Positions 1 through 64,000 of a stretch of DNA of 64,000 bases are shown here, one piece after another. A program made the translations under genes and the position numbers. The notes beneath the pieces were generated by a model. It had not been told where the DNA came from and searched no databases. It saw only the letters and a list, made by a program, of their open reading frames with translations. The stretch's first letter is position 1; each line of letters starts with the position of its first letter. Source of the stretch: Candidatus Margulisiibacteriota bacterium (lineage in GTDB: Bacteria; Margulisbacteria; Marinamargulisbacteria; JBFWNS01); the NCBI GenBank assembly GCA_050250935.1, contig JBFWNS010000003.1, forward strand, positions 160,001-224,000. Direction: 5' to 3'.

Positions 1-422
1 ATAATGCCCAGGCCTACTTCGGGGAGGCCAACCACAGTTTTGGGCGAGTCTGAAACAATGCGCAAACTACAGGCCAGCGCCAATTCGAAGCCTCCTCCCA
101 AACAAGCGCCATGAATGGCCGCAATGGTTGTGCAAGGCAGTTCGGCCAGCTGGGTTAAAATGGCCTGGCCAGAAAGGGCTTTTTCTTTGCCTTCTGCGGC
201 AGTGGTAATGTCTTTGATCTCAGCAATGTCTGCCCCGGCAATAAACAAATCCGGTTTTCCACTTTTGATGACCAATACTTTGGGTGGGGTTTGAGCAATT
301 TGGGTCAACTTTTCCGAGAGTTCTGCCATGGTGGGCGAGGTGAGTTTATTAACCTTTTCGCCTTCCAAGTTGAAGGTTAAGGTGCCGATATCTTCTGTAA
401 CAACGTAGTGCCAGGCGCTCAT
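1..422 (-). CDS. 5' part of a fatty-acid oxidation multifunctional alpha subunit / enoyl-CoA hydratase (FadJ/FadB-like); runs off the window edge
   Basis: Not in the ORF track. Manual translation from ATG at 422 gives [27 protein letters not shown]...[10 protein letters not shown]...[18 protein letters not shown]...GLPEVGLGI, which are crotonase motifs. Lies directly downstream of the thiolase. Confidence 0.88.
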
Positions 423-425
423 GGT

Positions 426-1718
426 TTATTCCGTTTCCAAAATTAGCGAACCGCCTTGGCCGCCACCAATACACAGGGTTGCCAATCCGCGGTGTTTGCC
501 ACGTCGGCGAAGCTCGTGTAGCAGGGTAATGACCAACCGGGTGCCTGTCATGCCCACAGGATGTCCCAGGGCAATACCGCCACCATTGACGTTTAAAAGT
601 GAGGGGTCGAGTGCACCAACGGCTTTGGATTGACCCAAATGGGTTTGGGCAAAACTATCCGATTCAAAGGCTTTGATATTGGCCAAAACCTGAACAGCAA
701 AGGCTTCGTTGAGCTCGATTAAATCGATGTCTTGCATCGATAGCCCGGTTTGATTCAATACTTTTGCTGTGGCAAAAACAGGTCCCAGTCCCATTCGAGA
801 GGGATCCAGCCCCGCATAGGCATAGGCTCGAACATAGCCCAGTGGGGTATAGCCCATGGCTTTGGCCTTGGATTCGCTCATCACAATCACAGCGGCGGCA
901 CCGTCTGTGATGGGGCAGGCATTTCCAACGGTTACGCTGCCATAGTTGCGGTCGAAATAGGGTTTTAGTTTGGCCAAGGCTTCCAAGGTCTGGGTGGCTC
1001 TTGGTCCATCGTCTTGGGTTTGAGTGGTTTTAAATTGAGGGGGAACTGGAACGGGGACCATTTCAGCATCAAAGGTTCCCGCGCTCTGGGCTTTGCTGGC
1101 TTTTTGATGGCTTTCTAGGGCAAATTGATCTTGAACCTCGCGAGGAATGGCAAAATCTCGGGCCAGATTTTCGGCAGTTAAGCCCATAATCAACCCACAG
1201 GTTGGGTCTGTTAAGCCTTCAACCAGCCCAATTTTGGGTTTGAAAAAAAAGGAAGGTCGAAGCTTTAAGAAGTGTTTTAATTTTTGGGTTGTCGTTTTGG
1301 CTTTTGCTGCTTGCGCAAACCAAGTCGTGGCTGCGGGGTTATACAGCAAGGGAATGTTGGACATCGATTCGGTTCCGCCGGCTAAAATAATCTCGGCTTC
1401 CCCGGCAAAAATCTTGTTGGCAGCACTGGTGATGGATTCAAAGCCAGAAGCACAATTGCGATGGACCGTAAAAGCTGGTGTCGAAACAGGAAGTCCTGCT
1501 TTTAGTGCTACAACACGGGCAATATTGGCGGCATGAGCGGGTTGAGACACGTTTCCCAAAATTACTTCGTCGATCAACTTGGGGTCTAGTCCTGTTCTGG
1601 CCAAAACTTCTTTAACGGGTATTGCGCCCAAATCGTCGGCCAAAATAGCACTAAACAGACCTCCCGCTTTGGTTTGCGGGGTACGAATTCCAGAAACAAT
1701 GGCCAAACGTTCTTTCAT
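426..1718 (-). CDS. Acetyl-CoA C-acyltransferase (thiolase)
   Basis: Catalytic motifs [17 protein letters not shown] and [16 protein letters not shown] upstream. Confidence 0.96.
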
Positions 1719-1730
1719 GAGGGGCTCCTT

Positions 1731-2507
1731 TTAGTAGTTCAGCACTTGATCGATGTAGATCCAGTCGGGGTGTTTGATTTTGTCTTCGTTCTTTTTGAAC
1801 AACTCTGGCCACTGTTCTTCGCTTCCATAGAATTCTTTGGCTAGCTTTTTGAGGGTGTCGCCTGCTTTTACGGTCAATACATTTTCTGAAGGGGTTGGGT
1901 TTGGTGTCGGGTTTGTATTTTCGGTTGGGGTTAGGGCTAACTTTTGTATTGTTAGGGCGTCAATTTGCGTTCTTAGGTCATCTGTAGCTTTTTGTGCGTC
2001 TTGTTTTTCTTGTAGAGCTGCTTGGCGTTGGGATTCTGCATCTTGGGCTGCTTTTTTAATTCGATCAAGCTCGGCCTGTGCTTTTTGGGTTGCATCGTCA
2101 AGCATCAGTTGGGCCAGTCGTTTTTTCTCGGCTTCTACGGTGTCTTTTTGGGCCAATTCTGCAACGCGCTTGGCTTCGTCCAAAGCAAATTGGTCTTTCT
2201 GTTTGGATAAATCGGCATCATGGATGGCTTGATCAATCAACGGAATATAGGCGTCGAAAGACTGTTGAGCCAAGGCATAGTCGGTGTTCTCCAGGGCTGC
2301 TTTTCCTTCTTTATATTTGGCTTGGGCTTGTGCAAAAACCGTCGTTGCCCGTGTTGGGGCCTCTAGGGTTGTGGCTTGTTGCATTTTTGCCTCTGCAATG
2401 GCCAATTTTTTTTGAGCTTCGATTTTGACCTGTTCGCTGTAGCAGCCGGTTAAAAGCGAAGTTGCAAGAACCAGGCTTAACACAAAAGCAGTTGATTTAG
2501 TTTTCAT
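1731..2507 (-). CDS. LysM-domain coiled-coil lipoprotein
   Basis: Start moved to ATG 2507 (GGAGG upstream). Lipobox LLTG-C, long helical/coiled-coil middle, Pro/Thr/Asn linker, C-terminal LysM (VKAGDTLKKLAKEFYG...W..LF..N...I..PD.IY..Q.L). Confidence 0.85.
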   Translation of the reverse strand: MKTKSTAFVLSLVLATSLLTGCYSEQVKIEAQKKLAIAEAKMQQATTLEAPTRATTVFAQAQAKYKEGKAALENTDYALAQQSFDAYIPLIDQAIHDADLSKQKDQFALDEAKRVAELAQKDTVEAEKKRLAQLMLDDATQKAQAELDRIKKAAQDAESQRQAALQEKQDAQKATDDLRTQIDALTIQKLALTPTENTNPTPNPTPSENVLTVKAGDTLKKLAKEFYGSEEQWPELFKKNEDKIKHPDWIYIDQVLNY

Positions 2508-4320
2508 CGTCGGAAACCTCCAGGGTGTGGGAATGATCGTCGTAAAGGGCTTCGATATCTGCTTGAAACTTTTCATAAATAATCTTTCTTTTGGGTTTTA
2601 AAGTCGGGGTTAATTCCCCGGTTTCTGGGCTTAATTCATGGGCTAAAATAACAAATTTTTTGATTTTTTCATAATTGGCATAGGGTTCCAGTTTTTTTTG
2701 AATCACGCGGTCCATAAACGCATAAACTGTAGATTCTTTGGAGAGCTGTTCTTCTGACGTTTCTTTGCTATATCCCATGGCCTTTCGAACACGGTTCCAT
2801 TGGGGCACCACCAAAGCGGTCAGAAAATTATGCCCTTCGCCAATAACCACCACTTGCGCAATGAACTTACTGGTACCCAGGGCTTTTTCGATGTTTTGAG
2901 GCGGAATTTTTTTGCCATTCGACAGCACAATGATTTCTTTTTTTCGGTCGATGATGCGGATGCTGCCATCCGAATCGATTTCGGCAATGTCGCCGGTATG
3001 TAAAAATCCCTTTTCGTCGATTACCTCGGCTGTTTTTTCGGGGAGATTCCAATAGCCCAGCATCACGTTTTCACCTTTGCAAATCAGCTCGCCTTCGTTA
3101 TTAAGGCCCACTTCTAGGCTTGGCAGGGCTTTTCCAACGGTGCCAAATTTGTAGTCGTCCAGGCGGTTGCAGGCGATGACGGGTCCGGACTCTGTCATGC
3201 CGTACCCTTCGATAATAATCAGACCCATGTTTTCAAAAAAGCGGCCTAGATCTCGGGCCAATGGGGCTCCTCCCGAGACAAAAAATCGAAGTCGGCCACC
3301 CACTTTTGCCTTTATTTTTCGAAAAACCAGCGCTTTGGCAATGGCGTTGTCGATGCGAAGACCGAGGGTGAGGGTGTTGCTCTTTTTTGCAGTCTGATAG
3401 CGTTGTCCGATTTTAAGGGCCCAGTAGAGAATTTTTTCTTTAAGGCCATGGGCTTCGTCCAAAATCTTGGCCTGAATTTTTTCGTATAATCGGGGAACGC
3501 TCACAACGATGGTTGGGCGAACCTCTTGAATATCAATTGAAACCGTATTGATCGATTCGGCATAATAAATTTTGCCGCCCACAGCCAAAATCACATAATA
3601 GCCGACGGTGCGTTCAAAAACGTGGGAAAGGGGCAAAAACGAGAGGGCAATATCGGTGCTGCTGACCGGGGTAATGGCCATGATGTCTTCAATGTTGCTT
3701 AAAAAATTGCCATGACTCAGCATGACCCCCTTGGGATTTCCAGTGGTTCCCGAGGTATAGACAATGCTGACCAGGGTATTTCGGTTAATTTGAGACTGAC
3801 GCTCCAAAACAACGGTCCAATGAGCTTGCTTTTCTTTGCGTCCTTTTTCTAAGGCTTCTTCAAAAGATAAATACATCACCCCATGGGCATCGGCCGCGTC
3901 AAAGGATACGATGTGACGCACCAAAGGACAGTGCTGTTGGGCCGTCATGAGTCTGCTTAAATGGTCGTGGGTTTCGCAAAAAACAGCAGAGGCGCCCGAG
4001 TCGGTTAAAATGTATTCGATTTCGGTGGTGGTTAAGGTGGGATAAATGGGAACCAGAACAGCCTGGATTTTTTGACAAGCAAAATCGCAAATGACCCATT
4101 CTGGCCGGTTTTGGCTTAACAGCGCAACACGGTCCCCAGGATTAATGCCAGCTGTGAGCAGCCAAACGGCTAGGGCATCGATTTGCTCGGCAACCTGGGC
4201 ATAGGTTAGCGCTTGATACTGGCCTTGTTTTTTGGCATACAAAAAGTCCCGATCTGCAGTCAGGTCTACATGCGCTTGAAGCAGGTTTAAGAGGGATGTG
4301 GTTTGCATGGGATTGGCCAC
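2497..4320 (-). CDS. fadD: Long-chain fatty acid--CoA ligase
   Basis: AMP-binding motifs YTSGTTGNPKG, EGYGMTE, TGD and RKK, plus C-terminal LTPTLKPKR. Confidence 0.93.
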   Translation of the reverse strand: MANPMQTTSLLNLLQAHVDLTADRDFLYAKKQGQYQALTYAQVAEQIDALAVWLLTAGINPGDRVALLSQNRPEWVICDFACQKIQAVLVPIYPTLTTTEIEYILTDSGASAVFCETHDHLSRLMTAQQHCPLVRHIVSFDAADAHGVMYLSFEEALEKGRKEKQAHWTVVLERQSQINRNTLVSIVYTSGTTGNPKGVMLSHGNFLSNIEDIMAITPVSSTDIALSFLPLSHVFERTVGYYVILAVGGKIYYAESINTVSIDIQEVRPTIVVSVPRLYEKIQAKILDEAHGLKEKILYWALKIGQRYQTAKKSNTLTLGLRIDNAIAKALVFRKIKAKVGGRLRFFVSGGAPLARDLGRFFENMGLIIIEGYGMTESGPVIACNRLDDYKFGTVGKALPSLEVGLNNEGELICKGENVMLGYWNLPEKTAEVIDEKGFLHTGDIAEIDSDGSIRIIDRKKEIIVLSNGKKIPPQNIEKALGTSKFIAQVVVIGEGHNFLTALVVPQWNRVRKAMGYSKETSEEQLSKESTVYAFMDRVIQKKLEPYANYEKIKKFVILAHELSPETGELTPTLKPKRKIIYEKFQADIEALYDDHSHTLEVSDDEN

Positions 4321-4384
4321 AGGATATCACTTTCCGATCTGTGGGGCTAGCATTGGTGGGGTCGAGGCGGTAGTATTCTAGGCT

Positions 4385-5014
4385 ATGCCAAAACAATCTG
4401 TGTGGACAAAATTTCTTGTGGGCTTTTTTGTTGTTTTTCTTGGTGCTGGGCTCTATGGTTTGATAGCGTCTCAAGAATGGTTTTGGGATTTGACGTCTTG
4501 GCAGACTTATACTTTAACCCCAGCTTCGAAATCTCTGCTTCACGCGATTGATTCCCCCATTCGAGTTGCAGGTTTTTTTGAACAAAATACAGTGGAAAAA
4601 GGCATGCTCCGTGGGCTTTTTTCAGCTTATCATGCGCAGAACAATCAGTTTTTGTATACCTTTATAGACCCTGTACGGGAGCCCAATCAGGCGTTGGCTT
4701 GGGGGGAATCTCGTCGGGGAGTTGTGATTATTCAGATTAAAGACCGCCGATTTCGACTGCCGCTGGAATCTTTTTTCCAAGTTTCTGTTGCCCAAGGAAT
4801 GCCTGTTTTTAAAGGCGAAGAGGTTCTTTCTGGGGCGATAGCCGAAGGGTTTTCTTTGCCAGCCCCTGTCATTGAAAAACCTTTGGGAACTTCAGTTCAG
4901 GTTATCTTAACCGAAATCCAACAGGCTTGGATATTTATCTTGTTGTGTCTTGTGTTTCCTTTTATAGTGGCGTTTAGGGCTTTTTGGGTCTATCTCAAAA
5001 AGCGAAAAGCTTGA
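4385..5014 (+). CDS. Short GldG-like (ABC-type uncharacterized transport auxiliary) membrane protein
   Basis: N-terminal TM, then WDLT...YTLTPASK.LL..I..PI.V..F and F.Y.FIDP..EP, then a C-terminal TM. Much shorter than typical GldG-family proteins. Confidence 0.6.
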   Translation: MPKQSVWTKFLVGFFVVFLGAGLYGLIASQEWFWDLTSWQTYTLTPASKSLLHAIDSPIRVAGFFEQNTVEKGMLRGLFSAYHAQNNQFLYTFIDPVREPNQALAWGESRRGVVIIQIKDRRFRLPLESFFQVSVAQGMPVFKGEEVLSGAIAEGFSLPAPVIEKPLGTSVQVILTEIQQAWIFILLCLVFPFIVAFRAFWVYLKKRKA

Positions 5015-5031
5015 TTTTATAAGGAAAAAAA

Positions 5032-5472
5032 ATGCTTAAACGAAGCAATGCCTTGTTTTGGTCAACGTTGGTTGTTTTGGGGGTTTCTGGTGTGTTGGTC
5101 ATGGGGTATTTTTATAAAACTGTTCGAGAAAGAAATGCACTTCCGGAAGCACCGCACAGTGCACTGACCGAAGCCAATTTTGCTGCATTTTTGAATAACC
5201 CTTCTGCTCAAAAAGAAACGGCTAGACTCTTTATTAACCAATGTGCGGCCTGCCATGGATCTTCGGGCAATGGCGGGGTAGGGGTTTCTTTTCGAGATGC
5301 TGAATGGAAATATGGGGGCAGCCTTTCTGAAATCGAGGCGAGCATCATCCAAGGCCGGATCGGAATGCCCCGGTTTGGCGGGCGGCTTCAACCGGTGGAT
5401 ATCGAACAGTTGGCCATGTATGTAAAATCGTTTTCAATCCCGCAAGAGCCCAAAAATGAATCGGTTAATTAA
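5032..5472 (+). CDS. Membrane-anchored monoheme c-type cytochrome (cbb3 subunit III-like domain)
   Basis: N-terminal TM, CAACH heme motif, G..G.GG.G..F.D..W.YGG and distal Met in GMPRFG. Confidence 0.88.
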
Positions 5473-7423
5473 CGAAAAAAGCCCCTATTTACGCCAGCAT
5501 GCCCAGCAAGCCATTCATTGGTATGCATGGGGCGATGAGGCCTTTCAAGTCGCCGAGGCCGAAAAAAAACCTGTGTTTATCTCGATTGGCTATTCGACCT
5601 GTCATTGGTGCCATGTGATGGCCCATGATTCTTTTGAAGACGAAGCTGTTGTGGCCTTCTTAAATGCCCATTTTGTGTCCATTAAAGTGGATCGGGAAGA
5701 ACATCCTGATGTCGATCAATTTTACATGACAGCCTGCCAATACATGACGGGTGCCGGCGGATGGCCTTTGACCCTTTTTGCCCTGCCCGATAAACGGCCT
5801 TTTTTTGCTGGGACTTTTTTCCCAAAGCAGTCCAGTTCGGGGCGCATTGGGTTTTTGGATTTAATGCACTATCTTTCTGACGCGTGGCAAAATTCCCATT
5901 CAGATATTTTGAGTACCGCCAACCAATTGATGATTTCGATGGCCCACGATTCGGTGTTGGGACAAAGTGATGCCCCAGATTCGCGCTTATTAACCACCGG
6001 GCTTTCGGCTTTTAAAGATCAGTTCGATGCCACTTATGGCGGATTCGGACCTGCCCCTAAATTTCCGTCGCCTCATCAACTGTTGTTTTTGCTTCAAACC
6101 CAAGATGCCGACTGCAAGGCTATGGCGGTTCATACCCTAAAAGCCATGCGCTATGGCGGTATTTTTGATCAGATTGGGTTTGGTTTTCACCGATATTCGA
6201 CCGATGCCCATTGGCTTTTGCCACATTTCGAAAAAATGCTCTACGACCAAGCCTTATTGCTTTTGGCCTATACCGAAGGGTTTTTACAAACCCAATCCCC
6301 TCTTTTTTCGCTTACGGTTGAACAAATTATCGATTATATCCGCCAAAAACTGTCAGCCCCAGAGGGTGGATTTTATTGCGGAGAAGATGCCGATAGCGAG
6401 GGCGAAGAAGGCAAATTTTATGTGTGGAATGCCGCCGATTTCCCCAAAGATTGGCAGGCCTTTTGGCAGATCGATCCTGCTGGAAATTTTGCGCACGAAG
6501 CCACTGGCCACCGGGACGGCACCTCTATTTTACATGTCGATTTGGGGTGTTCGGAATCTGATTTTGTGTCTCGATTAACCCAATTTGAGCCTGCTCGAAA
6601 GACTTTGTACGATCTGCGAGAGACCCGTATTCACCCTGGTTTGGATTCCAAAGTCCTTACCGATTGGAATGGACTAATGATTGCGGCTTTGGCCAAGGCG
6701 TCTCGGGTTTTTTCTAGACCGGATTGGTTGCAGATGGCCGAAAAAGCCTTGTCCTTTTTAGAATCGAACCTTTGTATAAAAAATCAGGTGTGCCATTCCT
6801 GGTGCGATGGGGTTTTGAATACAACCCAGACGGCTTCGGATCGAGTCTTTTTGGCCTGGGGATGTTTCGAGCTGTATCAAACAACCTTGGATTCTAGGTA
6901 TTTGAACAAAGCCGTGTTGTTAATGCAGGAGACTTGGGATTTATTTGGCGATGAAAAACGCGGTGGTTTGTACAGCAGTATCGCTGGTGCCATGCCCATC
7001 CGCCAAAAAGAGGGCTATGATGGTGCGATTCCCAGCGTCAATGCCGTTGCCTTTTTTCTGTGGGGTGCCTTGGGCCGTCTTTTGCATCGCCAAGACTGGA
7101 TCGTGCTAGCCGACCAGGCCAAGCAGGCTTTCGCAGATCGTATTGGCCACTATGCTTTGGGTCATGGGTTTTGGCTTTACGCGCTGACTCTGCAAGCCAA
7201 TACTTGGGATATTACCCTTTCTGGCAATCCAGATTCTGAGGATTTCCAGTTTTTGTTTGCTGCGCTTCGTTCTCAGACTTTCGTGTCCGGATTTTGGCAC
7301 CATGATCCTGACTCCCATGCTCAGCCTGTCTGTGTTACCATTTGCCGTGGCACGGTCTGTATGGCAGAGTGTAGCAGCCCAGACGCCTTAAAAGATTGGA
7401 TTTCGACCCATGCATCTTGTTGA
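5456..7423 (+). CDS. Thioredoxin-domain protein, YyaL/SSP411 (DUF255) family
   Basis: [56 protein letters not shown]. Confidence 0.93.
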
Positions 7424-8141
7424 ACTGGTTCCCCGAGAAATGGAAACGTTTATAGCCGAAGCACAAGCGCTGATGAGCGCGGGGTTGGGATTGTTTGGCA
7501 TTAACGTCCCCGATGTGTTGCGTCTTTCGAACCGAAGCCACGATGCGGCAACAGCTTTGTTGCGGGTGGGCATTCCTGCTATTCCCCACATTCGGGCTAT
7601 CGATAGGCCCCTTGACGAGACCTTGTCTTTGGTTGATGCGTTTGTCAAAGCAGGCGGAGCTCATGTGTTAATTGTCAGTGGCGATATCCCAGATGGGTTG
7701 CGTCAGACTTACCCTGTTCATCCGGTTGATATCGTTGCTGCTTTAAAAGCCCGATTTGATTTGAAAGTCTATTGTGCGATTGATCCGTATCGCACCTCGT
7801 TTGCCAAAGAGTTGGCTTATATTGACCAAAAACGTCAGGCTGGTGCAGATGGATTTTTTACCCAACCATTTTTTGATGCTGGGCTAGCCAAGCTCTATTT
7901 GGATCAACTGGAAGGGACCTCTGTTTTTCTGGGTATTTCCCCAGTGATGAGCGAAAAATCAAAAAATTATTGGATTACCAAAAATCATGCGGTGTTTCCC
8001 AAGGATTTTTCCCTGGATTTTGAGGCCAATGTGGCAGTTGCAAAAAACTTGGTTGATGTTGCTGTTCAAAATGGGCAACACACCTATTCCATGCCGATTT
8101 TGTGCCCGGCGTTGGCATTCTCAAAAGCCGTTTTTACATAA
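7410..8141 (+). CDS. metF: Methylenetetrahydrofolate reductase (compact form)
   Basis: INVPD, IPHIR, LIVSGD and [14 protein letters not shown] motifs of the MTHFR barrel; metH is nearby. Confidence 0.78.
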
Positions 8142-8344
8142 ACAAAATCCACTCGATATCGAGGTTTGATTCGGGATTTTGAATGCCAGAGGGTTGCATA
8201 GCGGCTCCTTTTTATTGGTGACGTGTTAAGGTGCTTTTTCCCTTTTATTTTGGGCTTTAAACATTTGATTTTTTGAATGTTTGATGGCTTGGGTCTGGGT
8301 GGCATTAGGGAGTCATCAAGATCAGACCGTAAGGGGGACCTCTC

Positions 8345-8464
8345 ATGTTTGACGAGATTCATGTTCAAGAAATCCAGGCTGTGGAAACGCGCCAGGGAAA
8401 ATTGGTGGTTTTTACTGCCGAATTTGGGGACGCAGTTTTAACGCTGGACTGTCACTGTAACTAG
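8345..8464 (+). CDS. Unannotated 39-aa microprotein MFDEIHVQEIQAVETRQGKLVVFTAEFGDAVLTLDCHCN
   Basis: Below the ORF-track cutoff. AAGGGGG Shine-Dalgarno ends 7 nt before ATG 8345 and TAG is at 8462-8464. It occupies an otherwise empty intergenic region and ends 7 bp from the convergent gene. Confidence 0.55.
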   Translation: MFDEIHVQEIQAVETRQGKLVVFTAEFGDAVLTLDCHCN

Positions 8465-8471
8465 GGAAAAG

Positions 8472-9707
8472 CTAGCCATGAAAATAGGCAAAAACAGACT
8501 GAAACCGTGGTTGGTTTTCTGGCTTAAGCCATCTTGCAAAACAGTGCATGATGATCGGCGATTTAATGCCCATCAAATGAATGTGGGGTTTTGCATAATA
8601 AAATTGCTGTGTTTTTCGAAAGGTCCTCAAGCCCATCGGTAGGGTTTGGAAATTGCCTTGCCCTTTTAGAATGACAACATCTGCAGATAGATAGGCCGTT
8701 TGATAGGCGGTTGTGGTTTCGAAAACATATTTTCCGGCGATGATGCTACCGCTTTCTACAATTTGGATTTGGCCTTGTTTATAGGCTTCAGAAATCGCGT
8801 CTAGCCCACCTCCTACCAACAAGGATTCCAAGTCAAATCGTGTTACATCGTTAACAACCGGTTGGCTTTTTACCACAAAGGTAATGCGATGGCTTTTTTG
8901 CAATAAAAATTCGGCAATTAACAGATCAAAAACGACTTCACCGTTGTTGTCCAATTCATACAAAATATGGCCGTTGGATCGTCCAAGTAATTGGTCTTTT
9001 ACTGCGTATAACTGAAAAAAGCGGTTAAAATAACATTGGGTTTGGATGGGGGAGGGGTCAGAAAGCAATTCATTAAACTCTTCCCGAAAGCCCATCAAAA
9101 AACCATCAACTGCTTTTTTGCCTTCAACCAAATCAATCCAATTGGCCCTTGTGGCAAAGTATAAGGCTAGTCCGAAATGGGTTTCGGTTAAGGCAAGTTC
9201 TTCTTTAAATTGTTTTACAAGTCCCAAGCAGAGGTTGTTATGGGCTTGCTTTTCTTTTAAGTAGGGGTCGTTGGGTAGGCCGCTATGTTTAAAAAACAGC
9301 CCCACACTTTCGCTAAGGAACAAAAAAAACTCCACAGAAGTGGCGTGCTTCATAATTTTGGGCGGGGCCTTTTTAAGGGTGTCGGACAGGGCTTGCTTGA
9401 AGAAACTTTTTTCGGTTTTGTGGGTGGCTGGAACCGTGTTCAAATAGAGTTTGTCCAAAATCATCATGCCAAATGCGATGTGGTTTGGAAAAACCCATTT
9501 TCCCCAGAGTTTTGGGTATAGCCCTAATAGGCGGTTTAAACGTTGTTGCCAAGGGGTTCTTCCAAGACGTTGTAGGGTTAAATAGTCTCCTAAAAATGCC
9601 TGGGGCGTTTTGGGCAGAAGCCAGTTGGGATGTGGGCGGTTTTGAATGCGTCCTAGGTGATTGCTTAGGCAGTGCTCAATATCGATAGACAGCTGATTAA
9701 GCGACAT
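8472..9707 (-). CDS. DUF89/ARMT1-like damage-control phosphatase with N-terminal extension
   Basis: Motifs A..ANWID, LDNNGEVVFD, PVVNDVT and ADVVILKGQGNFQTL. Confidence 0.8.
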   Translation of the reverse strand: MSLNQLSIDIEHCLSNHLGRIQNRPHPNWLLPKTPQAFLGDYLTLQRLGRTPWQQRLNRLLGLYPKLWGKWVFPNHIAFGMMILDKLYLNTVPATHKTEKSFFKQALSDTLKKAPPKIMKHATSVEFFLFLSESVGLFFKHSGLPNDPYLKEKQAHNNLCLGLVKQFKEELALTETHFGLALYFATRANWIDLVEGKKAVDGFLMGFREEFNELLSDPSPIQTQCYFNRFFQLYAVKDQLLGRSNGHILYELDNNGEVVFDLLIAEFLLQKSHRITFVVKSQPVVNDVTRFDLESLLVGGGLDAISEAYKQGQIQIVESGSIIAGKYVFETTTAYQTAYLSADVVILKGQGNFQTLPMGLRTFRKTQQFYYAKPHIHLMGIKSPIIMHCFARWLKPENQPRFQSVFAYFHG

Positions 9708-10577
9708 TTAGACGGCTGAATGATGCGGTTCGATATGGATTAAAACATCTGCAATCATGGGGAATTGACCCAGTAGCTTTTCTTTGACGGCATGGGCCAA
9801 CGCATGGCTCACATAAACCGTCATCTCGGGGTCAACTTCCAAATGAAGTTCCACAAAATAGGTTAACCCTGCTTTGCGAAGATGACAGGTTTCAACAGCC
9901 CTAATGTTGTCTTGGCTTTCGGCTGCTTTTATGACCTTTTCTCGTAACAAGGGGTCTGGGGCTTCGTCCATCAATTCAGAAAAAGCGGGTCGCATTAGCA
10001 TCAGGGCATTAAACCCAATAACGATGGCGGCCAAAACCGCAGCCCAATTGTCTGCAGAGCGATATTCGGGGCCTCCCACAATGGCAACGGCAATCCCAAT
10101 AAAAGCGGCAACCGAGGTCAGCGCATCACTGCGGTGGTGCCAGGCATCGGTTTTTAAGGCGGTGCTGTGTAAATCTTTACCGGTTTTGTGCAAATATCGA
10201 AACGCCAGCTCTTTGATTAAAATAACCCCCAATAAAACAAACAGGGTAAACCGATGTGGTACTGGTTTTTCCGTGCCGAGTTGGCTGAGGCTATGCCACC
10301 CAATCCCAAAGGCCATCACCAACAAGGCTGTGGCGCCAATCAGGGCTGTAATGGGTTCTGCTTTTCCATGGCCATAGGGATGATTTTCGTCTGGGGGTTT
10401 GGTCGAAACCGTAATGCCCAGCCAAATCACCACAGACAAAAAGGCGTCAGAAAGCGATTCAACTGCGTCCGCAATCAGTGCATAAGAATGGCCAAAAAAA
10501 CCAGCGGCCCCTTTGACAATGGCCAGGCCCAGATTTGTCAAAATACTCAATAGGTTGGCGTGATGATGGGTTTTCAT
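9708..10577 (-). CDS. Cation diffusion facilitator family transporter (FieF-like)
   Basis: ALIADAVESLSD, HPYGHGKAE, DAWHHRSD and C-terminal LIHIEP. Confidence 0.94.
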   Translation of the reverse strand: MKTHHHANLLSILTNLGLAIVKGAAGFFGHSYALIADAVESLSDAFLSVVIWLGITVSTKPPDENHPYGHGKAEPITALIGATALLVMAFGIGWHSLSQLGTEKPVPHRFTLFVLLGVILIKELAFRYLHKTGKDLHSTALKTDAWHHRSDALTSVAAFIGIAVAIVGGPEYRSADNWAAVLAAIVIGFNALMLMRPAFSELMDEAPDPLLREKVIKAAESQDNIRAVETCHLRKAGLTYFVELHLEVDPEMTVYVSHALAHAVKEKLLGQFPMIADVLIHIEPHHSAV

Positions 10578-13500
10578 AGGCCAGCTTCGAAGGCGGCAAC
10601 GTCGTCGTTGCTTACGGTAAAGTACCGGGCCTGGGGATGGTGAAAGACCATGGCCGAAACCGAGGCCTCGGGATGCATCATAAATTCTTCAGAAAGGGTT
10701 ACTCCAATGGCGGAATCGGGGTGCATCAGCTCCCATAAAATGGCTTGGTCTTCCAATCGTGGGCAGGCGGGATACCCAAACGAAACCCGAACCCCGCTGT
10801 ATTTGAGCTTAAACAAATCCTCCAAATGGGTGTCGGCTGGGTCTGGGATGCCCCATTGTTTTCGAATATCTTGGTGAAGCCATTCCGAAAATCCTTCTGC
10901 CGATTCAAGCGCAATGGCCGATAGGGCATGGGCCTCAAAATACTGGCCCTCATTTAACAATTTTCTGGAGATTTCCATAACACCGTCGCCGCAAGTGGCG
11001 ATGAACAGGCAGATGGTGTCGCCTTCGGGATTTACAAAATCACTCAGACAAAGTTGGAGCCCTTCGCTTTGTCTGGGAAAACGGAATCGGGTTTTTTCTT
11101 TCAAGGTTACAGGATCCAAAATAACGATGGCGTCTCCCTCGGTTCGGGTTTTGAAAAACTGATACATCGCTTTGGCCGACATTAAATTTTCGGTCAAGAT
11201 TTTTTGCTTTAGCGTATCCATTTTTTGAACCAACGACAGGGCTTTGGCATCGCCAGTCTCCAGCATTTTTTTGACATTGCCTTTAAGGCCCATGTGGTTG
11301 CCATATAGCATTTGGGGATTAATGTGGTTCCAAATGTCCGACAGATTCCCTTCGACAATCACCGGGTCAAAATGAGGCGGCCTTGCCACCGCCAGGCTGT
11401 GATCGAAGACCAGTTGTTCTTTAAAACTGCGTTTGGAATCGCCTCTGCTAACGGCGCCTGTTGGGGCTTGCTCTACCTTGGCCTTGTGTTCGGCTAAGAA
11501 GGCGTCCCGTTTGTCGGGGTTAACCAAGGCATTGGCCACGGATAGTCCGTTCATGGCATCTTTGCAGTACAAAACAGGTCCGTCATAGTTGGGGGCAATT
11601 TGGGTGTTGGTAAAGGATTCTGTCAACGCCGCTCCACCCACCAAAATGGGCACAGCAATGCCGGCGGCTTTCAGGTCTTGGGCCGTAATCACCATTTGTT
11701 GGGCCGATTTAACCAGCAGTCCCGAAAGGCCGATTAATTGGGGCCGGTGGGTTTTGTAGGCTTCAATTAGGGTTTCTGGCGGACATTTGATGCCCAAATC
11801 GATAATTTTGAAGCCGTTGTTTCCCAAAATAATTTCAACGAGGTTTTTACCAATGTCATGAACATCGCCTTTGACGGTGGCCAATAACAGGGTGCCTTTA
11901 AGGGTGGTCTCTGTTTTTTCCATCATGGGTTCCAGATAGGCAACAGCCGATTTCATGACTTCAGCCGATTGTAATACTTCGGCCACAATCAGCTCGTTTT
12001 CGTTGAACATTCTTCCCACAATATCCATGGCGGCCATCAAGGGCCCGTTAATCACTTCCAGCGGAGTTCCTTGGGTCAGGGCTTCGTCCAGATTTTCGAT
12101 TAAGTATTCTTTGGTCCCCGAGACAATATTGATTTCAAGCTTTTTTTCGGTGCTTAATGTGGAGCGATCAAAAGTTTCCTTTTGGGTGGTAACCCGGTTT
12201 CTAAAATGAGCTGCAAAATTGGCAACAGGGTCGTTGTTGTTGTCGGTTCGATACCACAATAAATCGTCGCATAGCCTTTTTTCTTCGTCGGGGATTGCTG
12301 CAAAACGCTCCAGTTTTTCGGAGTTGACGATGGCATAGTCCAACCCTGCCTTGGTGCAGTAGTACAAGAAAACCGAGTTTAAAACCTCGCGTCCCGCACC
12401 GGGCAATCCAAACGACACGTTCGAGATCCCCAAAACGGTTTTGCATTTCGGAAAGGCTTCTTTTATTAAGCGAACCCCTTCGATGGTTTCTTTGCCCGAT
12501 CCAAAGTAATTTTCGTCGCCAGTTCCACAGGGAAACACCAAGGGATCAAAAATCAGATCTTCTTCGGGGATGCCATATTTTTCGGTGATCAGTTTGTGAG
12601 CGATTTGGGCAACTTTTAATTTGGCTTGAGCGGTTACAGCCATTTCATCTTGAATACAGCCTACTACCACTGCGGCGCCGTATTTTTTGACAATGGGCAA
12701 TAATTTGGACAAGGTTTTTTCCCCATCTTCCAAATTCACCGAGTTTAAAATGCATTTGCCTTGGGTCAGTTTAAAAGCGGTTTCCACCACTTCAGGGACC
12801 TGAGAATCAATCATAAACGGTACTTTAACCATCTTGGCAACGAAACCCATAAAGGTGGCGATGTCTGTTATTTCGTTTCGGTCTGGGTTGGAAAGACAAA
12901 CGTCGATCACATGAGCACCGGCACGAACCTGTTTTCGGGCAACTTCTGCGGCTTCTTCGAATTTTTCTTCGGTAATCAGGGTTTTAAACGCTCGAGATCC
13001 AATCACGTTGGTACGTTCACCCACAATATAAGGCCGACCCCCTTCTTCAATCACCAGGGGATCTATGCCCGAAATGCGGGTATCTTTAGGCGGTAAAACG
13101 GTACGAGGGGTATGGTTTTTAGCCGCTTCTACAAGTTTCTCGATATGATCCGGTGTTGTGCCACAACAGCCACCGACCAAATTCACCCAGCCTTCTTTCA
13201 TAAACGAAGCCAAGGTTGCAGAAAGAGCAATAGCCCCTTCGGGATAGGTTCCGTCGGCTAGGGGAATTCCGGCATTGGGAACCACAGAAATAGGAAAGCG
13301 AGAAATGGCCGCCAAACTGCGAATATGATCTCTCATAAATTCGGGGCCCGTTGCGCAATTCAGCCCAATGTACAGCGGATTCATGTGCTCGACAGATGTA
13401 TACAGAGCCTCGATGCCTTGTCCTGCCAACATCGATCCCATGGTTTCGATAGTCACGGAAATGGCAATGGGCAGTGTTTTGTTCGATTTTTCAAATGCAG

Positions 13501-14026
13501 CTAAAAGTCCACAATAGCCTGCTTTCAAATTCAGGGTGTCCAGTGCTGTTTCGAGCAATAAAAAATCAACCCCGCCTTCAATCAAGGCCATGGCTTGGTG
13601 TTCAAACTCGTCAACAAGGGCATCAAAAGAAATCCCGCCCGTCACGGAAAGGGCTTTGGTTGTCGGCCCAATAGAGCCTGCGACAAACCGTGGTTTATCT
13701 GGGGTGCTGTATTGTTTGCATAAGGCCACGGCCAATTGCGCCGATTTTAAATTGATTTCGTGGGCCAAATGACCCAGTCCATACTCGTTTAATACCAGTG
13801 GTGTTCCCCCAAAGGTATTGGTTTCAATAATATCGGCTCCGGCCTTCAGATACGATTCATGAACTGCAGCCACGGCCTCGGGTTTGGATAAAATTAAATA
13901 TTCGTTACAGCCATTGTAGGCCTCGCCGCCAAAATCTTCTGCGGTTAAGTTTTGGTTTTGAAGCGAGGTTCCCATGGCGCCATCGAGAACCAGAATATGA
14001 TTGGCCAATCTTGCTTGAAGTGACAT
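10574..14026 (-). CDS. metH: Cobalamin-dependent methionine synthase
   Basis: LDGAMGT, GLNCATG, GGCCGT, GERTNVIGS, B12-binding GDVHDIGKN and reactivation-domain SFGYPACP. Start set to ATG 14026 (MSLQARLANH). Confidence 0.97.
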   Translation of the reverse strand: MSLQARLANHILVLDGAMGTSLQNQNLTAEDFGGEAYNGCNEYLILSKPEAVAAVHESYLKAGADIIETNTFGGTPLVLNEYGLGHLAHEINLKSAQLAVALCKQYSTPDKPRFVAGSIGPTTKALSVTGGISFDALVDEFEHQAMALIEGGVDFLLLETALDTLNLKAGYCGLLAAFEKSNKTLPIAISVTIETMGSMLAGQGIEALYTSVEHMNPLYIGLNCATGPEFMRDHIRSLAAISRFPISVVPNAGIPLADGTYPEGAIALSATLASFMKEGWVNLVGGCCGTTPDHIEKLVEAAKNHTPRTVLPPKDTRISGIDPLVIEEGGRPYIVGERTNVIGSRAFKTLITEEKFEEAAEVARKQVRAGAHVIDVCLSNPDRNEITDIATFMGFVAKMVKVPFMIDSQVPEVVETAFKLTQGKCILNSVNLEDGEKTLSKLLPIVKKYGAAVVVGCIQDEMAVTAQAKLKVAQIAHKLITEKYGIPEEDLIFDPLVFPCGTGDENYFGSGKETIEGVRLIKEAFPKCKTVLGISNVSFGLPGAGREVLNSVFLYYCTKAGLDYAIVNSEKLERFAAIPDEEKRLCDDLLWYRTDNNNDPVANFAAHFRNRVTTQKETFDRSTLSTEKKLEINIVSGTKEYLIENLDEALTQGTPLEVINGPLMAAMDIVGRMFNENELIVAEVLQSAEVMKSAVAYLEPMMEKTETTLKGTLLLATVKGDVHDIGKNLVEIILGNNGFKIIDLGIKCPPETLIEAYKTHRPQLIGLSGLLVKSAQQMVITAQDLKAAGIAVPILVGGAALTESFTNTQIAPNYDGPVLYCKDAMNGLSVANALVNPDKRDAFLAEHKAKVEQAPTGAVSRGDSKRSFKEQLVFDHSLAVARPPHFDPVIVEGNLSDIWNHINPQMLYGNHMGLKGNVKKMLETGDAKALSLVQKMDTLKQKILTENLMSAKAMYQFFKTRTEGDAIVILDPVTLKEKTRFRFPRQSEGLQLCLSDFVNPEGDTICLFIATCGDGVMEISRKLLNEGQYFEAHALSAIALESAEGFSEWLHQDIRKQWGIPDPADTHLEDLFKLKYSGVRVSFGYPACPRLEDQAILWELMHPDSAIGVTLSEEFMMHPEASVSAMVFHHPQARYFTVSNDDVAAFEAGL

Positions 14027-14110
14027 AAGCCCGTCATTGTACTTGAAAGCCGTCTTCAGGAAAACCTTTTTGCTCGACAAAAAACCCAAAGATGTCGTTA
14101 TATAAGGCCC

Positions 14111-15337
14111 ATGAAAAATACCTATAACACTTCTGTGCTTAATTCCATCGTTATTGTGGCGGCTCTTGGCTATTTTGTGGATATCTACGACCTGGTTTTA
14201 TTCAGCATTGTTCGGGTCTCTAGTTTAAAATCCTTGGGCTTTTCTGGAGCTGCCTTACTTGATCATGGTGTCTTTTTAATCAATATGCAGATGTTTGGCA
14301 TGCTGATTGGTGGTATTTTGTGGGGTGTATTAGGCGATAAAAAAGGCCGTCTTTCTGTCTTATTTGGTTCGATATTGCTCTATTCTGTTGCCAATATTGC
14401 CAATGCCTTTGTACATACCATTCCCGCTTATGCGTTTTGGCGAACCTTGGCTGGCATCGGTTTGGCCGGAGAATTGGGGGCTGGGATAACCCTGGTTGCC
14501 GAAACACTTCCCAAAGAAAAACGGGGCTATGGCACCATGTTGGTTGCAGCCGTTGGTGTTTCTGGCGCCATTTTTGCAGGCCTTATTGCGAAATATTTTT
14601 CGTGGCGTACCAATTTTATCATTGGCGGTGGACTGGGTCTGTCTTTACTGGTTTTACGCATCAGCATGTACGAATCGGGACTTTTTAAACGGTCTGTGAA
14701 AAGCAATATTTCCAGAGGTAACTTTTTTAAGCTTTTTACCAAACGAGACCTGTTTTTTAAATATTTGAAATGTATTTTGATTGGAATGCCGAATTGGTTT
14801 GTCATCGGTATTTTAATTACTTTTTCACCAGAACTGGCCCAGGCATTGGGTACTACTGGTCCTGTGCATGCAGCAACGGCCATTATGGTTTCCTATGCAG
14901 GCTTGGTGGTTGGTGATGTTGCCAGTGGCGTTATTAGTCAACTTTTGGCCTCTCGCAAAAAAACCATGCTTTTGTTTTTGCTTGGTTCTTCAGCCATGGT
15001 TGCGCTAAATATGGTTGTCTTTGGGTTAACCCCACAGTTGTATTATGTGCTCTGTTTTATGCTGGGCCTCAGTTGTGGGTATTGGGCCATTTTTGTAACG
15101 ATTGCAGCCGAGCAATTTGGGACGAATCTTCGTGCGACTGTGGCAACGACGGTTCCTAATTTTGTACGAGGAGCGCTGGTGCCTATTTCTTTGGCCTTTA
15201 TGGCTTTAAAACCAAGCCTGGGCGTTGTTCATGCCGCCGCATGGGTGGGTGGTATTTGTTTGGTAATTGCTTTGTGTGCGGCAGTCTATCTTGAAGAAAC
15301 CCACGGAAAAGACTTGGATTATTTCGAAGTTATTTAA
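14111..15337 (+). CDS. MFS transporter
   Basis: About 12 TM segments; motif A G.LGDKKGR; FVDIYDL; AEQFGTNLRAT. Confidence 0.93.
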   Translation: MKNTYNTSVLNSIVIVAALGYFVDIYDLVLFSIVRVSSLKSLGFSGAALLDHGVFLINMQMFGMLIGGILWGVLGDKKGRLSVLFGSILLYSVANIANAFVHTIPAYAFWRTLAGIGLAGELGAGITLVAETLPKEKRGYGTMLVAAVGVSGAIFAGLIAKYFSWRTNFIIGGGLGLSLLVLRISMYESGLFKRSVKSNISRGNFFKLFTKRDLFFKYLKCILIGMPNWFVIGILITFSPELAQALGTTGPVHAATAIMVSYAGLVVGDVASGVISQLLASRKKTMLLFLLGSSAMVALNMVVFGLTPQLYYVLCFMLGLSCGYWAIFVTIAAEQFGTNLRATVATTVPNFVRGALVPISLAFMALKPSLGVVHAAAWVGGICLVIALCAAVYLEETHGKDLDYFEVI

Positions 15338-15551
15338 AGTTGTTGTCCGGTGCAATCCGGATAAACTGAATTTGGTTGGGATCAAATGGGGCAATCACGG
15401 GCACAAAGGCATCAGACCCAAAATGGCCGCCTGTTGATTCTTTTTTCTTTTGACCCCCACCACCGCCATACCCAGGACTAGAGCCTCCTCCGCCAAAGGA
15501 AGAGTTGCCTAGTGGGTTAATGAGTCGTGGGTTGAAACCGCCAAAATCCAT
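15330..15551 (-). CDS. Small Gly/Ser-rich hypothetical protein (73 aa)
   Basis: GAGG RBS before ATG and CCGATA boxes upstream; overlaps the MFS stop by only 8 bp. Confidence 0.5.
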   Translation of the reverse strand: MDFGGFNPRLINPLGNSSFGGGGSSPGYGGGGGQKKKESTGGHFGSDAFVPVIAPFDPNQIQFIRIAPDNNFK

Positions 15552-15605
15552 TGTTGCCTCATATCGGACTGTGTGTGGAGTGAGAAGAAGATTTTTCTTT
15601 TACAA

Positions 15606-15635
15606 TTATCGGGTAGAGCAGAAGAAAAATTTCAA
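15606..15635 (-). promoter_or_regulatory. Sigma28 (FliA)-like promoter TTGAAA-N16-CCCGATAA
   Basis: Resembles TAAA-N15-GCCGATAA. A second TCCGATAT box lies at 15561-15568. Confidence 0.45.
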
Positions 15636-15700
15636 GCAATTTTTAGACTTACATTTCCAGTATAGGGATTTGTACAAAAAAAGCAATCTGCTTTTAAAGT

Positions 15701-16117
15701 TCACACTGAAAAAGAACTGCCACAAGAGCAGGTCTTTTTGATATTCGGATTGGTTAGCGTAAATCCAGATCCTGTTAAGGCTTCAACGTAGTCCATAACC
15801 GAGCCAATCACATAAAAATAGCTGGTTTTTTCAATCATCACGTGGGCACCGTTATGTTCAAATATTTTGTCGCCCTGGGCTTTCGAGGTTTCTAGATCGG
15901 AAAGTGCCATGTCGTAGGACATCCCGGAACAGCCATCTTTTTTAACGGCCACTCGAAGTCCAAAATCAGCAACCGACTTGCCCTCATTTTGCAAAAATAG
16001 GGTTATTTTTTCTGCGGCTTTATCCGAAATCTGAATGCCAGAAATGGGCTTATCAACCCCAGTGGGAGCTGGGGCTGTAGCTACAAATACTTTTTTAACG
16101 TCACCGCAATCAGACAT
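15701..16117 (-). CDS. Iron-sulfur cluster assembly accessory protein (HesB/IscA/ErpA family)
   Basis: GLRVAVKKDGCSGMSY and NPN..KTCSCGSSF. Start set at ATG 16117. Confidence 0.94.
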   Translation of the reverse strand: MSDCGDVKKVFVATAPAPTGVDKPISGIQISDKAAEKITLFLQNEGKSVADFGLRVAVKKDGCSGMSYDMALSDLETSKAQGDKIFEHNGAHVMIEKTSYFYVIGSVMDYVEALTGSGFTLTNPNIKKTCSCGSSFSV

Positions 16118-16144
16118 AGGGGTATGATACTCCAAACCCCGCGA

Positions 16145-17200
16145 TTAGGCGATGGTTACCTCTTTGCACAGATAAACATCTTGAATAGCGTTAAGCAATT
16201 CCACGCCTTCTTTCATGGGTTTTTGGAAGGCTTTTCGGCCAGAGATCAATCCCATGCCGCCAGCACGTTTGTTAATAACGGCTGTGGAAACAGCGTCTTG
16301 AAGGTCGTTTTTGCCTGAAGGTCCACCAGAATTGATCAAGCCCATTCTGCCCATGTAGTTGTTTGCAATTTGATATCGGGTCAAATCGATGGGGTGGTCT
16401 GTAGTGAGATCGCTATAGACTTTAGAGCTGGTTTTTCCAAATTTAATGGCATTGAATCCACCATTATTGGTTGGCAGCTTTTGTTTAATGATATCGGCTT
16501 GAATGGTGACGCCCAAATGATTCGCTTGACCTGTTAAGTCGGCGGCTTCGTGATAGTCGACGCCATCTACTTTAAAAGAATTGTTGCGCAAATAGCACCA
16601 CAAAATGGTGGCCATTCCCAATTCGTGGGCCAGTTCGAAGGCTTTGCTGACTTCCACAATTTGTCGGGTGCTTTCTGGAGATCCAAAATAAATGGTTGCC
16701 CCAACGGCAACACAGCCCATGTCGTGGGCTTGTTTAATCGAACCGTACATGACTTGATCAAAAGCATTGGGATAGGTGAGTAGTTCGTTGTGGTTGATTT
16801 TAAGCACAAATGGAATTTTGTGGGCATATTTTCGAGAAACACTGCCCAGAACACCCAAGGTACTTGCTACCGCGTTGCAGCCACCTTCGATGGCCAGCTT
16901 AACGATATTTTCAGAATCAAAATAGATCGGATTTGGGGCAAAAGAAGCGCCAGCAGAGTGCTCGATGCCTTGGTCTACGGGCAAAATAGAAAGATAGCCG
17001 GTGTTGGCCAGTCGTCCAGCGCTAAATAAGGTTTCAAGGCTTCTTAAAACCCGGTTATTTCTGTCGCTTTGTGCAAAGATTTGATCGACCCATTGCCCAT
17101 TAGGAACATGGATAAGGTCTTTTGAAATGGTTTTACAGGTATGGCCCAAGAGGGATGTGGCTTTGTCGCCTAGAATGGTTTCAATGGTCTTGATTGACAT
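16145..17200 (-). CDS. fbaB: Class I fructose-bisphosphate aldolase
   Basis: [26 protein letters not shown] (Schiff-base Lys) and [10 protein letters not shown]. Confidence 0.96.
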
Positions 17201-17329
17201 GGATTCTCCTTAAAAAATGGATGCTAAAAAAGTATCAGGTTCGGGGCAGATTGTTAATACTCGTGGTATACTGGGTTCAAAGGGGCGGCTTCATGTTCCC
17301 CCACATTTTACGATGTTAGGAGAGTCTTT

Positions 17330-17575
17330 ATGTCTCATCATGAAGAGTGCTGTTCTGGTGACCATGGGTGTTGTTCTTCCAAATGTTCTTGCCTCTGCCA
17401 TAAGACTTTGGCAGTTTTGGTTATTTTGTTCGGTGCTGTCTTTTTGCTGGGACATGCCCATGTGATTAGTCAGCATGCTGTGGATTTGGCTTGGCCGGCA
17501 TTAATCGTTTTAGCTGGTCTTAAAATGATTTTTTCTGGCATCTGCAAGTGTTGCAAAAAGAAAGAAGACGCTTAA
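17330..17575 (+). CDS. Small His/Cys-rich two-TM membrane protein
   Basis: AGGAG RBS; MSHHEECCSGDHGCCSSKCSCLCH, two hydrophobic helices, C-terminal ICKCC; followed by a terminator. Confidence 0.75.
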   Translation: MSHHEECCSGDHGCCSSKCSCLCHKTLAVLVILFGAVFLLGHAHVISQHAVDLAWPALIVLAGLKMIFSGICKCCKKKEDA

Positions 17576-17594
17576 TTTCTTTCTTATTTATTTT

Positions 17595-17630
17595 AACAAA
17601 AAAGAGGTCGAAATGGCCTCTTTTTTGTTT
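17595..17630 (+). terminator. Intrinsic, potentially bidirectional terminator
   Basis: AACAAAAAAGAGGTC-GAAAT-GGCCTCTTTTTTGTT hairpin with A and T tracts. Confidence 0.8.
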
Positions 17631-17677
17631 GTTTGGCCTCTTGCGAGGCTTGGTAACATCCTTTAAAGTAGGGGGCT

Positions 17678-18208
17678 ATGACTCAACACGTTCAACGAGA
17701 CCACTCGATTTTTCTGATTGTTGCCATGATCGGCTTTGGGGTGATGTTGCGCATTTTACCCCATCCTTTCAATTTTACCCCCATTGGGGCCATGGGGCTT
17801 TATGCAGGTCTTAAAACACGACAAAAAAGCCTAGCTTTTGGACTGCCTTTGATTGCGATGTTTTTAAGCGATCTGGTACTAGGGTTTCATTCTTTGCAAG
17901 TTTTGGTCTATGGGTGCATAGCCTTAAATGTTGCTGCAGGCTTGTGGCTGAGGGCTCATTTTTCTTGGGTTAAGTGTGGGGGATTGGTCCTGCTTTGTTC
18001 CACCTTGTTTTTTATGGTAACCAATTTTGGGGTTTGGGTGTTTAGTGGCATGTATCCCCATACAATGTCTGGGTTATTGTCCTGCTTTGCATTGGCAATT
18101 CCCTTTTTTCAAAACGCTGTGCTAGGTGATTTTGTTTATACCGGAGCTTTTTTGGGGCTCGATGCCATTGCCAGGCGATGGATTGTTTCTCGTTGGGTTT
18201 CGAACTAG
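17678..18208 (+). CDS. DUF6580-like putative transport protein (ECF S-component-like)
   Basis: RILPHPFNFTPIGAMGLYAG, PL.AMFLSD..LGF, F..TNFGVW, YP.T..GL..C...AIPFF.N. Confidence 0.75.
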   Translation: MTQHVQRDHSIFLIVAMIGFGVMLRILPHPFNFTPIGAMGLYAGLKTRQKSLAFGLPLIAMFLSDLVLGFHSLQVLVYGCIALNVAAGLWLRAHFSWVKCGGLVLLCSTLFFMVTNFGVWVFSGMYPHTMSGLLSCFALAIPFFQNAVLGDFVYTGAFLGLDAIARRWIVSRWVSN

Positions 18209-18211
18209 GCC

Positions 18212-18637
18212 GTGAAACGGCTTAACAAGCGGGTTTTAATCGCCGCTGTTTTGGGGTGTATTGCTCTGGGTTTTGGGGTAGGGCTTTCCAGTCGTTGGGT
18301 TAGTGTTCATCCCAAGTTTGAAACGGTTCAAAAGGGAGAGCGTGGGGATACGTATTTTGCCCAGCTGTCTTACCCTGTTGTTGAAGAAGGGGTTTCGGCG
18401 GGTGCCCGAACATCGTTTAACCGTCAATCAGAGTCTGTTGCAAATCAGATATTGCGTACTTTTTCTCGGTCTGTTTCGGCACTGCCACCTTTAAGTCAAA
18501 CTGAAAAACATCATCTTAACCTTACCTATGGAATCTCTCAAAAGTCGGCCCGAATTTTTTACATTCGCTGGAAACAAACCCAAACGATTCTGGGGAAACA
18601 AAAAGTGGTTATTTCGGAGTCAGAAATTCGGTTTTAA
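18212..18637 (+). CDS. Hypothetical membrane-anchored/secreted protein
   Basis: GTG start 3 bp after the previous stop; N-terminal hydrophobic segment; YP motif reminiscent of DUF4163-type domains. Confidence 0.6.
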   Translation: MKRLNKRVLIAAVLGCIALGFGVGLSSRWVSVHPKFETVQKGERGDTYFAQLSYPVVEEGVSAGARTSFNRQSESVANQILRTFSRSVSALPPLSQTEKHHLNLTYGISQKSARIFYIRWKQTQTILGKQKVVISESEIRF

Positions 18638-18727
18638 TACGTCTTTTTTGAATTCAAGACCTTTAATATTTGGCTTCGAGACGGTATAACTAGTTCTAGT
18701 TTTTCCTGGGCTTGAAAGGACATTCTT

Positions 18728-19219
18728 ATGAAACAGTTCATGATGATTTTGGCTCTGATGTGTGCTTTTTCATTGCCTGTTTTCCCTCAGTTGCTTGGAA
18801 GCCCAACTCAGGATATGGATATCCAACGTTTGGATGATGCCCGGGTTCAGGGGCTGCAAACGGTTCTCAAATTAAATCAAGATCAAGTGAATAGGCTTAT
18901 GGACTATCGTGCCCGTATTTTTAGAATATTTAAAGCCAGAAGCGACCAATTTAATGAAAAACAAGCAGAGGTGAACACCCTTTTGCGTGAATCCGAGTTG
19001 GATTTAACCCGAATTGCAACCCTTAAAGGCGAGCTGGCTGCAACAGCCAGAGATCTTCAAACCGCCAAGCTGGATTATCTGATGATTGTTCGTCAAACCA
19101 TTTCTGGGGATCAGTACACGGCTTTGTTGTCGGATATGAAAGTGCCGACGCCAAGTCCAGTTGTAACCCCCAATGTTACGACACCCTCTATTCAGCCTGC
19201 CCTTCAAAAAAAACCATAA
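18728..19219 (+). CDS. Periplasmic helical protein, Spy/CpxP/ZraP-like
   Basis: Signal peptide; LKLNQDQ...L and IS.DQ (LTxxQ-like) repeats; AAGGA RBS. Confidence 0.65.
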   Translation: MKQFMMILALMCAFSLPVFPQLLGSPTQDMDIQRLDDARVQGLQTVLKLNQDQVNRLMDYRARIFRIFKARSDQFNEKQAEVNTLLRESELDLTRIATLKGELAATARDLQTAKLDYLMIVRQTISGDQYTALLSDMKVPTPSPVVTPNVTTPSIQPALQKKP

Positions 19220-19231
19220 CAGGAGTTCCTT

Positions 19232-21835
19232 GTGTCAGAGTTGGTATCCCGTTTTCCTGCTGCGTATTCTGCGATCGATCGAGAGCCTTTTTGGGCCAAA
19301 CATTGGATAGACTCTGGTGTGTTTAAAGCCAATCTAACGGCAGAGAGATCCAACACCTTTATTGTTGATACCCCTCCGCCCACTGTTTCGGGCGAATTGC
19401 ATATGGGGCATATTTTTAGCTATACCCAAACCGATGTGGTGGTTCGCTATCAGCGAATGCAGGGGAAGGCCATTGTGTATCCCATGGGCTGGGACGACAA
19501 CGGATTGCCCACCGAACGCCGGGTTCAAAATGTGTTTGGCATTACCTGTGATCCGAATCAACCCACAGTGGATCAGTGGAAACCAACCTTGCAAACGGAT
19601 GCCAAGGCGCCCGCACAGCCAGTTTCCCGACACAATTTTATTGAAGCTTGTAACCAATTGACCCAAGAAGACGAGAAGGCCTTCGAATCGTTGTGGAAGC
19701 GGGTAGGGCTTTCGGTGGATTGGTCCTTAACCTATGCCACAATTGGGGATCATGCCCGAAAAACGGCACAATGGTCGTTTTTGGATTTGGTCGAGAAAAA
19801 CCATATCTATCAGGCCGAATCGCCAACCATGTGGGATGTGACCTTTAAAACCGCAGTGGCTCAAGCCGAGTTGGAAGATCGTCCACTGGCTGGGCATTAC
19901 CATGATATTTTGTTTCAAGTGGAAGGCCAGCAAGAACCGCTGATGATCTCGACCACAAGACCCGAGTTGCTGGCTGCTTGTATTGCAGTTGTTGCTCATC
20001 CCTCGGATGCTCGGTATACCCATCTTTTCGGTAAAAAAGCCATTACACCCTTGTTTGAAGCCCAGGTGCCCATTTTGGCATCGGACCATGCTGATCCTGA
20101 AAAGGGAACCGGCGTTTTGATGGTCTGTACCTTTGGGGATGGTGCTGACGTGGACTGGTGGAAAACCTCGGGGTTGCCCTTGAAGGCCATTTTGGGTCGT
20201 GATGGCCGATTGCAGCCTTTGGATTTTTCGGTTGAGCCTTTTTTGAGTTTGAACCCCGAAAAGGCAACTTTGGCCTATACAGAACTTCAAGGATTATCAA
20301 CCAAGCAAGCCAGAAAGCGTATTGCTGAATTGCTTTTGGATGCTGGGGCTATGGTTGGAGAGCCTAAATCCACAGAACGACCCGTTAAGTTTTATGAAAA
20401 AGGGGTTATGCCCATCGAGTTTTTGACCACAAGGCAATGGTTTATTCGGTTGCTACCACATAAAGCAGAGCTATTGGAAAAAGCGAGGCAAGTTCAATGG
20501 CATCCGGCCCATATGGTGCACCGCATCGAGCATTGGATTGAAGGTCTGAGCCAGGATTGGTGTATTAGCAGGCAACGCTTTTTCGGGGTTCCTTTTCCTG
20601 TATGGTATCCCCTGAACGAACAAGCCGAGCCTTGCTACGACAAGCCTATTTTTGCCACAAAAGCCCAGCTGCCTTTGGATCCCAACACCGTTGCGCCTGC
20701 AGGATATTCCGAGTCTCAGCGTAATCAGGCGCTTGGTTTTATGGCCGATCCAGATGTCATGGATACCTGGGCCACCTCTTCGTTGACCCCTCAATTGATT
20801 AGCAATTGGGTGGATGATCCCAACCGTCACACACATTTGTTTCCAATGGATTTGCGTCCCCAAGCCCACGAAATTATCCGTACCTGGGCCTTTTATACCT
20901 TGGCCAAGGCATGGATGCACGACAATCAATTGCCTTGGAAACATGTGGCCATTAGCGGGTGGATCTTGGATCCAGACCGCAAAAAAATGAGTAAATCCAA
21001 AGGCAATGTGGTTACACCGGCAGCCCTTTTGGACAGTTATTCGGCCGATGCGGTTCGGTATTGGGCTTGTCGGGCAGGATTGGGCAACGACACCATTTTT
21101 GATGAATCTGTCTTTAAAATCGGCCAAAAACTGGCCACAAAATTGTTTAATGTTGCCAAATTTATGGGCCCCAATTTGGACCGTGCCCAAAATCTATCCG
21201 TTGCCGACATTACCCATCCCCTCGACCAAGCTTTTCTTAAAAAATTGCTGGATGTGGTTACTGAATCGCCCAAGCATTTCGAGGCTTTTGCCTATGCTAC
21301 GGTTTTAGAAGCTGCCGAAAAATGTTTTTGGGATTTTTGTGATTATTATGTCGAGCTGGTAAAGGGCCGGTCTTATCGCGAGACGTTGGATGCAGAATCC
21401 CGATCTGCCCTGGCTACGCTGCGTTTGACTTTGGGTATCTTTTTGCGTCTTTTTGCGCCCTACATGCCCTTTATTACCGAAGAAATCTGGAGTTGGTTTT
21501 TTGCGTCACAGAGTCAATCTGTTCATCAAGCTCAATGGCCCAGCGAAAGCGAATTCCCTGCCTTTGATGGGATTGCTTGTGCCGAGGATTTTGAATTTGT
21601 AACCGAGGTATTGTCTGTGGTTCGCGGTCAAAAAACCCAAGAAAAACGGTCATTAAAATGGGGAGTAGATCGCTTGGAAATTCCAGCTACACCAACGCAA
21701 CATGCCTTTTTAATGGGGATGATGGGGGACCTTTCAAAAACAACCTTAACAGCAGCCGAAAATATTGTCTTTGTTTCTAAAGGCAATCCCTTTTCTGTTG
21801 TTTTGGCCAAGGAAGTGGATGCGACGCCGGCTTAG
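19232..21835 (+). CDS. valS: Valine--tRNA ligase
   Basis: DTPPPTVSGELHMGH, GWDDNGLPTE, DWCISRQR and KMSKS. Confidence 0.96.
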   Translation: MSELVSRFPAAYSAIDREPFWAKHWIDSGVFKANLTAERSNTFIVDTPPPTVSGELHMGHIFSYTQTDVVVRYQRMQGKAIVYPMGWDDNGLPTERRVQNVFGITCDPNQPTVDQWKPTLQTDAKAPAQPVSRHNFIEACNQLTQEDEKAFESLWKRVGLSVDWSLTYATIGDHARKTAQWSFLDLVEKNHIYQAESPTMWDVTFKTAVAQAELEDRPLAGHYHDILFQVEGQQEPLMISTTRPELLAACIAVVAHPSDARYTHLFGKKAITPLFEAQVPILASDHADPEKGTGVLMVCTFGDGADVDWWKTSGLPLKAILGRDGRLQPLDFSVEPFLSLNPEKATLAYTELQGLSTKQARKRIAELLLDAGAMVGEPKSTERPVKFYEKGVMPIEFLTTRQWFIRLLPHKAELLEKARQVQWHPAHMVHRIEHWIEGLSQDWCISRQRFFGVPFPVWYPLNEQAEPCYDKPIFATKAQLPLDPNTVAPAGYSESQRNQALGFMADPDVMDTWATSSLTPQLISNWVDDPNRHTHLFPMDLRPQAHEIIRTWAFYTLAKAWMHDNQLPWKHVAISGWILDPDRKKMSKSKGNVVTPAALLDSYSADAVRYWACRAGLGNDTIFDESVFKIGQKLATKLFNVAKFMGPNLDRAQNLSVADITHPLDQAFLKKLLDVVTESPKHFEAFAYATVLEAAEKCFWDFCDYYVELVKGRSYRETLDAESRSALATLRLTLGIFLRLFAPYMPFITEEIWSWFFASQSQSVHQAQWPSESEFPAFDGIACAEDFEFVTEVLSVVRGQKTQEKRSLKWGVDRLEIPATPTQHAFLMGMMGDLSKTTLTAAENIVFVSKGNPFSVVLAKEVDATPA

Positions 21836-23501
21836 TCTTTTTTTTGGGGTTCTGGGTTTTATTCTGGCTACAGCCGGAAGCGTATGCGCTTCGACGGTTC
21901 AGTTGCAGATCTTAACTCAAAAATCAGTGATTCAAGCCGGTCAGAAAACTGAGATTGCAGTCGTTTTGTCGATTCCAAAAGGCTGGCATATTGCAGCCTC
22001 GACGCCTCAAGAAGGGGCTCTGCCCACTCGCTTAACTTGGACCCTCCCCAAAGGGTTTGCGATTGATTCTGGCCGTTGGCCAAAACCCAAGCAGGTAGGC
22101 GATGAAAAGGCTTCGGTTTGGGGATACGAGGATCGTGTTGTCGTATTTTATACCCTTTCTGCTCCGGATACTCTGGGTAAAACCGATTTGAATCTTCTTG
22201 GAAAATGGGGGGCTTGTAATACCACCTGTATCCCAGAAAAAGCGTCTTTGGCCTTGCCTATCGAGGTTGGGGAAAAGGGCGTTAACGCTTTGACTCCGTT
22301 TCCTCAAGAGCCCTCAACTTGGCCTGGCGTTGGGATTCTACTTCAAAATCTTGTTTTGGCCTTTTTGGGTGGGTTAATTCTAAATGCTATGCCCTGTGTT
22401 TTTCCGGTGATATCCATCAAGGTTTTACAGCTTATTTCTGCACAAAAGGGCGGGTCTCTTAAATCCAGATTCGTGGGCACGCTTCCGTTTGCTTTTGGCA
22501 TTTGGTCCAGCATGATGGTTTTGTTTGGCGTTGTTGTTGCGTTTCAAAATACTTCCAAAGGTTTAGGATGGGGGTTTCAGCTTCAACAACCGGGTTTTGT
22601 GGTGTTTTTGATGGGGCTGTTTTTTACCATAGCCCTGTCGTTTTTTGGTGTGTTTGAAATCGGTTTGTTTTTGACACGTGTACAAACCCAAAGAACCACT
22701 GGGGTTCTAGGGTCTTTTTTAAATGGCGTTTTAACCACAGTGGTTGCTACCCCTTGTTCGGCTCCGGTGATGGGGGCTGTGGTTGGGTTTGCCTTTCTTC
22801 AATCTTGGCCAGTCGGCTTGCTGATTTTTACGGGCTTGGCTTTGGGCATAGCCTTTCCCTATATCGTGTTGGCGCTTTTCCCAAAGACGTTGCAACAGTT
22901 GCCGAAAAGTGGTGTTTGGATGCTTCATTTAAAACAGTTTTTTGGATTCTTAATGATGGCCACCGTGTTGTGGCTTTCGATGGTTTTGATTCAACAAAAA
23001 GATATTCATCTTCTGTTTCTGGTTTGGACGGTCTTGTTGCTTTTGGGTGTGGGGCTTTGGGCCTATGGGCAATTAAAATCTGTTTGGAAATGGGGCGTTA
23101 TTTTGGCTGTGGTTTTGGCCGGACTTTGGTTGGCTAAACCCCTTTTTATTCCACAACCAACCCTGGATTGGCAGCCTTATTCCAAAGCCGTCTTTGATAA
23201 AAATATTCAAGAAGGACGTTTAATTTTGGTGGATTTTACAGCAGCTTGGTGTTTAACCTGCCAAGTTAACGAAAAATGGGTGTTGTCGTCTCCAGAAGTC
23301 GTCAAAGCCCTACGTGATCGCAAGGTTGTTTTATTAAAAGCAGATTGGACCAAGCAGGATCCTGCGATCACCGAAGCCCTGCGGGAGTATGGGCGCAGTG
23401 GGGTGCCGCTTTATATTTTTGTGGATCGATCTGGAAAAAAAACCATTTTGCCTCAGGTGCTTAACTCAAAATTAATTTTTGATTTAGTTGAATATCCCTG
23501 A
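21819..23501 (+). CDS. dsbD: Thiol:disulfide interchange protein DsbD (N-terminal Ig-like, TM and thioredoxin domains)
   Basis: ACNTTCIP, LNAMPCVFP, ATPCSAP and FTAAWCLTC. Start set at ATG 21819 after AAGGAAG. Confidence 0.92.
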   Translation: MRRRLSLFFGVLGFILATAGSVCASTVQLQILTQKSVIQAGQKTEIAVVLSIPKGWHIAASTPQEGALPTRLTWTLPKGFAIDSGRWPKPKQVGDEKASVWGYEDRVVVFYTLSAPDTLGKTDLNLLGKWGACNTTCIPEKASLALPIEVGEKGVNALTPFPQEPSTWPGVGILLQNLVLAFLGGLILNAMPCVFPVISIKVLQLISAQKGGSLKSRFVGTLPFAFGIWSSMMVLFGVVVAFQNTSKGLGWGFQLQQPGFVVFLMGLFFTIALSFFGVFEIGLFLTRVQTQRTTGVLGSFLNGVLTTVVATPCSAPVMGAVVGFAFLQSWPVGLLIFTGLALGIAFPYIVLALFPKTLQQLPKSGVWMLHLKQFFGFLMMATVLWLSMVLIQQKDIHLLFLVWTVLLLLGVGLWAYGQLKSVWKWGVILAVVLAGLWLAKPLFIPQPTLDWQPYSKAVFDKNIQEGRLILVDFTAAWCLTCQVNEKWVLSSPEVVKALRDRKVVLLKADWTKQDPAITEALREYGRSGVPLYIFVDRSGKKTILPQVLNSKLIFDLVEYP

Positions 23502-23594
23502 AAATAAGCTAGAATGGTGCTTGGTCTACGCACCAGAAATACCAATGCTACGCCTCCATCTTCCCCAGAGCAGCGTTTTTGAGTAGGAGTCTTC

Positions 23595-24665
23595 ATGAAT
23601 TTTGACACAGAAAATCGCAATTCAAAATTGGATCAGTTAAAAGAAATGGGCGAAAATACCGGTTTCTTATCCCCAGATGAAATTTTATCCCTTGTCGACA
23701 GTCCAGAATCCATTTTGGATGATATGGACGAAATTCTGGATGAAAGCACAGATACCCCAGCGCAGGCCTCTACTTCCGATGAAGAGGAAGTTACCAAAGA
23801 AGTCAGTGTAGAAGGCATTGAAAAAGGATTGGATCTTGATGATTCGGTCAAAATGTATTTGCGTGAAATTGGGACCATTGACCTTTTGAATCAAGAAGAA
23901 GAAATCGATTTGGCCAAAAAAATTGAAATGGGCGATGAAGAAGCCAAGCAGCGCCTGATTAACGCCAACCTTCGTTTGGTGGTTTCCATTGCTAAAAAAT
24001 ACACCGGCCAAGGCTTGTTGTTTTTGGACTTGATCCAAGAAGGCAATACAGGCCTTATTCGTGCTGCCGAAAAGTTCGACTATACCAAGGGATTTAAATT
24101 TTCGACTTATGCCACTTGGTGGATTAAACAAGGGATTACCCGTGCGATTGCCGACCAAAGCCGTACCATTCGGGTTCCTGTCCATATGGTTGAAACCATT
24201 TACAAAGTTAAGAAAATCACCCGCGTTTTGATGCAAGAATTTGGCCGAAGACCCACGGAACAAGAAGTTTCGGACCGGGCAGAAATTCCCATTGAAAACA
24301 TTGTGGCTATTCGCAAATATTCGCAAATTCCCTTGTCTTTGGAAATGCCCATTGGGGACGAAGAATCTTCTCAGCTTGGGGATTTTATCGAGGACAAAAA
24401 TTTCGATGCCCCTGAAGACGTGACAATGCGCAACATTTTAAGAGAAGAGTTGTTGCGGTCTATGGATATTTTAACCGAACGGGAACAAATGATTTTGAAA
24501 TTGCGGTTTGGTTTTGACGATGGCCGCCCAAGAACCCTAGAGGAGGTGGGTAAGGTTTACAATGTAACCCGAGAGCGTATCCGACAAATCGAAGAAAAAG
24601 CGCTTCGCAAATTGCGTCATCCTGCCCGTCGTGGCCGCTTGGATTCGTACAGAAAACAAGTATAG
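23595..24665 (+). CDS. rpoD: Primary RNA polymerase sigma factor (short form lacking the large non-conserved region)
   Basis: [39 protein letters not shown] and TRERIRQIE. Confidence 0.95.
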
Positions 24666-25742
24666 ATGCCAGGCAACTCTTTTGGACGGCTCTTTAAAAT
24701 AACAACCTTTGGTGAAAGTCATGGCCCAGGCATTGGGGTTGTTATTGATGGCGTGCCGCCGCTTCTGGACCTTTCTGAAGCCGATATTCAACACGATTTG
24801 GACCGTCGAAGACCGGGTCAAAGCTCTGTAACAACGCCCCGTAAAGAGGCCGACAAAGTTGAGATTTTGTCTGGTGTTTTTGAAGGCAAAACAACGGGTG
24901 CGCCTTTGGCGCTGCTGATTCGAAACGAGCATCAGCAATCCAAGGATTATGCGGCCATTAAAGATATTTTTAGGCCGGGTCATGCGGATTTTACCTATCT
25001 TAAAAAATACGGCATTCGCGATTATCGTGGCGGGGGACGTTCCTCTGGCCGGGAAACAGCTGCTCGTGTCGCGGCTGGTGCCATTGCCAAAAAGTTTTTG
25101 GCCCTGCATGGCGTGTCTGTTGTGGGGTACACGCGTTCGGTGGCTGATGTTCAAGCCAATACCATCGACTTTTCTGAAATCGAAAAAAACCCTGTACGAT
25201 GCCCAGATGCCCTTCAAGCCGCGAAAATGATCGAGGTTATTGAGGCCGCAAGAAAAGACAACGATTCTGTCGGTGGTGTTGTCGAAACCATCGTCAGAGG
25301 CTGTCCGGTTGGCCTGGGTGATCCTGCTTTTGACAAACTCGATGCTTTGCTTGCCCATGCGGTTATGTCGATTGGAACCATCAAAGGGGTCGAAATTGGG
25401 GATGGTTTTGAAGCCACCAAAAGACGGGGTTCCGAAAATAACGATGCGTTTATTCCGACAGAAACGGGTATTTCAACCCGAACCAATCATGCTGGGGGGA
25501 TTTTGGGTGGTATTTCTGACGGTTCTGAAATTGTGATTCGTGCGGCGGTTAAACCGGCTTCTTCTATCGCCAAAAGCCAAGACAGCGTAACTGTAGAGGG
25601 AACCATTACACCCATCGAGGTGCATGGGCGCCATGACCCTTGTATTTGCCCCAGAGCCGTCCCGGTTATCGAAGCCATGGTTGCCTTGGTTTTGATCGAT
25701 TGCCTTCTGGTTCAAAAAAGCATTTCAAACAATCCTTTTTAG
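24666..25742 (+). CDS. aroC: Chorismate synthase
   Basis: FGESHG, RPGHAD, RSSGRET and GRHDPCI. Confidence 0.97.
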
Positions 25743-27275
25743 CTATTCAAAAGGAATATAGAGAGAAACCTCTGTTCCTTCTTGGCGCTTGGATTGGACA
25801 TCGATTTTTCCATTGATCAACCCGAGCATGCGTTGCGCTGTGGAAAGCCCTAGGCCAGGGTTTTCGTATTTGGTGGTAAAAAACGGGTCGAAGATTTTAT
25901 GTTGAATGGTGTCTTCGATGCCGTCTCCAAAATCTTGAATAATGATTTTGACCCCTGTTTTTTCCGCACCAGAAAGATCTATAAACCGTTCTTTGGTTGT
26001 TTGAATCTTGATCACGCCATTTGCCGAGCTGGCTTCGATGGCATTGATGATAACAGCCAATAGCGCTTGATAGACGGCATGTAACTCTGCAAAGACTGGC
26101 TGGAGGGTGGTGTCGATTTCTTTTTCGACTTGAATATTTTTTTGCCGGAATTTTCCAAGCCCTACCAACAAAATATCGTCTAAAACCTCGTTTAAATGGA
26201 TGATTTGTTTTTGCTGTGAACTGGGATGCACATATTTGAGCATGGTGGTAATAATGGTATTAAGCCTTAAAATATTTTTAATATTTAAATTGGCGTATTC
26301 AGCAATTTTTTCTGGATTGTCGAGGTTGTCCAAAATCAATTCGTTTCCAGAAAGTATCATGCCCAAGGGGTTTCGAATTTCGTGGGCAATACCTTGGGTG
26401 ATGCTGGCATAGGCCATTTGCTGGTTCATTTTTGAGGCCATTTCAACGTTGTGTTCGATTTCTTTTTTAACCAGTGCAAAGGGGCGAAGTCGCTGAAGTA
26501 CCGTGGTTAGTTGCAGGGTTAACAGTTTAATGACATGAAGGTCGGGTAAGCTGAATTGCTCTTCAGATAGTTTGTGACCTAAACACACAACCGCATACAA
26601 ATGGGCTTTGGTGGCACAAACACAAAACAATGCTGTGGTTTTGTCTGGTAGGGGATTCAACAATTCTTCGGAGGCCACAACTGGAGATTCGGAAATCGCA
26701 TGCTGGTGTAACACGCTGCTGTTGTGCTTAAACACGCGACGGTGGTCTAGGCTTACTTTGCCATTACTTAGCTGTACTGCGCAAAGTTCGTTTTTGTAGG
26801 GAGCAAAATTCTCGAAATAACTTGCATTTAAGAACAACTGACAATTGGTTAATCCCAGCAATTCTTGGGTTCGGGTGTTAATGCCATAAACCAAGTCTTC
26901 TAGATTGCTGCATTTGGTCAGCTCGTTACTTAAGGGTAAAAGCAGTTGTTCGAATAGCTGGTCTTTTTTAAGAAAAAATTGATCGGTGTGGGTTTGCAGG
27001 TGTCGTCGAAGCGGGTCAAATAGAAAAACGGTAAACCACCCTCCGGCAATCACCAGGAGTGTCAATTTAAGATCGATGTGGGCCAAAAAGAGATAATGAT
27101 AGGCAAAAATAAAGCTCAAGCACACCGTCGAAAAAAGAAGTCCACTGATCACAAATGCAGCCGATCGGCTGATCAGCACACGCCCTTCAAATGTTCGCCA
27201 TTTGAACAGCATGAGTAACACCAAGACACCCAGAGCTGCTAGGGTGCAAAAAAGTGTAAAAACAGGGGAAATCAT
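25743..27275 (-). CDS. Membrane sensor histidine kinase (TM, GAF-like, HisKA, HATPase)
   Basis: H-box AHEIRNPL, NAIEA, DFGDGI, FDPFFTTK and GLGL. Confidence 0.9.
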   Translation of the reverse strand: MISPVFTLFCTLAALGVLVLLMLFKWRTFEGRVLISRSAAFVISGLLFSTVCLSFIFAYHYLFLAHIDLKLTLLVIAGGWFTVFLFDPLRRHLQTHTDQFFLKKDQLFEQLLLPLSNELTKCSNLEDLVYGINTRTQELLGLTNCQLFLNASYFENFAPYKNELCAVQLSNGKVSLDHRRVFKHNSSVLHQHAISESPVVASEELLNPLPDKTTALFCVCATKAHLYAVVCLGHKLSEEQFSLPDLHVIKLLTLQLTTVLQRLRPFALVKKEIEHNVEMASKMNQQMAYASITQGIAHEIRNPLGMILSGNELILDNLDNPEKIAEYANLNIKNILRLNTIITTMLKYVHPSSQQKQIIHLNEVLDDILLVGLGKFRQKNIQVEKEIDTTLQPVFAELHAVYQALLAVIINAIEASSANGVIKIQTTKERFIDLSGAEKTGVKIIIQDFGDGIEDTIQHKIFDPFFTTKYENPGLGLSTAQRMLGLINGKIDVQSKRQEGTEVSLYIPFE

Positions 27276-27328
27276 GTGCCCACTAGTCTAGCAGACAGAT
27301 GGGGCTTAACCAACCTGTTTTACCCTGA

Positions 27329-27358
27329 TTGAAGGGATGTAAATCTTCGTGCTAGAAT
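27329..27358 (+). promoter_or_regulatory. Sigma70-type promoter of tRNA-Ser
   Basis: TTGAAG-N18-TAGAAT with extended -10 TG, 7 nt upstream of the mature tRNA 5' end. Confidence 0.6.
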
Positions 27359-27365
27359 CCCCAAC

Positions 27366-27453
27366 GGAGAGCTGGCAGAGTGGTCGATTGCGGCGGTCTT
27401 GAAAACCGTTGAACCGAAAGGTTCCGGGGGTTCGAATCCCTCGCTCTCCGCCA
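27366..27453 (+). tRNA. tRNA-Ser (anticodon UGA)
   Basis: GGAGAGC/GCTCTCC acceptor stem, anticodon loop CTTGAAA, long variable arm, GGTTCGAATCC T-arm, discriminator G and encoded CCA. Confidence 0.97.
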
Positions 27454-27800
27454 GAGATACTGATATTTCCAATTTTCGCTTCGGTCGATATCGGCCCTCC
27501 CTTTGGTCGGGGCCCTGAAGATAACTCCCTTCGCGAAAAATTGAAAATCTCAGTATCTCTCTTCGTCTCTGTACGGTTATATTTTGGCCCCTGCGGGGGA
27601 GCGGCTTTGGATTTACTCCAAGGCCGCGACACAAAAATGCTTGTCATTTTTGTTTACAATGAGCCTCGAACCAGTGAGCGTCAGCGAACGGTTTTAAAAT
27701 AGGATTCTTAGAGAGTTTAATTCCGATTAAACTCGAATCCCTCGCTCTGGGCCAGAGATACTGATATTTCCAATTTTCGCTTCGGTCGATATCGGCCCTC
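27432..27800 (+). repeat. 68-bp direct repeat (27432-27499 and 27733-27800) including the tRNA 3' end; att-like
   Basis: TCGAATCCCTCGCTCT[CC/GG]GCCAGAGATACTGATATTTCCAATTTTCGCTTCGGTCGATATCGGCCCTC, 66/68 identical, 301 bp apart. Confidence 0.92.
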
Positions 27801-27811
27801 TTAGTGGTATA

Positions 27812-29305
27812 TCACATTTCACTTGTGGGATCTCCTTGGATTTGTACGTAGAGTCGCCTCACTAGGAAAGGGATTCCTTTCTCCCTAATTCCGCCTATTA
27901 GTTCCCTGGTAAGTGCTTCGTCTGTTATTCTAGTACCACCAGTCGAGCTAGAACTACTTGCTGGTTGTATTACGACTGGTCTTCTCTCCAGTGGCGGTTT
28001 TGGTGTACTTCGTGCCGCTTGGGCTGCTCGTTCAGTTTCTACAATTTCTATTTTCTTTACTAAAGGTTCATAGTGGGCAATACAGTCCTCTTCTCTAGCA
28101 GTCAATTCTCTTGTCGCACCAGCTTTTTGGGTTCTTAGCACACGCCGAGTTTCTTGCAGAGAAATTCCTGATGCATCTGTGTTTTCCCAAGCCTCTGCAG
28201 ATTCGTTGTGGTCTAATGGCAACTCAAATAGTCGCTTAATCAATCCTATTAATCGGACCAAGTCTGGGTTTAATTTTGGGATAAATGTGATGATAAAGGT
28301 GTCTTTTAAAGTTGAATCCTCAATTACAAACTCGTAAAGTTCTGCGATTTTTTCGCAGAACGCTTCTGGTTGGTCGGCGTATTGATTAAGGTATTCTAAA
28401 ATACAGTGCCTCTTGTGTACGGCTAGTTCATCAGATAAGCGTTGATTTCTAAGCATTTCTTTCGCATCTATACTTTCGTTGCGAAGTACTATTATTCTGT
28501 CTTTTTCTGGATCTTCCTGGCTCGCCGAGCCTCCAGCGCTTTGCGTAGTTGTTGAATCAACGGTTTTGGGTGCAGCTTTGGGTATAAAATGTTTCCTACA
28601 GTGATCGGCTAGCCTTGTGCAGCAGAGTGCATCTTGATGGTGCGCTGCAAGATGTGCATACTCCCAAAATAAATTGGTTCCGGCTCTTGGAAGTTCTTTT
28701 TCAAAGGCTTTCTGATACAATAAATAGGGTAGATTTTCAGTGGGGGTTTTAATCTTACGAGCAAAAGCCACTATTTCTTGTTGTGTCTTCTTCGAAGAAA
28801 TGTGCCACACATACCATCTGCATAGGCCAGCAGAGAGTGGTTGCACTTGATCGCTTTGGGGGTTTTTAAGCATTTCTTCAATTTGAACCTGAGCCTCTCG
28901 AGGGTAGGCGACCATTAATCCAACCAAAATTTTGTGGCGAAGGCTGCTAAGGTAGCCATTTATGGTTGTATTTGATTTATATTTTTTTTCAATTTTTTGG
29001 AGATTGCTACATACTGTTTGAAAGCCTGAAGTTTCGGTTGGTTCTTTGTAAGAAACCATTTTTATGGATCTAAACAAAATCAAGAGGTCGAGTTCGAACT
29101 TTTCTTTTTCGTCAGGCATTAAGCTTTTTAGGAGTTCAGTGCTTGGGCCAAATTCTTTCATGAGTTTTTTGGTCGTAGTCACGTTGGAGCGCCCTAAGCA
29201 AGAGGGTCGGACAACCCCATGATGGCGCATTTTTAAAAATAAAGCAGCAAGGGGTTCTTCCTTTTCTTTATATGGGATTGGAACCGATAAAATTTTGTGC
29301 TGCAT
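27812..29305 (-). CDS. Hypothetical (orphan-like) helical protein
   Basis: Long AT-richer ORF with no recognised motif. Start uncertain; ATG 29305 chosen to avoid a 133-bp overlap. Confidence 0.7.
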   Translation of the reverse strand: MQHKILSVPIPYKEKEEPLAALFLKMRHHGVVRPSCLGRSNVTTTKKLMKEFGPSTELLKSLMPDEKEKFELDLLILFRSIKMVSYKEPTETSGFQTVCSNLQKIEKKYKSNTTINGYLSSLRHKILVGLMVAYPREAQVQIEEMLKNPQSDQVQPLSAGLCRWYVWHISSKKTQQEIVAFARKIKTPTENLPYLLYQKAFEKELPRAGTNLFWEYAHLAAHHQDALCCTRLADHCRKHFIPKAAPKTVDSTTTQSAGGSASQEDPEKDRIIVLRNESIDAKEMLRNQRLSDELAVHKRHCILEYLNQYADQPEAFCEKIAELYEFVIEDSTLKDTFIITFIPKLNPDLVRLIGLIKRLFELPLDHNESAEAWENTDASGISLQETRRVLRTQKAGATRELTAREEDCIAHYEPLVKKIEIVETERAAQAARSTPKPPLERRPVVIQPASSSSSTGGTRITDEALTRELIGGIREKGIPFLVRRLYVQIQGDPTSEM

Positions 29306-29310
29306 TTTTA

Positions 29311-30864
29311 TCAAGATTTTGGACAAGCCCCTAGCAACTCCTGTATAGCAGCAGGAGGAACGTTCAGCAGATTGGGTTCGTCGAGGCAATAGACTATCGA
29401 GGCGACATATTGGGCAAAAACCAGGTGTTGGGTTCGTGGCCAACCCAGATGAGGGGTGTGATGAAGGCTAAAATCCAGGGCTGCGGCAAAGGCGTCTCCG
29501 CAGCCTTTCGAATTGCCATTTTCGGCGACAGCACAGTTGTGCTTTCGCAAAATATCTTTGATGTCGGCAATCGAGTCTGCGGGTTGTGGGACATAGTAGG
29601 CCCTGTCTGTTTCAGTAGATCCTTTTTCTGGGGGTTCTACCAAGGCGGCTCCATGTTCGGCATCTGTAATAAAAACCATGTCGACACCCAAAGCCCGAAA
29701 TTCCCGACAGAGGCCCAAAACAGTGTTTGCTCTTGTTGCATGGGTTTGGGTCTTGGATGGGGACAAAACGGTCTCGACCAAGGTTTGGGCTTCTTCGGCA
29801 TTTAAGAACAAGCGATCTACACCAGAAAAAACGTGGCAATATAGTTTCAAAAAGACTGCGACAATCTCTCGAATGTCTTGGGGATCATCAAATTGGCTTA
29901 GTTTTTTTTCAGAATCGTTGTCCAATCGATCAAAAAGCGGGGCTTTAATGTTCGCTTTTGTTGCGTAAGTTTGAAGTTTTGCGAGGGTCATGTCGTTTTT
30001 GTCGTTTGGAAAGAGTTTTTTATAACTTGCCCTTAATGTACGATCATCTGACTGGGTTTCCATGGCTTTAAATTGGCGCATCAATCCCAATTGATTCGAG
30101 CCAATCCGCCAATCGACTTCGAGTTTCGATTTTTCACCGTTTATTCGGTACTCGTTTTTTAAATCCAGAATGGCAAAAAGACTTTCGATGTTTCGGCAGG
30201 GGAAGGGCCTCATGTTGTTGTTCACAAACCGAGCAGTTTTGCCTGCCTCTAGGGCTTCTCTGGGTGCGGCTAGGCTATCGGGAACTTCTTTTTCACCCAG
30301 AGGAAAGGACGAAACAATGTTGATCTCTTTACCGTTTTCATTGCGAATCACGACAGACGACCTTGGCAAACCTTCTAGCACACGAAGCTGGACCTTCATA
30401 CTGGTCAATTGCGTTTGAAGGGGAAAGAGTCCTGGCAAAATAGTTTCGCCCGTTCTGCCAATCAGGGTAACGGTTTGTTCTGTTAAGGGAAAGGGGCCTA
30501 GGGCTTCTTCGAGGCGGCGTTGGGTACAGACGTTGTTGACCATTCCACCACCAAAAGTGGGGCTTTTTTGTTCAATAAAATGAAGCGTAAGGGGTTGTAT
30601 TTTTTTTAGTTTCAGTGTGGCTTGGCGATCCGAAATAGTTGCTTCTAGGGTTAATACGGGGCATTTCTCTTGTCTTTGCAGATCAATGCCAAGCGTACGT
30701 TGTAATTCCTGCTTAATTCTTTCAAATTCCTCGTTTGTAACCGTTAACGTGGATTCGCTGACAAAGCCATTTCGAGTGGATGAATAAAACACACCGGGGC
30801 GGGTCTGGGATATTTCGGTGTAGGCCATCTGTTTAAATAAAACCCTCAAAAACTGTTTCTTCAT
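29311..30864 (-). CDS. Divergent PfkB/ribokinase-family kinase with N-terminal extension and internal insertion
   Basis: FGGGMVNN....RRL, VTLIGRTG, FLNAEEA, FITDAEHGA and NSKGCGDAFAAAL (signature 2 with catalytic Asp). Confidence 0.72.
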   Translation of the reverse strand: MKKQFLRVLFKQMAYTEISQTRPGVFYSSTRNGFVSESTLTVTNEEFERIKQELQRTLGIDLQRQEKCPVLTLEATISDRQATLKLKKIQPLTLHFIEQKSPTFGGGMVNNVCTQRRLEEALGPFPLTEQTVTLIGRTGETILPGLFPLQTQLTSMKVQLRVLEGLPRSSVVIRNENGKEINIVSSFPLGEKEVPDSLAAPREALEAGKTARFVNNNMRPFPCRNIESLFAILDLKNEYRINGEKSKLEVDWRIGSNQLGLMRQFKAMETQSDDRTLRASYKKLFPNDKNDMTLAKLQTYATKANIKAPLFDRLDNDSEKKLSQFDDPQDIREIVAVFLKLYCHVFSGVDRLFLNAEEAQTLVETVLSPSKTQTHATRANTVLGLCREFRALGVDMVFITDAEHGAALVEPPEKGSTETDRAYYVPQPADSIADIKDILRKHNCAVAENGNSKGCGDAFAAALDFSLHHTPHLGWPRTQHLVFAQYVASIVYCLDEPNLLNVPPAAIQELLGACPKS

Positions 30865-30966
30865 GGCGTCTCTTTTTTCTTTCCAAATGGTGTGTGTTTG
30901 GATCTAGATTAAAGAACAATCCCTATTATTGGCAAATATTAATTAACGTAGCTTGGTATGCTCTAG

Positions 30967-32790
30967 GTGAGGCTACGGGTGACAGCTCGGGTATTTCGGC
31001 CTACACTATTTAGAATGCGAAAATCCAAAATCAGCGACGATTTAGCCAATAAAACAGAGCATGTGCAGCGTTTTTTTCGACAGCCCAATCTTCCGGCAAA
31101 TTGGTACGTCGAGGCCTATCACAAAGCCAGAGAAATGCTGTTTGGCAGTTTTACCAACTCCGAAAAAAGCCTTAAAGATGCCAAGTTGGCCGGAAAAGGC
31201 CATGGGGTTATCTATGTTCCCCAAACACTCCTAGAAACCGAAATGCCCCTTCACGAGCGCTTGGAGGCACTGCGTACAAAAATTCGGATTTTACCCCTCG
31301 ATTATGCCGACCGGTTTTCGGCCATGAGCACGGATGCGTGGTTGAATCAGTTCCAACATGGCATTTTGCACCTGCCTTTCGACTACATTTCCTCTTCACG
31401 TCTTTCTGGCCGTCGGTTGGGCGCAGCCGATGTTCGGTTTAACGAGCAGTATTATTGGGATTCTTATATGTTTGTTTTGGCGCTCTTGACCATGGATCAT
31501 GTGCAAGAGGCGATGGGGATTGTCAGCAATTTCTTTTACGAGATCGAACATTTTGGGATGCCCTTAAATGCCAATCGAACCTATTGTCTGGGTCGCAGCC
31601 AGCCGCCCTTGCTGTCGAGCATGGTCATGGCCATTTATCGGCATTTAAACGAAACCCACCGTGGTGACCAGGCATTGGCCTTTGCGAACCGTGCCATTCC
31701 TTTTTTGGTGCAAGAATTTAAAACCTGGGAAACCCATGGATTTCGTACCCTGCAACACCAAGGCAGAACCGTTCGCCTTGCAACTTATTTTGATCGGTTT
31801 AGTCTGGCTTCTCCAGAGGCCTGTGACGAAATTCGATACAAAGAAGAATTGTTCGGAGAGCCCTTGTCTAGACTCGATTTGGCCCACATTGGTCGAGAAC
31901 GGCGTAAGGTTGCCGTTAAAGTTCGGGGTGTTTGGTATTTTGATTGCAAAATCCAGCTCAAGGCGATTGAGGCCCTTGGAAATCCTGTGCTAACCAAGCT
32001 GTTTAAGGCCAAAACCAAAACCCGAAAAACAACCCCAAGACACGATACGGCCCAACGTGCATCGGGCCTAGATTCTTGTCATGCGGCCTACGAATATCGT
32101 TGTGCTGATATTTTGGACGTCTCTTTGAATGCGTTGCTGTACAAACTCGCCGACGACATTCGTACCCTGGCCGACGAGATTCAACATGGGGCGATTAAAG
32201 CCCATTGGTCTACCCAAGCCGAGGCCATTAAATGCGACATGGATTTGTTATGGAACAACGAGCACAACTGTTTTCAAAATCGCTATGTTACGGCCGATAT
32301 GCAGCTGGGACCGTTTACCCAACGGACCTTCATTAATATGGTGTATCCACTTATGGTCGGCTCTGCGACAGCCACACAAGGCCAACAAGTGCTTCAGTAT
32401 GTGGTGGATTATTTCTTAAATCCCAATGGCATTATGAACACCGAAGATCCCCAGGTTGATCAATGGGAATTTATGTGGCCCATTATGAACTATTTCGCCA
32501 ACAAAGCAGCCCGCATGTATCGGTTTGACGAAGACGGCAACCCGTTGATGATTACGGTGGGGAACGAAACCCTCTCCGTTGACGAATTTGCCAACCAAAT
32601 CTCCTTGGTCTATTTAAACAATTTGGTTCGAACCTATGTAAAAGAGGGAACCTTTTTAGAAAAGCAAGGGGCTCCAGATAATTATAAAAATCAGCCCGAA
32701 TTTATGTGGACCGCGGCCATTTTTTTGATGCTGGTCCATCGCAACGATCACATTTCTGGCATTGTTCGGCATCGGCATTTAATTCACTAA
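30967..32790 (+). CDS. Divergent alpha,alpha-trehalase-like glycoside hydrolase (GH37)
   Basis: FNEQYYWDSY, NANRTY.LGRSQPPLL, ASGLD, VSLNALLY, QWE, FLEK and Q.EFMWT. Confidence 0.8.
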   Translation: MRLRVTARVFRPTLFRMRKSKISDDLANKTEHVQRFFRQPNLPANWYVEAYHKAREMLFGSFTNSEKSLKDAKLAGKGHGVIYVPQTLLETEMPLHERLEALRTKIRILPLDYADRFSAMSTDAWLNQFQHGILHLPFDYISSSRLSGRRLGAADVRFNEQYYWDSYMFVLALLTMDHVQEAMGIVSNFFYEIEHFGMPLNANRTYCLGRSQPPLLSSMVMAIYRHLNETHRGDQALAFANRAIPFLVQEFKTWETHGFRTLQHQGRTVRLATYFDRFSLASPEACDEIRYKEELFGEPLSRLDLAHIGRERRKVAVKVRGVWYFDCKIQLKAIEALGNPVLTKLFKAKTKTRKTTPRHDTAQRASGLDSCHAAYEYRCADILDVSLNALLYKLADDIRTLADEIQHGAIKAHWSTQAEAIKCDMDLLWNNEHNCFQNRYVTADMQLGPFTQRTFINMVYPLMVGSATATQGQQVLQYVVDYFLNPNGIMNTEDPQVDQWEFMWPIMNYFANKAARMYRFDEDGNPLMITVGNETLSVDEFANQISLVYLNNLVRTYVKEGTFLEKQGAPDNYKNQPEFMWTAAIFLMLVHRNDHISGIVRHRHLIH

Positions 32791-32811
32791 AAAATATACC
32801 CGGTAAAACAA

Positions 32812-33762
32812 GTGAAAAAAACGCTGTCCATTTTTAATTTAGAAATTCAAATTCCTGGCGGCTTTTTAGCAGAAGGGCTTTCGGGCGCATCCAGTCTGGG
32901 TGTGTGGCTCCAAATGCTGCATCCGGAGTGCCGCAAAACAGTGAACAATCTGCCCAATTTTTTATCCTTCGCCTTAAGCCAAGTGGGGAAGCACACTTGG
33001 GGAGATGCTTTGGTATTTGAGGGGTTTTATGGGATGTATGGGTATTCCAAATTGCTGCTTCATCCGGAAGGGGATATTCAGATTTCCATTTCCGGCAGCT
33101 TGGTACGGTGTGTGGTCTCTGATGTTCTTTGCTTGTGCGAAGATTCTGGTTCGATTTCATACCAGCAAGCAGTGGATGCCCTGAAGTCTGGAAAAGGCAA
33201 AATGAACTGCGTGCAATTTATGGCGTGGTGCCGCCTGCAAAATCCAGATAAAATCCAACAATTTTTTTGTGAGGAAGCGACCTATGTAGATTGTGAACAG
33301 CGGTTATACACGAAGTTGGGGTGGGCCAATCGAACCTCTATGAATTGGGAAAAACCAACCGCAACCGATAGGACTTATCGAGGGATGCCGGGATATCTTT
33401 GCAACTCATTTAATCCCCAAACAACACCCATTCAAATTGGTGATAGTGTGTTTATTGGAGATGTTGGCGACGGAACACCTTCCCATGTTGGCTTTTATAT
33501 GGGGTATGACCATGAGGAAAATCCGCTGATCCTGAGCCTTAACCGCGTTCCAAAACCTGTTGTGACTCTCTGTCGGATAGAAGATCATGCAAGGACGCTA
33601 GGTCACTTTGTCCCCGTTTATTTTTCGAGCTACACCCAACACCCCAAAGCCCCCCAAACAGACCTGTGCACCAAGGTTTTTCCTGCTCAGTCAAATACCA
33701 CAAAATCAGATTTGGTTCCTTATTTGCTTGTTGACAACACAGGTTTTATTAAAGAGAAATAG
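32812..33762 (+). CDS. Hypothetical protein with a papain-like/NlpC-P60-type Cys-His dyad
   Basis: MNCVQF followed about 90 aa later by IGDSVFIG...SHVGFYMG. Start uncertain. Confidence 0.55.
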   Translation: MKKTLSIFNLEIQIPGGFLAEGLSGASSLGVWLQMLHPECRKTVNNLPNFLSFALSQVGKHTWGDALVFEGFYGMYGYSKLLLHPEGDIQISISGSLVRCVVSDVLCLCEDSGSISYQQAVDALKSGKGKMNCVQFMAWCRLQNPDKIQQFFCEEATYVDCEQRLYTKLGWANRTSMNWEKPTATDRTYRGMPGYLCNSFNPQTTPIQIGDSVFIGDVGDGTPSHVGFYMGYDHEENPLILSLNRVPKPVVTLCRIEDHARTLGHFVPVYFSSYTQHPKAPQTDLCTKVFPAQSNTTKSDLVPYLLVDNTGFIKEK

Positions 33763-33928
33763 CCCTGTTTTTTATAAAATTTTGACGGTAGACAAAAATT
33801 TGTATGCGAGAAGTTGCGGAAGGCTCTTTATAGAATGTCGCTTCCTTTAAATTATTTTGCAAAATTTGCTCAAAAAAACCGAAAACTATAAAAGGGTAGT
33901 TTGAGATTGTTCTGCAAAGGAGCTCTAC

Positions 33929-34777
33929 ATGTTCAAACTGGTAGCCGTTGAGTTTAAAAATCGCGAAATCGATTGCATTGTTGATTTGTGTAAAACCTTC
34001 CCTAAAAGCATTGCTACTATCCGAGATAAACTTTTGTCTTTAACGCCTACTGATATTGAGCAACTCCTTCTTGAACCCATTCAAAATAGAGGGCATTTAC
34101 TGTGTTTAATGGCCGAAACCTGTTCATTTAATAACTCACCGGGCACTGGAGTATCTCTTGTACATGCCCTTCTGGTTGGAAAAGGAAAGATTATTAAGCC
34201 CAAAGTTATTTCGAGTTTGGTATTGAATTTGTCTTCAATTATTAATCAAGTTCAAGATGTTTCGGTTTTAGAAAGATTGGTTCAATATTGTAGTCAAGAT
34301 AAATCGAATAGAAGGCCTAAGCATGAAGTTATTGAAAAACTGGTTTCGTCCTTTATTAAAGCCTGTTGTGCAAATCAAAATCACGATGCCCTTATTTTAC
34401 TGGCAGAAAGTAAGTTGTTTTGCTCTTCTCTAAGGGATTTGCCTGAAGCAATTAAAGTATTAGAAGGGGCTATTGGTGCCAGTCTCGATGCGGGCTGCTA
34501 CGAACAGGCCAATAGAGCCATTCAGGCTTTATGCCAGTATTATTCAAACGGAATGAGTTTGGGATCGAATGGTCTGAAAATTTATCAGTTACGCTGTAGA
34601 ATTTTAGACGCACTACAAAGCAAGGGGGAATCCTGCACTGAATCAGAAGTACAGTTGGCAAGGAAAATTATAGCTCGACTAATCCTTGAGCCGAGTGACG
34701 CAAAAAAATATCATGAATTTATTGAAGTTATAGCAACGAAAGTCCAAGCGTTGGACAGTGTCGTTTTAGCGGCATAA
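33929..34777 (+). CDS. Hypothetical helical protein (AT-rich)
   Basis: 282-aa ORF with AAGGAG RBS; no recognised motif. Confidence 0.7.
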   Translation: MFKLVAVEFKNREIDCIVDLCKTFPKSIATIRDKLLSLTPTDIEQLLLEPIQNRGHLLCLMAETCSFNNSPGTGVSLVHALLVGKGKIIKPKVISSLVLNLSSIINQVQDVSVLERLVQYCSQDKSNRRPKHEVIEKLVSSFIKACCANQNHDALILLAESKLFCSSLRDLPEAIKVLEGAIGASLDAGCYEQANRAIQALCQYYSNGMSLGSNGLKIYQLRCRILDALQSKGESCTESEVQLARKIIARLILEPSDAKKYHEFIEVIATKVQALDSVVLAA

Positions 34778-34869
34778 TCAGAAAACCGCTTTAAACTTTA
34801 AGCAACCTTTGCTACACTCTTCGATTGGCCTAAAAAGCCCAATTCCATAAATCCAAAAAGGAGATCTCT

Positions 34870-36045
34870 GTGCCTTTAACCCTACAGGCAACCGATACGC
34901 TGAATGCTGCACTGGTTTTTTCTGATGGGGATTTTTTTTTAGGTCATGGGATTGGTATTTGTGGACAAACCGAAGGCGAGATTTGCTTTAACACGGGGCT
35001 AACCGGGTATCAAGAAACCCTGACAGACCCGTCTTACGCTGGGCAAATTATCACCTTTACTTTCCCTCATATTGGCAATGTTGGCACCAATGCTGAAGAC
35101 AACGAAGCTTCAAAACCCTTTTGTCGAGGGGTTGTGGTGCGAGAAGCCATTACGGCACCGTCTAATTTTCGGTCTCAGCAGTCGTTAAGCGATTGGCTGA
35201 TTGCCCATAAACTGGTGGGTATTTCCGGGGTAGACACCCGCGCTTTAACCCAAAATGTTCGAAACAAAGGCGCAAGGCATGTGCAGATTACCCACGTTAA
35301 ACCGGGCGAAACATTGGATATTGCGGCCCTGCAAAAACAAGTTGCCGGCACCAAAGATTTAAATGGGGTTGAACTTACCCAATCTGTAACAACCCATAAC
35401 CCTTATTCCTGGACCGAACACACGTTTAAATTGGGCCAAGCGGCTTTTCAAAAACAAACTGGCTTTGATTATCATGTTGTGGCCATCGATTATGGCATTA
35501 AGCACAATATTTTACGCTTGCTCGTGGATGCCGGATTTAAAGTAACGGTTGTTGCCTCAACGGCTTCTTTTGATGAAATTCTGGCTTTAAAACCCGATGG
35601 CGTCTTTTTATCCAACGGCCCTGGAGATCCTGCCGAAACCGGTAAATTTGCCATTCCTGTTATTCGGGGCATTCTTGCAAAAAACATCCCCTTGTTTGGG
35701 ATTTGTTTGGGGCATCAGTTGTTGGGATTGGCCGCTGGGCTTAAAACCCAAAAAATGCAAAAAGGTCACCGCGGCGCCAACCAGCCGGTTCAAGATTTAA
35801 CTACGGGACGTGTGTTTATCACCAGTCAAAACCATGGGTTTTCTGTACTTCCCAGCACAGACCTTAAGGATGTAGAAATCACCCATGTTTCTTTGTTTGA
35901 TCGTACGGTTGAAGGGCTTAGGTTAACTTCCAAGCCAGCGTTTTCTGTTCAATTTCACCCCGAAAGTTCCCCAGGTCCCCATGATACCCGTGAACTTTTT
36001 GATGCTTTTAAAACCCTCATTGCCAGTCACAAAAAGGAAGCCTAA
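34870..36045 (+). CDS. carA: Carbamoyl-phosphate synthase small subunit
   Basis: FNTGLTGYQE..TDPSY, LSNGPGDP, GICLGHQ and QFHPE. Confidence 0.97.
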   Translation: MPLTLQATDTLNAALVFSDGDFFLGHGIGICGQTEGEICFNTGLTGYQETLTDPSYAGQIITFTFPHIGNVGTNAEDNEASKPFCRGVVVREAITAPSNFRSQQSLSDWLIAHKLVGISGVDTRALTQNVRNKGARHVQITHVKPGETLDIAALQKQVAGTKDLNGVELTQSVTTHNPYSWTEHTFKLGQAAFQKQTGFDYHVVAIDYGIKHNILRLLVDAGFKVTVVASTASFDEILALKPDGVFLSNGPGDPAETGKFAIPVIRGILAKNIPLFGICLGHQLLGLAAGLKTQKMQKGHRGANQPVQDLTTGRVFITSQNHGFSVLPSTDLKDVEITHVSLFDRTVEGLRLTSKPAFSVQFHPESSPGPHDTRELFDAFKTLIASHKKEA

Positions 36046-39000
36046 ATGCCCAAACGGTCTGATTTAAATCGAATTCTTGTCATCGGCGCTGGACCTATTG
36101 TGATTGGTCAGGCCTGCGAATTTGATTATTCCGGTACCCAAGCCTGTAAAGTGCTTAAAAGCGAAGGGTATTATGTTATTTTGATTAACTCGAATCCGGC
36201 CACCATTATGACGGATCCCAGCACAGCAGACCGCATTTATATTGAACCCATTACCCCTGAATTTTTAGAAAAAATTATCATCAATGAAAAGCCCGATGCT
36301 CTGTTGCCAACCGTGGGTGGGCAAACCGCTTTAAACGCAGCCATGCAGCTTCATCAATTGGGTATTTTGAAAAAATACAACGTTGAAATGATTGGTGCGA
36401 CGCCAGAAGCTATTGAAAAAGCCGAAAACCGGCAGCAATTTAACCAAGCCATGAAAAAAATTGGGCTTGATGTTCCGCGTCACGCCATTGTGCACACCTT
36501 GGAAGAAGCCAAAAAAGCCCTCAAAACCATTGGGTTACCTGCCGTTATCCGTCCTTCTTTTACCTTGGGCGGCAGTGGGGGCGGTATTGCCGAAACCGAG
36601 GCCGAATTTGAAACCATTGTGGAAACCGGTTTGGCCTTGTCTCCAACCCAAGAAGTCTTAATTGATGAATCAATTTTGGGCTGGAAAGAATACGAGATGG
36701 AAGTAATTCGGGATAAAAACGATAACGCCATCATTATTTGCTCGATTGAAAACGTGGATCCCATGGGGGTTCACACCGGCGACAGCATTACGGTTGCGCC
36801 AGCCCTTACCCTCACCGACAAAGAATACGAAATTATGCGGGATGCGTCTTTGGCCGTTCTTCGCGAAATTGGGGTAGAAACGGGTGGCTCTAATGTTCAA
36901 TTTGCGGTGAATCCCAAAGATGGCCGTTTAATTGTGATTGAAATGAACCCAAGGGTGTCTCGGTCTTCGGCTTTGGCTTCCAAAGCAACCGGGTATCCCA
37001 TTGCCAAAGTGGCGGCAAAATTGGCCGTTGGCTTTACCTTGGATGAAATCCAAAACGACATGACAAAAATTACTCCAGCCTCGTTCGAACCAACAATTGA
37101 TTACATCGTCACCAAAATTCCACGGTTCACCTTTGAAAAATTTCCGGGTTCAAATCCAGTTTTATCCACCCAAATGAAATCGGTTGGCGAAGCCATGGCC
37201 ATGGGTCGGTCTTTTGCTGAAAGTCTTCAAAAAGGGCTTCGGTCTATCGAAAAAGGCTATACCGGACTTCATGAAGTTGAGATTGAAGGTGTTGATCCAA
37301 CCAAGTCCTATGCTGAAAATAAAAAAGCCATTCAAGTGGCCCTTAAGCGTCAATCCCATGTTCGTCTTTTAGAAATTGCTTCGGCCATGCGCCTGGGATG
37401 CCCGAAAGACGATGTTCATGCTTTCAGCCATTTTGATCCCTGGTTTATCGATCAATTAGATGGCATTCTTCAAGCCGAAAATGCACTCAAAACCAAAGGG
37501 TTACCCACCACCAAAGACGGACTTTTGACCTATAAAAAAATGGGATTCTCCGATCTAAGATTGGCTCAATTAACGGGTAAATCCGAGCAAGCGGTTCGCC
37601 AATTGCGTTGGGATTTGGGTGTTCGGCCTGTGTATAAAAAAGTAGATACCTGCGCAGCTGAATTTGGCTCTGAAACTGCCTATTTGTATTCCACCTATGA
37701 AGGCAATGCCTATCAAGATGCCGACTGTGAATCCAATCCCAGTAACCGCAAAAAAGTCATGATCTTGGGCGGCGGTCCCAACCGAATCGGGCAGGGGATT
37801 GAATTTGATTATGCCTGTGTTCATGCCGCTTTTTCCTTAAAAGACGAAGGCATCGAAACCATTATGGTGAACTGTAATCCCGAAACCGTGTCCACCGACT
37901 ACGATACCTCCGATAAACTGTATTTTGAGCCTTTAACCGCCGAAGATGTGATTGAAATTGCCAAAAAAGAACAATCAAATGGCAATCTTTTGGGTGTGGT
38001 GGTTCAATTTGGCGGACAAACCCCGCTTAAATTATCCGCTGCCTTGCAAGAGGCTGGCATCCCCATCATTGGTACTTCCCCCGATAAAATTGACTTGGCC
38101 GAAGACCGTGAACGGTTTAAAGCACTGCTGGATGAATTGGGTCTAAAACAACCGGATAATGGCATTTGTCACACAATCGAGGATATTGCGCCTACGATTG
38201 CCAGCCTAGGCTATCCAGTGGTGATTCGGCCTTCCAATGTGTTGGGTGGCCGGGCCATGAATGTGTTGTTTAACGACTCTGACTTGGATCTTTATTTAAA
38301 GCAAAACAAAGCCTTTATTTTGGATGGTCCTATTTTGGTAGATAAATTTTTAGATAATGCCACCGAATTGGATGTGGATGCGCTTTGCGATGGAACTGAC
38401 GTGTTTGTCTCTGGAATTTTGGAACATATCGAAGAAGCCGGGGTTCATTCCGGTGATTCGGCCTGTAGCTTACCCACCGTTTCCCTTAGCCAAGCTCAAA
38501 TCGACGAAGTCACCCAAACCACTATCAAATTGGCCAAGGCCTTGGGTGTGGTGGGGTTGATGAATGTTCAATATGCCTATAAACAAGGGGTTTTGTACAT
38601 TATCGAGGTCAACCCAAGGGCGTCTCGAACCGTGCCGTTTGTGGCCAAAGCCACCGGCAACAGCTTGGCCCAGTTGGCTGTCAAGTTGATGGTGGGCCGA
38701 AAATTAAAAGACTTCTCTTTAAAAACCGCGTTTCCAACCCATTATTCCGTTAAAGAAGTGGTGTTTCCCTTCGGTCGCTTTGACAATACCGATAGTTTGC
38801 TAGGGCCCGAAATGCGCTCCACCGGCGAGGTGATGGGCATTGATACCTCGTTTGGATTGGCGTTTTATAAATCACAAGCCGCTTCTGGAAATCCCTTGCC
38901 ATTGAAAGGCAATATTTTGGTCACGGTTCAAGATAAAGACAAACAAACCGTTTTGGAATCTGTTCGAACCCTCAGTCAATCTGATTTTACCATTTACGCC

Positions 39001-39309
39001 ACCCACGGCACGGCCAAGTTCTTAAAGCAAAATGGGGTTCCTGTCATTGCGGTCAACAAAGAAAAAGAAAACAGCGAAGATCATTTGGTTCAACACATTC
39101 AAGCCGGTTTGTATCAATTGGTGGTGAACACCAGTTTTGGGGTGGATGTATTGGAAAGCTTTGCCCTTCGCCGAGCCACGCTTTTGCAACGCACACCTTA
39201 TGTCACCACAGCTGCGGCCTTTATTGCTGGGGTTAAGGCCATTGTGTCGCTGAAAGAAAAGAAAACGCCCTTGTCGGCGGTGCCTATCCAGGAATGGCTA
39301 AAAGACTAG
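36046..39309 (+). CDS. carB: Carbamoyl-phosphate synthase large subunit
   Basis: [31 protein letters not shown] and a C-terminal MGS domain. Confidence 0.98.
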
Positions 39310-42088
39310 CTGTGTAGCCACCTGAAGAAGAGGCTGCTGTACTCATGTCAATGCTCCCTTGTTCGGTATCGTTTCTAAAAATAACTTGGCGTTTAACCCC
39401 CAGGTGATTCCAAACAGTAAAAACACCCTCTTTTTTTCCAAGAACCCAGTGTCCTTGGTATTTTTCGCCGTTAATGCAAAAAAGTGTCCCGTAGCCTTGG
39501 GGCTTGCTATTTCTGTTAACCGTGCCTTCATACCGATCCCCATTATCAAAAAAAATGTAGGCTGCGAACTCATCATCGTTTGAGTGGTCTAAATAGCGAA
39601 ATGCAATCCATTGTTTTTTGTTATCGACCTGAACAACCATGTGATCTACATTTCTGGGAATTCCTTGAAGACAATCTAGACTGGCTCTTGCATGTTTAAT
39701 CATTCGTTCCAAAGCAAGGATGTTTTTGTGTCGAAGGGCTTTTTGACTGAAGCACTTAAGTGCAAGAGATTGTTTGGGCTGTTTTTGGATCCACAGTTCG
39801 ACATAGTCTCGAATCATCGCGCTGGTTGTGTCTCGGCAACAACATTCCAAAAGTTTAGCCCCAAGTTCTTGTTTTTCTGGTTTTTTGGATTTTAAAAGGT
39901 GTACGGCTGCTTTAAACAGCAAGTCTTTATGTTTGGGTAAAAGGGGTAAAAATTCGAGTTCTTTGTGTAGTATTTCTAATTCCTTAACACCAATATCTCT
40001 CCAGTTTTTAAACAAAGAGGTTAGAAGTTTTAGCGCGATTTTAAGACGTTTTTCATAGGGTTTTATGGTGGGAGATTGACTCAGAGCAGCTCTTGCCACA
40101 AATTGAAATTTTGCATGATTCCCAACCAATAATCTTTGGAGTAATTTGTCTTGTTCTGGGACATAGCGAGGGTCTGTTTGACGCCTTTCTGTTACCCATA
40201 GCTGAATTTGAGCGGTTACCATGGCGCTTTTTGATAAAGAGACTTGATACAATGGTTCGAACGCTATGCCTGCATCCTGAGCATACAATCCCATAACGAC
40301 CATGGCTGCCGTTCGTGTGGATTGAAACCAACAATTGCCCATTTTCTGTCGACCTCTTAATTTTCCGAGTGAATCTGGGAGCTGTATAGGGCGTAAAAGG
40401 GGCCGTAGGGTTGTTTGTAGCGCCTCTACATCCTCTGTTTTTAACCGTGTTTGTGCAGCCATTTGTTCTAAGAATGTCCTCATATCTGTTACAGTGGCTG
40501 CTCGAATAACCCGTAGACGGTCATTTGTATCGTATGTTCCTGCCCCCTCTCCTCGATTACAAATATAAACGGTGTCTTTATAAATAACATACCCAACACT
40601 ATGTTCGCTCCAACCGCCCATCACCACCTGTGGGGCTGTTTGGCTGTTTCTCAAAATGGTTTGAATGGTGTCGGCTGATAAATAGAGTGCATCATAGGCA
40701 CGAAGAATATGGTCTCTTACTTTGTCTAGGATTCGATGTTGCTGTCTGTTCAATGTTGGGTCTCGGGATTCTTTTGCAAGACATTCTACAACAACCACCC
40801 GACCACCCTCGCCAAATAGACCACTATCAGGTCCATCGAGACGTTTTTGATTTAAAATGGCTTCTACGATTAAAGCTCTGCATCCATAAATATGAAGTCG
40901 ATGAACGAAATGGCCTTCCCGTAACCCGGCAATAAAGAGTCCGTCCTGATACACTTGGGTAATCTGGGTAACCGTAGTATGACTGCCTAAATCGTGCCCT
41001 TCTTGTGCTCCATTGGTAAATTGATTTCTATAGAGCCCCCTAATTGCACCCTGTTCCCATTCGCCTATCGTATAATAGCTCTGACTATATAAAATCCCTA
41101 GGCCGTGTTCGCGCCCCAGTATAAAGTGTCCTTCATAATGCTTTCCATCCACATAAAAGCGCTTTCCAGCGCCATGAGGCTGGTAGTCAACAATTGCTCC
41201 CTCAAAGCGACTGCCATCTTCATAATAAAAGGTACCGTAAGGGCTGGGTGTTCCTTCGTGCCATGTAATTTCCAGGTGGTTGCCTGTTCGAAAATAAACG
41301 GTCCCTCTTCCATGGGGCTTACAGTCTTTAAACTCTCCTTCGTAGCGCAAACCATGCCAACGACCTAGAAACTCGAAAATACCCTGATTGGCAGGAATTC
41401 CATTTTCGAATGTGGTTTTGTAGTTCCCGTCGAGACGATAAATGGTTCCATTTCCGTGTGGCAGTAGGTGCGAAGAAAGCGGGCCAAAATAATAAGTGTC
41501 GAGATTTTCCAGATAAACCAAGCCAAGATTGTCTGGATTTCCTTCAACCATAAACGCCATTCTATCGTTAACGATGGCTATACGAATTTGAGCATCAGTA
41601 CTCACCAAATCTCGCATAACCAGGCGTCGGTCTTGAGCAAGAATTAAATCGGCAACGGCTTCATTAAGGTGTTCAAGTGCTTGGGCAAGGAATTTTCTTT
41701 TTTCAGTCCATGTTATACGGCCACTATTGGGTTGTGCTGACCATTCTTGTAACCTTCTTAGTGCTTCTGCTGCATGTTCCCGACATGGAGACATCGAACA
41801 CATTTCGAAAATCCGAAGTGCCAAACCCTTTCTTTCTATGTAAATTTGATAATGCTTGGTTTGGGTCGAAAACAATTTTTGGGCTGCTCGAAGTAGCAGT
41901 CCGGTTTCCACTTCCTTCAGGTGAGCAGGCGTTTTTTTTGCAATGAATGAGGCAATGGCTTTTCTTCCAAGTTCTCGTTGTTCTTTTCTTAAGGAATTCA
42001 GCTGAACAACAGCGTGTTGAAGTTGCTTTAAAGTCGATAAATTTGGAAGTTGTGATAACGCTAAACTGACGATTTTTTTTATATACAT
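39284..42088 (-). CDS. MORN-repeat protein with central cysteine-protease-like domain (effector-like)
   Basis: MORN repeats ([43 protein letters not shown]-terminal YEGTV...PQGYG, YQGHW) flanking GW.EH...CNRG...QKMGNCW. Confidence 0.8.
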
Positions 42089-42106
42089 CTCTGGCCTCTT
42101 ACAGAG

Positions 42107-42135
42107 TTATCGGTGTCTAAGGGTTATTTTTTCAT
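42107..42135 (-). promoter_or_regulatory. Sigma28-like promoter ATGAAA-N15-ACCGATAA
   Basis: The -10 box ends 18 nt upstream of the MORN gene ATG, with AGAGG RBS in between. Confidence 0.5.
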
Positions 42136-42238
42136 TTTGATCTAGTTCAATGGCAGAATCCCACTTGCCTAAACCCAGCAAAGCACATTAAACTTAAAAG
42201 CTAATTTTTATACCATTTTATCCCCGGAGGAAGTTAGC

Positions 42239-43339
42239 ATGCCCAGTTTAGCTGAGTACATTTGGACAGATGGAGCGAAACCGTCGCCAAAATTGAGAAG
42301 TAAAGCGAGGGTAGTTGACATCAAAGGGGAACCCAAAATTTCTGATTTTCCAGAATGGGGATTTGATGGTTCTTCGACTTACCAAGCTCCTGGGAATAAT
42401 TCGGATTTGGCCTTGAAACCAGTGTCTTTTTTTTCTGATCCAATTCGCGGAGAAGGGCATTATTTGGTTTTATGCGAAGTTTTAAATCCTGATGGCACCA
42501 TTCATGAAACCAACTCCCGGGCTTTGTTGCGGGATGTTTTGGATGCTGGCGGTGCGAAATTGGAACCCATGGCTGGTTTTGAGCAAGAATACACCTTCTA
42601 TCGCAATGGCCTTCCATTGGGCTTTCCTGATGGCAAAGAGCCTGCTCCCCAAGGACCCTACTACTGTGCCGTTGGCCACAAACAAATTCAGGGTCGTGAT
42701 ATTGTAGAAGATCATGCCCAAGCCTGTTTGGACATGGGTTTGAACATTTATGGCATCAATGCCGAAGTTATGCCTGGCCAATGGGAATACCAAGTGGGAT
42801 ACCGTGGCTTTGATGGCGATCAGAACGATATTTTGGCCATGTGCGACCAACGTTTGGTTGCCAACTGGTTGTTAGAGCGCATTGCAGAAGATTATGGTGT
42901 GGATGTGAGTTTTGAAAACAAGCCTCAGACTGGGGACTGGAACGGCGCTGGTTGCCATACCAATTTTTCGACCAACACCATTCGAAACAAAGAAGCCGGT
43001 AAAAAAGCCATTGAAGATGCTTTAAAAGCACTTGAAGCCAAACATTTTGAACACGTTTCCGTGTATGGTGCCAATAACGACCAACGCTTGACCGGTAAAC
43101 ACGAAACCTGCTCGATTCGTCAGTTCCGAAGTGGAACTTCCGATCGTGGTGCCTCTATTCGCATTCCCTTGGGTGTGGCCCAAAAAGGCTATGGCTATTT
43201 GGAAGACCGTCGACCTGGTGCTAACTCCGATCCCTATGTGGTATCCGCTCGTTTGATCGCCACAATTGGGGGATTCTCTCAATTTGAATCTCGCTTTGCA
43301 CCGTTTGTGAATATGAAATTGGAATTGCAAAACGCCTAG
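42239..43339 (+). CDS. glnII: Glutamine synthetase type II
   Basis: AEYIW.DG..LRSK, WGFDGSST.QA, QGPYYC, INAEVMPGQWEYQ, DWNGAGCHTNFST and GYLEDRRP; 366 aa. Confidence 0.94.
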   Translation: MPSLAEYIWTDGAKPSPKLRSKARVVDIKGEPKISDFPEWGFDGSSTYQAPGNNSDLALKPVSFFSDPIRGEGHYLVLCEVLNPDGTIHETNSRALLRDVLDAGGAKLEPMAGFEQEYTFYRNGLPLGFPDGKEPAPQGPYYCAVGHKQIQGRDIVEDHAQACLDMGLNIYGINAEVMPGQWEYQVGYRGFDGDQNDILAMCDQRLVANWLLERIAEDYGVDVSFENKPQTGDWNGAGCHTNFSTNTIRNKEAGKKAIEDALKALEAKHFEHVSVYGANNDQRLTGKHETCSIRQFRSGTSDRGASIRIPLGVAQKGYGYLEDRRPGANSDPYVVSARLIATIGGFSQFESRFAPFVNMKLELQNA

Positions 43340-43360
43340 AGTTTGATGTTTTGATTCTTT

Positions 43361-43396
43361 AAAGCCCCAGTCGTTTGGCTGGGGCTTTTTTTTTTT
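43361..43396 (+). terminator. Rho-independent terminator after glnII
   Basis: AAAGCCCCAGTC-GTTT-GGCTGGGGCTTT followed by a long T tract. Confidence 0.9.
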
Positions 43397-43435
43397 GCTT
43401 AAAACGGGTTTTTCGTAGACTCAAAAGCCAAAATC

Positions 43436-44383
43436 ATGTTATACAAAAGACCTATGACTTTTCCCCACCGTCATCTGTTGGATTTGCACGCACTTTCGCC
43501 CAAAGACATTCAAGCGATTTTTTCTTTGGCACGCACTTTCCAAGCAGACCCCGCTGTAGCCCAAAATCGGCTTCAGGGAAAAACACTTCTGAATTTGTTT
43601 TGTGAGCCTTCAACCCGTACCCGAATTTCTTTTGAAATGGCCATTAAACGTCTGGGCGGCTCTGTGATCAACATGAGTGTGGACACCAGCTCCTTTAAAA
43701 AAGGAGAGACCCTGTTTGACACCATTAAAAACCTAGAATCCTTGGGTGTGGATGGCTTGATTATTCGACACGCAAACGGAGGGGCTCCCCATTTTGTGGC
43801 CCAACACGTTGGCGTACCTGTCATTAACGCAGGGGATGGGTTCCATGAGCACCCCACGCAAGGGCTTCTGGATGCCTATAGTTTGCTCAAACACTTTAAA
43901 ACCGAAACACTAGATGGAAAATCGGTGCTTATTTGGGGAGATATCGCCCATTCTCGGGTTGCCCGATCCAACATTTGGGCCCTTCAAAAAATGGGTGCCA
44001 CCGTTTCGGTGGGTGGTCCTTTAACCTTAATGCCTTCGCATATCGAAACCTTGGGAGTCGAAGTGGTGATCGATTTGGATAGCGCCATTGGCCGCTTCGA
44101 TGCCATTAATGTGTTGCGCATGCAATACGAAAGACAAGCCTTGGGAGCTGTCCCTTCGGCAACCGAATACCGAACTTTTTTTGGCCTGACAGCAGGGCGC
44201 CTTCAAAAAGCAAAACCCGAAGTGGTTATTTTACATCCTGGACCGATCAATCGGGGCATTGAATTGGATTCTGGTGTTGCTGATGGACCTCAAAATATTA
44301 TTTTGGATCAGGTTGAAAACGGGGTTTGGATTCGGGCAGCCGTGCTTTCGAGTCTGTTTGGAAAAGAGAATGCCCATGTCTAA
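43436..44383 (+). CDS. pyrB: Aspartate carbamoyltransferase catalytic subunit
   Basis: EPSTRTR, NAGDG.HEHPTQ, GDIAHSRVARS and HPGPINRG. Confidence 0.97.
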   Translation: MLYKRPMTFPHRHLLDLHALSPKDIQAIFSLARTFQADPAVAQNRLQGKTLLNLFCEPSTRTRISFEMAIKRLGGSVINMSVDTSSFKKGETLFDTIKNLESLGVDGLIIRHANGGAPHFVAQHVGVPVINAGDGFHEHPTQGLLDAYSLLKHFKTETLDGKSVLIWGDIAHSRVARSNIWALQKMGATVSVGGPLTLMPSHIETLGVEVVIDLDSAIGRFDAINVLRMQYERQALGAVPSATEYRTFFGLTAGRLQKAKPEVVILHPGPINRGIELDSGVADGPQNIILDQVENGVWIRAAVLSSLFGKENAHV

Positions 44384-45662
44384 AACTGTTTTTATCAATG
44401 GAAAAGTCTATGACCCCTACAAAAAGAGCCTAGACAGTCAAAATATTTTGATTTCTGAGGGGAAGATTATTGGATTGGGCTATTTGCCAGATGACGACCC
44501 TGAACAAGGCAACGATGTTGTGATTCAGGATATTGGTCAGTGCTGGGTGGTTCCCTATACCCTGGATTTACACACCCGAGTCGGACAGCAGGGAAACCTT
44601 AAGGATGGTGTGGAGTCCGTTAAGACCCTCACCCAAGCCGCCGCCATGGGGGGACTTACCGCTGTTGGTATACAAGATGCCCCAAAAGGCCTCAATACCG
44701 CAGCGGATATTACTGCACTAATCAATAGATCTGAAGACGTTGGCCCCGTCAACGTCTTTCCTATTGGAACCCTCTCGAAAGGTCGCCAAGGCCAAGAATT
44801 GTCGGAGTTGGGCCTGATGAAGCAAGCCGGGGCTGTGGCGTTTTCCGATTTTACCAGTGTTCAAAGACCAGAATTGTTTGTCCAAGCCCTGCGATACAGT
44901 CGCATGATGGACTTGCCCTTGTTTGTTCGTCCCAACGATGCCGGGTTGGCCGGTAGGGGCGTGATGAACGAAGGGGCGATGGCCACCCGACTGGGCCTTC
45001 CATCCCTGCCATCTTCTGCCGAAGAAGTGGCTTTGGCCCGAGACATTACCTTATTGTCTCATTATGGTGGCAATTTGCATGTCTTTCCAATCACAACCAA
45101 GTGGTCGCTGGAACTGGTCCGCCAGGCCAAAAGTATTGGACTCTCCATTACCTGCGGAACAGCCTTGCAATACCTTACCTTTACCGAAGACAACATCGAA
45201 CACTACGACACCACCTTTAAGGTTCATCCACCGCTTCGCACCAAAGAAGATACCCTGGCTCTGATCGAAGGGGTTCAGGACGGCACCATTGATGTTTTGT
45301 CTTGCGACCACGAACCTTCGAGCCTTGATGAAAAGCGTCAGGATTTTATCAGCGCTTCGTTTGGTATGTCGGGTCTGGACACGTTTTTGCCGGCTCTGGT
45401 TTCGATACTACACCACGAGCATAAGCTGGCTCCGGCAACCATTTTGGATAAAATCACCTTGAATCCCCATGCCATTATTCGCCAAAAACCCAAGGGTATT
45501 GGACTGGGTTCATTGGCCAATTTTGTGGTGATTGATCCCCAAAAAACCATCACAGCAGATCCGGAGATGCTGGCTTCTGCTGGAAAACACAATCCCTTTG
45601 TGGGTCGTCCCCTTAAGGGGTATTGTCGTCACCTCGTGATTGGAGGCCATCTGCTCTATTAA
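44376..45662 (+). CDS. pyrC: Dihydroorotase-like protein, probably inactive PyrC'
   Basis: DHOase fold (AAMGGLT, AFSD, K..PPLR, DHEP), but Zn ligands are altered: DLHTR instead of DxHxH, RPND and HVFP. Overlaps pyrB. Confidence 0.85.
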   Translation: MSKTVFINGKVYDPYKKSLDSQNILISEGKIIGLGYLPDDDPEQGNDVVIQDIGQCWVVPYTLDLHTRVGQQGNLKDGVESVKTLTQAAAMGGLTAVGIQDAPKGLNTAADITALINRSEDVGPVNVFPIGTLSKGRQGQELSELGLMKQAGAVAFSDFTSVQRPELFVQALRYSRMMDLPLFVRPNDAGLAGRGVMNEGAMATRLGLPSLPSSAEEVALARDITLLSHYGGNLHVFPITTKWSLELVRQAKSIGLSITCGTALQYLTFTEDNIEHYDTTFKVHPPLRTKEDTLALIEGVQDGTIDVLSCDHEPSSLDEKRQDFISASFGMSGLDTFLPALVSILHHEHKLAPATILDKITLNPHAIIRQKPKGIGLGSLANFVVIDPQKTITADPEMLASAGKHNPFVGRPLKGYCRHLVIGGHLLY

Positions 45663-45731
45663 CCCCGTTGTTTAAAGCCCCAAAAAATAGGGCACATCCC
45701 CTTTGTACCGCATATCGAAAGGAACTCACCC

Positions 45732-46547
45732 ATGATCGACCGTTTGTCTGTTGGCCTTATTCAATTGAACAGTGGACCGGACCGAGAAAAAAATATGTCC
45801 AAAGTCTTGGAGATGGTTCAAGAGGCCATTCATAAAGGGGCAGAATTTATCCTTTTACCCGAAAACTATTCCCTGCGCGGCGACAACTTGGATCCCCTAA
45901 CCAAAGGGGAATCTGTTCCAGGGCCTTCCTTGGTTCCGCTAATGGAATTGGCCAGAAACCATGGGGTATGGATTTTGGCAGGTAGTTTCAGCGAGAAATT
46001 GTCCAATCACAGCAAGGTTCGCAATACCTCGGCCTTGATCGACTATAGAGGCGAAATGGTGGCAAAGTATTCCAAAATGCATCTTTTTGATGTTGAAATT
46101 GGCAATAAAATTATGCGTGAATCCCAGACGTTTCAAGCTGGTGAAGAACCCGTTTTAACCTCTGTAAAAGGCATTAAAACAGGCTTGTCCATTTGCTATG
46201 ACCTGCGTTTTCCTGGCTTGTTTCAAGGCTATTCTAAAGCAGGTGCCGAGATGATCTGTGTACCTTCTTCGTTTACCACGCCAACCGGTCGTTCTCATTG
46301 GGAATCCTTGCTTCGGGCCAGGGCTATCGAAAACCAAGCCTTTGTTTTGGCGCCGAATCAAGTTGGGGTAGGGGCCAGAAAAGTCCCCACCTTTGGACAC
46401 AGTATGGTTGTTGGCCCTTGGGGCGAAGTGATTTGCTGTGGGTCTGAAACCAAAGAGGAAGTTTTGGTGGTTAGCCTGGACTTTGAATCGCTGCGTCAAA
46501 TCCGCGAGCAATTTCCGGTCTTAAAGCACCGAAAAGAATCTTACTAG
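45732..46547 (+). CDS. Carbon-nitrogen hydrolase (Nit1-like amidase)
   Basis: E-K-C triad: LLPEN, YSKMHLFD, SICYDLRFP; also LLRARAIENQ. Confidence 0.92.
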   Translation: MIDRLSVGLIQLNSGPDREKNMSKVLEMVQEAIHKGAEFILLPENYSLRGDNLDPLTKGESVPGPSLVPLMELARNHGVWILAGSFSEKLSNHSKVRNTSALIDYRGEMVAKYSKMHLFDVEIGNKIMRESQTFQAGEEPVLTSVKGIKTGLSICYDLRFPGLFQGYSKAGAEMICVPSSFTTPTGRSHWESLLRARAIENQAFVLAPNQVGVGARKVPTFGHSMVVGPWGEVICCGSETKEEVLVVSLDFESLRQIREQFPVLKHRKESY

Positions 46548-48055
46548 CCGTCTTGTTGGCTTCGTTTTCGATATTGCAGGGCCTCCAGCAAATGATTTTT
46601 TTCGATGTTGGATGCACCTGCCAAGTCGGCAATGGTTCTGGCAAGCTTTAAAACCCGATCAAAGGAACGGCCACTGAGTAGTCCTTTGTCGATGGCGTTT
46701 TCTAGAAGGGCTTTGTTTTCGGTAGTAAGTTCACAAAACTGTCGAATATCTTTGGGTGTCATGTCTGCATTCGAGCGATTGGCTTGATACCGGCTGTATT
46801 GCAGGGTTCTGGCCGTTTCCACGCGGGTTTTAATGGCATGGGATGCAAAAGGATCTGAATCTGGGTTGACCGAAAAATAGTCATCTTTTTTGAGCCTTGG
46901 AACTTCCAGGATAATGTCGATGCGATCTAAAATGGGGCCGGACAGTTTTTTCCAGTACTTTTGAATTTGCTCTGGCCGACACAAACACCGTTGGGCAGAA
47001 TCCCGGTGATACCCACAGGGGCAAGGATTCATGGCTGCCGCAAACAACACGTTGGCCGGATAGGTAACCGCAGCGTTGGCCCTTGAAATGGTTACGGTTT
47101 TTTCTTCCAAGGGTTGGCGTAAAACCTCGATGACCTGACGCTGAAATTCGGGCAACTCGTCTAAAAACAAAACCCCATGGTGGGCCAAACTGATCTCGCC
47201 GGGCATGGGATTGCTGCCACCCCCAATCAGGCCGGCATAGGAAATGGAATAGTGTGGATTTCTAAACGGTCTTTCCAAAGACAGTGTCGGACGCGATACT
47301 CGCTGGGCCACACTGCGAATTTTGTATGATTCGATGGCCTGATCGTGGGTTAGATCTGGAAGAATCGAGGGCAACCGTTTGAGCAGCATGGTTTTTCCAG
47401 ATCCTGGTGGCCCTACAAACAAGACATTGTGGTTGCCTGCAGCCGCAACCTCCAGTGCTCGCTTGGCTGACAATTGCCCTTTGACATCCAAAAAATCAGG
47501 TCCTGACACGTTTTTTAAAATGGGGGTTGATTGGACAGCTAAGCGGGGTTTTTCGCCCTCAAGTATGGCGATAACCTCAAGAAGCGAGGTCACGGGTATA
47601 ATCTCAAGCCCAGGAATCAGGGCAGCTTCTGCGGCATTTTCTTGGGGGACAAATAGGCTAGAAATTCCTTGTTTTGCAGCCATATCGGCTATCGAAACGA
47701 TGCCGCGTACTGGGCGAAGGTCACCATTTAGCGACAATTCTCCCACAAACAAAACGTCAGAAGGCACCTTAACTTGCTTCGTTGCATTCAAAATGCCCAA
47801 TGCAATGGGAAGATCAAAAGAAGGCCCTTCTTTTTTAATTTCTGCCGGAGCCAGGTTAATGGTAAACACGTGGTGGGGATACTTTAAAGCCGAATGTTTA
47901 ATGGCCGATTTGATTCGGCTTTTGCTTTCTTTAATCACCATATCGGGCAAGCCCACGATAATTTCTGTGGGAATTCCGGGGTGACAATCCACCTCGACAG
48001 TTATTTCTATGGCTGTAATACCCACCAATGATGCGCTTTTGATTTTTGATAACAT
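46544..48055 (-). CDS. comM: YifB/ComM family Mg-chelatase-like AAA+ ATPase
   Basis: IVGLPD, INLAPA, GPPGSGKT, PGEISLAHHGVLFLDE and MNPCPCG. Confidence 0.93.
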   Translation of the reverse strand: MLSKIKSASLVGITAIEITVEVDCHPGIPTEIIVGLPDMVIKESKSRIKSAIKHSALKYPHHVFTINLAPAEIKKEGPSFDLPIALGILNATKQVKVPSDVLFVGELSLNGDLRPVRGIVSIADMAAKQGISSLFVPQENAAEAALIPGLEIIPVTSLLEVIAILEGEKPRLAVQSTPILKNVSGPDFLDVKGQLSAKRALEVAAAGNHNVLFVGPPGSGKTMLLKRLPSILPDLTHDQAIESYKIRSVAQRVSRPTLSLERPFRNPHYSISYAGLIGGGSNPMPGEISLAHHGVLFLDELPEFQRQVIEVLRQPLEEKTVTISRANAAVTYPANVLFAAAMNPCPCGYHRDSAQRCLCRPEQIQKYWKKLSGPILDRIDIILEVPRLKKDDYFSVNPDSDPFASHAIKTRVETARTLQYSRYQANRSNADMTPKDIRQFCELTTENKALLENAIDKGLLSGRSFDRVLKLARTIADLAGASNIEKNHLLEALQYRKRSQQDG

Positions 48056-48166
48056 ATAAAATATATAATTTATCTATAGTCTGACGTCAATCTATTTTTC
48101 TTGAACTAGAAAATAGCCCGCTAAATCAGGTATAGTAAGGACATCATCATTTTTTAAGGAGACCCC

Positions 48167-48661
48167 ATGGCTACGACATTGTTTAAAGGAAATCAAACCG
48201 AAACATCAGGAACTCTTCCTGCTGTTGGAACTCAGATTGGCGATTTTGCCTTGGTTCGCAACGACCTTTCTGAAGCGACTTTAGCCACCTATGCTGGACA
48301 AAAAAAAGTATTGAATATTTTCCCCAGTCTAGACACCGGGGTATGCGCCGCCTCTGTACGCGCGTTTAACCAAAAGGCTGCTGGCCTGGAAAACACTGTT
48401 GTGCTTTGTATTTCCAAAGATCTTCCTTTTGCTCAAAAACGGTTTTGCGGCGCAGAGGGTATTGATAAAGTCGAAACGTTGTCTGCCTTTCGCTCATCTT
48501 TGGCCAAAGATTACGGATTGGAACTGCTAGGCTCGCCATTGAAAGGACTCATGGCCAGAACCGTGATTGTTTTAAACGAAGCCAATCAAGTTTTGTATGT
48601 TGAATTGGTTCCTGAGGTCACCACAGAACCCAACTACGACGCAGCTCTAGCCGTTTTATAG
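48167..48661 (+). CDS. tpx: Thiol peroxidase
   Basis: [22 protein letters not shown] and EPNYD. Confidence 0.96.
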
Positions 48662-48667
48662 TTTGGT

Positions 48668-48704
48668 AGGGGAATCTGAGCCACCCTCGGATTCCCCTTT
48701 ATTT
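48668..48704 (+). terminator. Rho-independent terminator after tpx
   Basis: AGGGGAATCTGAG-CCACC-CTCGGATTCCCCT hairpin followed by TTATTT. Confidence 0.8.
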
Positions 48705-48752
48705 TGGGTCTGAAATTCCTTTTTTTGAAGAACTATAGTACAGTGTCTGCCC

Positions 48753-50801
48753 ATGTTATCCCTTACAGCTATTCCCTTTGTTCTTTTGGGTATTTTGTTT
48801 CTTACCGCTACCTATTTTCTGCTTAGTTTAAGATCCTCTCCATCCCTTTCCAAAATTCAAACCGAAGAAGATCCCGCTTTTGAAACCATTTCCTTGGTTC
48901 AAGATGGGTTAAACGCCTATTTGTTCAGGCTGTTAAGCAGTATCGGTCAGCTGATTTTGTATTCGTCTTTGTTGTTGATTTTGGTTTCCTTTTTAGCCCA
49001 CCGGCCCGTTGCTTGGATTCAAATCGGGTCCTTTGTTCTTGGCGGTGTTGTCATGATGGTCTCGACTGCGATTTTGGTCTATGCAACCCCTCGCTTTTCG
49101 TTGTATATCCTTCGCAACAGCAAGGCCTTTTTAACCGAATGTTTAGAGGTTTTGTATAAGTCTAGTGTTATTTTGGGTTTTTTAAGTATTGGGGTGATCG
49201 GCGCTGGTTTTTTAATTTGCAACTTGATATTGGGCACAACTGCTACGATTGGGTTTAGTGCCGGGGTTTGTTTGGCCGCTTTTTTTATGAGGATTGGCGG
49301 AGGCCTTTACAAGGCTGGCAGCGAAATTGCAACTTTGACCATTACCATTACAGACCCCAAACTGCCGGCCTTTGATAAACGAAGCCCTGCAACGCTTTTA
49401 AACTTGGCCGGCGATACCATCGGCAAACTGATTGGGTTTGGCTCTGATATTGCCTCGTCCTTTATTTTTACCTTTACAGCGGTTTTACTGCTTGGCTTTA
49501 CCGTTTTTGGCCGACATCCACTTACCAGTGCGTTGCTGTCTTTTCCTTCTTTGGTGATTGCGGCAGGATTTTTGGCAGCAGTTTTGGCGGCAGGCATTGC
49601 AATTTTACGGATTCGACAAAAAATGTTTAACAATGTTTTGTTAGAAGGGCTTTATGGCGCCGTGATTTTGTGCGCGGTTTTAACCTATGGTATTTCTCGG
49701 ATGCTTCATTTAAACCTTCGATTGTCCTTGGTTAAAGTTGGGGATATTTCGCTTTTCCCAGCCTATTTTATTGGCTTGGTCGGAGCAGTTCTGATTGCGT
49801 TTACCACCGAATATTTAACCTCGTTCCGATTTCGGCCCGCCAAAAAATTGGCCAAAGAAGCCGAAAATGGCGCCGCTATTTCCTTGATTAATAGTATTTC
49901 TTTGGTGTTTAGAAGTCAGGGCATTTACGGGCTTTATCTGATTGCGATTGGGGCAAGCGTTTATTATTTGGCTGGCATTTATGGCTTTGCGATGGCCAGC
50001 ATGGGCATGCTTTCGGCTACAGCCATGTTGCTCTCGATTACGGGTTTTTCGGCGCTTGCCAGACATTTGCATAAGGTTGCTGCGTTGTCTGATTTGAATC
50101 AGACCACTCAAAAAAACACAGCCAAAATGGACAGCATTGGAAACACCACCCAATCGTTGGGCAATGGGTTTTCGTCCGGAGCTGCGATTTTGTCTACGAT
50201 GGGACTTTTTTGCGCTTTAATTGTGATGGGACAACTGTCCTTTGATTTATTCCGACTCGTTACGTTGGACTGGGTGGTTGGCGTTGTCATGGGAACGGCC
50301 TTGCCCTTTTTGTTTTCGGGGTTTGTGCTTAAGGGTCTTAATAAAGCCACTTTTACCGTGGTTAATGAACTTGAAAGACAGTTCAGAGAGATTCCTTTTT
50401 TAATCGAAGGAAAGGCCAAGCCCGATATGACCACAGCTTCGGATACCCTGTCTCGGGTGTCCATGAATGCCTTGATTATTCCAGGGTTGTTGTTGGTTGC
50501 CTTGCCAGTTGGCATTGGCTATATTTTTGGCATAAAAATGTTAATTGGCTTTGCCTCGGGGACCTTTTTAATTTGCTTTAGCCAGGCGTTTCAATGGTCC
50601 AATATTGGCGATTCTTTGGACAATGCGGCCTATCACATTCGCAGTGGGCATTTTGGTGGGAAAACCAGTGCAACCTATGGGCATATTTCGACAGCCAACG
50701 GGGTAGGGGAAGCCGCCAAAGAATTGATTGGTCCCAGCATGGGGATTGTCATGAAATCGGTGACCATTGTGTCGTTGATGGTGATCTATCTGTTTCAATA
50801 G
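48753..50801 (+). CDS. Membrane pyrophosphatase (HppA-family) homolog with degenerate active site
   Basis: Multi-TM protein with family landmarks F.RIGGG.Y, TEY.TS, GNTT..LG.GF, RQFREIP...G.AKPD, DNA, GGK.S and GPS; catalytic Asp/Lys motifs are replaced. Confidence 0.85.
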   Translation: MLSLTAIPFVLLGILFLTATYFLLSLRSSPSLSKIQTEEDPAFETISLVQDGLNAYLFRLLSSIGQLILYSSLLLILVSFLAHRPVAWIQIGSFVLGGVVMMVSTAILVYATPRFSLYILRNSKAFLTECLEVLYKSSVILGFLSIGVIGAGFLICNLILGTTATIGFSAGVCLAAFFMRIGGGLYKAGSEIATLTITITDPKLPAFDKRSPATLLNLAGDTIGKLIGFGSDIASSFIFTFTAVLLLGFTVFGRHPLTSALLSFPSLVIAAGFLAAVLAAGIAILRIRQKMFNNVLLEGLYGAVILCAVLTYGISRMLHLNLRLSLVKVGDISLFPAYFIGLVGAVLIAFTTEYLTSFRFRPAKKLAKEAENGAAISLINSISLVFRSQGIYGLYLIAIGASVYYLAGIYGFAMASMGMLSATAMLLSITGFSALARHLHKVAALSDLNQTTQKNTAKMDSIGNTTQSLGNGFSSGAAILSTMGLFCALIVMGQLSFDLFRLVTLDWVVGVVMGTALPFLFSGFVLKGLNKATFTVVNELERQFREIPFLIEGKAKPDMTTASDTLSRVSMNALIIPGLLLVALPVGIGYIFGIKMLIGFASGTFLICFSQAFQWSNIGDSLDNAAYHIRSGHFGGKTSATYGHISTANGVGEAAKELIGPSMGIVMKSVTIVSLMVIYLFQ

Positions 50802-50829
50802 CATTTTTTAGATAAAGGAGTTCGGTTCA

Positions 50830-51597
50830 ATGCGTAAGTTGGTTGTTGCTGGAAATTGGAAAATGGTAAAAACCTGTGCAGAAACCGAGGCTTTTGCGTC
50901 GGCTTTCTCTCAAAAAATCAATCGCTCTTTCTCTGTTGAAACCATTGTTTTTCCTCCTTTTACAAGTCTTTCTGCGGCTAGAAAAGCACTGCCCAACATG
51001 GTCAAGTTGGGTGGGCAAAACCTCTATCCGGCTATCGAAGGGGCTTTTACAGGCGAAATCTCGCCGGGCATGCTCGTCGAGCTGGGGTGTAGCCATGTAT
51101 TAATTGGGCATTCCGAACGGCGCCAGTACTTTCATGAAGACCCTGCTTTTTTAGCTCGCAAGCTAGAAGCGGCCTTTACTGCAGGTCTATGCCCTGTCCT
51201 GTGTATCGGAGAAACCCTAGAACAATACGAAGCGGGAACAACTCAGGCTGTGTTGGCGTCTCAATTGAAACAAAGCCTAGAACCCATCAAAGCGGCTTGT
51301 CTGGCCAACCCGTTTATTATTGCCTATGAACCCGTTTGGGCGATTGGTACGGGTAAAGTGGCCACGGCCGAGTATGCTCAAGAGGTTCATGCTTTTGTTC
51401 GCAAAGTTCTTGCCGATTGTTTGTCTTCGACCTTGGCTGAAACCATTCAGATTTTGTACGGCGGCTCTGTTAAACCCAATAATGCTGTAGAGCTTCTAAG
51501 CCAGCCCGATATTGACGGGGCGCTTATTGGTGGGGCCAGTTTGGATCCAGACTCGTTCTTCGATATTATTGTTGGTGCGCATGACCTTAAAAAATAA
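50830..51597 (+). CDS. tpiA: Triosephosphate isomerase
   Basis: AGNWKM, GHSERR, AYEPVWAIGTG, YGGSV and GGASL. Confidence 0.98.
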   Translation: MRKLVVAGNWKMVKTCAETEAFASAFSQKINRSFSVETIVFPPFTSLSAARKALPNMVKLGGQNLYPAIEGAFTGEISPGMLVELGCSHVLIGHSERRQYFHEDPAFLARKLEAAFTAGLCPVLCIGETLEQYEAGTTQAVLASQLKQSLEPIKAACLANPFIIAYEPVWAIGTGKVATAEYAQEVHAFVRKVLADCLSSTLAETIQILYGGSVKPNNAVELLSQPDIDGALIGGASLDPDSFFDIIVGAHDLKK

Positions 51598-51617
51598 CCC
51601 CCAAAAGGAAGGTTTTT

Positions 51618-52310
51618 ATGCTTAAAAAATGGTTTGTTTTGGCCCTTGTGTTTTCTTTTGGTTTTGTGGGTATTGCCCAAGCGGCTCCTGTTCTAAATGA
51701 GCCTATTGTTCGCATCGAAACCTCCATGGGCGATATTATTGTGAAGTTGTTTCCGGATAAAGCCCCCATTACCTGTAAAAACTTTATGGATTATATCGAA
51801 ACAGGGTTTTACAACGGCACCATTTTTCACCGGGTTATTGATAATTTCATGATCCAAGGTGGCGGTTTTGTTCCTGGTTTGAAGCAAAAGAAGACCTTGG
51901 ACCCGATTAAAAACGAAGCCTCAAATGGCCTTAAAAACAATCGGGGTACCTTGGCCATGGCCAGAACCTCGGTGGTGGACAGTGCAACGGCTCAGTTTTT
52001 TATCAACTTGCGCGACAATGCCCATCTTAATTTTCAAAACAGCAGCCAAAATGGTTTTGGCTATGCGGTGTTTGGCGAAGTGATTTCTGGGATGGACGTG
52101 GTTGATCGTATTGCCAAAGTCAAAGTAACCCGGGTTAGCTATTACGAAAACGTGCCCGAAGAAGATGTGGTGATTAAAAGCATGTCGATTTTGCGAAAAC
52201 CAGAAGTGGAATCCGCAAAGAAAACGCCAACTGCCAACCCCGTGGTTTCAACCCCCAGTGCCCAATCCACAAGCCCGTCTGTAAACGAGCCTGTGGTTAT
52301 TGGCTATTAA
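51618..52310 (+). CDS. Periplasmic cyclophilin-type peptidyl-prolyl isomerase
   Basis: Signal peptide; FHRVIDNFMIQGGG, GTLAMART, AQFFIN and GYAVFG. Confidence 0.94.
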   Translation: MLKKWFVLALVFSFGFVGIAQAAPVLNEPIVRIETSMGDIIVKLFPDKAPITCKNFMDYIETGFYNGTIFHRVIDNFMIQGGGFVPGLKQKKTLDPIKNEASNGLKNNRGTLAMARTSVVDSATAQFFINLRDNAHLNFQNSSQNGFGYAVFGEVISGMDVVDRIAKVKVTRVSYYENVPEEDVVIKSMSILRKPEVESAKKTPTANPVVSTPSAQSTSPSVNEPVVIGY

Positions 52311-52316
52311 ACCGTT

Positions 52317-53189
52317 CTATCTCTGGCTTTTTTGAAACGCCTCGACAGTGTTTTGCATCAGCATGGCAATGGTCATTTTGCCAACGCCGCCGGGGACTGG
52401 GGTGATGTCGCAGCAATGATTTACAACCGCGTCAAAATCCACGTCGCCGACTAGTTTATACCCTTTGGGTGAATTTGGATCTTCAATTCGGTTAATGCCA
52501 ACATCAATCACAACCGCGTTTGGGTTTACCATGTCGGCAGTAATGAATCGAGGCTTCCCAATGGCTGCCACCAAGATATCGGCTTGTTGGGTAATGCTGG
52601 CCAGATTTTGGGTCTGAGAATGGCAAATTGTTACGGTTGCGTTGGCTTGCAGCATCATGGCCATTTGGGGTTTTCCCACAATGTTGCTTCGCCCAACAAT
52701 CACCACATGTTTTCCTTTGGGGTCGATGTTATAAAACGAGAGTAGGGCCATTACCCCATAAGGTGTACAGGATTTTAGACAGGGTTCTCCCAATAGCAAG
52801 TTTCCAATATTAATGGGATGAAAGCCATCTACATCCTTTTCCGGTGCAATAAGACGCAATAAACGGCTTTCATTAAGCCCTTTTGGCAGGGGCAGTTGCA
52901 GCAAAATTCCGTGGACATCGTGCCTGGCATTCAGTTCTAAAATAAGGCTTTCGATGTCTGTTTCGGAGGCTGTTTTGGGCAACAAAAACTCGAATGAGGC
53001 GATCCCAATGGCTTCGCAGGCCCTTTTTTTGGCCCCAACATAGGTTTGGGAAGCGGGGTTATCGCCCACCAAAATAACAGCCAACCCTGGGCGTTTTCCT
53101 GTTGTTTGGACGCTGTTTTGAATGTCGGTTTTCAGGCTATCCAAAACATGGTTTGAAACCACAGACCCATCGAGCAATCGTGTAGGCAT
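52317..53189 (-). CDS. folD: Methylene-THF dehydrogenase/cyclohydrolase
   Basis: Y...K, QLPLP, KDVDGFHP, GRSNIVGKP and TPVPGGVG. Confidence 0.97.
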   Translation of the reverse strand: MPTRLLDGSVVSNHVLDSLKTDIQNSVQTTGKRPGLAVILVGDNPASQTYVGAKKRACEAIGIASFEFLLPKTASETDIESLILELNARHDVHGILLQLPLPKGLNESRLLRLIAPEKDVDGFHPINIGNLLLGEPCLKSCTPYGVMALLSFYNIDPKGKHVVIVGRSNIVGKPQMAMMLQANATVTICHSQTQNLASITQQADILVAAIGKPRFITADMVNPNAVVIDVGINRIEDPNSPKGYKLVGDVDFDAVVNHCCDITPVPGGVGKMTIAMLMQNTVEAFQKSQR

Positions 53190-53596
53190 TAGGATTCCTT
53201 GGTTAGCAAATGCCGATTGTCTTCGACACCCGTGGCAAATTTGTCGTAGCTGCCTTCTTTATAGCCTTGTTCTTGGCGCTTATGATTAAGGTCGTTCTTT
53301 TTGAAGTACAACTCGAAGACCTCTTGGGCGTTCATCCCAGAAATGGTGCACATGGACACCCAAAAATGTAACATGTCCACCAGCTCGATTTTGATGTTAT
53401 CCCAATCGTCTTCGCCTTTTTTCCACCATTTCCAACCGAGGCTATCAATGGCTTCTGCCGATTCCTGGCGCAGGGCCAATTCGAATTGCATGAACCATTT
53501 TTTACGAATTTCGGGGTCTTGAATGTCCGTGTAGAGGTCGGGATTAATACGTTTATTGAGTTCGATTTGTTTGTCAAAAACGGCTTGTAAGTCCAT
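53189..53596 (-). CDS. Dimeric all-alpha dUTPase-like NTP pyrophosphatase
   Basis: E..E....WKWWK, E.VD.LHF and K..LN..RQ..GY motifs; stop overlaps the folD start (TAATG). Confidence 0.85.
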   Translation of the reverse strand: MDLQAVFDKQIELNKRINPDLYTDIQDPEIRKKWFMQFELALRQESAEAIDSLGWKWWKKGEDDWDNIKIELVDMLHFWVSMCTISGMNAQEVFELYFKKNDLNHKRQEQGYKEGSYDKFATGVEDNRHLLTKES

Positions 53597-53741
53597 GGGA
53601 ATCTCCTTGGTTATCGCTGAGGTTTAAACCCAGTAGTATAGGTCATTTTTTTTCACTTTCACAACCCAAAAATCCGTGATAGGATTCGCCAACTTTTCCT
53701 GTAAAGTCAGCTATAAAATTTAAGTAAGGGAGTTTTCCGTT

Positions 53742-56087
53742 ATGCGTAAACTGATTGCCCTTCGTGCGCCGCTTGGGTTAACAACACCCATTGCATTAAG
53801 CCCTTTTTTGGATGGATTGGGAGGCGAATCTGCTTTCCAGGTTTCCCTTCAAGCTGGTGCCGCTTCGCAATCAGGTATCTCCATTTATCCGTTTCATCTT
53901 GGGGATGTAAAGGGTTTGGAAGTTCCTCAAGCTTTTCGTACTGCCATTGCGGAGGCTGCATTAAATGCGGCTATCACCTATACCCCAACTGCTGGTACGC
54001 TTGAACTTCGTCAGGAACTGGCTGCTTATTTGAGTAGCGTTTATGGGATCCCTCTCAAAGCAGACAATATTGCGGTCTCTCCGTCCAAAGAAACACTGGC
54101 TAAACTGTTTATGATGTTAATGGGGCCCGAAGCAAAATTTTCTTATCCGGTTCCTGGATACCCCATTTATGCCTCTTGGGCTTCGATGGCCGCATCTTTC
54201 TTTAATCAAGCCGATATGGCTCAGCCCTATACACTCAATCTAAATTCCGAGACACCGGGGATCGATATTGCTTCGCTTAGAAAAACACTTGAAGCGGGAG
54301 CAACTGTGGTGGTGATTAACGACGACCACAATCCCACAGGCTCTAGCATGACCCCCGAAGTTGCAGCCGAATTACAGGCCCTGTTTGCCGAATTTCCTCA
54401 GGTTTTTGTGATTTTTGATATCGCTTATAGCCAAAGTCGCTTCTCTGAAAAACCCAGCGCTGCTATGGGGCTCTTTCAGCAACTGTTTAGGGAAAATCGA
54501 GCGGCCTTTGACTGGACCTTCAGTAAGGTTGGGGCTGCAACTGGGGCTCGACTGGGGTGTGTTATCTTGCCGAACCGCGCTGTAAAAACAGATAATACCA
54601 GTATTAAAACCCTCATGGATGCCTTTAATAAACTCACTGGCAATTTAGAGTCCTGCCCACCCAGTCTTGAGCAAATTGGGCTTTTGGCTGCGTTGAAAGC
54701 GCGTGATAAATTTGATGAAACTGTGAAACGCAATAATGCTGTTTTAAAAGAACGCAGGGATGTCTTGATGGGTCATTTGGGAAATATCGAAGGGGTTAAG
54801 GCGGCAACACCAGATGCTGGGTTTTATGTCTTTGCCGATGTTACCCAATTGATTGCAGATCTGGGCTTTGGCAAAGATGTTGAAGCGTTCCGAAAAGCAG
54901 CTTTGGATGCCACAGGGGTTAGCTTTTGTACGGGCAACCATTTTGGCGAAACCGATAAATATTATCCCGATCAACGGTTTGTGCGGTTTGCGTTTTCGGG
55001 CATCACAAAAGAAGATATTGATACAGCCATGGTGAAATTTAAACAATGGATTGAAGACCGTAAGTTTGCACAAGTTCATTTTCAAGACAAAAAAGTGGCG
55101 GTTTTTGGGGCAGGGCCTGTGGGGCAACTGGCTGCACACCGGTTAAGCTTGGCTGGCGTTCAAACCACTCTGGTTACCCGCAACGCCTATGAAGCTGTTC
55201 AGGATCATGGGGTTCAAGTCACTTTACCCGTTCCAATGACGTCTAAGCCGGAGGTTGTTCGAACTGCAGGCGAATTAACGGGTCCTTTGGATGTCATTTT
55301 TATTGCCAACAAAGTTACCGATGATATCAGAGACCAGATTCGCCATTTGGTGGGGCCTCAAACCCAAATTGTTTGTTTGCAAAACGGCATTACGGCAGGA
55401 GATGCCTACCAGCAGGCTTTCCCTGACAATATCGTGGCCCAAGTTTCGATTTCGGTTCAAATTCGTCGCGATGGGGACGCGTTTACCATTCCCAAAGAAT
55501 TGGGCTGGAAAATGGGGCCAAAACGTCCCGATCAACAGGCCTCGGACTTGAAAGATTTGGCCCAGGCCCTTCGTGGTGTCGGGTTTAAAAACACCGAAGC
55601 GGTTGATCCCAAACCTATGCAAACCGCAGCCTGGGAAAAGCTGATTCGCAACTTGGCCAATTTTGCAGTATTGCAACTGGCCTTGGTTGGAAAAGGCCAA
55701 ACCTATGGGGATCTGTTGGCAGACGATGCCGCCCCAGTCCGGGCCCAAGTGCAAGTTGCTTTGGACGAATTATTAGGCATTGCTAGGTCTCGAGGTGTTG
55801 AGTTACCGAAATCCTCCAGCGACTACATGCGCGACATTTTAGCCTATGTTAAAACCGGCCACATCTGCACCACGTTGAATGCTTATGCCCAAGGCCTGGA
55901 AATTGAAGATTTATTGGCCGATGTGATCGGATTGGCTGGCAAGGAGTCAACATCTGCACTTGCGGAGCTCCAGGCACCTGTTTTGCAACACAATAAAGAA
56001 CCCAAGCAACACACCCTAAAAGAAGGGCTTCAAGATGCCAAGACATTGGAAGCGTTGTATCAAAAAGCACTTCTTGAGGTGCGGTGA
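53742..56087 (+). CDS. Fusion of PLP-dependent class I/II aminotransferase and ketopantoate-reductase-like (ApbA/PanE) dehydrogenase
   Basis: aa ~20-445: FHLGD, PGYPIY, HNPTG, DIAY, TFSK, G.RLG, VRFAFS. aa ~450-781: AVFGAGPVG, IFIANK, CLQNGI, WEKLIRN, EIE. One uninterrupted frame. Confidence 0.85.
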   Translation: MRKLIALRAPLGLTTPIALSPFLDGLGGESAFQVSLQAGAASQSGISIYPFHLGDVKGLEVPQAFRTAIAEAALNAAITYTPTAGTLELRQELAAYLSSVYGIPLKADNIAVSPSKETLAKLFMMLMGPEAKFSYPVPGYPIYASWASMAASFFNQADMAQPYTLNLNSETPGIDIASLRKTLEAGATVVVINDDHNPTGSSMTPEVAAELQALFAEFPQVFVIFDIAYSQSRFSEKPSAAMGLFQQLFRENRAAFDWTFSKVGAATGARLGCVILPNRAVKTDNTSIKTLMDAFNKLTGNLESCPPSLEQIGLLAALKARDKFDETVKRNNAVLKERRDVLMGHLGNIEGVKAATPDAGFYVFADVTQLIADLGFGKDVEAFRKAALDATGVSFCTGNHFGETDKYYPDQRFVRFAFSGITKEDIDTAMVKFKQWIEDRKFAQVHFQDKKVAVFGAGPVGQLAAHRLSLAGVQTTLVTRNAYEAVQDHGVQVTLPVPMTSKPEVVRTAGELTGPLDVIFIANKVTDDIRDQIRHLVGPQTQIVCLQNGITAGDAYQQAFPDNIVAQVSISVQIRRDGDAFTIPKELGWKMGPKRPDQQASDLKDLAQALRGVGFKNTEAVDPKPMQTAAWEKLIRNLANFAVLQLALVGKGQTYGDLLADDAAPVRAQVQVALDELLGIARSRGVELPKSSSDYMRDILAYVKTGHICTTLNAYAQGLEIEDLLADVIGLAGKESTSALAELQAPVLQHNKEPKQHTLKEGLQDAKTLEALYQKALLEVR

Positions 56088-57118
56088 TTTTTAAGCGGAT
56101 GAGTGTTGATTTTCGGTCTGCGGACTTTCCATGGTTTTCGACTTGGCAGCAGCTGTTGCCAGGTCTTAAGCAGGAAAATCTTATTTCTGTTGCTAAAGTG
56201 CTAGCCCCGGACATTGCTACCTGGGCTAGGGCAGAACAAATTCTGCCGCTTTCCGAAGAAACATTGGTTACCATCTATATTCCGTTGGCTTTTTGGGTTC
56301 AAGCACAAGCTTCTATGTGTCAACGCCCCGTTATTATTGGACTTAATGGGGCACAAGGGTCAGGAAAATCAACCCTTTCTGGTCTTTTGAAATTGATTTT
56401 AGAACGAGGACTTCAAACCCCAACCGCCGTTTTGTCTTTGGATGATTTGTACAAATCCCATGCCGATCGACAGCAGATGGCGGTAAAAACTCATCCCTTG
56501 TTTGCAAACCGAGGGGTTCCGGGAACCCACGATACGGCTTTGGGGTGCCAGGCTTTTACCCAGCTTAAGGCCAGGCAAGACGCGGTTTTCCCCCGTTTTG
56601 ATAAAAAAGCGGCACAAGGCTCTGGGGATCGATTGCCAGAAGCGCAGTGGACTCGTGTGCCAAAGGACACACAAGTGGTGTTGTTCGAAGGCTGGTTTGT
56701 GGGGGCGGCCCCTTTAATGGAGTCAGATTTGATGGCATCGCCAAACCGCCGAGAAACCCTTGAAGACCCGCAAGGGATTTGGCGACAGCACTGGAACCAA
56801 GCACTTGCAACGGACTATCAAACCCTCTTTGGTTTTTTAGATCGATTAATTGTTTTACAAATTCCTGGCATGAAAACAGTCTATCGCCAACGCGAAGAAC
56901 AAGAAGCCAAGTTGCGTTTAAGTGTTTCTGGGAGCTCGGATTCCACAGCCGGAGCCATGACCCCAGCGCAGGTTGAAAATTTTATTGCGCTGTTTGAACG
57001 GCTTACCCAATATCAGCTCTCCACGTTGCCTTTAACTGCAGACCTGCTTTTTCGCGTGGATGACCAACATCAGATTACCCATTTGCAGCCAAAAGGTGTT
57101 AAACTTTCCAGACTATGA
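56084..57118 (+). CDS. D-glycerate 3-kinase-like P-loop kinase (GLYK/Tda10 type)
   Basis: IIGLNGAQGSGKST, LSLDDLY, RGVPGTHD, PRFDK...GDR, LFEGWFVG and R.EQE..L; GTGA overlap with the upstream stop. Confidence 0.82.
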   Translation: MIFKRMSVDFRSADFPWFSTWQQLLPGLKQENLISVAKVLAPDIATWARAEQILPLSEETLVTIYIPLAFWVQAQASMCQRPVIIGLNGAQGSGKSTLSGLLKLILERGLQTPTAVLSLDDLYKSHADRQQMAVKTHPLFANRGVPGTHDTALGCQAFTQLKARQDAVFPRFDKKAAQGSGDRLPEAQWTRVPKDTQVVLFEGWFVGAAPLMESDLMASPNRRETLEDPQGIWRQHWNQALATDYQTLFGFLDRLIVLQIPGMKTVYRQREEQEAKLRLSVSGSSDSTAGAMTPAQVENFIALFERLTQYQLSTLPLTADLLFRVDDQHQITHLQPKGVKLSRL

Positions 57119-58464
57119 GCCAAGCCAATCAAATTTTAGAAGCACTTTCTGCCATTATTGATCCCGATTTAAACCAAGATATTGTCAGTCTTGGATTCGT
57201 TCAAAACCTGCTGATTTCGGACGAAGGGAATGTTTCTTTTACCCTGGAACTCACCACGCCGGCCTGCCCGGTCAAAGACCTTTTTGTGAAAGAGGCTACG
57301 GACCGGGTTAAGGCCTTGGGATGGCCCCAAGACGTTCGGGTAAGTTTAAGTGCTCAAAAACGCAATGTCCTTCGCCAACAAGGTAAGGGACTTGAAGGGG
57401 TGCAACGTATTATTGCAGTTCACAGCTGCAAGGGTGGGGTGGGCAAGTCTACGGTTGCGGTTAATTTGGCCTATAGCTTAGCTGCTCTGGGCGCTTCTGT
57501 TGGGTTGTTTGATGCCGACGTTTACGGCCCCAGTTTGCCCACCATGGTCAAGCTGGATTCCATGGAGCTGTTCATGAAAGGTGGGTTGATTGCCCCCTTG
57601 CTTAAACAGGGTGTCAAACTGATGTCTTTTGGCTATACCCAAGCCACCTCGGGCGAAACTGGCCCTGCAATTTTGCGTGGTCCTATTGTGTCTCAGATTA
57701 TCAACCAGCTACTCACCGGAACCGCTTGGGGCGACTTGGACTATCTGGTTTTGGACATGCCTCCTGGCACAGGAGACATTGCCATTACTGTTTCGCAGTT
57801 GGTGCCCATTACGGCGGCTGTGGTGGTTACCACCCCCCAAGAATTAAGTTTTGTGGATGTTATCAAAGGGATTCAGATGTTTGATTCCTTAAAAATTCCA
57901 GTGGTCACCGTGGTGGAAAACATGAGTTATTTTGAATGCGGGAATTGCCAAGAAAAACACCGTATTTATGGCCAAGGTGCTGCCAAAAAATTGGTTAACG
58001 AATTTGGCTTTGAACATGTCATCGAACTCCCTATTGACCCCAAAGTCGCCTCTGCTGGGGACAATGGGCTTCCTTTGGTAAAACAAACAGAATCCTCTTC
58101 GTCTCACCGTGCGTTTGAACATTTGGCCGAAACTGTTGTCCGAGAAGTGAGTCGTTTGGATGCTTTGGGCGCCATTCATCCCACCATTTCCTTTGATGAG
58201 GGCCTTGGTTTGGTTGCCCTTTATTCTTCGGGACAAACCCTTGCAATTCCAGCTGTGGAAGCCCGCTATTTGTGTCGATGTGCCCATTGCCAAGACGAAT
58301 TTACAGGTCAGCAGAAGCTGGATAAAGTCGCCATTGATCCCGACATTAGGGTGACAGCCCTTCAACCCATTGGTAATTATGCGGTGGGCTTAACCTGGAG
58401 CGATGGCCATTCCTCTATTTTTCCCTATGCGTTTTTCAAGGCTTTTCACGAAACCCTCATTTGA
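57115..58464 (+). CDS. HCF101-type Fe-S cluster carrier NTPase (DUF59 + Mrp/ApbC + DUF971)
   Basis: DPDL..DIV.LGFV, LTTPACP, SCKGGVGKS, DMPPGTGD, ENMS.F.C..C, CRCAHC and GNYAV...WSDGH; ATGA overlap with the kinase. Confidence 0.9.
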   Translation: MSQANQILEALSAIIDPDLNQDIVSLGFVQNLLISDEGNVSFTLELTTPACPVKDLFVKEATDRVKALGWPQDVRVSLSAQKRNVLRQQGKGLEGVQRIIAVHSCKGGVGKSTVAVNLAYSLAALGASVGLFDADVYGPSLPTMVKLDSMELFMKGGLIAPLLKQGVKLMSFGYTQATSGETGPAILRGPIVSQIINQLLTGTAWGDLDYLVLDMPPGTGDIAITVSQLVPITAAVVVTTPQELSFVDVIKGIQMFDSLKIPVVTVVENMSYFECGNCQEKHRIYGQGAAKKLVNEFGFEHVIELPIDPKVASAGDNGLPLVKQTESSSSHRAFEHLAETVVREVSRLDALGAIHPTISFDEGLGLVALYSSGQTLAIPAVEARYLCRCAHCQDEFTGQQKLDKVAIDPDIRVTALQPIGNYAVGLTWSDGHSSIFPYAFFKAFHETLI

Positions 58465-58505
58465 ACTTAACACAGACTTAATGGTTGGGGTGTATGCTAT
58501 AGGGC

Positions 58506-59258
58506 ATGTCAGTAGGCGGCGTTGGTCCAACGCCTTTAAGAGCCCCTCAACCCAATCCCCCCAAAACGCCCGAACCGGCCCGTAGTTTTGCGCCGCTAGA
58601 AACCAAAAAACCTGCCCCCGCACCTTCGCCGACCTACACACCGATTACGGTTAAAACCCTGGGCGGTCATAGCAGCGATTTGTATCAACCCAAGTTTACG
58701 GATGGGGGAGAGAGCTCTGCGGAATCCAAACAATCGGCACAAGACCGCAAGGACTATACCCAACAATTAACGGTTCAAGCCTTCAAAGATCGGGTTATCG
58801 AATACCAAGAAAAAATGACCATTCTTAGCGAGGTTCGAAAGCACCACCAGGAACGCGAAGCGCAGATGGCCACGAAATCTACACCCGTGCTCAGCGAAGA
58901 GTCCACCCCCGCCTCTCAACCCAAACCAACGGCCTTCGTTTCTGCCGAAACCCTTACCGAAAAACGCCTCAAAACCTTGGAAGAAAGCATTTCTGGACTC
59001 CAAAAAGAAAGTCGCTTAAAAGAAGTCTTAAACAAACTGCTTCGAAATCCTTTTGAATTTGACATCGAAGCGTCGTTTTTATCAAAATCCAAAACAAAGT
59101 CGTCCCATGCAAAACTTCAGAAAAAAAGGAATCAGATTCAAGCCGACGAAAGCCTGTTTTTTAGCTGGTTAACCCCAACCCAATTTACCTGGGCTCTGAT
59201 TATTTTGGCCTTTTTAATCGGCTTTGTTTTTGCAGTTTTCTACGTTAAATCGGCTTAG
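58506..59258 (+). CDS. Hypothetical protein with Pro-rich N-terminus, coiled coil and C-terminal TM anchor
   Basis: 250-aa ORF with a single hydrophobic helix at the extreme C-terminus. Confidence 0.75.
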   Translation: MSVGGVGPTPLRAPQPNPPKTPEPARSFAPLETKKPAPAPSPTYTPITVKTLGGHSSDLYQPKFTDGGESSAESKQSAQDRKDYTQQLTVQAFKDRVIEYQEKMTILSEVRKHHQEREAQMATKSTPVLSEESTPASQPKPTAFVSAETLTEKRLKTLEESISGLQKESRLKEVLNKLLRNPFEFDIEASFLSKSKTKSSHAKLQKKRNQIQADESLFFSWLTPTQFTWALIILAFLIGFVFAVFYVKSA

Positions 59259-60346
59259 TCACCCAAACAAATTCCGAGTCGTTTTGCGGTATCAATGAGG
59301 GGATGATCCAAGGGAATCAGCCGATCTGAAGACGCTGCGACTTGAAGCGGCACCATGTCCAAACCAGCGCCTTTTAAGGCCACCATTTTTCCGTATTCTT
59401 GGTTTAGAACAGCCTCGAAGGCCCGAATGCCAAATTGGGTTGCTAAAATGCGATCATAAGCGCAGGGAATGCCACCACGCTGGGTATGACCAAGGACTGT
59501 CACCCGGGCATCCACATCCATTTTTTGGGTTAACTCGGCCATAAACTGATACCCAACCCCTCCCAACATCGCATTTTGATACCCAGCTTCGGTGCTGGCA
59601 TGCTGCACGGTTTTACCATGAAGGGGTTTGGCACCTTCGGCAATGACAATGTTGGCGAATCCCAATTTCCGATGGAAGCGGTTATTCAACTTTTCGATGA
59701 CAGAGTCAATGCGATAGGGAATTTCTGGAATGATGGCCACATCAGCCCCCGCTGCAATGGCGGCATGAAGACAAATCCACCCCGCATCGCGGCCCATAAC
59801 TTCGGCAATCATGACCCGGTTGTGGCTTTCGGCTGTGGACACCAATTTGTCGACGGCTTCTGTGGCAATTTGAACGGCGGTTTCAAATCCAAACGACACG
59901 TCGGTTCCGGCCAAATCGTTGTCGATGGTTTTGGGTACCCCAATAATATGGAGTCCCTTTTCAAACAGTTTTTGCGAGATTTGCTGAGAGCCATTGCCCC
60001 CGATGTTGATCACAGCCTCAACATTAAGCCTCTTTAAGGTTTCGATCAGCTCGTCAGATCGATCGATCAAAGTAGTGCTGCCATCAGCCTGAGGGGTTGG
60101 AAAGCTGAAGGGGTTTCCTTTGTTGGTGGTTTCCAGAATGGTTCCGCCTTTAACATGAATCCCCGACACGGCGGCTTTGTCCAAAACCACCACCTGCTGG
60201 GGGTCTTGCAACAGGCCATTGAAGGCCCGTTTGCTGCCCAACACTTCCCACCCACCTTCGTTTAAGGCAGCACGAACGATGGCCCGAATAACGGCATTCA
60301 ACCCAGGACAATCGCCCCCACCCGTTAAAATTAAGATTCGTTTCAT
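59255..60346 (-). CDS. pfkA: 6-phosphofructokinase, probably ATP-dependent
   Basis: TGGGDCPGLNA, GGNGS, PKTIDND, EVMGR and LGHTQRGG. Confidence 0.93.
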   Translation of the reverse strand: MKRILILTGGGDCPGLNAVIRAIVRAALNEGGWEVLGSKRAFNGLLQDPQQVVVLDKAAVSGIHVKGGTILETTNKGNPFSFPTPQADGSTTLIDRSDELIETLKRLNVEAVINIGGNGSQQISQKLFEKGLHIIGVPKTIDNDLAGTDVSFGFETAVQIATEAVDKLVSTAESHNRVMIAEVMGRDAGWICLHAAIAAGADVAIIPEIPYRIDSVIEKLNNRFHRKLGFANIVIAEGAKPLHGKTVQHASTEAGYQNAMLGGVGYQFMAELTQKMDVDARVTVLGHTQRGGIPCAYDRILATQFGIRAFEAVLNQEYGKMVALKGAGLDMVPLQVAASSDRLIPLDHPLIDTAKRLGICLGD

Positions 60347-60355
60347 GGGGTCTCC

Positions 60356-62710
60356 TTATCGGTTAATCACCGCTATTTTGAATTTTTTTAGAATGGCTTG
60401 TCCATTTCCTTCGGCTTTTAAAACACAGATATAAACCCCATTGGGTACAAATGCGCCTGCATCATCTTTGCCATCCCAAGGTTCTGCACGGTATCCAACC
60501 CCTGACCATTGCCATTTTCGAATCAGATTGGCGTTCAAATCGTAGAGCAAAAAGGTCACCACAGCGTCCTGGTTCACTTGAAATTCAATCACGGTATTTT
60601 CTTTTTGGGGATTGAACGGGTTGGGGGTGTTAATGATGGGGCTGGTCGTGCCTTGGGGGCCAAAAATGGTAAATGCCGTTGCTGCCAAGGGAGCATTTTT
60701 AAGGCTGAGGCTGCTGCTCTGGCCCCAATTTCCAGAAGTATCCGCAATGCCAACTTGAATTTGTACAGACGTTTGATCCGACACATTCAAACTGACACTG
60801 GCAAAATCGATGTTCAAGGTGGGGGCAGAATAGGAGATCCCTGTAGAACTTGCGTTCAGTACAAGGGTGGTTAACCCGGCATTCAGGGTTACAACCAGCG
60901 TTGCTGGGTTAACCGCAATGTTGTCTGTAACTTTGACCGACAACACTTTTTTAGACGACAGATAGTCGTTGTCCAACACCGACGGAAAGGTAATGGAAGG
61001 TGGCGTCTTATCCAACAAGGTAACAGAAATCAAATTGCTGGTTGGCGTTCCTGTGGGATAACTCACAAAATTTTCAGTATGAAGATCATCCAGTGTGACA
61101 TAAAAATCGAATCGTCCTTCGGTATCTGGCGGTGTGAAGGTTGTGGTATAGGTATTGGTGTTGGAGATTTTAGACAATTGCTGCACCTTCCAATCTCCGG
61201 CCGAACCCGTTGTGGGTACCAGTCGTGTATTCAAAAATACTTTGGGAAGTGCACTGATCGGCGAATTATCTGTTGCCGTCACCTGAAGTACCCATGCTGC
61301 ATTCATGGTTGCCGTTTCCGAATAGGTAATGGCGTTTAAAGTAGGGGGCGTCGTGTCATTTAAATAGTAGTAAAGCAACATATCCTGAAGGTTCAATAAA
61401 CCATATCCATAATAGGGGTCTTTACCCAAGGTTCCTTTATCGGTGGCTGTTTGGGTAATAGCGGTGTAGACCTCGCTTGGGTTTAAGACAGGGTATTTTG
61501 AAAGCAACAACGCTGCAGCCCCAGCCACATGTGGCGAGGCCATGGATGTTCCAGTATCTGCTGCATAGCTACTTTCTGTATAAGTAGACGCAATGTCTGT
61601 TCCTGGAGCCGCAATATCCACACGATTGCCATAGTTGCTGTAGGATGAATCAAAGGTACCCGATTTGGTCGTTGCCGAAACGGCGATTACGCCGGAATAA
61701 CCAGCGGGATAGATCGGAAAAGTGTTTAAATTCCTTGCATCATTACCAGCAGCCGCAACAACCACAACCCCATTGCTGGTGGCATAGCCCACCGCTGCTT
61801 GAAACAACATATCTCCACTGGTTGTATTTGAATAACCGCCCAAGCTCATGTTGATAATTTGGGCGCCTTTGTCTACGGCATAATGCACGGCATTGACAAG
61901 AGGAACGTCATCAAAGCCATCTTTTGTGCCTGCACAAAGGGGCATAATGGTGGCTCCGCCAGCGACACCCGCAATCCCTTTTCCATTGTTAATGGTAGCG
62001 GCAACAATGCCTGCGACATGGGTTCCGTGACCGTGTGTTGGGCTAGGGTCGTTGGTGTTGTAAACAAAATTCCATCCATGAATATCATCAATCAGGTTAT
62101 TTCCGTCGTCATCAGACCCATCTAGGGTTTCGTCGGGATTGGTCCAAATGCGGTCCACCAGATCGGGGTGATTTAGCTGTACGCCGGTATCGATAATGGC
62201 AACCACGATGTTGGGACTGCCAATGGTTATGTCCCAAGCCTCGTTGGCTTTAATGGTTGGCATATTGGATTGGTAGGTTGCGTAGTAGGTGTCGTCAGGA
62301 ACCAGGGTAGGGTAGTACACAAAATTGGGCTGGGCCCATTCAACCCAGGCTTCTTGTTTAAGCTGATGAACGGTTTCGAGAACATCCGAAGAGGTGGTCA
62401 GCTGAAGGTGATAGATGCCATCCAGCGCATCGGTGGCCTGTTGTTGAATTCCTTTTCTTTGAAGGCGCCTAGACAATTTGGCTTTAACAAAATGGACTTC
62501 TTTAAACGATTTGAACCCTTTTATTTTTTTGAATTCATTGGGTGTGGGCACAGATTCTGAAGTTGATAGGGCATTTTTTATGCTTGCAGGCGCATAATTG
62601 GCTTTGTATTTGACCAGAATTTCTCCGGGCCTATAGGTGTCTTTGGCCATAGTGATGCTGCCACAACAGAGTCCCATTAACAAACAAAATCCCCAAGTCC
62701 TTAAGTTCAT
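60356..62710 (-). CDS. Secreted S8 subtilase with Ig-like domains and C-terminal FlgD-like domain
   Basis: Signal peptide; triad IIDTG / HGTHVAG / GTSMASP; AAAGN; C-terminal NTPNPFNP...WDGKD..G..VPNGVY. Confidence 0.92.
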   Translation of the reverse strand: MNLRTWGFCLLMGLCCGSITMAKDTYRPGEILVKYKANYAPASIKNALSTSESVPTPNEFKKIKGFKSFKEVHFVKAKLSRRLQRKGIQQQATDALDGIYHLQLTTSSDVLETVHQLKQEAWVEWAQPNFVYYPTLVPDDTYYATYQSNMPTIKANEAWDITIGSPNIVVAIIDTGVQLNHPDLVDRIWTNPDETLDGSDDDGNNLIDDIHGWNFVYNTNDPSPTHGHGTHVAGIVAATINNGKGIAGVAGGATIMPLCAGTKDGFDDVPLVNAVHYAVDKGAQIINMSLGGYSNTTSGDMLFQAAVGYATSNGVVVVAAAGNDARNLNTFPIYPAGYSGVIAVSATTKSGTFDSSYSNYGNRVDIAAPGTDIASTYTESSYAADTGTSMASPHVAGAAALLLSKYPVLNPSEVYTAITQTATDKGTLGKDPYYGYGLLNLQDMLLYYYLNDTTPPTLNAITYSETATMNAAWVLQVTATDNSPISALPKVFLNTRLVPTTGSAGDWKVQQLSKISNTNTYTTTFTPPDTEGRFDFYVTLDDLHTENFVSYPTGTPTSNLISVTLLDKTPPSITFPSVLDNDYLSSKKVLSVKVTDNIAVNPATLVVTLNAGLTTLVLNASSTGISYSAPTLNIDFASVSLNVSDQTSVQIQVGIADTSGNWGQSSSLSLKNAPLAATAFTIFGPQGTTSPIINTPNPFNPQKENTVIEFQVNQDAVVTFLLYDLNANLIRKWQWSGVGYRAEPWDGKDDAGAFVPNGVYICVLKAEGNGQAILKKFKIAVINR

Positions 62711-62728
62711 GGCTGCATTATACCTGGA

Positions 62729-64000
62729 TCAGGCCGATCCAGACAGGAGGCCGTAGAACCGTTGCCAAATACGGACCATGGCCAACGTATCCAGTCGACA
62801 ATAGGCCTTCAGAGCCGTTTCTAGCATTTCTATTTCAATGGGATCTTCGGTTTGCTGAAGGGTTAAAAACGCTTGAATGGCCATTTCGCCATTGCGAATG
62901 CTTAAGTGATCATAACTGAGTTGTGGGATTAAGGCCGGTAAAATCGATTTAATCGACAGGCGCCCTTTCATGGCTGGAAAATAGATGTCATGTCGCTGAA
63001 AGGGCTCGATCAGGTCCACCAAGTTGTGGGCCATGGCTTTAAGCCGTTCGGCATCGCTGGGGTAATCCTCGGCCAAAGACAGCAGGGTTTGGCGTTCGAG
63101 TCCCTTATCGTACACCACAACACAGGCTCCTTCGGGAATCTGTTTAAGCAACTGTTTAACAAAAGCCTTTCTGGGGTCGTTCAATTTTCCATTATGACGA
63201 GCCGGGGCCAGAAATTCGCTGTGGGAAGGCACATCAAACGGGCTGTTCATGCGGTGCAAAGAAAATTGGAAAGGAATGGACTGATAGGGCTTTGTTCCTT
63301 TTAACAGCGGAACAGCCGTCTGAAAAGCTTCAAAATCCAAAAAAAACAAGGGCAAATGCGGCCTGGACAAAAAGCTAAATAACGCCTCGGTATTCACATG
63401 GGGTTTGTCTGTCTGAACCGCTTTAATTTGAATTTCTTGGGTTTGATTCAACGGAAAATGCTCGGGCAAATCGTTTACGGTTTTAATGCCTTGATTAAAC
63501 AACTCAAACTTGGATTGCTTATCCATTCCTTTTAAATAAAACACCGAAGAGACATCCATTTTGGGCCAGCATACGTCCATAAAATCGCAATCGTAGGGAG
63601 AAGAACAGTGGGGGCCAATGGCTATGTCTGGCATGGCTGGGTTTTTGATAACCGCACGAAACTCGGCCAACTTTTTTTCGATACTGGGCAAATGTTCTTT
63701 AACCCGTTTGCCAACATTCACCTTCACAAAGAGTCGCTGCTTATTCAAACGGCTTCCACGCCGATAGTGGGGATTAATATGAATAAGCGACAGTTTAGAA
63801 ACCCGAATGCCGCACAACTGCAGCACATACAGTTGGAGGGCCATATCGTACAAATGCCCGGCTTTTACACCGGTGCTGCTTTTCACTTCAATTAAATGCC
63901 ATCCATTCGCTATTGGAACCAAAATGTCGGTCATCACCAACGTATTTTGGGCGCTAAAGGTTGCTTCATACAGTGTTTGCTTTTGTAAAACGGCTTTTTT
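62729..64000 (-). CDS. DUF2779-domain protein (PD-(D/E)XK nuclease-like plus RNase H-like); 5' end outside the window
   Basis: Frame is open to the window edge (..YEATF..). Motifs D.L, IEVKSS, C..PY.C.F...C, FLDFE, PFQFSLH, SIK.ILP and YC.LDT. Confidence 0.85.
   Translation of the reverse strand, partial: KKAVLQKQTLYEATFSAQNTLVMTDILVPIANGWHLIEVKSSTGVKAGHLYDMALQLYVLQLCGIRVSKLSLIHINPHYRRGSRLNKQRLFVKVNVGKRVKEHLPSIEKKLAEFRAVIKNPAMPDIAIGPHCSSPYDCDFMDVCWPKMDVSSVFYLKGMDKQSKFELFNQGIKTVNDLPEHFPLNQTQEIQIKAVQTDKPHVNTEALFSFLSRPHLPLFFLDFEAFQTAVPLLKGTKPYQSIPFQFSLHRMNSPFDVPSHSEFLAPARHNGKLNDPRKAFVKQLLKQIPEGACVVVYDKGLERQTLLSLAEDYPSDAERLKAMAHNLVDLIEPFQRHDIYFPAMKGRLSIKSILPALIPQLSYDHLSIRNGEMAIQAFLTLQQTEDPIEIEMLETALKAYCRLDTLAMVRIWQRFYGLLSGSA

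Follow-up and report, generated by a model that had tools for sequence, protein, structure and literature searches.

A widely conserved membrane pyrophosphatase homolog upstream of tpiA in Marinamargulisbacteria is probably a maintained non-hydrolytic protein with a putatively rebuilt funnel

Membrane pyrophosphatases (mPPases) are, to our knowledge, credited with one function only, and their catalytic residues hardly vary across the family. According to the part of PMC5150537 that is accessible, water activation requires both D6.43 and D16.39, mutation of K12.50 abolishes hydrolysis as well as pumping, and a K16.50-D6.50 pair represents the closed gate. Accessible parts of further works make the glutamate at 6.53/57 part of the ion site (PMC10897367), report that I12.54A uncouples a plant pump (PMC6882861) and assign the dimer relay of canonical pumps to a set of residues in helix 13 and loop 13-14 (PMC6882861, PMC10897367). 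In such excerpts it is disputed which step drives the ion, binding or hydrolysis, and in what way the work is divided between the subunits (PMC6882861, PMC9408878). Residues are numbered by the helix scheme of PMC6882861 and assigned with the lists in its accessible part, which give 16 hydrolytic-centre residues binding Mg2PPi; N12.53, as printed there, is taken to mean the Asn seven residues before K12.50. No description of dead mPPases, or of the clade presented here as type A, was returned by a full-text literature search that covered few subscription journals and no supplements. In the paper on Margulisbacteria genomes (PMC6349859), the string "pyrophosphat" does not occur in the main text, and no mention was found in the accessible part of the review PMC11210485.

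The gene described here lies in a window of 64,000 nucleotides, the whole stretch of DNA analysed, from a Candidatus Margulisiibacteriota genome (Table 1). Its open reading frame on the forward strand encodes 682 amino acids without internal stops, and the protein matches PF03030 over the full length of the profile (312.7 bits, positions 15-644 of 645). Twelve NCBIfam mPPase models are matched and none of the 12 is passed (best score 319 for a cut-off of 546 bits); a canonical HppA of the same class passes 4 of 13. The AlphaFold model (32-row alignment; pLDDT 86.3, pTM 0.89) has only mPPases as best Foldseek matches, with TM-scores to solved mPPases of at most 0.87, and a search of the ESM Atlas returned PF03030 clusters only. 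The best solved match is the K+-dependent Na+-pumping mPPase of Thermotoga maritima (HppA; PDB 4AV3, 5LZQ, 9G8J; E 2e-63, TM-score 0.86), with which R5.50, D6.50, S6.54, K16.50, E13.59 and R13.62 are shared. Unlike in that pump, 12 of the 16 active-site residues are changed and D11.50, K12.50, E6.53, D16.46, S5.43 and I12.54 are lost, and K5.57, D15.58, N12.50 and a patch at the junction of helices 7 and 8 are new in the window protein. The fold is also common to the Vigna radiata H+-PPase (PDB 4A01) and the K+-independent H+-PPase of Pyrobaculum (PDB 8B37), but the window protein has no Glu at 6.57 or 6.53 and no Lys at 12.46. Judged by its gate residues, it fits no described mPPase subclass. 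A homodimer prediction for residues 205-682 scored 0.40 (mark 0.42); E13.59 and R13.62 of helix 13 are conserved in the clade and the remaining listed dimer-interface positions (helices 10, 13 and 15) are variable. Given the conserved residues of helix 13, we assume that the protein forms a homodimer.

Most features seen in the first-pass annotation of this DNA are borne out: the frame is intact and full-length, the six motif substitutions that it listed are all in register in an HMMER alignment to the T. maritima (4av3) and V. radiata mPPases, the four structural motifs said to persist are present in the same alignment, and the gene does stand upstream of tpiA, which starts 28 bp downstream. 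The claim that the catalytic machinery has been erased is right in that most of it is lost, including K5.58, D6.43, D11.50, D11.57, K12.50 and the gate Glu, but overstated: four of the 16 residues are retained (D221=6.39, N464=12.43, D623=15.61, K656=16.38), three further Asp residues have become Glu, and R180 (5.50), D232 (6.50), S236 (6.54) and K668 (16.50) are intact. The water-activating pair D6.43/D16.39 is replaced by K225 and E657, and the gate glutamate sites 6.53 and 6.57 hold S235 and F239, respectively. In the coupling funnel, R5.50, D6.39, D6.50 and K16.38 are kept, K5.58, D11.50 and K12.50 are lost and D16.39 is Glu.

Table 1. Positions in the window of the type A gene, its altered and retained elements and its neighbours (counts refer to 79 type A orthologs and 100 canonical mPPases)
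Feature	Coordinates	Strand	Basis
Terminator-like 13-bp hairpin with T run, between upstream redoxin gene and mPPase homolog	48668..48698	+	consensus scan
Degenerate mPPase homolog type A, 682 aa, predicted mPPase fold	48753..50801	+	PF03030, HMMER, AlphaFold, Foldseek
Helix 5, R180 (R5.50, basic 79/79) to K187 (new Lys 5.57, basic 69/79; Thr in canonical pumps)	49290..49313	+	alignment
Eroded helix 5/loop 5-6/helix 6: K5.58>A, D5.61>E, D5.65>L, E5.76>A, D5.77>F, D6.35>N, D6.43>K; D6.39 kept	49314..49427	+	alignment
Ion gate: D232 (D6.50, 78/79) and S236 (S6.54, 73/79) kept; Glu 6.53 replaced by S235 (Glu 0/79)	49446..49460	+	alignment
New clade-specific patch, helix 7-8 junction: R286, N294, L297, E298, Y301 (Tyr 79/79)	49608..49655	+	alignment, column rates
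Lost helix 11 motif: D11.50>T430, D11.57>R437	50040..50066	+	alignment
K12.50>N471 (Asn 61/79)	50163..50165	+	alignment
Helix 13 and loop 13-14 (E539=13.59, R542=13.62, Q543 to D558), slowest clade segment	50367..50426	+	column rates
D620, new acid at 15.58 (Asp/Glu 72/79; Gly/Ala in 98/100 canonical)	50610..50612	+	alignment
Helix 16: D16.31>N, D16.35>E, K16.38 kept, D16.39>E, 16.46>G; K668 (K16.50, basic 79/79)	50697..50756	+	alignment
tpiA, triosephosphate isomerase; conserved downstream neighbour	50830..51597	+	locus comparison
Cyclophilin-type peptidyl-prolyl isomerase; frequent third cluster gene in class	51618..52310	+	locus comparison

For conservation, 79 type A proteins from loci and search matches (rows below 560 aa, near-duplicates, type C/D proteins and 15 other rows left out) were compared with 100 canonical mPPases, which were selected for all 16 residues and thus score perfectly by construction; a set chosen otherwise gave 30/30 too. 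In type A, K5.58, D11.50 and E6.53 occur in none of the 79, D11.57 in 1, K12.50 in 3, D15.61 in 4 and D6.43 in 10. Retained residues are R5.50 and D6.50 (78 each), S6.54 (73) and K16.50 (72, plus 7 with Arg), as well as E13.59 (77) and R13.62 (75) of helix 13. Individual orthologs hold between 0 and 11 of the 16 active-site residues, seven holding none at all; acids of helix 16 and some of helices 5 and 6 are kept in 50-70%. New residues have also become conserved: K/R5.57 (69) and D/E15.58 (72), which co-occur in 65 of 79 proteins, N12.50 (61), Thr/Ser 12.61 (68), and further R286, N294, L297, E298, Y301, Q66 and W615. Position 12.54 is Ser, Ala or Thr in 71/79 type A proteins, as against Ile, Val or Met in 97/100 canonical ones, position 5.43 (canonical Ser) is mostly hydrophobic and 6.57 holds a bulky hydrophobic residue. 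The gate columns are within the slowest 1% of the clade, and the 16 active-site columns have a mean rate of 0.87 for a median of 0.96. In canonical pumps, the columns of the helix 7-8 patch (N294/L297/E298/Y301/R286) evolve fast (rates 0.7-3.4); compared with those pumps, loop 13-14 is slower in the type A clade. The most eroded proteins, of family f6 (L068, L071, L073-L076), have 0/16 active-site residues and have also lost K15.64 and K16.38. The window protein agrees with 61 of the 64 columns conserved to at least 80% in the clade.

Relatives were gathered by whole-genome searches; a pattern search of genome contigs with the window protein alone returned none. Type A orthologs are found in 38 of 41 Marinamargulisbacteria genomes, the own genome counted, and a tpiA match is also missing from the three others (G017, G032, G039), which points to assembly gaps as the cause. 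In a wider set of 55 genomes of the class, 49 have a type A-level match, 8 of these by an E-value < 1e-200 alone. Two type A proteins are named by NCBI as Ca. Marinamargulisbacteria hypothetical proteins. Within the fetched flank, tpiA lies downstream in 36 of the 38 loci, directly adjacent in 32, often with mgtE-recO upstream and the cyclophilin gene after tpiA. The gene can be lost, as in G044 (76% complete), in which recO is joined straight to tpiA with no gene between, and as indicated by an in-frame TAA at codon 84 of the G009 ortholog, which is either a recent break or a read error. A fixed partnership with triosephosphate isomerase was rejected because tpiA-fba occurs without the gene in the G070, G072, G074 and G129 loci and G044 has tpiA-ppi, and it is further weakened by an HD-GYP-like gene interposed in several loci; shared transcription accounts for the linkage equally well. 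A Mg2+ link via mgtE was likewise discarded, since mgtE-recO is absent upstream in the own genome, not within 3 kb in the sister form described below and retained in G044 after the loss. GC and GC3 match those of the neighbours, against horizontal arrival of the gene, and a promoter-like site at 48710-48739 is at chance level (8 found versus 7.7 expected).

A search of the phylum (146 genomes; 40 loci fetched from more than 150 matches) brought to light a less eroded sister form in 13 genomes of four Margulisbacteria families outside the class. It stands directly before tpiA in 12 of them, the 13th being at a contig end, and tpiA is followed by a class II aldolase gene (fba) and a PPi-dependent phosphofructokinase-type gene (pfp). 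All 13 proteins keep K5.58, K15.64, K16.38 and D16.39, while most other Mg ligands, E6.53 and K12.50 are each kept in 12; D6.43 and D11.50 occur in none. Gln or Asn replaces R5.50 in 6 of the 13 and D6.50 in 5. The mean net charge of 20 pocket positions is -8.7 in canonical pumps, -4.5 in the sister form and -1.5 in type A, in which basic residues are better retained than acidic ones. Among the 92 members of both forms D11.50 is absent, D6.43 and D16.39 occur together in 8 and with K12.50 in only 2, and a basic 5.57 is combined with a basic 12.50 in one. Type A and the sister form make up one branch with an SH-aLRT of 99 in a quick search under a mixture model (70 rows; midpoint root, long branches). 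At the sister-form position G071 carries a fully intact mPPase, and G002 has a cluster of dead gene, tpiA, pfk and intact hppA; the remaining out-of-class loci inspected are intact pumps without tpiA nearby (one with masked residues).

The own genome holds a second PF03030 gene on contig C7 (G000:C7:8475-10724; L002:1444-3693; L122), which encodes a type C protein of 749 aa without D6.43, D6.50, D11.50 and K12.50. Type C lacks D6.43, D6.50 is missing from every type C row with a letter at that column and E13.59/R13.62 are mostly absent; types A and C thus retain complementary residue sets. The type C/D group (also L053-L067, L069, L070, L077-L080) reaches several copies per genome, with many pocket acids kept and D6.43, D6.50 and D11.50 lost, and one close pair has a dN/dS of 0.076. 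These genes often precede an unknown gene of 130-145 aa and one for a large protein without Pfam match (Pfam scan of some); by eye, some of the large proteins look translocator-like, and a TPR gene is added in two loci. A single FHIPEP gene is present in the own genome. Seven further partly degenerate mPPases of unassigned origin (P0160, P0198, P0212, P0228, P0245, P0248, P0264) have differing loss patterns, which suggests other independent erosions of mPPases.

Pairwise dN/dS (Nei-Gojobori with Jukes-Cantor correction) was 0.037, 0.024, 0.159, 0.070 and 0.061 for type A pairs, one more pair being saturated, and 0.020, 0.035 and 0.065 for canonical HppA controls; the most eroded type A family gave 0.15-0.25 at near-saturated dS. 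For the sister form, six pairs ranged from 0.021 to 0.125, one pair being saturated, with controls at 0.067 and 0.092. These values come from orthologs, the nearest of which is 43% identical to the window protein. Type A frames are intact at 30-43% identity over more than 20 families, with one stop among 38 loci, and end branches are mostly 0.4-1.7, versus 0.01-0.44 for the canonical pumps of the class. The maintained pseudo-enzyme proposed in the first-pass annotation is supported: its orthologs occur throughout most of the class, every pair with usable dS lies at 0.02-0.25 (0.024-0.25 in type A) with no sign of neutral decay, and the gate columns are the slowest ones while active-site columns are near average.

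With a probability of roughly 0.9, type A is a maintained non-hydrolytic protein, whatever its function. We regard type A as a genuine and old clade of pseudo-enzymes that is under selection and whose stepwise history can be read, and it has likely taken on another function. With the loss of D6.43, K12.50 and most Mg ligands, hydrolysis and coupled pumping should not occur by the established mPPase mechanism; PPi hydrolysis and ordinary pumping by type A appear very unlikely. As to the new function, the tentatively preferred reading is that type A lets a small ion, perhaps phosphate or some other anion, pass its rebuilt funnel, working as a transporter or a gated channel. The Mg-PPi pocket, acidic in canonical pumps (net about -9), would have become near neutral, and K5.57 with D/E15.58 would form a new funnel pair replacing D11.50-K12.50, a predicted contact that rests on helix periodicity. 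R5.50-D6.50-K16.50 would remain the gate, loosened by the change of the hydrophobic-gate residue I12.54 to Ser, Thr or Ala. The fold does not seem to depend on this triad, since type C lacks D6.50 and the sister form, in part with Gln/Asn at R5.50 and D6.50, is nevertheless under selection. The mid-membrane path, which other dead paralogs with intact frames have lost, is under the strongest constraint, and together with the new polar residues of the inner ring this suggests a rebuilt conduction path. Between the passive channel and the sensor envisaged in the first-pass annotation, the residue pattern would lean slightly toward ion conduction. Only three observations point to phosphate or a similar anion: the shift in charge, the glycolytic context and the importer gaps of family f6, in whose 6 genomes no Pit, Na/Pi or PstC match was found; the last is a weak hint. 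The basic phosphate pocket is not universal, as f6 lacks K15.64 and K16.38. Importers over cut-off among the 41 genomes are Pit in 4, Na/Pi in 11 and PstC in 21, and a Pst or Na/Pi system occurs in most genomes, including the own one, so type A was rejected as the sole phosphate route. What seems to argue against conduction is the gate itself: position 6.53 has no Glu, nor has 6.57, which is bulky hydrophobic, and 5.43 is mostly hydrophobic, so that no known H+/Na+ carrier site would be left. The retained K16.50-D6.50 pair, typical of the closed gate, would also speak against it.

The same lost glutamate is accounted for equally well by a sealed, non-transporting sensor or membrane scaffold, an alternative only slightly less probable. 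In such a protein, the R-D-K triad together with K5.57/D15.58 would lock the pore, and a cytoplasmic ligand or partner would be bound via the helix 7-8 patch, whose cytoplasmic orientation is inferred from topology, and the helix-13 relay; the proposed ligand is PPi for the sister form and something else for type A. The new invariant patch at columns that are canonically fast, which conduction explains no better, and the slow loop 13-14 fit such a function. So does the sister form, which has the pattern of a binder (PPi/Mg ligands mostly kept, D6.43 never) and stands before an operon with PPi-dependent phosphofructokinase. A stand-alone HD-GYP-like gene of ~190 aa directly follows type A in 5/38 loci (L010, L014, L017, L022, L031), before tpiA in four. 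However, the protein carries no fused output domain and lacks a signalling neighbour common to all loci, tpiA being the only constant neighbour, and the mid-membrane charges are near-invariant although other dead paralogs lose them.

Returning to conduction, its most specific form is a stepwise conversion, within Margulisbacteria, of a primary PPi pump into a secondary transporter or ligand-gated channel for phosphate or a related anion, a reading that is rather unlikely. An intact hppA before tpiA-fba-pfp would have been followed by a binder with pocket and gate kept and the nucleophile aspartate gone, and then by the form now spread over the class, in which the pocket is neutral and phosphate or a related anion would move through the rebuilt funnel. 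Type C would be a separate paralog with the pocket retained and the gate lost. Synteny and residue nesting are the grounds for the proposed donor and order of events. If the conversion took place, these natural half-pumps would allow a direct test of whether substrate binding alone moves the ion. Two ready constructs for the dispute on binding versus hydrolysis, and on the sharing of work between subunits, exist in any case: the sister form, which keeps pocket and gate without D6.43/D11.50, and type A, which keeps the gate but not the pocket. A dead clade kept across one class and into other classes implies a second use for the mPPase scaffold.

A third possibility, a regulatory heterodimer subunit acting with active HppA as the first-pass annotation had proposed, or an ion-moving half paired with type C (pocket kept, gate lost), is improbable. 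The retention of E13.59 and R13.62 and the complementary residue sets of types A and C speak for pairing, which is possible in the 4 of 13 sister-form genomes with intact HppA, and G002 holds both genes in one cluster with tpiA and pfk. However, tblastn of the own genome (95.85% complete; two PF03030 genes) with six mPPase types detected neither a third PF03030 gene nor the canonical hppA paralog that a heterodimer would call for, its only other PF03030 gene being the degenerate type C one, and a soluble family I PPase is present. The canonical HppA of the class (e.g., G022, L033) belongs to the same family and, unlike type A, has 16/16 residues, evolves slowly and is nearly mutually exclusive with soluble PPase: among the 41 genomes, intact mPPase occurs in 21, soluble PPase in 14 and both in only 2. 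Nine of the 18 genomes at least 90% complete (7 families; related genomes not being independent) have no intact mPPase match, and all nine keep type A, eight with a soluble PPase and five with type A as the only full-length mPPase-like gene and no type C/D match. The G036-G033 pair, with dN/dS 0.037, has no intact hppA detected in either genome (83-84% complete). The pattern says INDEPENDENCE from HppA: either real enzyme takes care of PPi removal, and type A is kept both ways. Pairing with type C meets the further difficulty that this paralog also lacks D6.43 and mostly E13.59/R13.62. G021 has a soluble PPase and only a short C-terminal hppA remnant (L081), whose neighbours are genes found next to intact hppA elsewhere. 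In L051 (G006:C5), an intact but highly divergent mPPase (16/16, K12.46), which we take to resemble the Na+-regulated H+-PPase subfamily, stands in place of the usual HppA.

Type A could also still be a phosphohydrolase with altered chemistry or substrate, given the acids kept by many orthologs and the eight clade members with both D6.43 and D16.39, but this is highly improbable: D11.50 is never present, only two members join that pair with the essential K12.50, seven type A proteins have no active-site residue left, and HppA-less genomes mostly have a soluble PPase, so PPi removal is seemingly not the task of type A. That the gene is a decaying pseudogene carried by the tpiA operon, as its fast evolution, one stop and one clean loss might suggest, is largely refuted and scarcely credible in view of the low dN/dS, the intact frames and the new invariant residues, which the window protein shares. 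Some proteins of type A and the sister clade are annotated in databases as "sodium/proton-translocating pyrophosphatase", a label that would credit genomes like the own one with a PPi-driven pump that they apparently lack.

Elsewhere in the window, the reverse strand encodes a protein of 934 aa (39284-42088) with MORN-like glycine/aromatic repeats at both ends and an unknown core, and the forward strand an open reading frame of 781 aa (53742-56087) in which an apparent aminotransferase would be joined to a ketopantoate-reductase-like domain, both by eye. A phosphofructokinase on the reverse strand (59255-60346) passes the cut-off of the ATP-dependent model PRK03202 and has Asn at the Asp site of the GGDG-type motif, where Asp is presumably usual.

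Follow-up and report, generated by a model that had tools for sequence, protein, structure and literature searches.

G000, the genome of an uncultivated Margulisbacteria member (95.85% complete), carries a gene in which an aminotransferase (AT) is fused to a ketopantoate reductase (KPR)-like domain and which runs directly into the gene of a GLYK-type kinase, and the question is what these three modules could accomplish together. The window, a stretch of 64,000 nucleotides from this genome, had been read in the first-pass annotation as holding a candidate serine to 3-phosphoglycerate (3-PGA) pathway rebuilt from unusual folds. The features considered are as follows.

50830-51597: tpiA
52317-53189, minus strand: folD (FolD NF010783, 381.7 bits against a cut-off of 333)
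53189-53596, minus strand: dUTPase_2/MazG-like gene, divergent from the fusion (profile matches)
53658..53685, plus strand: promoter-like site in the divergent intergenic region 5' of the fusion gene (consensus match)
53742..56087, plus strand: AT-reductase fusion ORF, 781 aa, ATG start
53742..55076, plus strand: AT module, class I fold, residues 1-445 of the fusion (Pfam PF00155, model fold)
55077..56087, plus strand: KPR-fold (PanE/ApbA-like) reductase module, residues 446-781 plus stop (Pfam ApbA, fold match)
56084..57118, plus strand: GLYK-type kinase ORF, 344 aa, GTG start, class III P-loop glycerate kinase homologue
57115..58464, plus strand: Mrp/ApbC-type Fe-S cluster carrier with a C-terminal GBBH-like_N domain
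59255-60346, minus strand: pfkA

At the fusion/kinase junction (56080-56089, tgcGGTGAtt), the GTG start of the kinase (56084-56086) and the TGA stop of the fusion (56085-56087) share the letters GTGA, exactly as had been claimed. An in-frame ATG at 56099, 11 nt past the fusion stop, is a second possible kinase start, and the two genes are tightly coupled whichever start applies. The ATG of the Mrp gene in turn overlaps the kinase stop as ATGA; this third coupled gene was absent from the first-pass annotation. Fusion, kinase, and Mrp are thus predicted to be translationally coupled on one transcript. No pathway role is inferred for Mrp, and its coupling as the third gene shows that the operon is not devoted to a pathway alone. 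Upstream, 145 bp separate the fusion from the divergent dUTPase_2-like/folD pair. The candidate promoter (TTCACA-16 nt-TAGGAT with a TG, 9/12 matches) is weak, because it is a consensus match only and the region holds 9 such sites in total against 6.0 expected. The dUTPase_2-like gene and folD are genomic context only. The divergent folD and the nearby tpiA and pfkA, cited earlier in favor of the pathway, do lie where described, but as housekeeping genes they say little about it.

The AT half is of class I. Aminotran_1_2 (PF00155) matches residues 61-430 with 113.1 bits (cut-off, 19.7), and in Foldseek this half of the AF2 model aligns with class Ib ATs at target-normalised TM scores of 0.86 to 0.89, the best solved relatives being prephenate, aspartate, and alanine ATs. 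The Schiff-base lysine K262, within FSKVGAATGARLG, is invariant in an alignment of 11 fusions, as are N197, D226, Y229, and R415, and the same motifs align in solved ATs; we take these residues to be the PLP-lysine and the Asn/Asp/Tyr/Arg set. K116, which is conserved and aligns with K169 of the prephenate AT of Arabidopsis, points to a dicarboxylic partner, for example 2-oxoglutarate. A class V AT of the SGAT type was ruled out, as the fusion has no PF00266 match and its fold is class I. The substrate of the AT is not readable from its sequence, in which nothing marks serine.

The second half is predicted to adopt the KPR fold, in which an N-terminal Rossmann domain is followed by a helical one: residues 445-765 of the model (AF2 pLDDT, 87) match KPR clusters with TM scores of 0.76-0.80. 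Pfam ApbA covers residues 452-579 (76.8 bits against a cut-off of 22.2), the dinucleotide motif reads GAGPVG, and N548, K633, N637, and E722, presumably the equivalents of N98, K176, N180, and E256 of E. coli KPR, are invariant in the 11 fusions. Because TIGR00745, spanning residues 451-733, stops at 90.5 bits where its cut-off asks for 141.35 and the stand-alone PanEs of genomes G019, G009, and G005 pass this model with 179-222 bits, the fused domain is not an ordinary PanE. The NF005091 score (86.4 bits) is likewise below its cut-off of 252, and the fusion domains of G019 and G009 reach only 36 and 44 bits with TIGR00745, less than that of the window. The domain thus resembles PanE/ApbA and KPR2 of P. 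aeruginosa (PDB 8IWG/8IX9) in fold, GxGxxG motif, and Asn/Lys/Asn/Glu positions. Unlike them, it falls under the TIGR00745 cut-off, shows no match to the Pfam model ApbA_C, is fused to an AT, extends at its C-terminus by roughly 60 helical residues, and has a T-x-H-I/V-C/S-T-T motif of its own (residues 705-711), which is specific to the fusion family. The PaKPR2 structure 8iwg matches the fusion in sequence (E 3e-7), and PaKPR2 is documented as a KPR-fold enzyme that reduces pyruvate and glyoxylate, not ketopantoate (bioRxiv 10.1101/2024.01.05.573888). A canonical 2-Hacid_dh was also considered and ruled out, as PF02826 gave a Rossmann-level match of 24.5 bits (cut-off, 25.1) and PF00389 gave none.

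For the kinase, the closest solved structures are D-glycerate 3-kinases (6ckg, E 9.7e-20; the GLYK 7xpc, 2.6e-17; yeast YGR205w, 1odf, 1.5e-16), 3c8u follows at 5e-4, and with E values of 0.05-0.08 for uridine kinase and 0.14 for pantothenate kinase the other P-loop kinases trail far behind. It has the motifs GAQGSGKST, SLDDLY, RGVPGTHD, FDK, GDR, and FEGW in common with GLYK. None of the curated models of Pfam or NCBIfam matched it as a GLYK, and its PRK score, 19.2 bits, is below the cut-off of 22. By these similarities the kinase is assigned to the class III GLYK family, whose members the review PMC10970406 locates in plants, in yeast, and in some algae and cyanobacteria. It resembles the Arabidopsis, Nostoc/Anabaena, and yeast YGR205w enzymes in P-loop kinase fold family and motifs (E 1e-16 to 1e-19); unlike theirs, its host is a non-photosynthetic Margulisbacteria MAG, its identity to them is low over matched stretches of about 140-175 residues, and its activity is predicted. 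The anatomy first proposed, with an AT of class I, a reductase of PanE fold, and a kinase of GLYK type, is correct.

Arranged in series, the three activities would begin with the deamination of L-serine to hydroxypyruvate by the AT domain, with a dicarboxylic acceptor such as 2-oxoglutarate. The KPR-fold domain behind it would use NAD(P)H to reduce the 2-oxo group, giving a D-(R)-2-hydroxy acid much as KPR gives (R)-pantoate. In the fused protein the reactive hydroxypyruvate would stay near the reductase, and the kinase would turn D-glycerate into 3-PGA. Serine and C1-derived carbon would in this way be fed into glycolysis or gluconeogenesis; SHMT, glycine cleavage, and FolD are present, and an Aminotran_5 match in G000 has the size of GcvP. 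We put the chances that the two genes carry out L-serine to hydroxypyruvate to D-glycerate to 3-PGA at about even. It is an equally balanced judgment that the route represents the lower half of the serine cycle and of photorespiration, with a class I AT standing in for the class V enzyme and a KPR fold for the 2-Hacid_dh. The chemistry is already known; the combination of folds is new.

Bacterial GLYK homologues are genomically associated with glycerate-forming or glycerate-using genes. Among the best 80 bacterial GLYK loci, 12 hold a GR/HPR-like 2-Hacid_dh, in most cases directly upstream of the kinase, and at three of these 12 a BhcA/SGAT-like class V AT is present as well (order AT-DH-GLYK in L067 and L083, AT downstream in L029). 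A glucosyl-3-phosphoglycerate synthase/MPGP-family phosphatase/GH13 cluster surrounds the kinase at 15-16 of the 80. The family is widespread in Pseudomonadota MAGs, with an estimated 860 or so stretches. Among the closest known systems are the compact operons L083 and L067 of Gammaproteobacteria/Methylothermaceae MAGs, which encode the serine-cycle/photorespiratory trio of class V serine(-glyoxylate) AT, 2-Hacid_dh hydroxypyruvate reductase, and glycerate kinase. In L083, the AT (2724-3914), DH (3921-4892), and GLYK (4893-5861) genes follow each other in the AT-reductase-kinase order of the window. The set of modules in the window has in common with this trio the predicted three-step chemistry, the gene order, and the GLYK-type kinase; it differs in its class I AT, in the KPR (6-phosphogluconate-dehydrogenase-like) fold of its reductase, and in the joining of the first two enzymes in one polypeptide, and its function is predicted.

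A second line of comparison comes from the AT. Related ATs with 35-36% identity (P0022 and P0028) carry a fused 2-Hacid_dh that fits the glyoxylate reductase/GhrB family best, and stand-alone relatives have a GR/HPR-like dehydrogenase on the same strand at 25/80 metagenome loci and 24/80 GTDB loci. A GcvT-SHMT fusion lies near 17 and 7 of these pairs, respectively. An NADP-type glutamate dehydrogenase stands beside the relatives at 8 metagenome and 15 GTDB loci, and a transketolase-like protein is a further neighbor. The motifs HLGD, NDxxNPTG, NxESC, and GVSFCxxxHFG are common to the fusion AT and to the ATs that pair with 2-Hacid_dh. An SH-aLRT 100 branch sets 29 of 30 generic ATs apart from the AT-PanE, AT-2Hacid, and context-linked ATs; in the same tree the AT-PanE clade is separate from the dehydrogenase/GcvT-SHMT-context clade, with no resolution of the backbone between them. 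These pairs and fusions (P0022, P0028; loci L105-L184 and L270-L349) thus contain a sister subfamily of ATs and resemble the window's fusion in motifs and in the logic of an AT plus a D-2-hydroxyacid reductase. They differ from it in an unrelated reductase fold, in their GcvT-SHMT fusion, transketolase-like, and NADP-GDH neighbors, and in that GLYK was near none of 160 loci (80 metagenome AT loci and 80 GTDB AT/2-Hacid_dh loci). We found no characterised member among them, and any transfer of function to the fusion would rest on about 35% identity.

The fusion family itself is rare, with 10 cluster representatives among 1.84 billion. In a sample of 41 genomes of the class, GLYK is present in all three that carry a close fusion (at least 38% identical), namely G000, G019, and G041, and in about 1 of 37 relatives without the fusion (G002; G017 has only a 38-residue P-loop match). 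G027, of the same family as G019, has neither gene. Adjacency of fusion and kinase was seen in only one of four fusion-bearing genomes, that of the window. In G019 the two lie on different contigs, the fusion between a UbiA-family gene on one side and AhpC and SOD on the other (downstream), and the GLYK after another UbiA-family gene; they are also on separate contigs in G041, where GLYK follows guaA. In G009 (91% complete), which has a distant fusion of 997 aa, neither a protein nor a profile query found GLYK. Linkage, whose conservation the first-pass annotation had proposed to check by co-clustering, is therefore half conserved: co-occurrence extends to every close-fusion genome, physical adjacency to the window only. 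The proposal of a three-step chemistry rebuilt from other folds gained comparative support from this co-occurrence, from the same-order operons, from the absence of canonical enzymes described below, and from the related ATs paired or fused with glyoxylate/hydroxypyruvate-reductase-like dehydrogenases; conserved adjacency is the part that did not hold.

The same logic, from amino acid to 2-oxo acid to D-2-hydroxy acid, could serve another substrate (alanine, aspartate, or a branched-chain or aromatic amino acid), with the kinase placed in the operon for convenience like Mrp. We regard this as rather unlikely, though it is in keeping with the isolated adjacency in the window, the solved AT relatives, and the dicarboxylate-binding position of K116. 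Furthermore, known KPR-fold keto-acid reductases accept many 2-oxo acids, and more distant family members occur in unrelated contexts, for instance by a PglF/WlaL-like dehydratase in Chthonomonadales. Against it, another substrate would leave without explanation why an otherwise rare GLYK accompanies every close fusion. It would also leave the source of glycerate unexplained: apart from its one 2-Hacid_dh, which is SerA-like, G000 has no match to an SGAT-like AT or HPR-like DH at E <= 1e-3, and neither an MPGP-family phosphatase nor glucosylglycerate genes were found. Class I and class II glycerate kinases are absent from all 5 genomes searched, G000 included. In addition, profile searches of the window (Pfam and NCBIfam) returned no NRPS, depsipeptide, or hydroxy-acid-consuming genes near the fusion.

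It is less probable still that the module runs toward serine, either from glycerate through hydroxypyruvate or, kinase first, from glycerate through 3-PGA and 3-phosphohydroxypyruvate to phosphoserine, the fusion then being a non-canonical SerA/SerC pair. The NADP-type glutamate dehydrogenase beside the AT relatives hints at this aminating direction, and these relatives also keep company with PGDH-like/GR-like 2-Hacid_dh proteins (TIGR01327, 175-246 bits) and SHMT-containing fusions. Moreover, SerC exceeds the NF003764 cut-off in only 4 of 12 genomes with an AT/2-Hacid_dh pair; on the other hand, canonical SerC does occur in those four, and a different type of SerC may operate in the actinobacterial genomes. 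In G000 itself a canonical SerC (538 bits; cut-off, 253) is already present, as is a SerA-like PGDH. Glycolysis, moreover, yields plenty of 3-PGA, so that no co-occurrence of fusion and GLYK would be expected from a kinase-first route.

That the C-terminal domain is simply the true ketopantoate reductase of G000, serving pantothenate synthesis with the AT and kinase unrelated, is in our judgment improbable. The genome has PanB, PanC, and CoaX and no stand-alone PanE was found in it, every KPR catalytic position is retained, and the TIGR00745 score exceeds those of the G019 and G009 fusions. Nevertheless, that score is under the curated cut-off, an above-cut-off PanE is also missing from 16 of the 41 genomes of the class, of which six are 90% complete or more, and both G019 and G009 keep a true PanE beside the fusion. 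IlvC, which supplies ketopantoate reductase activity in E. coli, is present in G000 as well.

Synthesis of 4-phosphohydroxy-L-threonine for PdxA/PdxJ-type PLP formation, with the kinase acting on erythronate, the KPR fold for PdxB, and the AT for SerC, is very improbable: the class does rely on PdxJ (18/21 genomes, G000 included) rather than PdxS (1/21) and has no second 2-Hacid_dh that we found usable as PdxB, but with PdxJ nearly universal and the fusion in 3/41 genomes, the fusion cannot be a general PdxB substitute, and it is not linked to pdx genes.

The serine to 3-PGA route, if true, would mean that this sequence of reactions can be built from a class I AT and a KPR-fold enzyme, to which annotation pipelines would be blind because the fusion would be called "aminotransferase/2-dehydropantoate 2-reductase". 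It would give a function to a rare fusion family and to a far larger group of uncharacterised ATs that, in bacteria of sediment and groundwater, pair with GR/HPR-like dehydrogenases and GcvT-SHMT fusions. More tentatively, and with doubt outweighing confidence, the HLGD-motif class I ATs may be the hydroxypyruvate-forming serine ATs of many uncultivated bacteria, always working with a D-2-hydroxyacid reductase for which two folds without relation to each other, 2-Hacid_dh and KPR, were recruited on at least two occasions. In Margulisbacteria they would be fused to it and coupled to a plant-type glycerate kinase, the whole forming a non-canonical route for serine/C1 assimilation that parallels both the serine cycle and photorespiration. 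An AT-reductase fusion that channels hydroxypyruvate could serve synthetic C1 assimilation. Finally, a non-photosynthetic lineage that is sister to Cyanobacteria would possess a plant-type glycerate kinase together with a source of its substrate, a point that would bear on the origin of the photorespiratory enzymes.

The locus is built as the first-pass annotation had described it: a class I aminotransferase (AT) joined to a PanE-fold domain, a GTGA overlap with a GLYK-type kinase (a homologue of class III, plant-type glycerate kinases), a divergent folD, and tpiA and pfkA within a few kilobases. The features at and downstream of the fusion are the following.

53742 to 56087, + strand: AT-reductase fusion ORF, 781 codons
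56067 to 56091, + strand: terminator-like 6-bp hairpin (56067 to 56082) followed by GGTGATTTTT, exactly at the fusion/kinase junction
56084 to 57118, + strand: kinase ORF, 344 codons
57115 to 58464, + strand: Mrp/ApbC-type Fe-S carrier (ParA/NUBPL and FeS_assembly_P, with a C-terminal GBBH-like_N, DUF971-type domain; Pfam/NCBIfam)
58506 to 59258, + strand: 250-aa ORF without a family match
60356 to 62710, - strand: 784-aa subtilase; top NCBIfam match type VII secretion mycosin, 206.7 bits, below the cut-off

The TGA stop of the fusion and the GTG start of the kinase overlap in the junction sequence GGTGA, and the kinase has an alternative in-frame ATG start at 56099. At the next junction, the kinase stop and the Mrp/ApbC start overlap in ATGA, and the Mrp/ApbC gene is therefore predicted to be co-translated with the metabolic pair, for a reason that is not evident. 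Upstream, the divergent genes are a dUTPase_2-like gene and folD, while the tpiA, cyclophilin, H+-PPase, and pfkA genes lie within a few kilobases of the fusion. The junction hairpin is not significant as a terminator, six such sites being found in the region against 9.4 expected. The genome that carries the window (G000; 1.95 Mb, 17 contigs, 95.85% complete) has its closest relatives in our genome set within the same class only.

The fusion protein is real, intact, and rare. It matches Pfam Aminotran_1_2 at residues 61 to 430 (113 bits) and ApbA at residues 452 to 579 (76.8 bits), and in its AlphaFold2 model (mean pLDDT 87, pTM 0.84) a long helix (residues 423 to 446) connects the two domains. 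Across 11 aligned fusion proteins, K262 (in FSKxGxxTGxRLG), N197, D226, Y229, and R415 of the AT and G456/G458, N548, K633, N637, and E722 of the reductase are invariant. Foldseek placed the N-terminal half among class Ib ATs, with prephenate, aspartate, alanine, and alanine:glyoxylate aminotransferases as matches; with the full model it returned generic class Ib ATs only, without a clue to the substrate. In the ESM Atlas, residues 445 to 765 matched only clusters named ketopantoate reductase (KPR), at TM 0.76 to 0.80.

A word-indexed search of 5.8 billion proteins, which scored only the 8000 candidates sharing most words (length 429 to 1367 residues), yielded three further fusions with 38 to 41% identity. 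HMMER, run exhaustively against 1.84 billion representatives, returned 3833 matches with E <= 0.001; of the 150 matches listed, 15 were covered by the Pfam scan, and 10 combined AT and ApbA (library proteins P0001, P0004, P0005, P0007 to P0011, P0014, and P0031). Across GTDB, sampled at one genome for each species, a reductase domain of the fusion type occurred only in G019, G009 (SI072_bin107), and G041 (nzgw233) besides the window's genome. Searching genome contigs with the whole fusion gave three loci from 54 stretches, and the reductase domain alone recovered the same three genomes only, among 155 relatives. Metagenome contigs yielded nearly exclusively stand-alone ATs; the exceptions were L149, a fusion fragment of 2.3 kb, and the contig of G019 itself.

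Beyond its own clade, the fusion is best matched by ATs that stand alone and are about 400 aa long, with E values from 1e-50 to 1e-39. Two library proteins, P0022 and P0028, carry an AT 35 to 36% identical to that of the window fused to a D-2-hydroxyacid dehydrogenase (2-Hacid_dh), whose best family was glyoxylate reductase (400 and 310 bits against a cut-off of 455), followed by GhrB. We compared the neighborhoods of the AT relatives in 80 metagenome and 80 GTDB loci. A same-strand 2-Hacid_dh resembling glyoxylate/hydroxypyruvate reductases (GR/HPR-like) was present in 25 and 24 of them, respectively, the GTDB pairs being ordered AT-dehydrogenase in 13 cases and dehydrogenase-AT in 11. An 883-aa GcvT-SHMT fusion was found in 17 and 7 loci, a transketolase-like protein in 9 and 2, an NADP-glutamate dehydrogenase in 8 and 15, and a dynamin-like protein in 16 and 15; GLYK was found in none of the 80 loci of either set. 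The metagenome counts, except that of the dehydrogenase, come from ORF clustering, which itself gave the dehydrogenase in 23 loci; an upstream ORF was present in only 62 metagenome loci and a downstream one in only 61. At least one of dehydrogenase, GcvT-SHMT fusion, and transketolase-like protein accompanied the AT in 33 of the 77 metagenome loci with an AT ORF.

A tree was computed for 123 ATs: the AT parts of 14 fusions, 30 random generic ATs, 11 stand-alone matches from the library, and 68 metagenome ATs (9 of 77 having been left out for a length outside 380 to 440 aa). In it, the AT-PanE domains grouped together (SH-aLRT 93), and the context-linked ATs formed a clade of their own (96). 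A branch with SH-aLRT 100 set 29 of the 30 generic ATs apart from both groups, and the backbone among the non-generic groups was unresolved. The non-generic ATs share HLGD (EIGEPDF in generic ones), NDxxNPTG, NxESC, and GVSFCxxxHFG. K116 does not vary among the fusions; its aligned counterpart in Arabidopsis prephenate AT is K169, which carries the mutation of entry 5wmk. We take this lysine to bind the distal carboxylate, which would fit glutamate/2-oxoglutarate or aspartate/oxaloacetate as co-substrate. The ATs of Chthonomonadales, flanked by a PglF/WlaL-like dehydratase upstream and a 656-aa protein without a match downstream, were judged to be a different sub-branch. Two further proteins came to light. 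A stand-alone 428-aa AT of G019 (P0012; L002:7968-9254, contig C1) is nested on a long branch in the AT-PanE clade, and its gene faces, in convergent orientation, a 422-aa gene that weakly matches nicotianamine synthase (NAS). In the protein library, P0139 (1203 aa) joins a class I AT of the generic clade to a transketolase N-terminal domain and is distinct from the ATs merely neighboring transketolase-like genes.

The best solved relatives of the kinase are D-glycerate 3-kinases (6ckg, 9.7e-20; 7xpc, 2.6e-17; yeast YGR205w 1odf, 1.5e-16), and its similarity to uridine and pantothenate kinases is far weaker. A pantothenate kinase was ruled out, with PanK similarity at E 0.14 and CoaX in all five genomes tested. 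GLYK-type genes are common in bacteria: we estimated about 860 stored stretches, and 571 of the 600 scanned encode a relative. We examined the best 80 of these 571 loci by tblastn with representative neighbors and NCBIfam naming. A GR/HPR-like 2-Hacid_dh was found in 12, directly upstream in most, and a BhcA/SGAT-like class V aminotransferase in addition in 3. Other neighbors were an MPGP-family phosphatase (16 loci), a glucosyl-3-phosphoglycerate-synthase-like gene (15), a sucrose-phosphorylase-like GH13 (15), and a GlcD-like oxidase (5). In the tightly packed operon of locus L083, a class V AT (2724 to 3914), a dehydrogenase (3921 to 4892), and GLYK (4893 to 5861) follow one another, and L067 has the same order. 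These operons are the canonical counterpart of the window's AT-reductase-kinase set, in identical order. Judging by gene context, the GLYK-type family probably acts on glycerate. A review (PMC10970406) assigns class III kinases to plants, yeast, algae, and some cyanobacteria and names D-glycerate as their sole substrate. Both operons continue with a conserved gene (L083:5875-6759 and L067:3603-4466, 54% identical). Its LSPRDYHR and GST motifs are, we presume, reminiscent of phosphatidylserine decarboxylase. Separately, a true PanE lies 0.7 to 1.8 kb upstream of a 2-Hacid_dh-GLYK pair in 5 of the 80 best loci (L070, L071, L078, L080, and L090, mostly Erythrobacteraceae/Sphingomonadales; the L078 PanE scores 235 bits with TIGR00745).

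Neither class I (PF02595) nor class II (PF05161) glycerate kinases were found in any of five genomes (G000, G019, G009, G002, and G005). The sole 2-Hacid_dh of the window's genome is SerA-like, and tblastn of this genome with SGAT-like AT, HPR-like dehydrogenase, GpgS-like, phosphatase, and GH13 queries gave a weak SerA match only. SHMT, FolD, and a GcvP-sized class V aminotransferase match are present. As no canonical glycerate-forming genes were found there, the upstream fusion is the kinase's only evident candidate supplier of glycerate. An MPGP-family phosphatase was not found in G000, G019, G041, G002, and G009, and a role of GLYK in glucosylglycerate turnover is unsupported in the window's genome, which gave neither that phosphatase nor a GpgS-like or GH13 match. 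As a separate observation, PdxJ occurs in 18 and PdxS in 1 of 21 genomes (G000 and 20 class relatives). Four of five genomes checked (exception G002) have a single 2-Hacid_dh, which leaves the PdxB step of PLP synthesis without an obvious gene in the class.

Adjacency of fusion and kinase, whose conservation in other genomes the first-pass annotation had proposed to check, was not conserved: it was seen in the window's genome only. In G019 (L003), CtaA, an unknown gene, and a UbiA-family gene lie before the fusion and AhpC and SOD after it, while the GLYK of this genome (L018; 50% identical) lies on a different contig after another UbiA-family gene. The G041 fusion sits on a 6.1-kb contig that ends 170 bp past the gene, and GLYK is elsewhere, after guaA. 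G009 has a distant, 997-aa fusion, and GLYK was not found there with protein and profile queries. Among 41 class genomes, GLYK occurred in G000, G019, and G002, and G017 gave a match confined to 38 residues of the P-loop; neither fusion nor GLYK was found in G027, of the same family as G019. GLYK is nevertheless present in all three genomes with a close fusion. This co-occurrence is striking; the genomes being kin and not independent, it hints at a link and does not amount to a test.

Because two unrelated reductase folds attach to one AT subfamily, AT and reductase would act consecutively on an amino acid/2-oxo acid/D-2-hydroxy acid triad. Serine/hydroxypyruvate/D-glycerate is the best candidate, since the alternative reductase partner is GR/HPR-like, the neighbors of the AT relatives contain SHMT, the GLYK gene is coupled to the fusion and co-occurs with it, and the window's genome is without the canonical enzymes. 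The (R)-2-hydroxy acid product of KPR also matches D-glycerate. The proposal that fusion and kinase run L-serine through hydroxypyruvate and D-glycerate to 3-phosphoglycerate (3-PGA) found partial support in GLYK context, genome gaps, and co-occurrence. It is weakened by the adjacency in a single genome, by function transfer at about 35% identity across the unresolved backbone, by more distant AT members in unrelated contexts, and by the NADP-glutamate dehydrogenase neighbors, the SerC counts, and the retained KPR catalytic set taken up below. Based on these comparisons, we give it roughly an even chance.

The same enzyme logic with a substrate other than serine is a lesser possibility, for which we see perhaps one chance in a handful. 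A reverse or phosphorylated, serine-forming direction appears rather improbable: the NADP-glutamate dehydrogenase adjoining AT relatives fits it, and only 4 of 12 genomes bearing an AT/2-Hacid_dh pair have SerC above the NF003764 cut-off, so that this pair may play a SerA/SerC-like role, although the window's genome has its own SerC (538 bits). With a SerA-like gene also present, the fusion as sole SerA/SerC was ruled out.

We regard it as quite unlikely that the C-terminal domain is a true ketopantoate reductase, although it keeps the KPR catalytic set in a genome that has PanB, PanC, and CoaX and where a stand-alone PanE was not found. PanE above the cut-off is also absent from 16 of the 41 class genomes, IlvC is present in the window's genome, and in G019 and G009 the fusion coexists with a true PanE. 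With TIGR00745 (cut-off 141.35), the reductase domains of the window and G019 scored 90.5 and 36 bits, versus 221.7, 196, and 179.4 bits for the stand-alone PanEs of G019, G009, and G005. A T-x-H-I/V-C/S-T-T motif is peculiar to the fusion domains, at the position that we assume to hold the substrate-binding serine and asparagine of canonical PanEs. By these sequence features, the domain is not an ordinary PanE. PaKPR2, a described KPR-fold enzyme, accepts several 2-oxo acids for reduction, pyruvate and glyoxylate among them, and not ketopantoate (bioRxiv 10.1101/2024.01.05.573888). Finally, a PLP precursor (4-phosphohydroxythreonine) route for the trio is hardly credible, as the phyletic pattern does not fit.

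For Desulfovibrio desulfuricans, the serine to 3-PGA route has been considered as one way in which serine could be assimilated (PMC7547702). Our limited literature search found it with canonical enzymes and retrieved neither an AT-reductase fusion nor such a class I serine AT. The route itself, its chemistry, and the superfamilies are known, and the enzyme set, the fold combination, and the fusion are new. A conserved module recurs among the metagenome loci L105 to L184 (e.g., L171, L158, L163:4822-7473, and L142:2797-5154). Its parts are an HLGD-type class I AT, a GR/HPR-like 2-Hacid_dh, the GcvT-SHMT fusion, NADP-glutamate dehydrogenase, and a transketolase-like protein of 785 aa. This widespread AT/dehydrogenase/GcvT-SHMT module looks like an undescribed serine/C1 unit.
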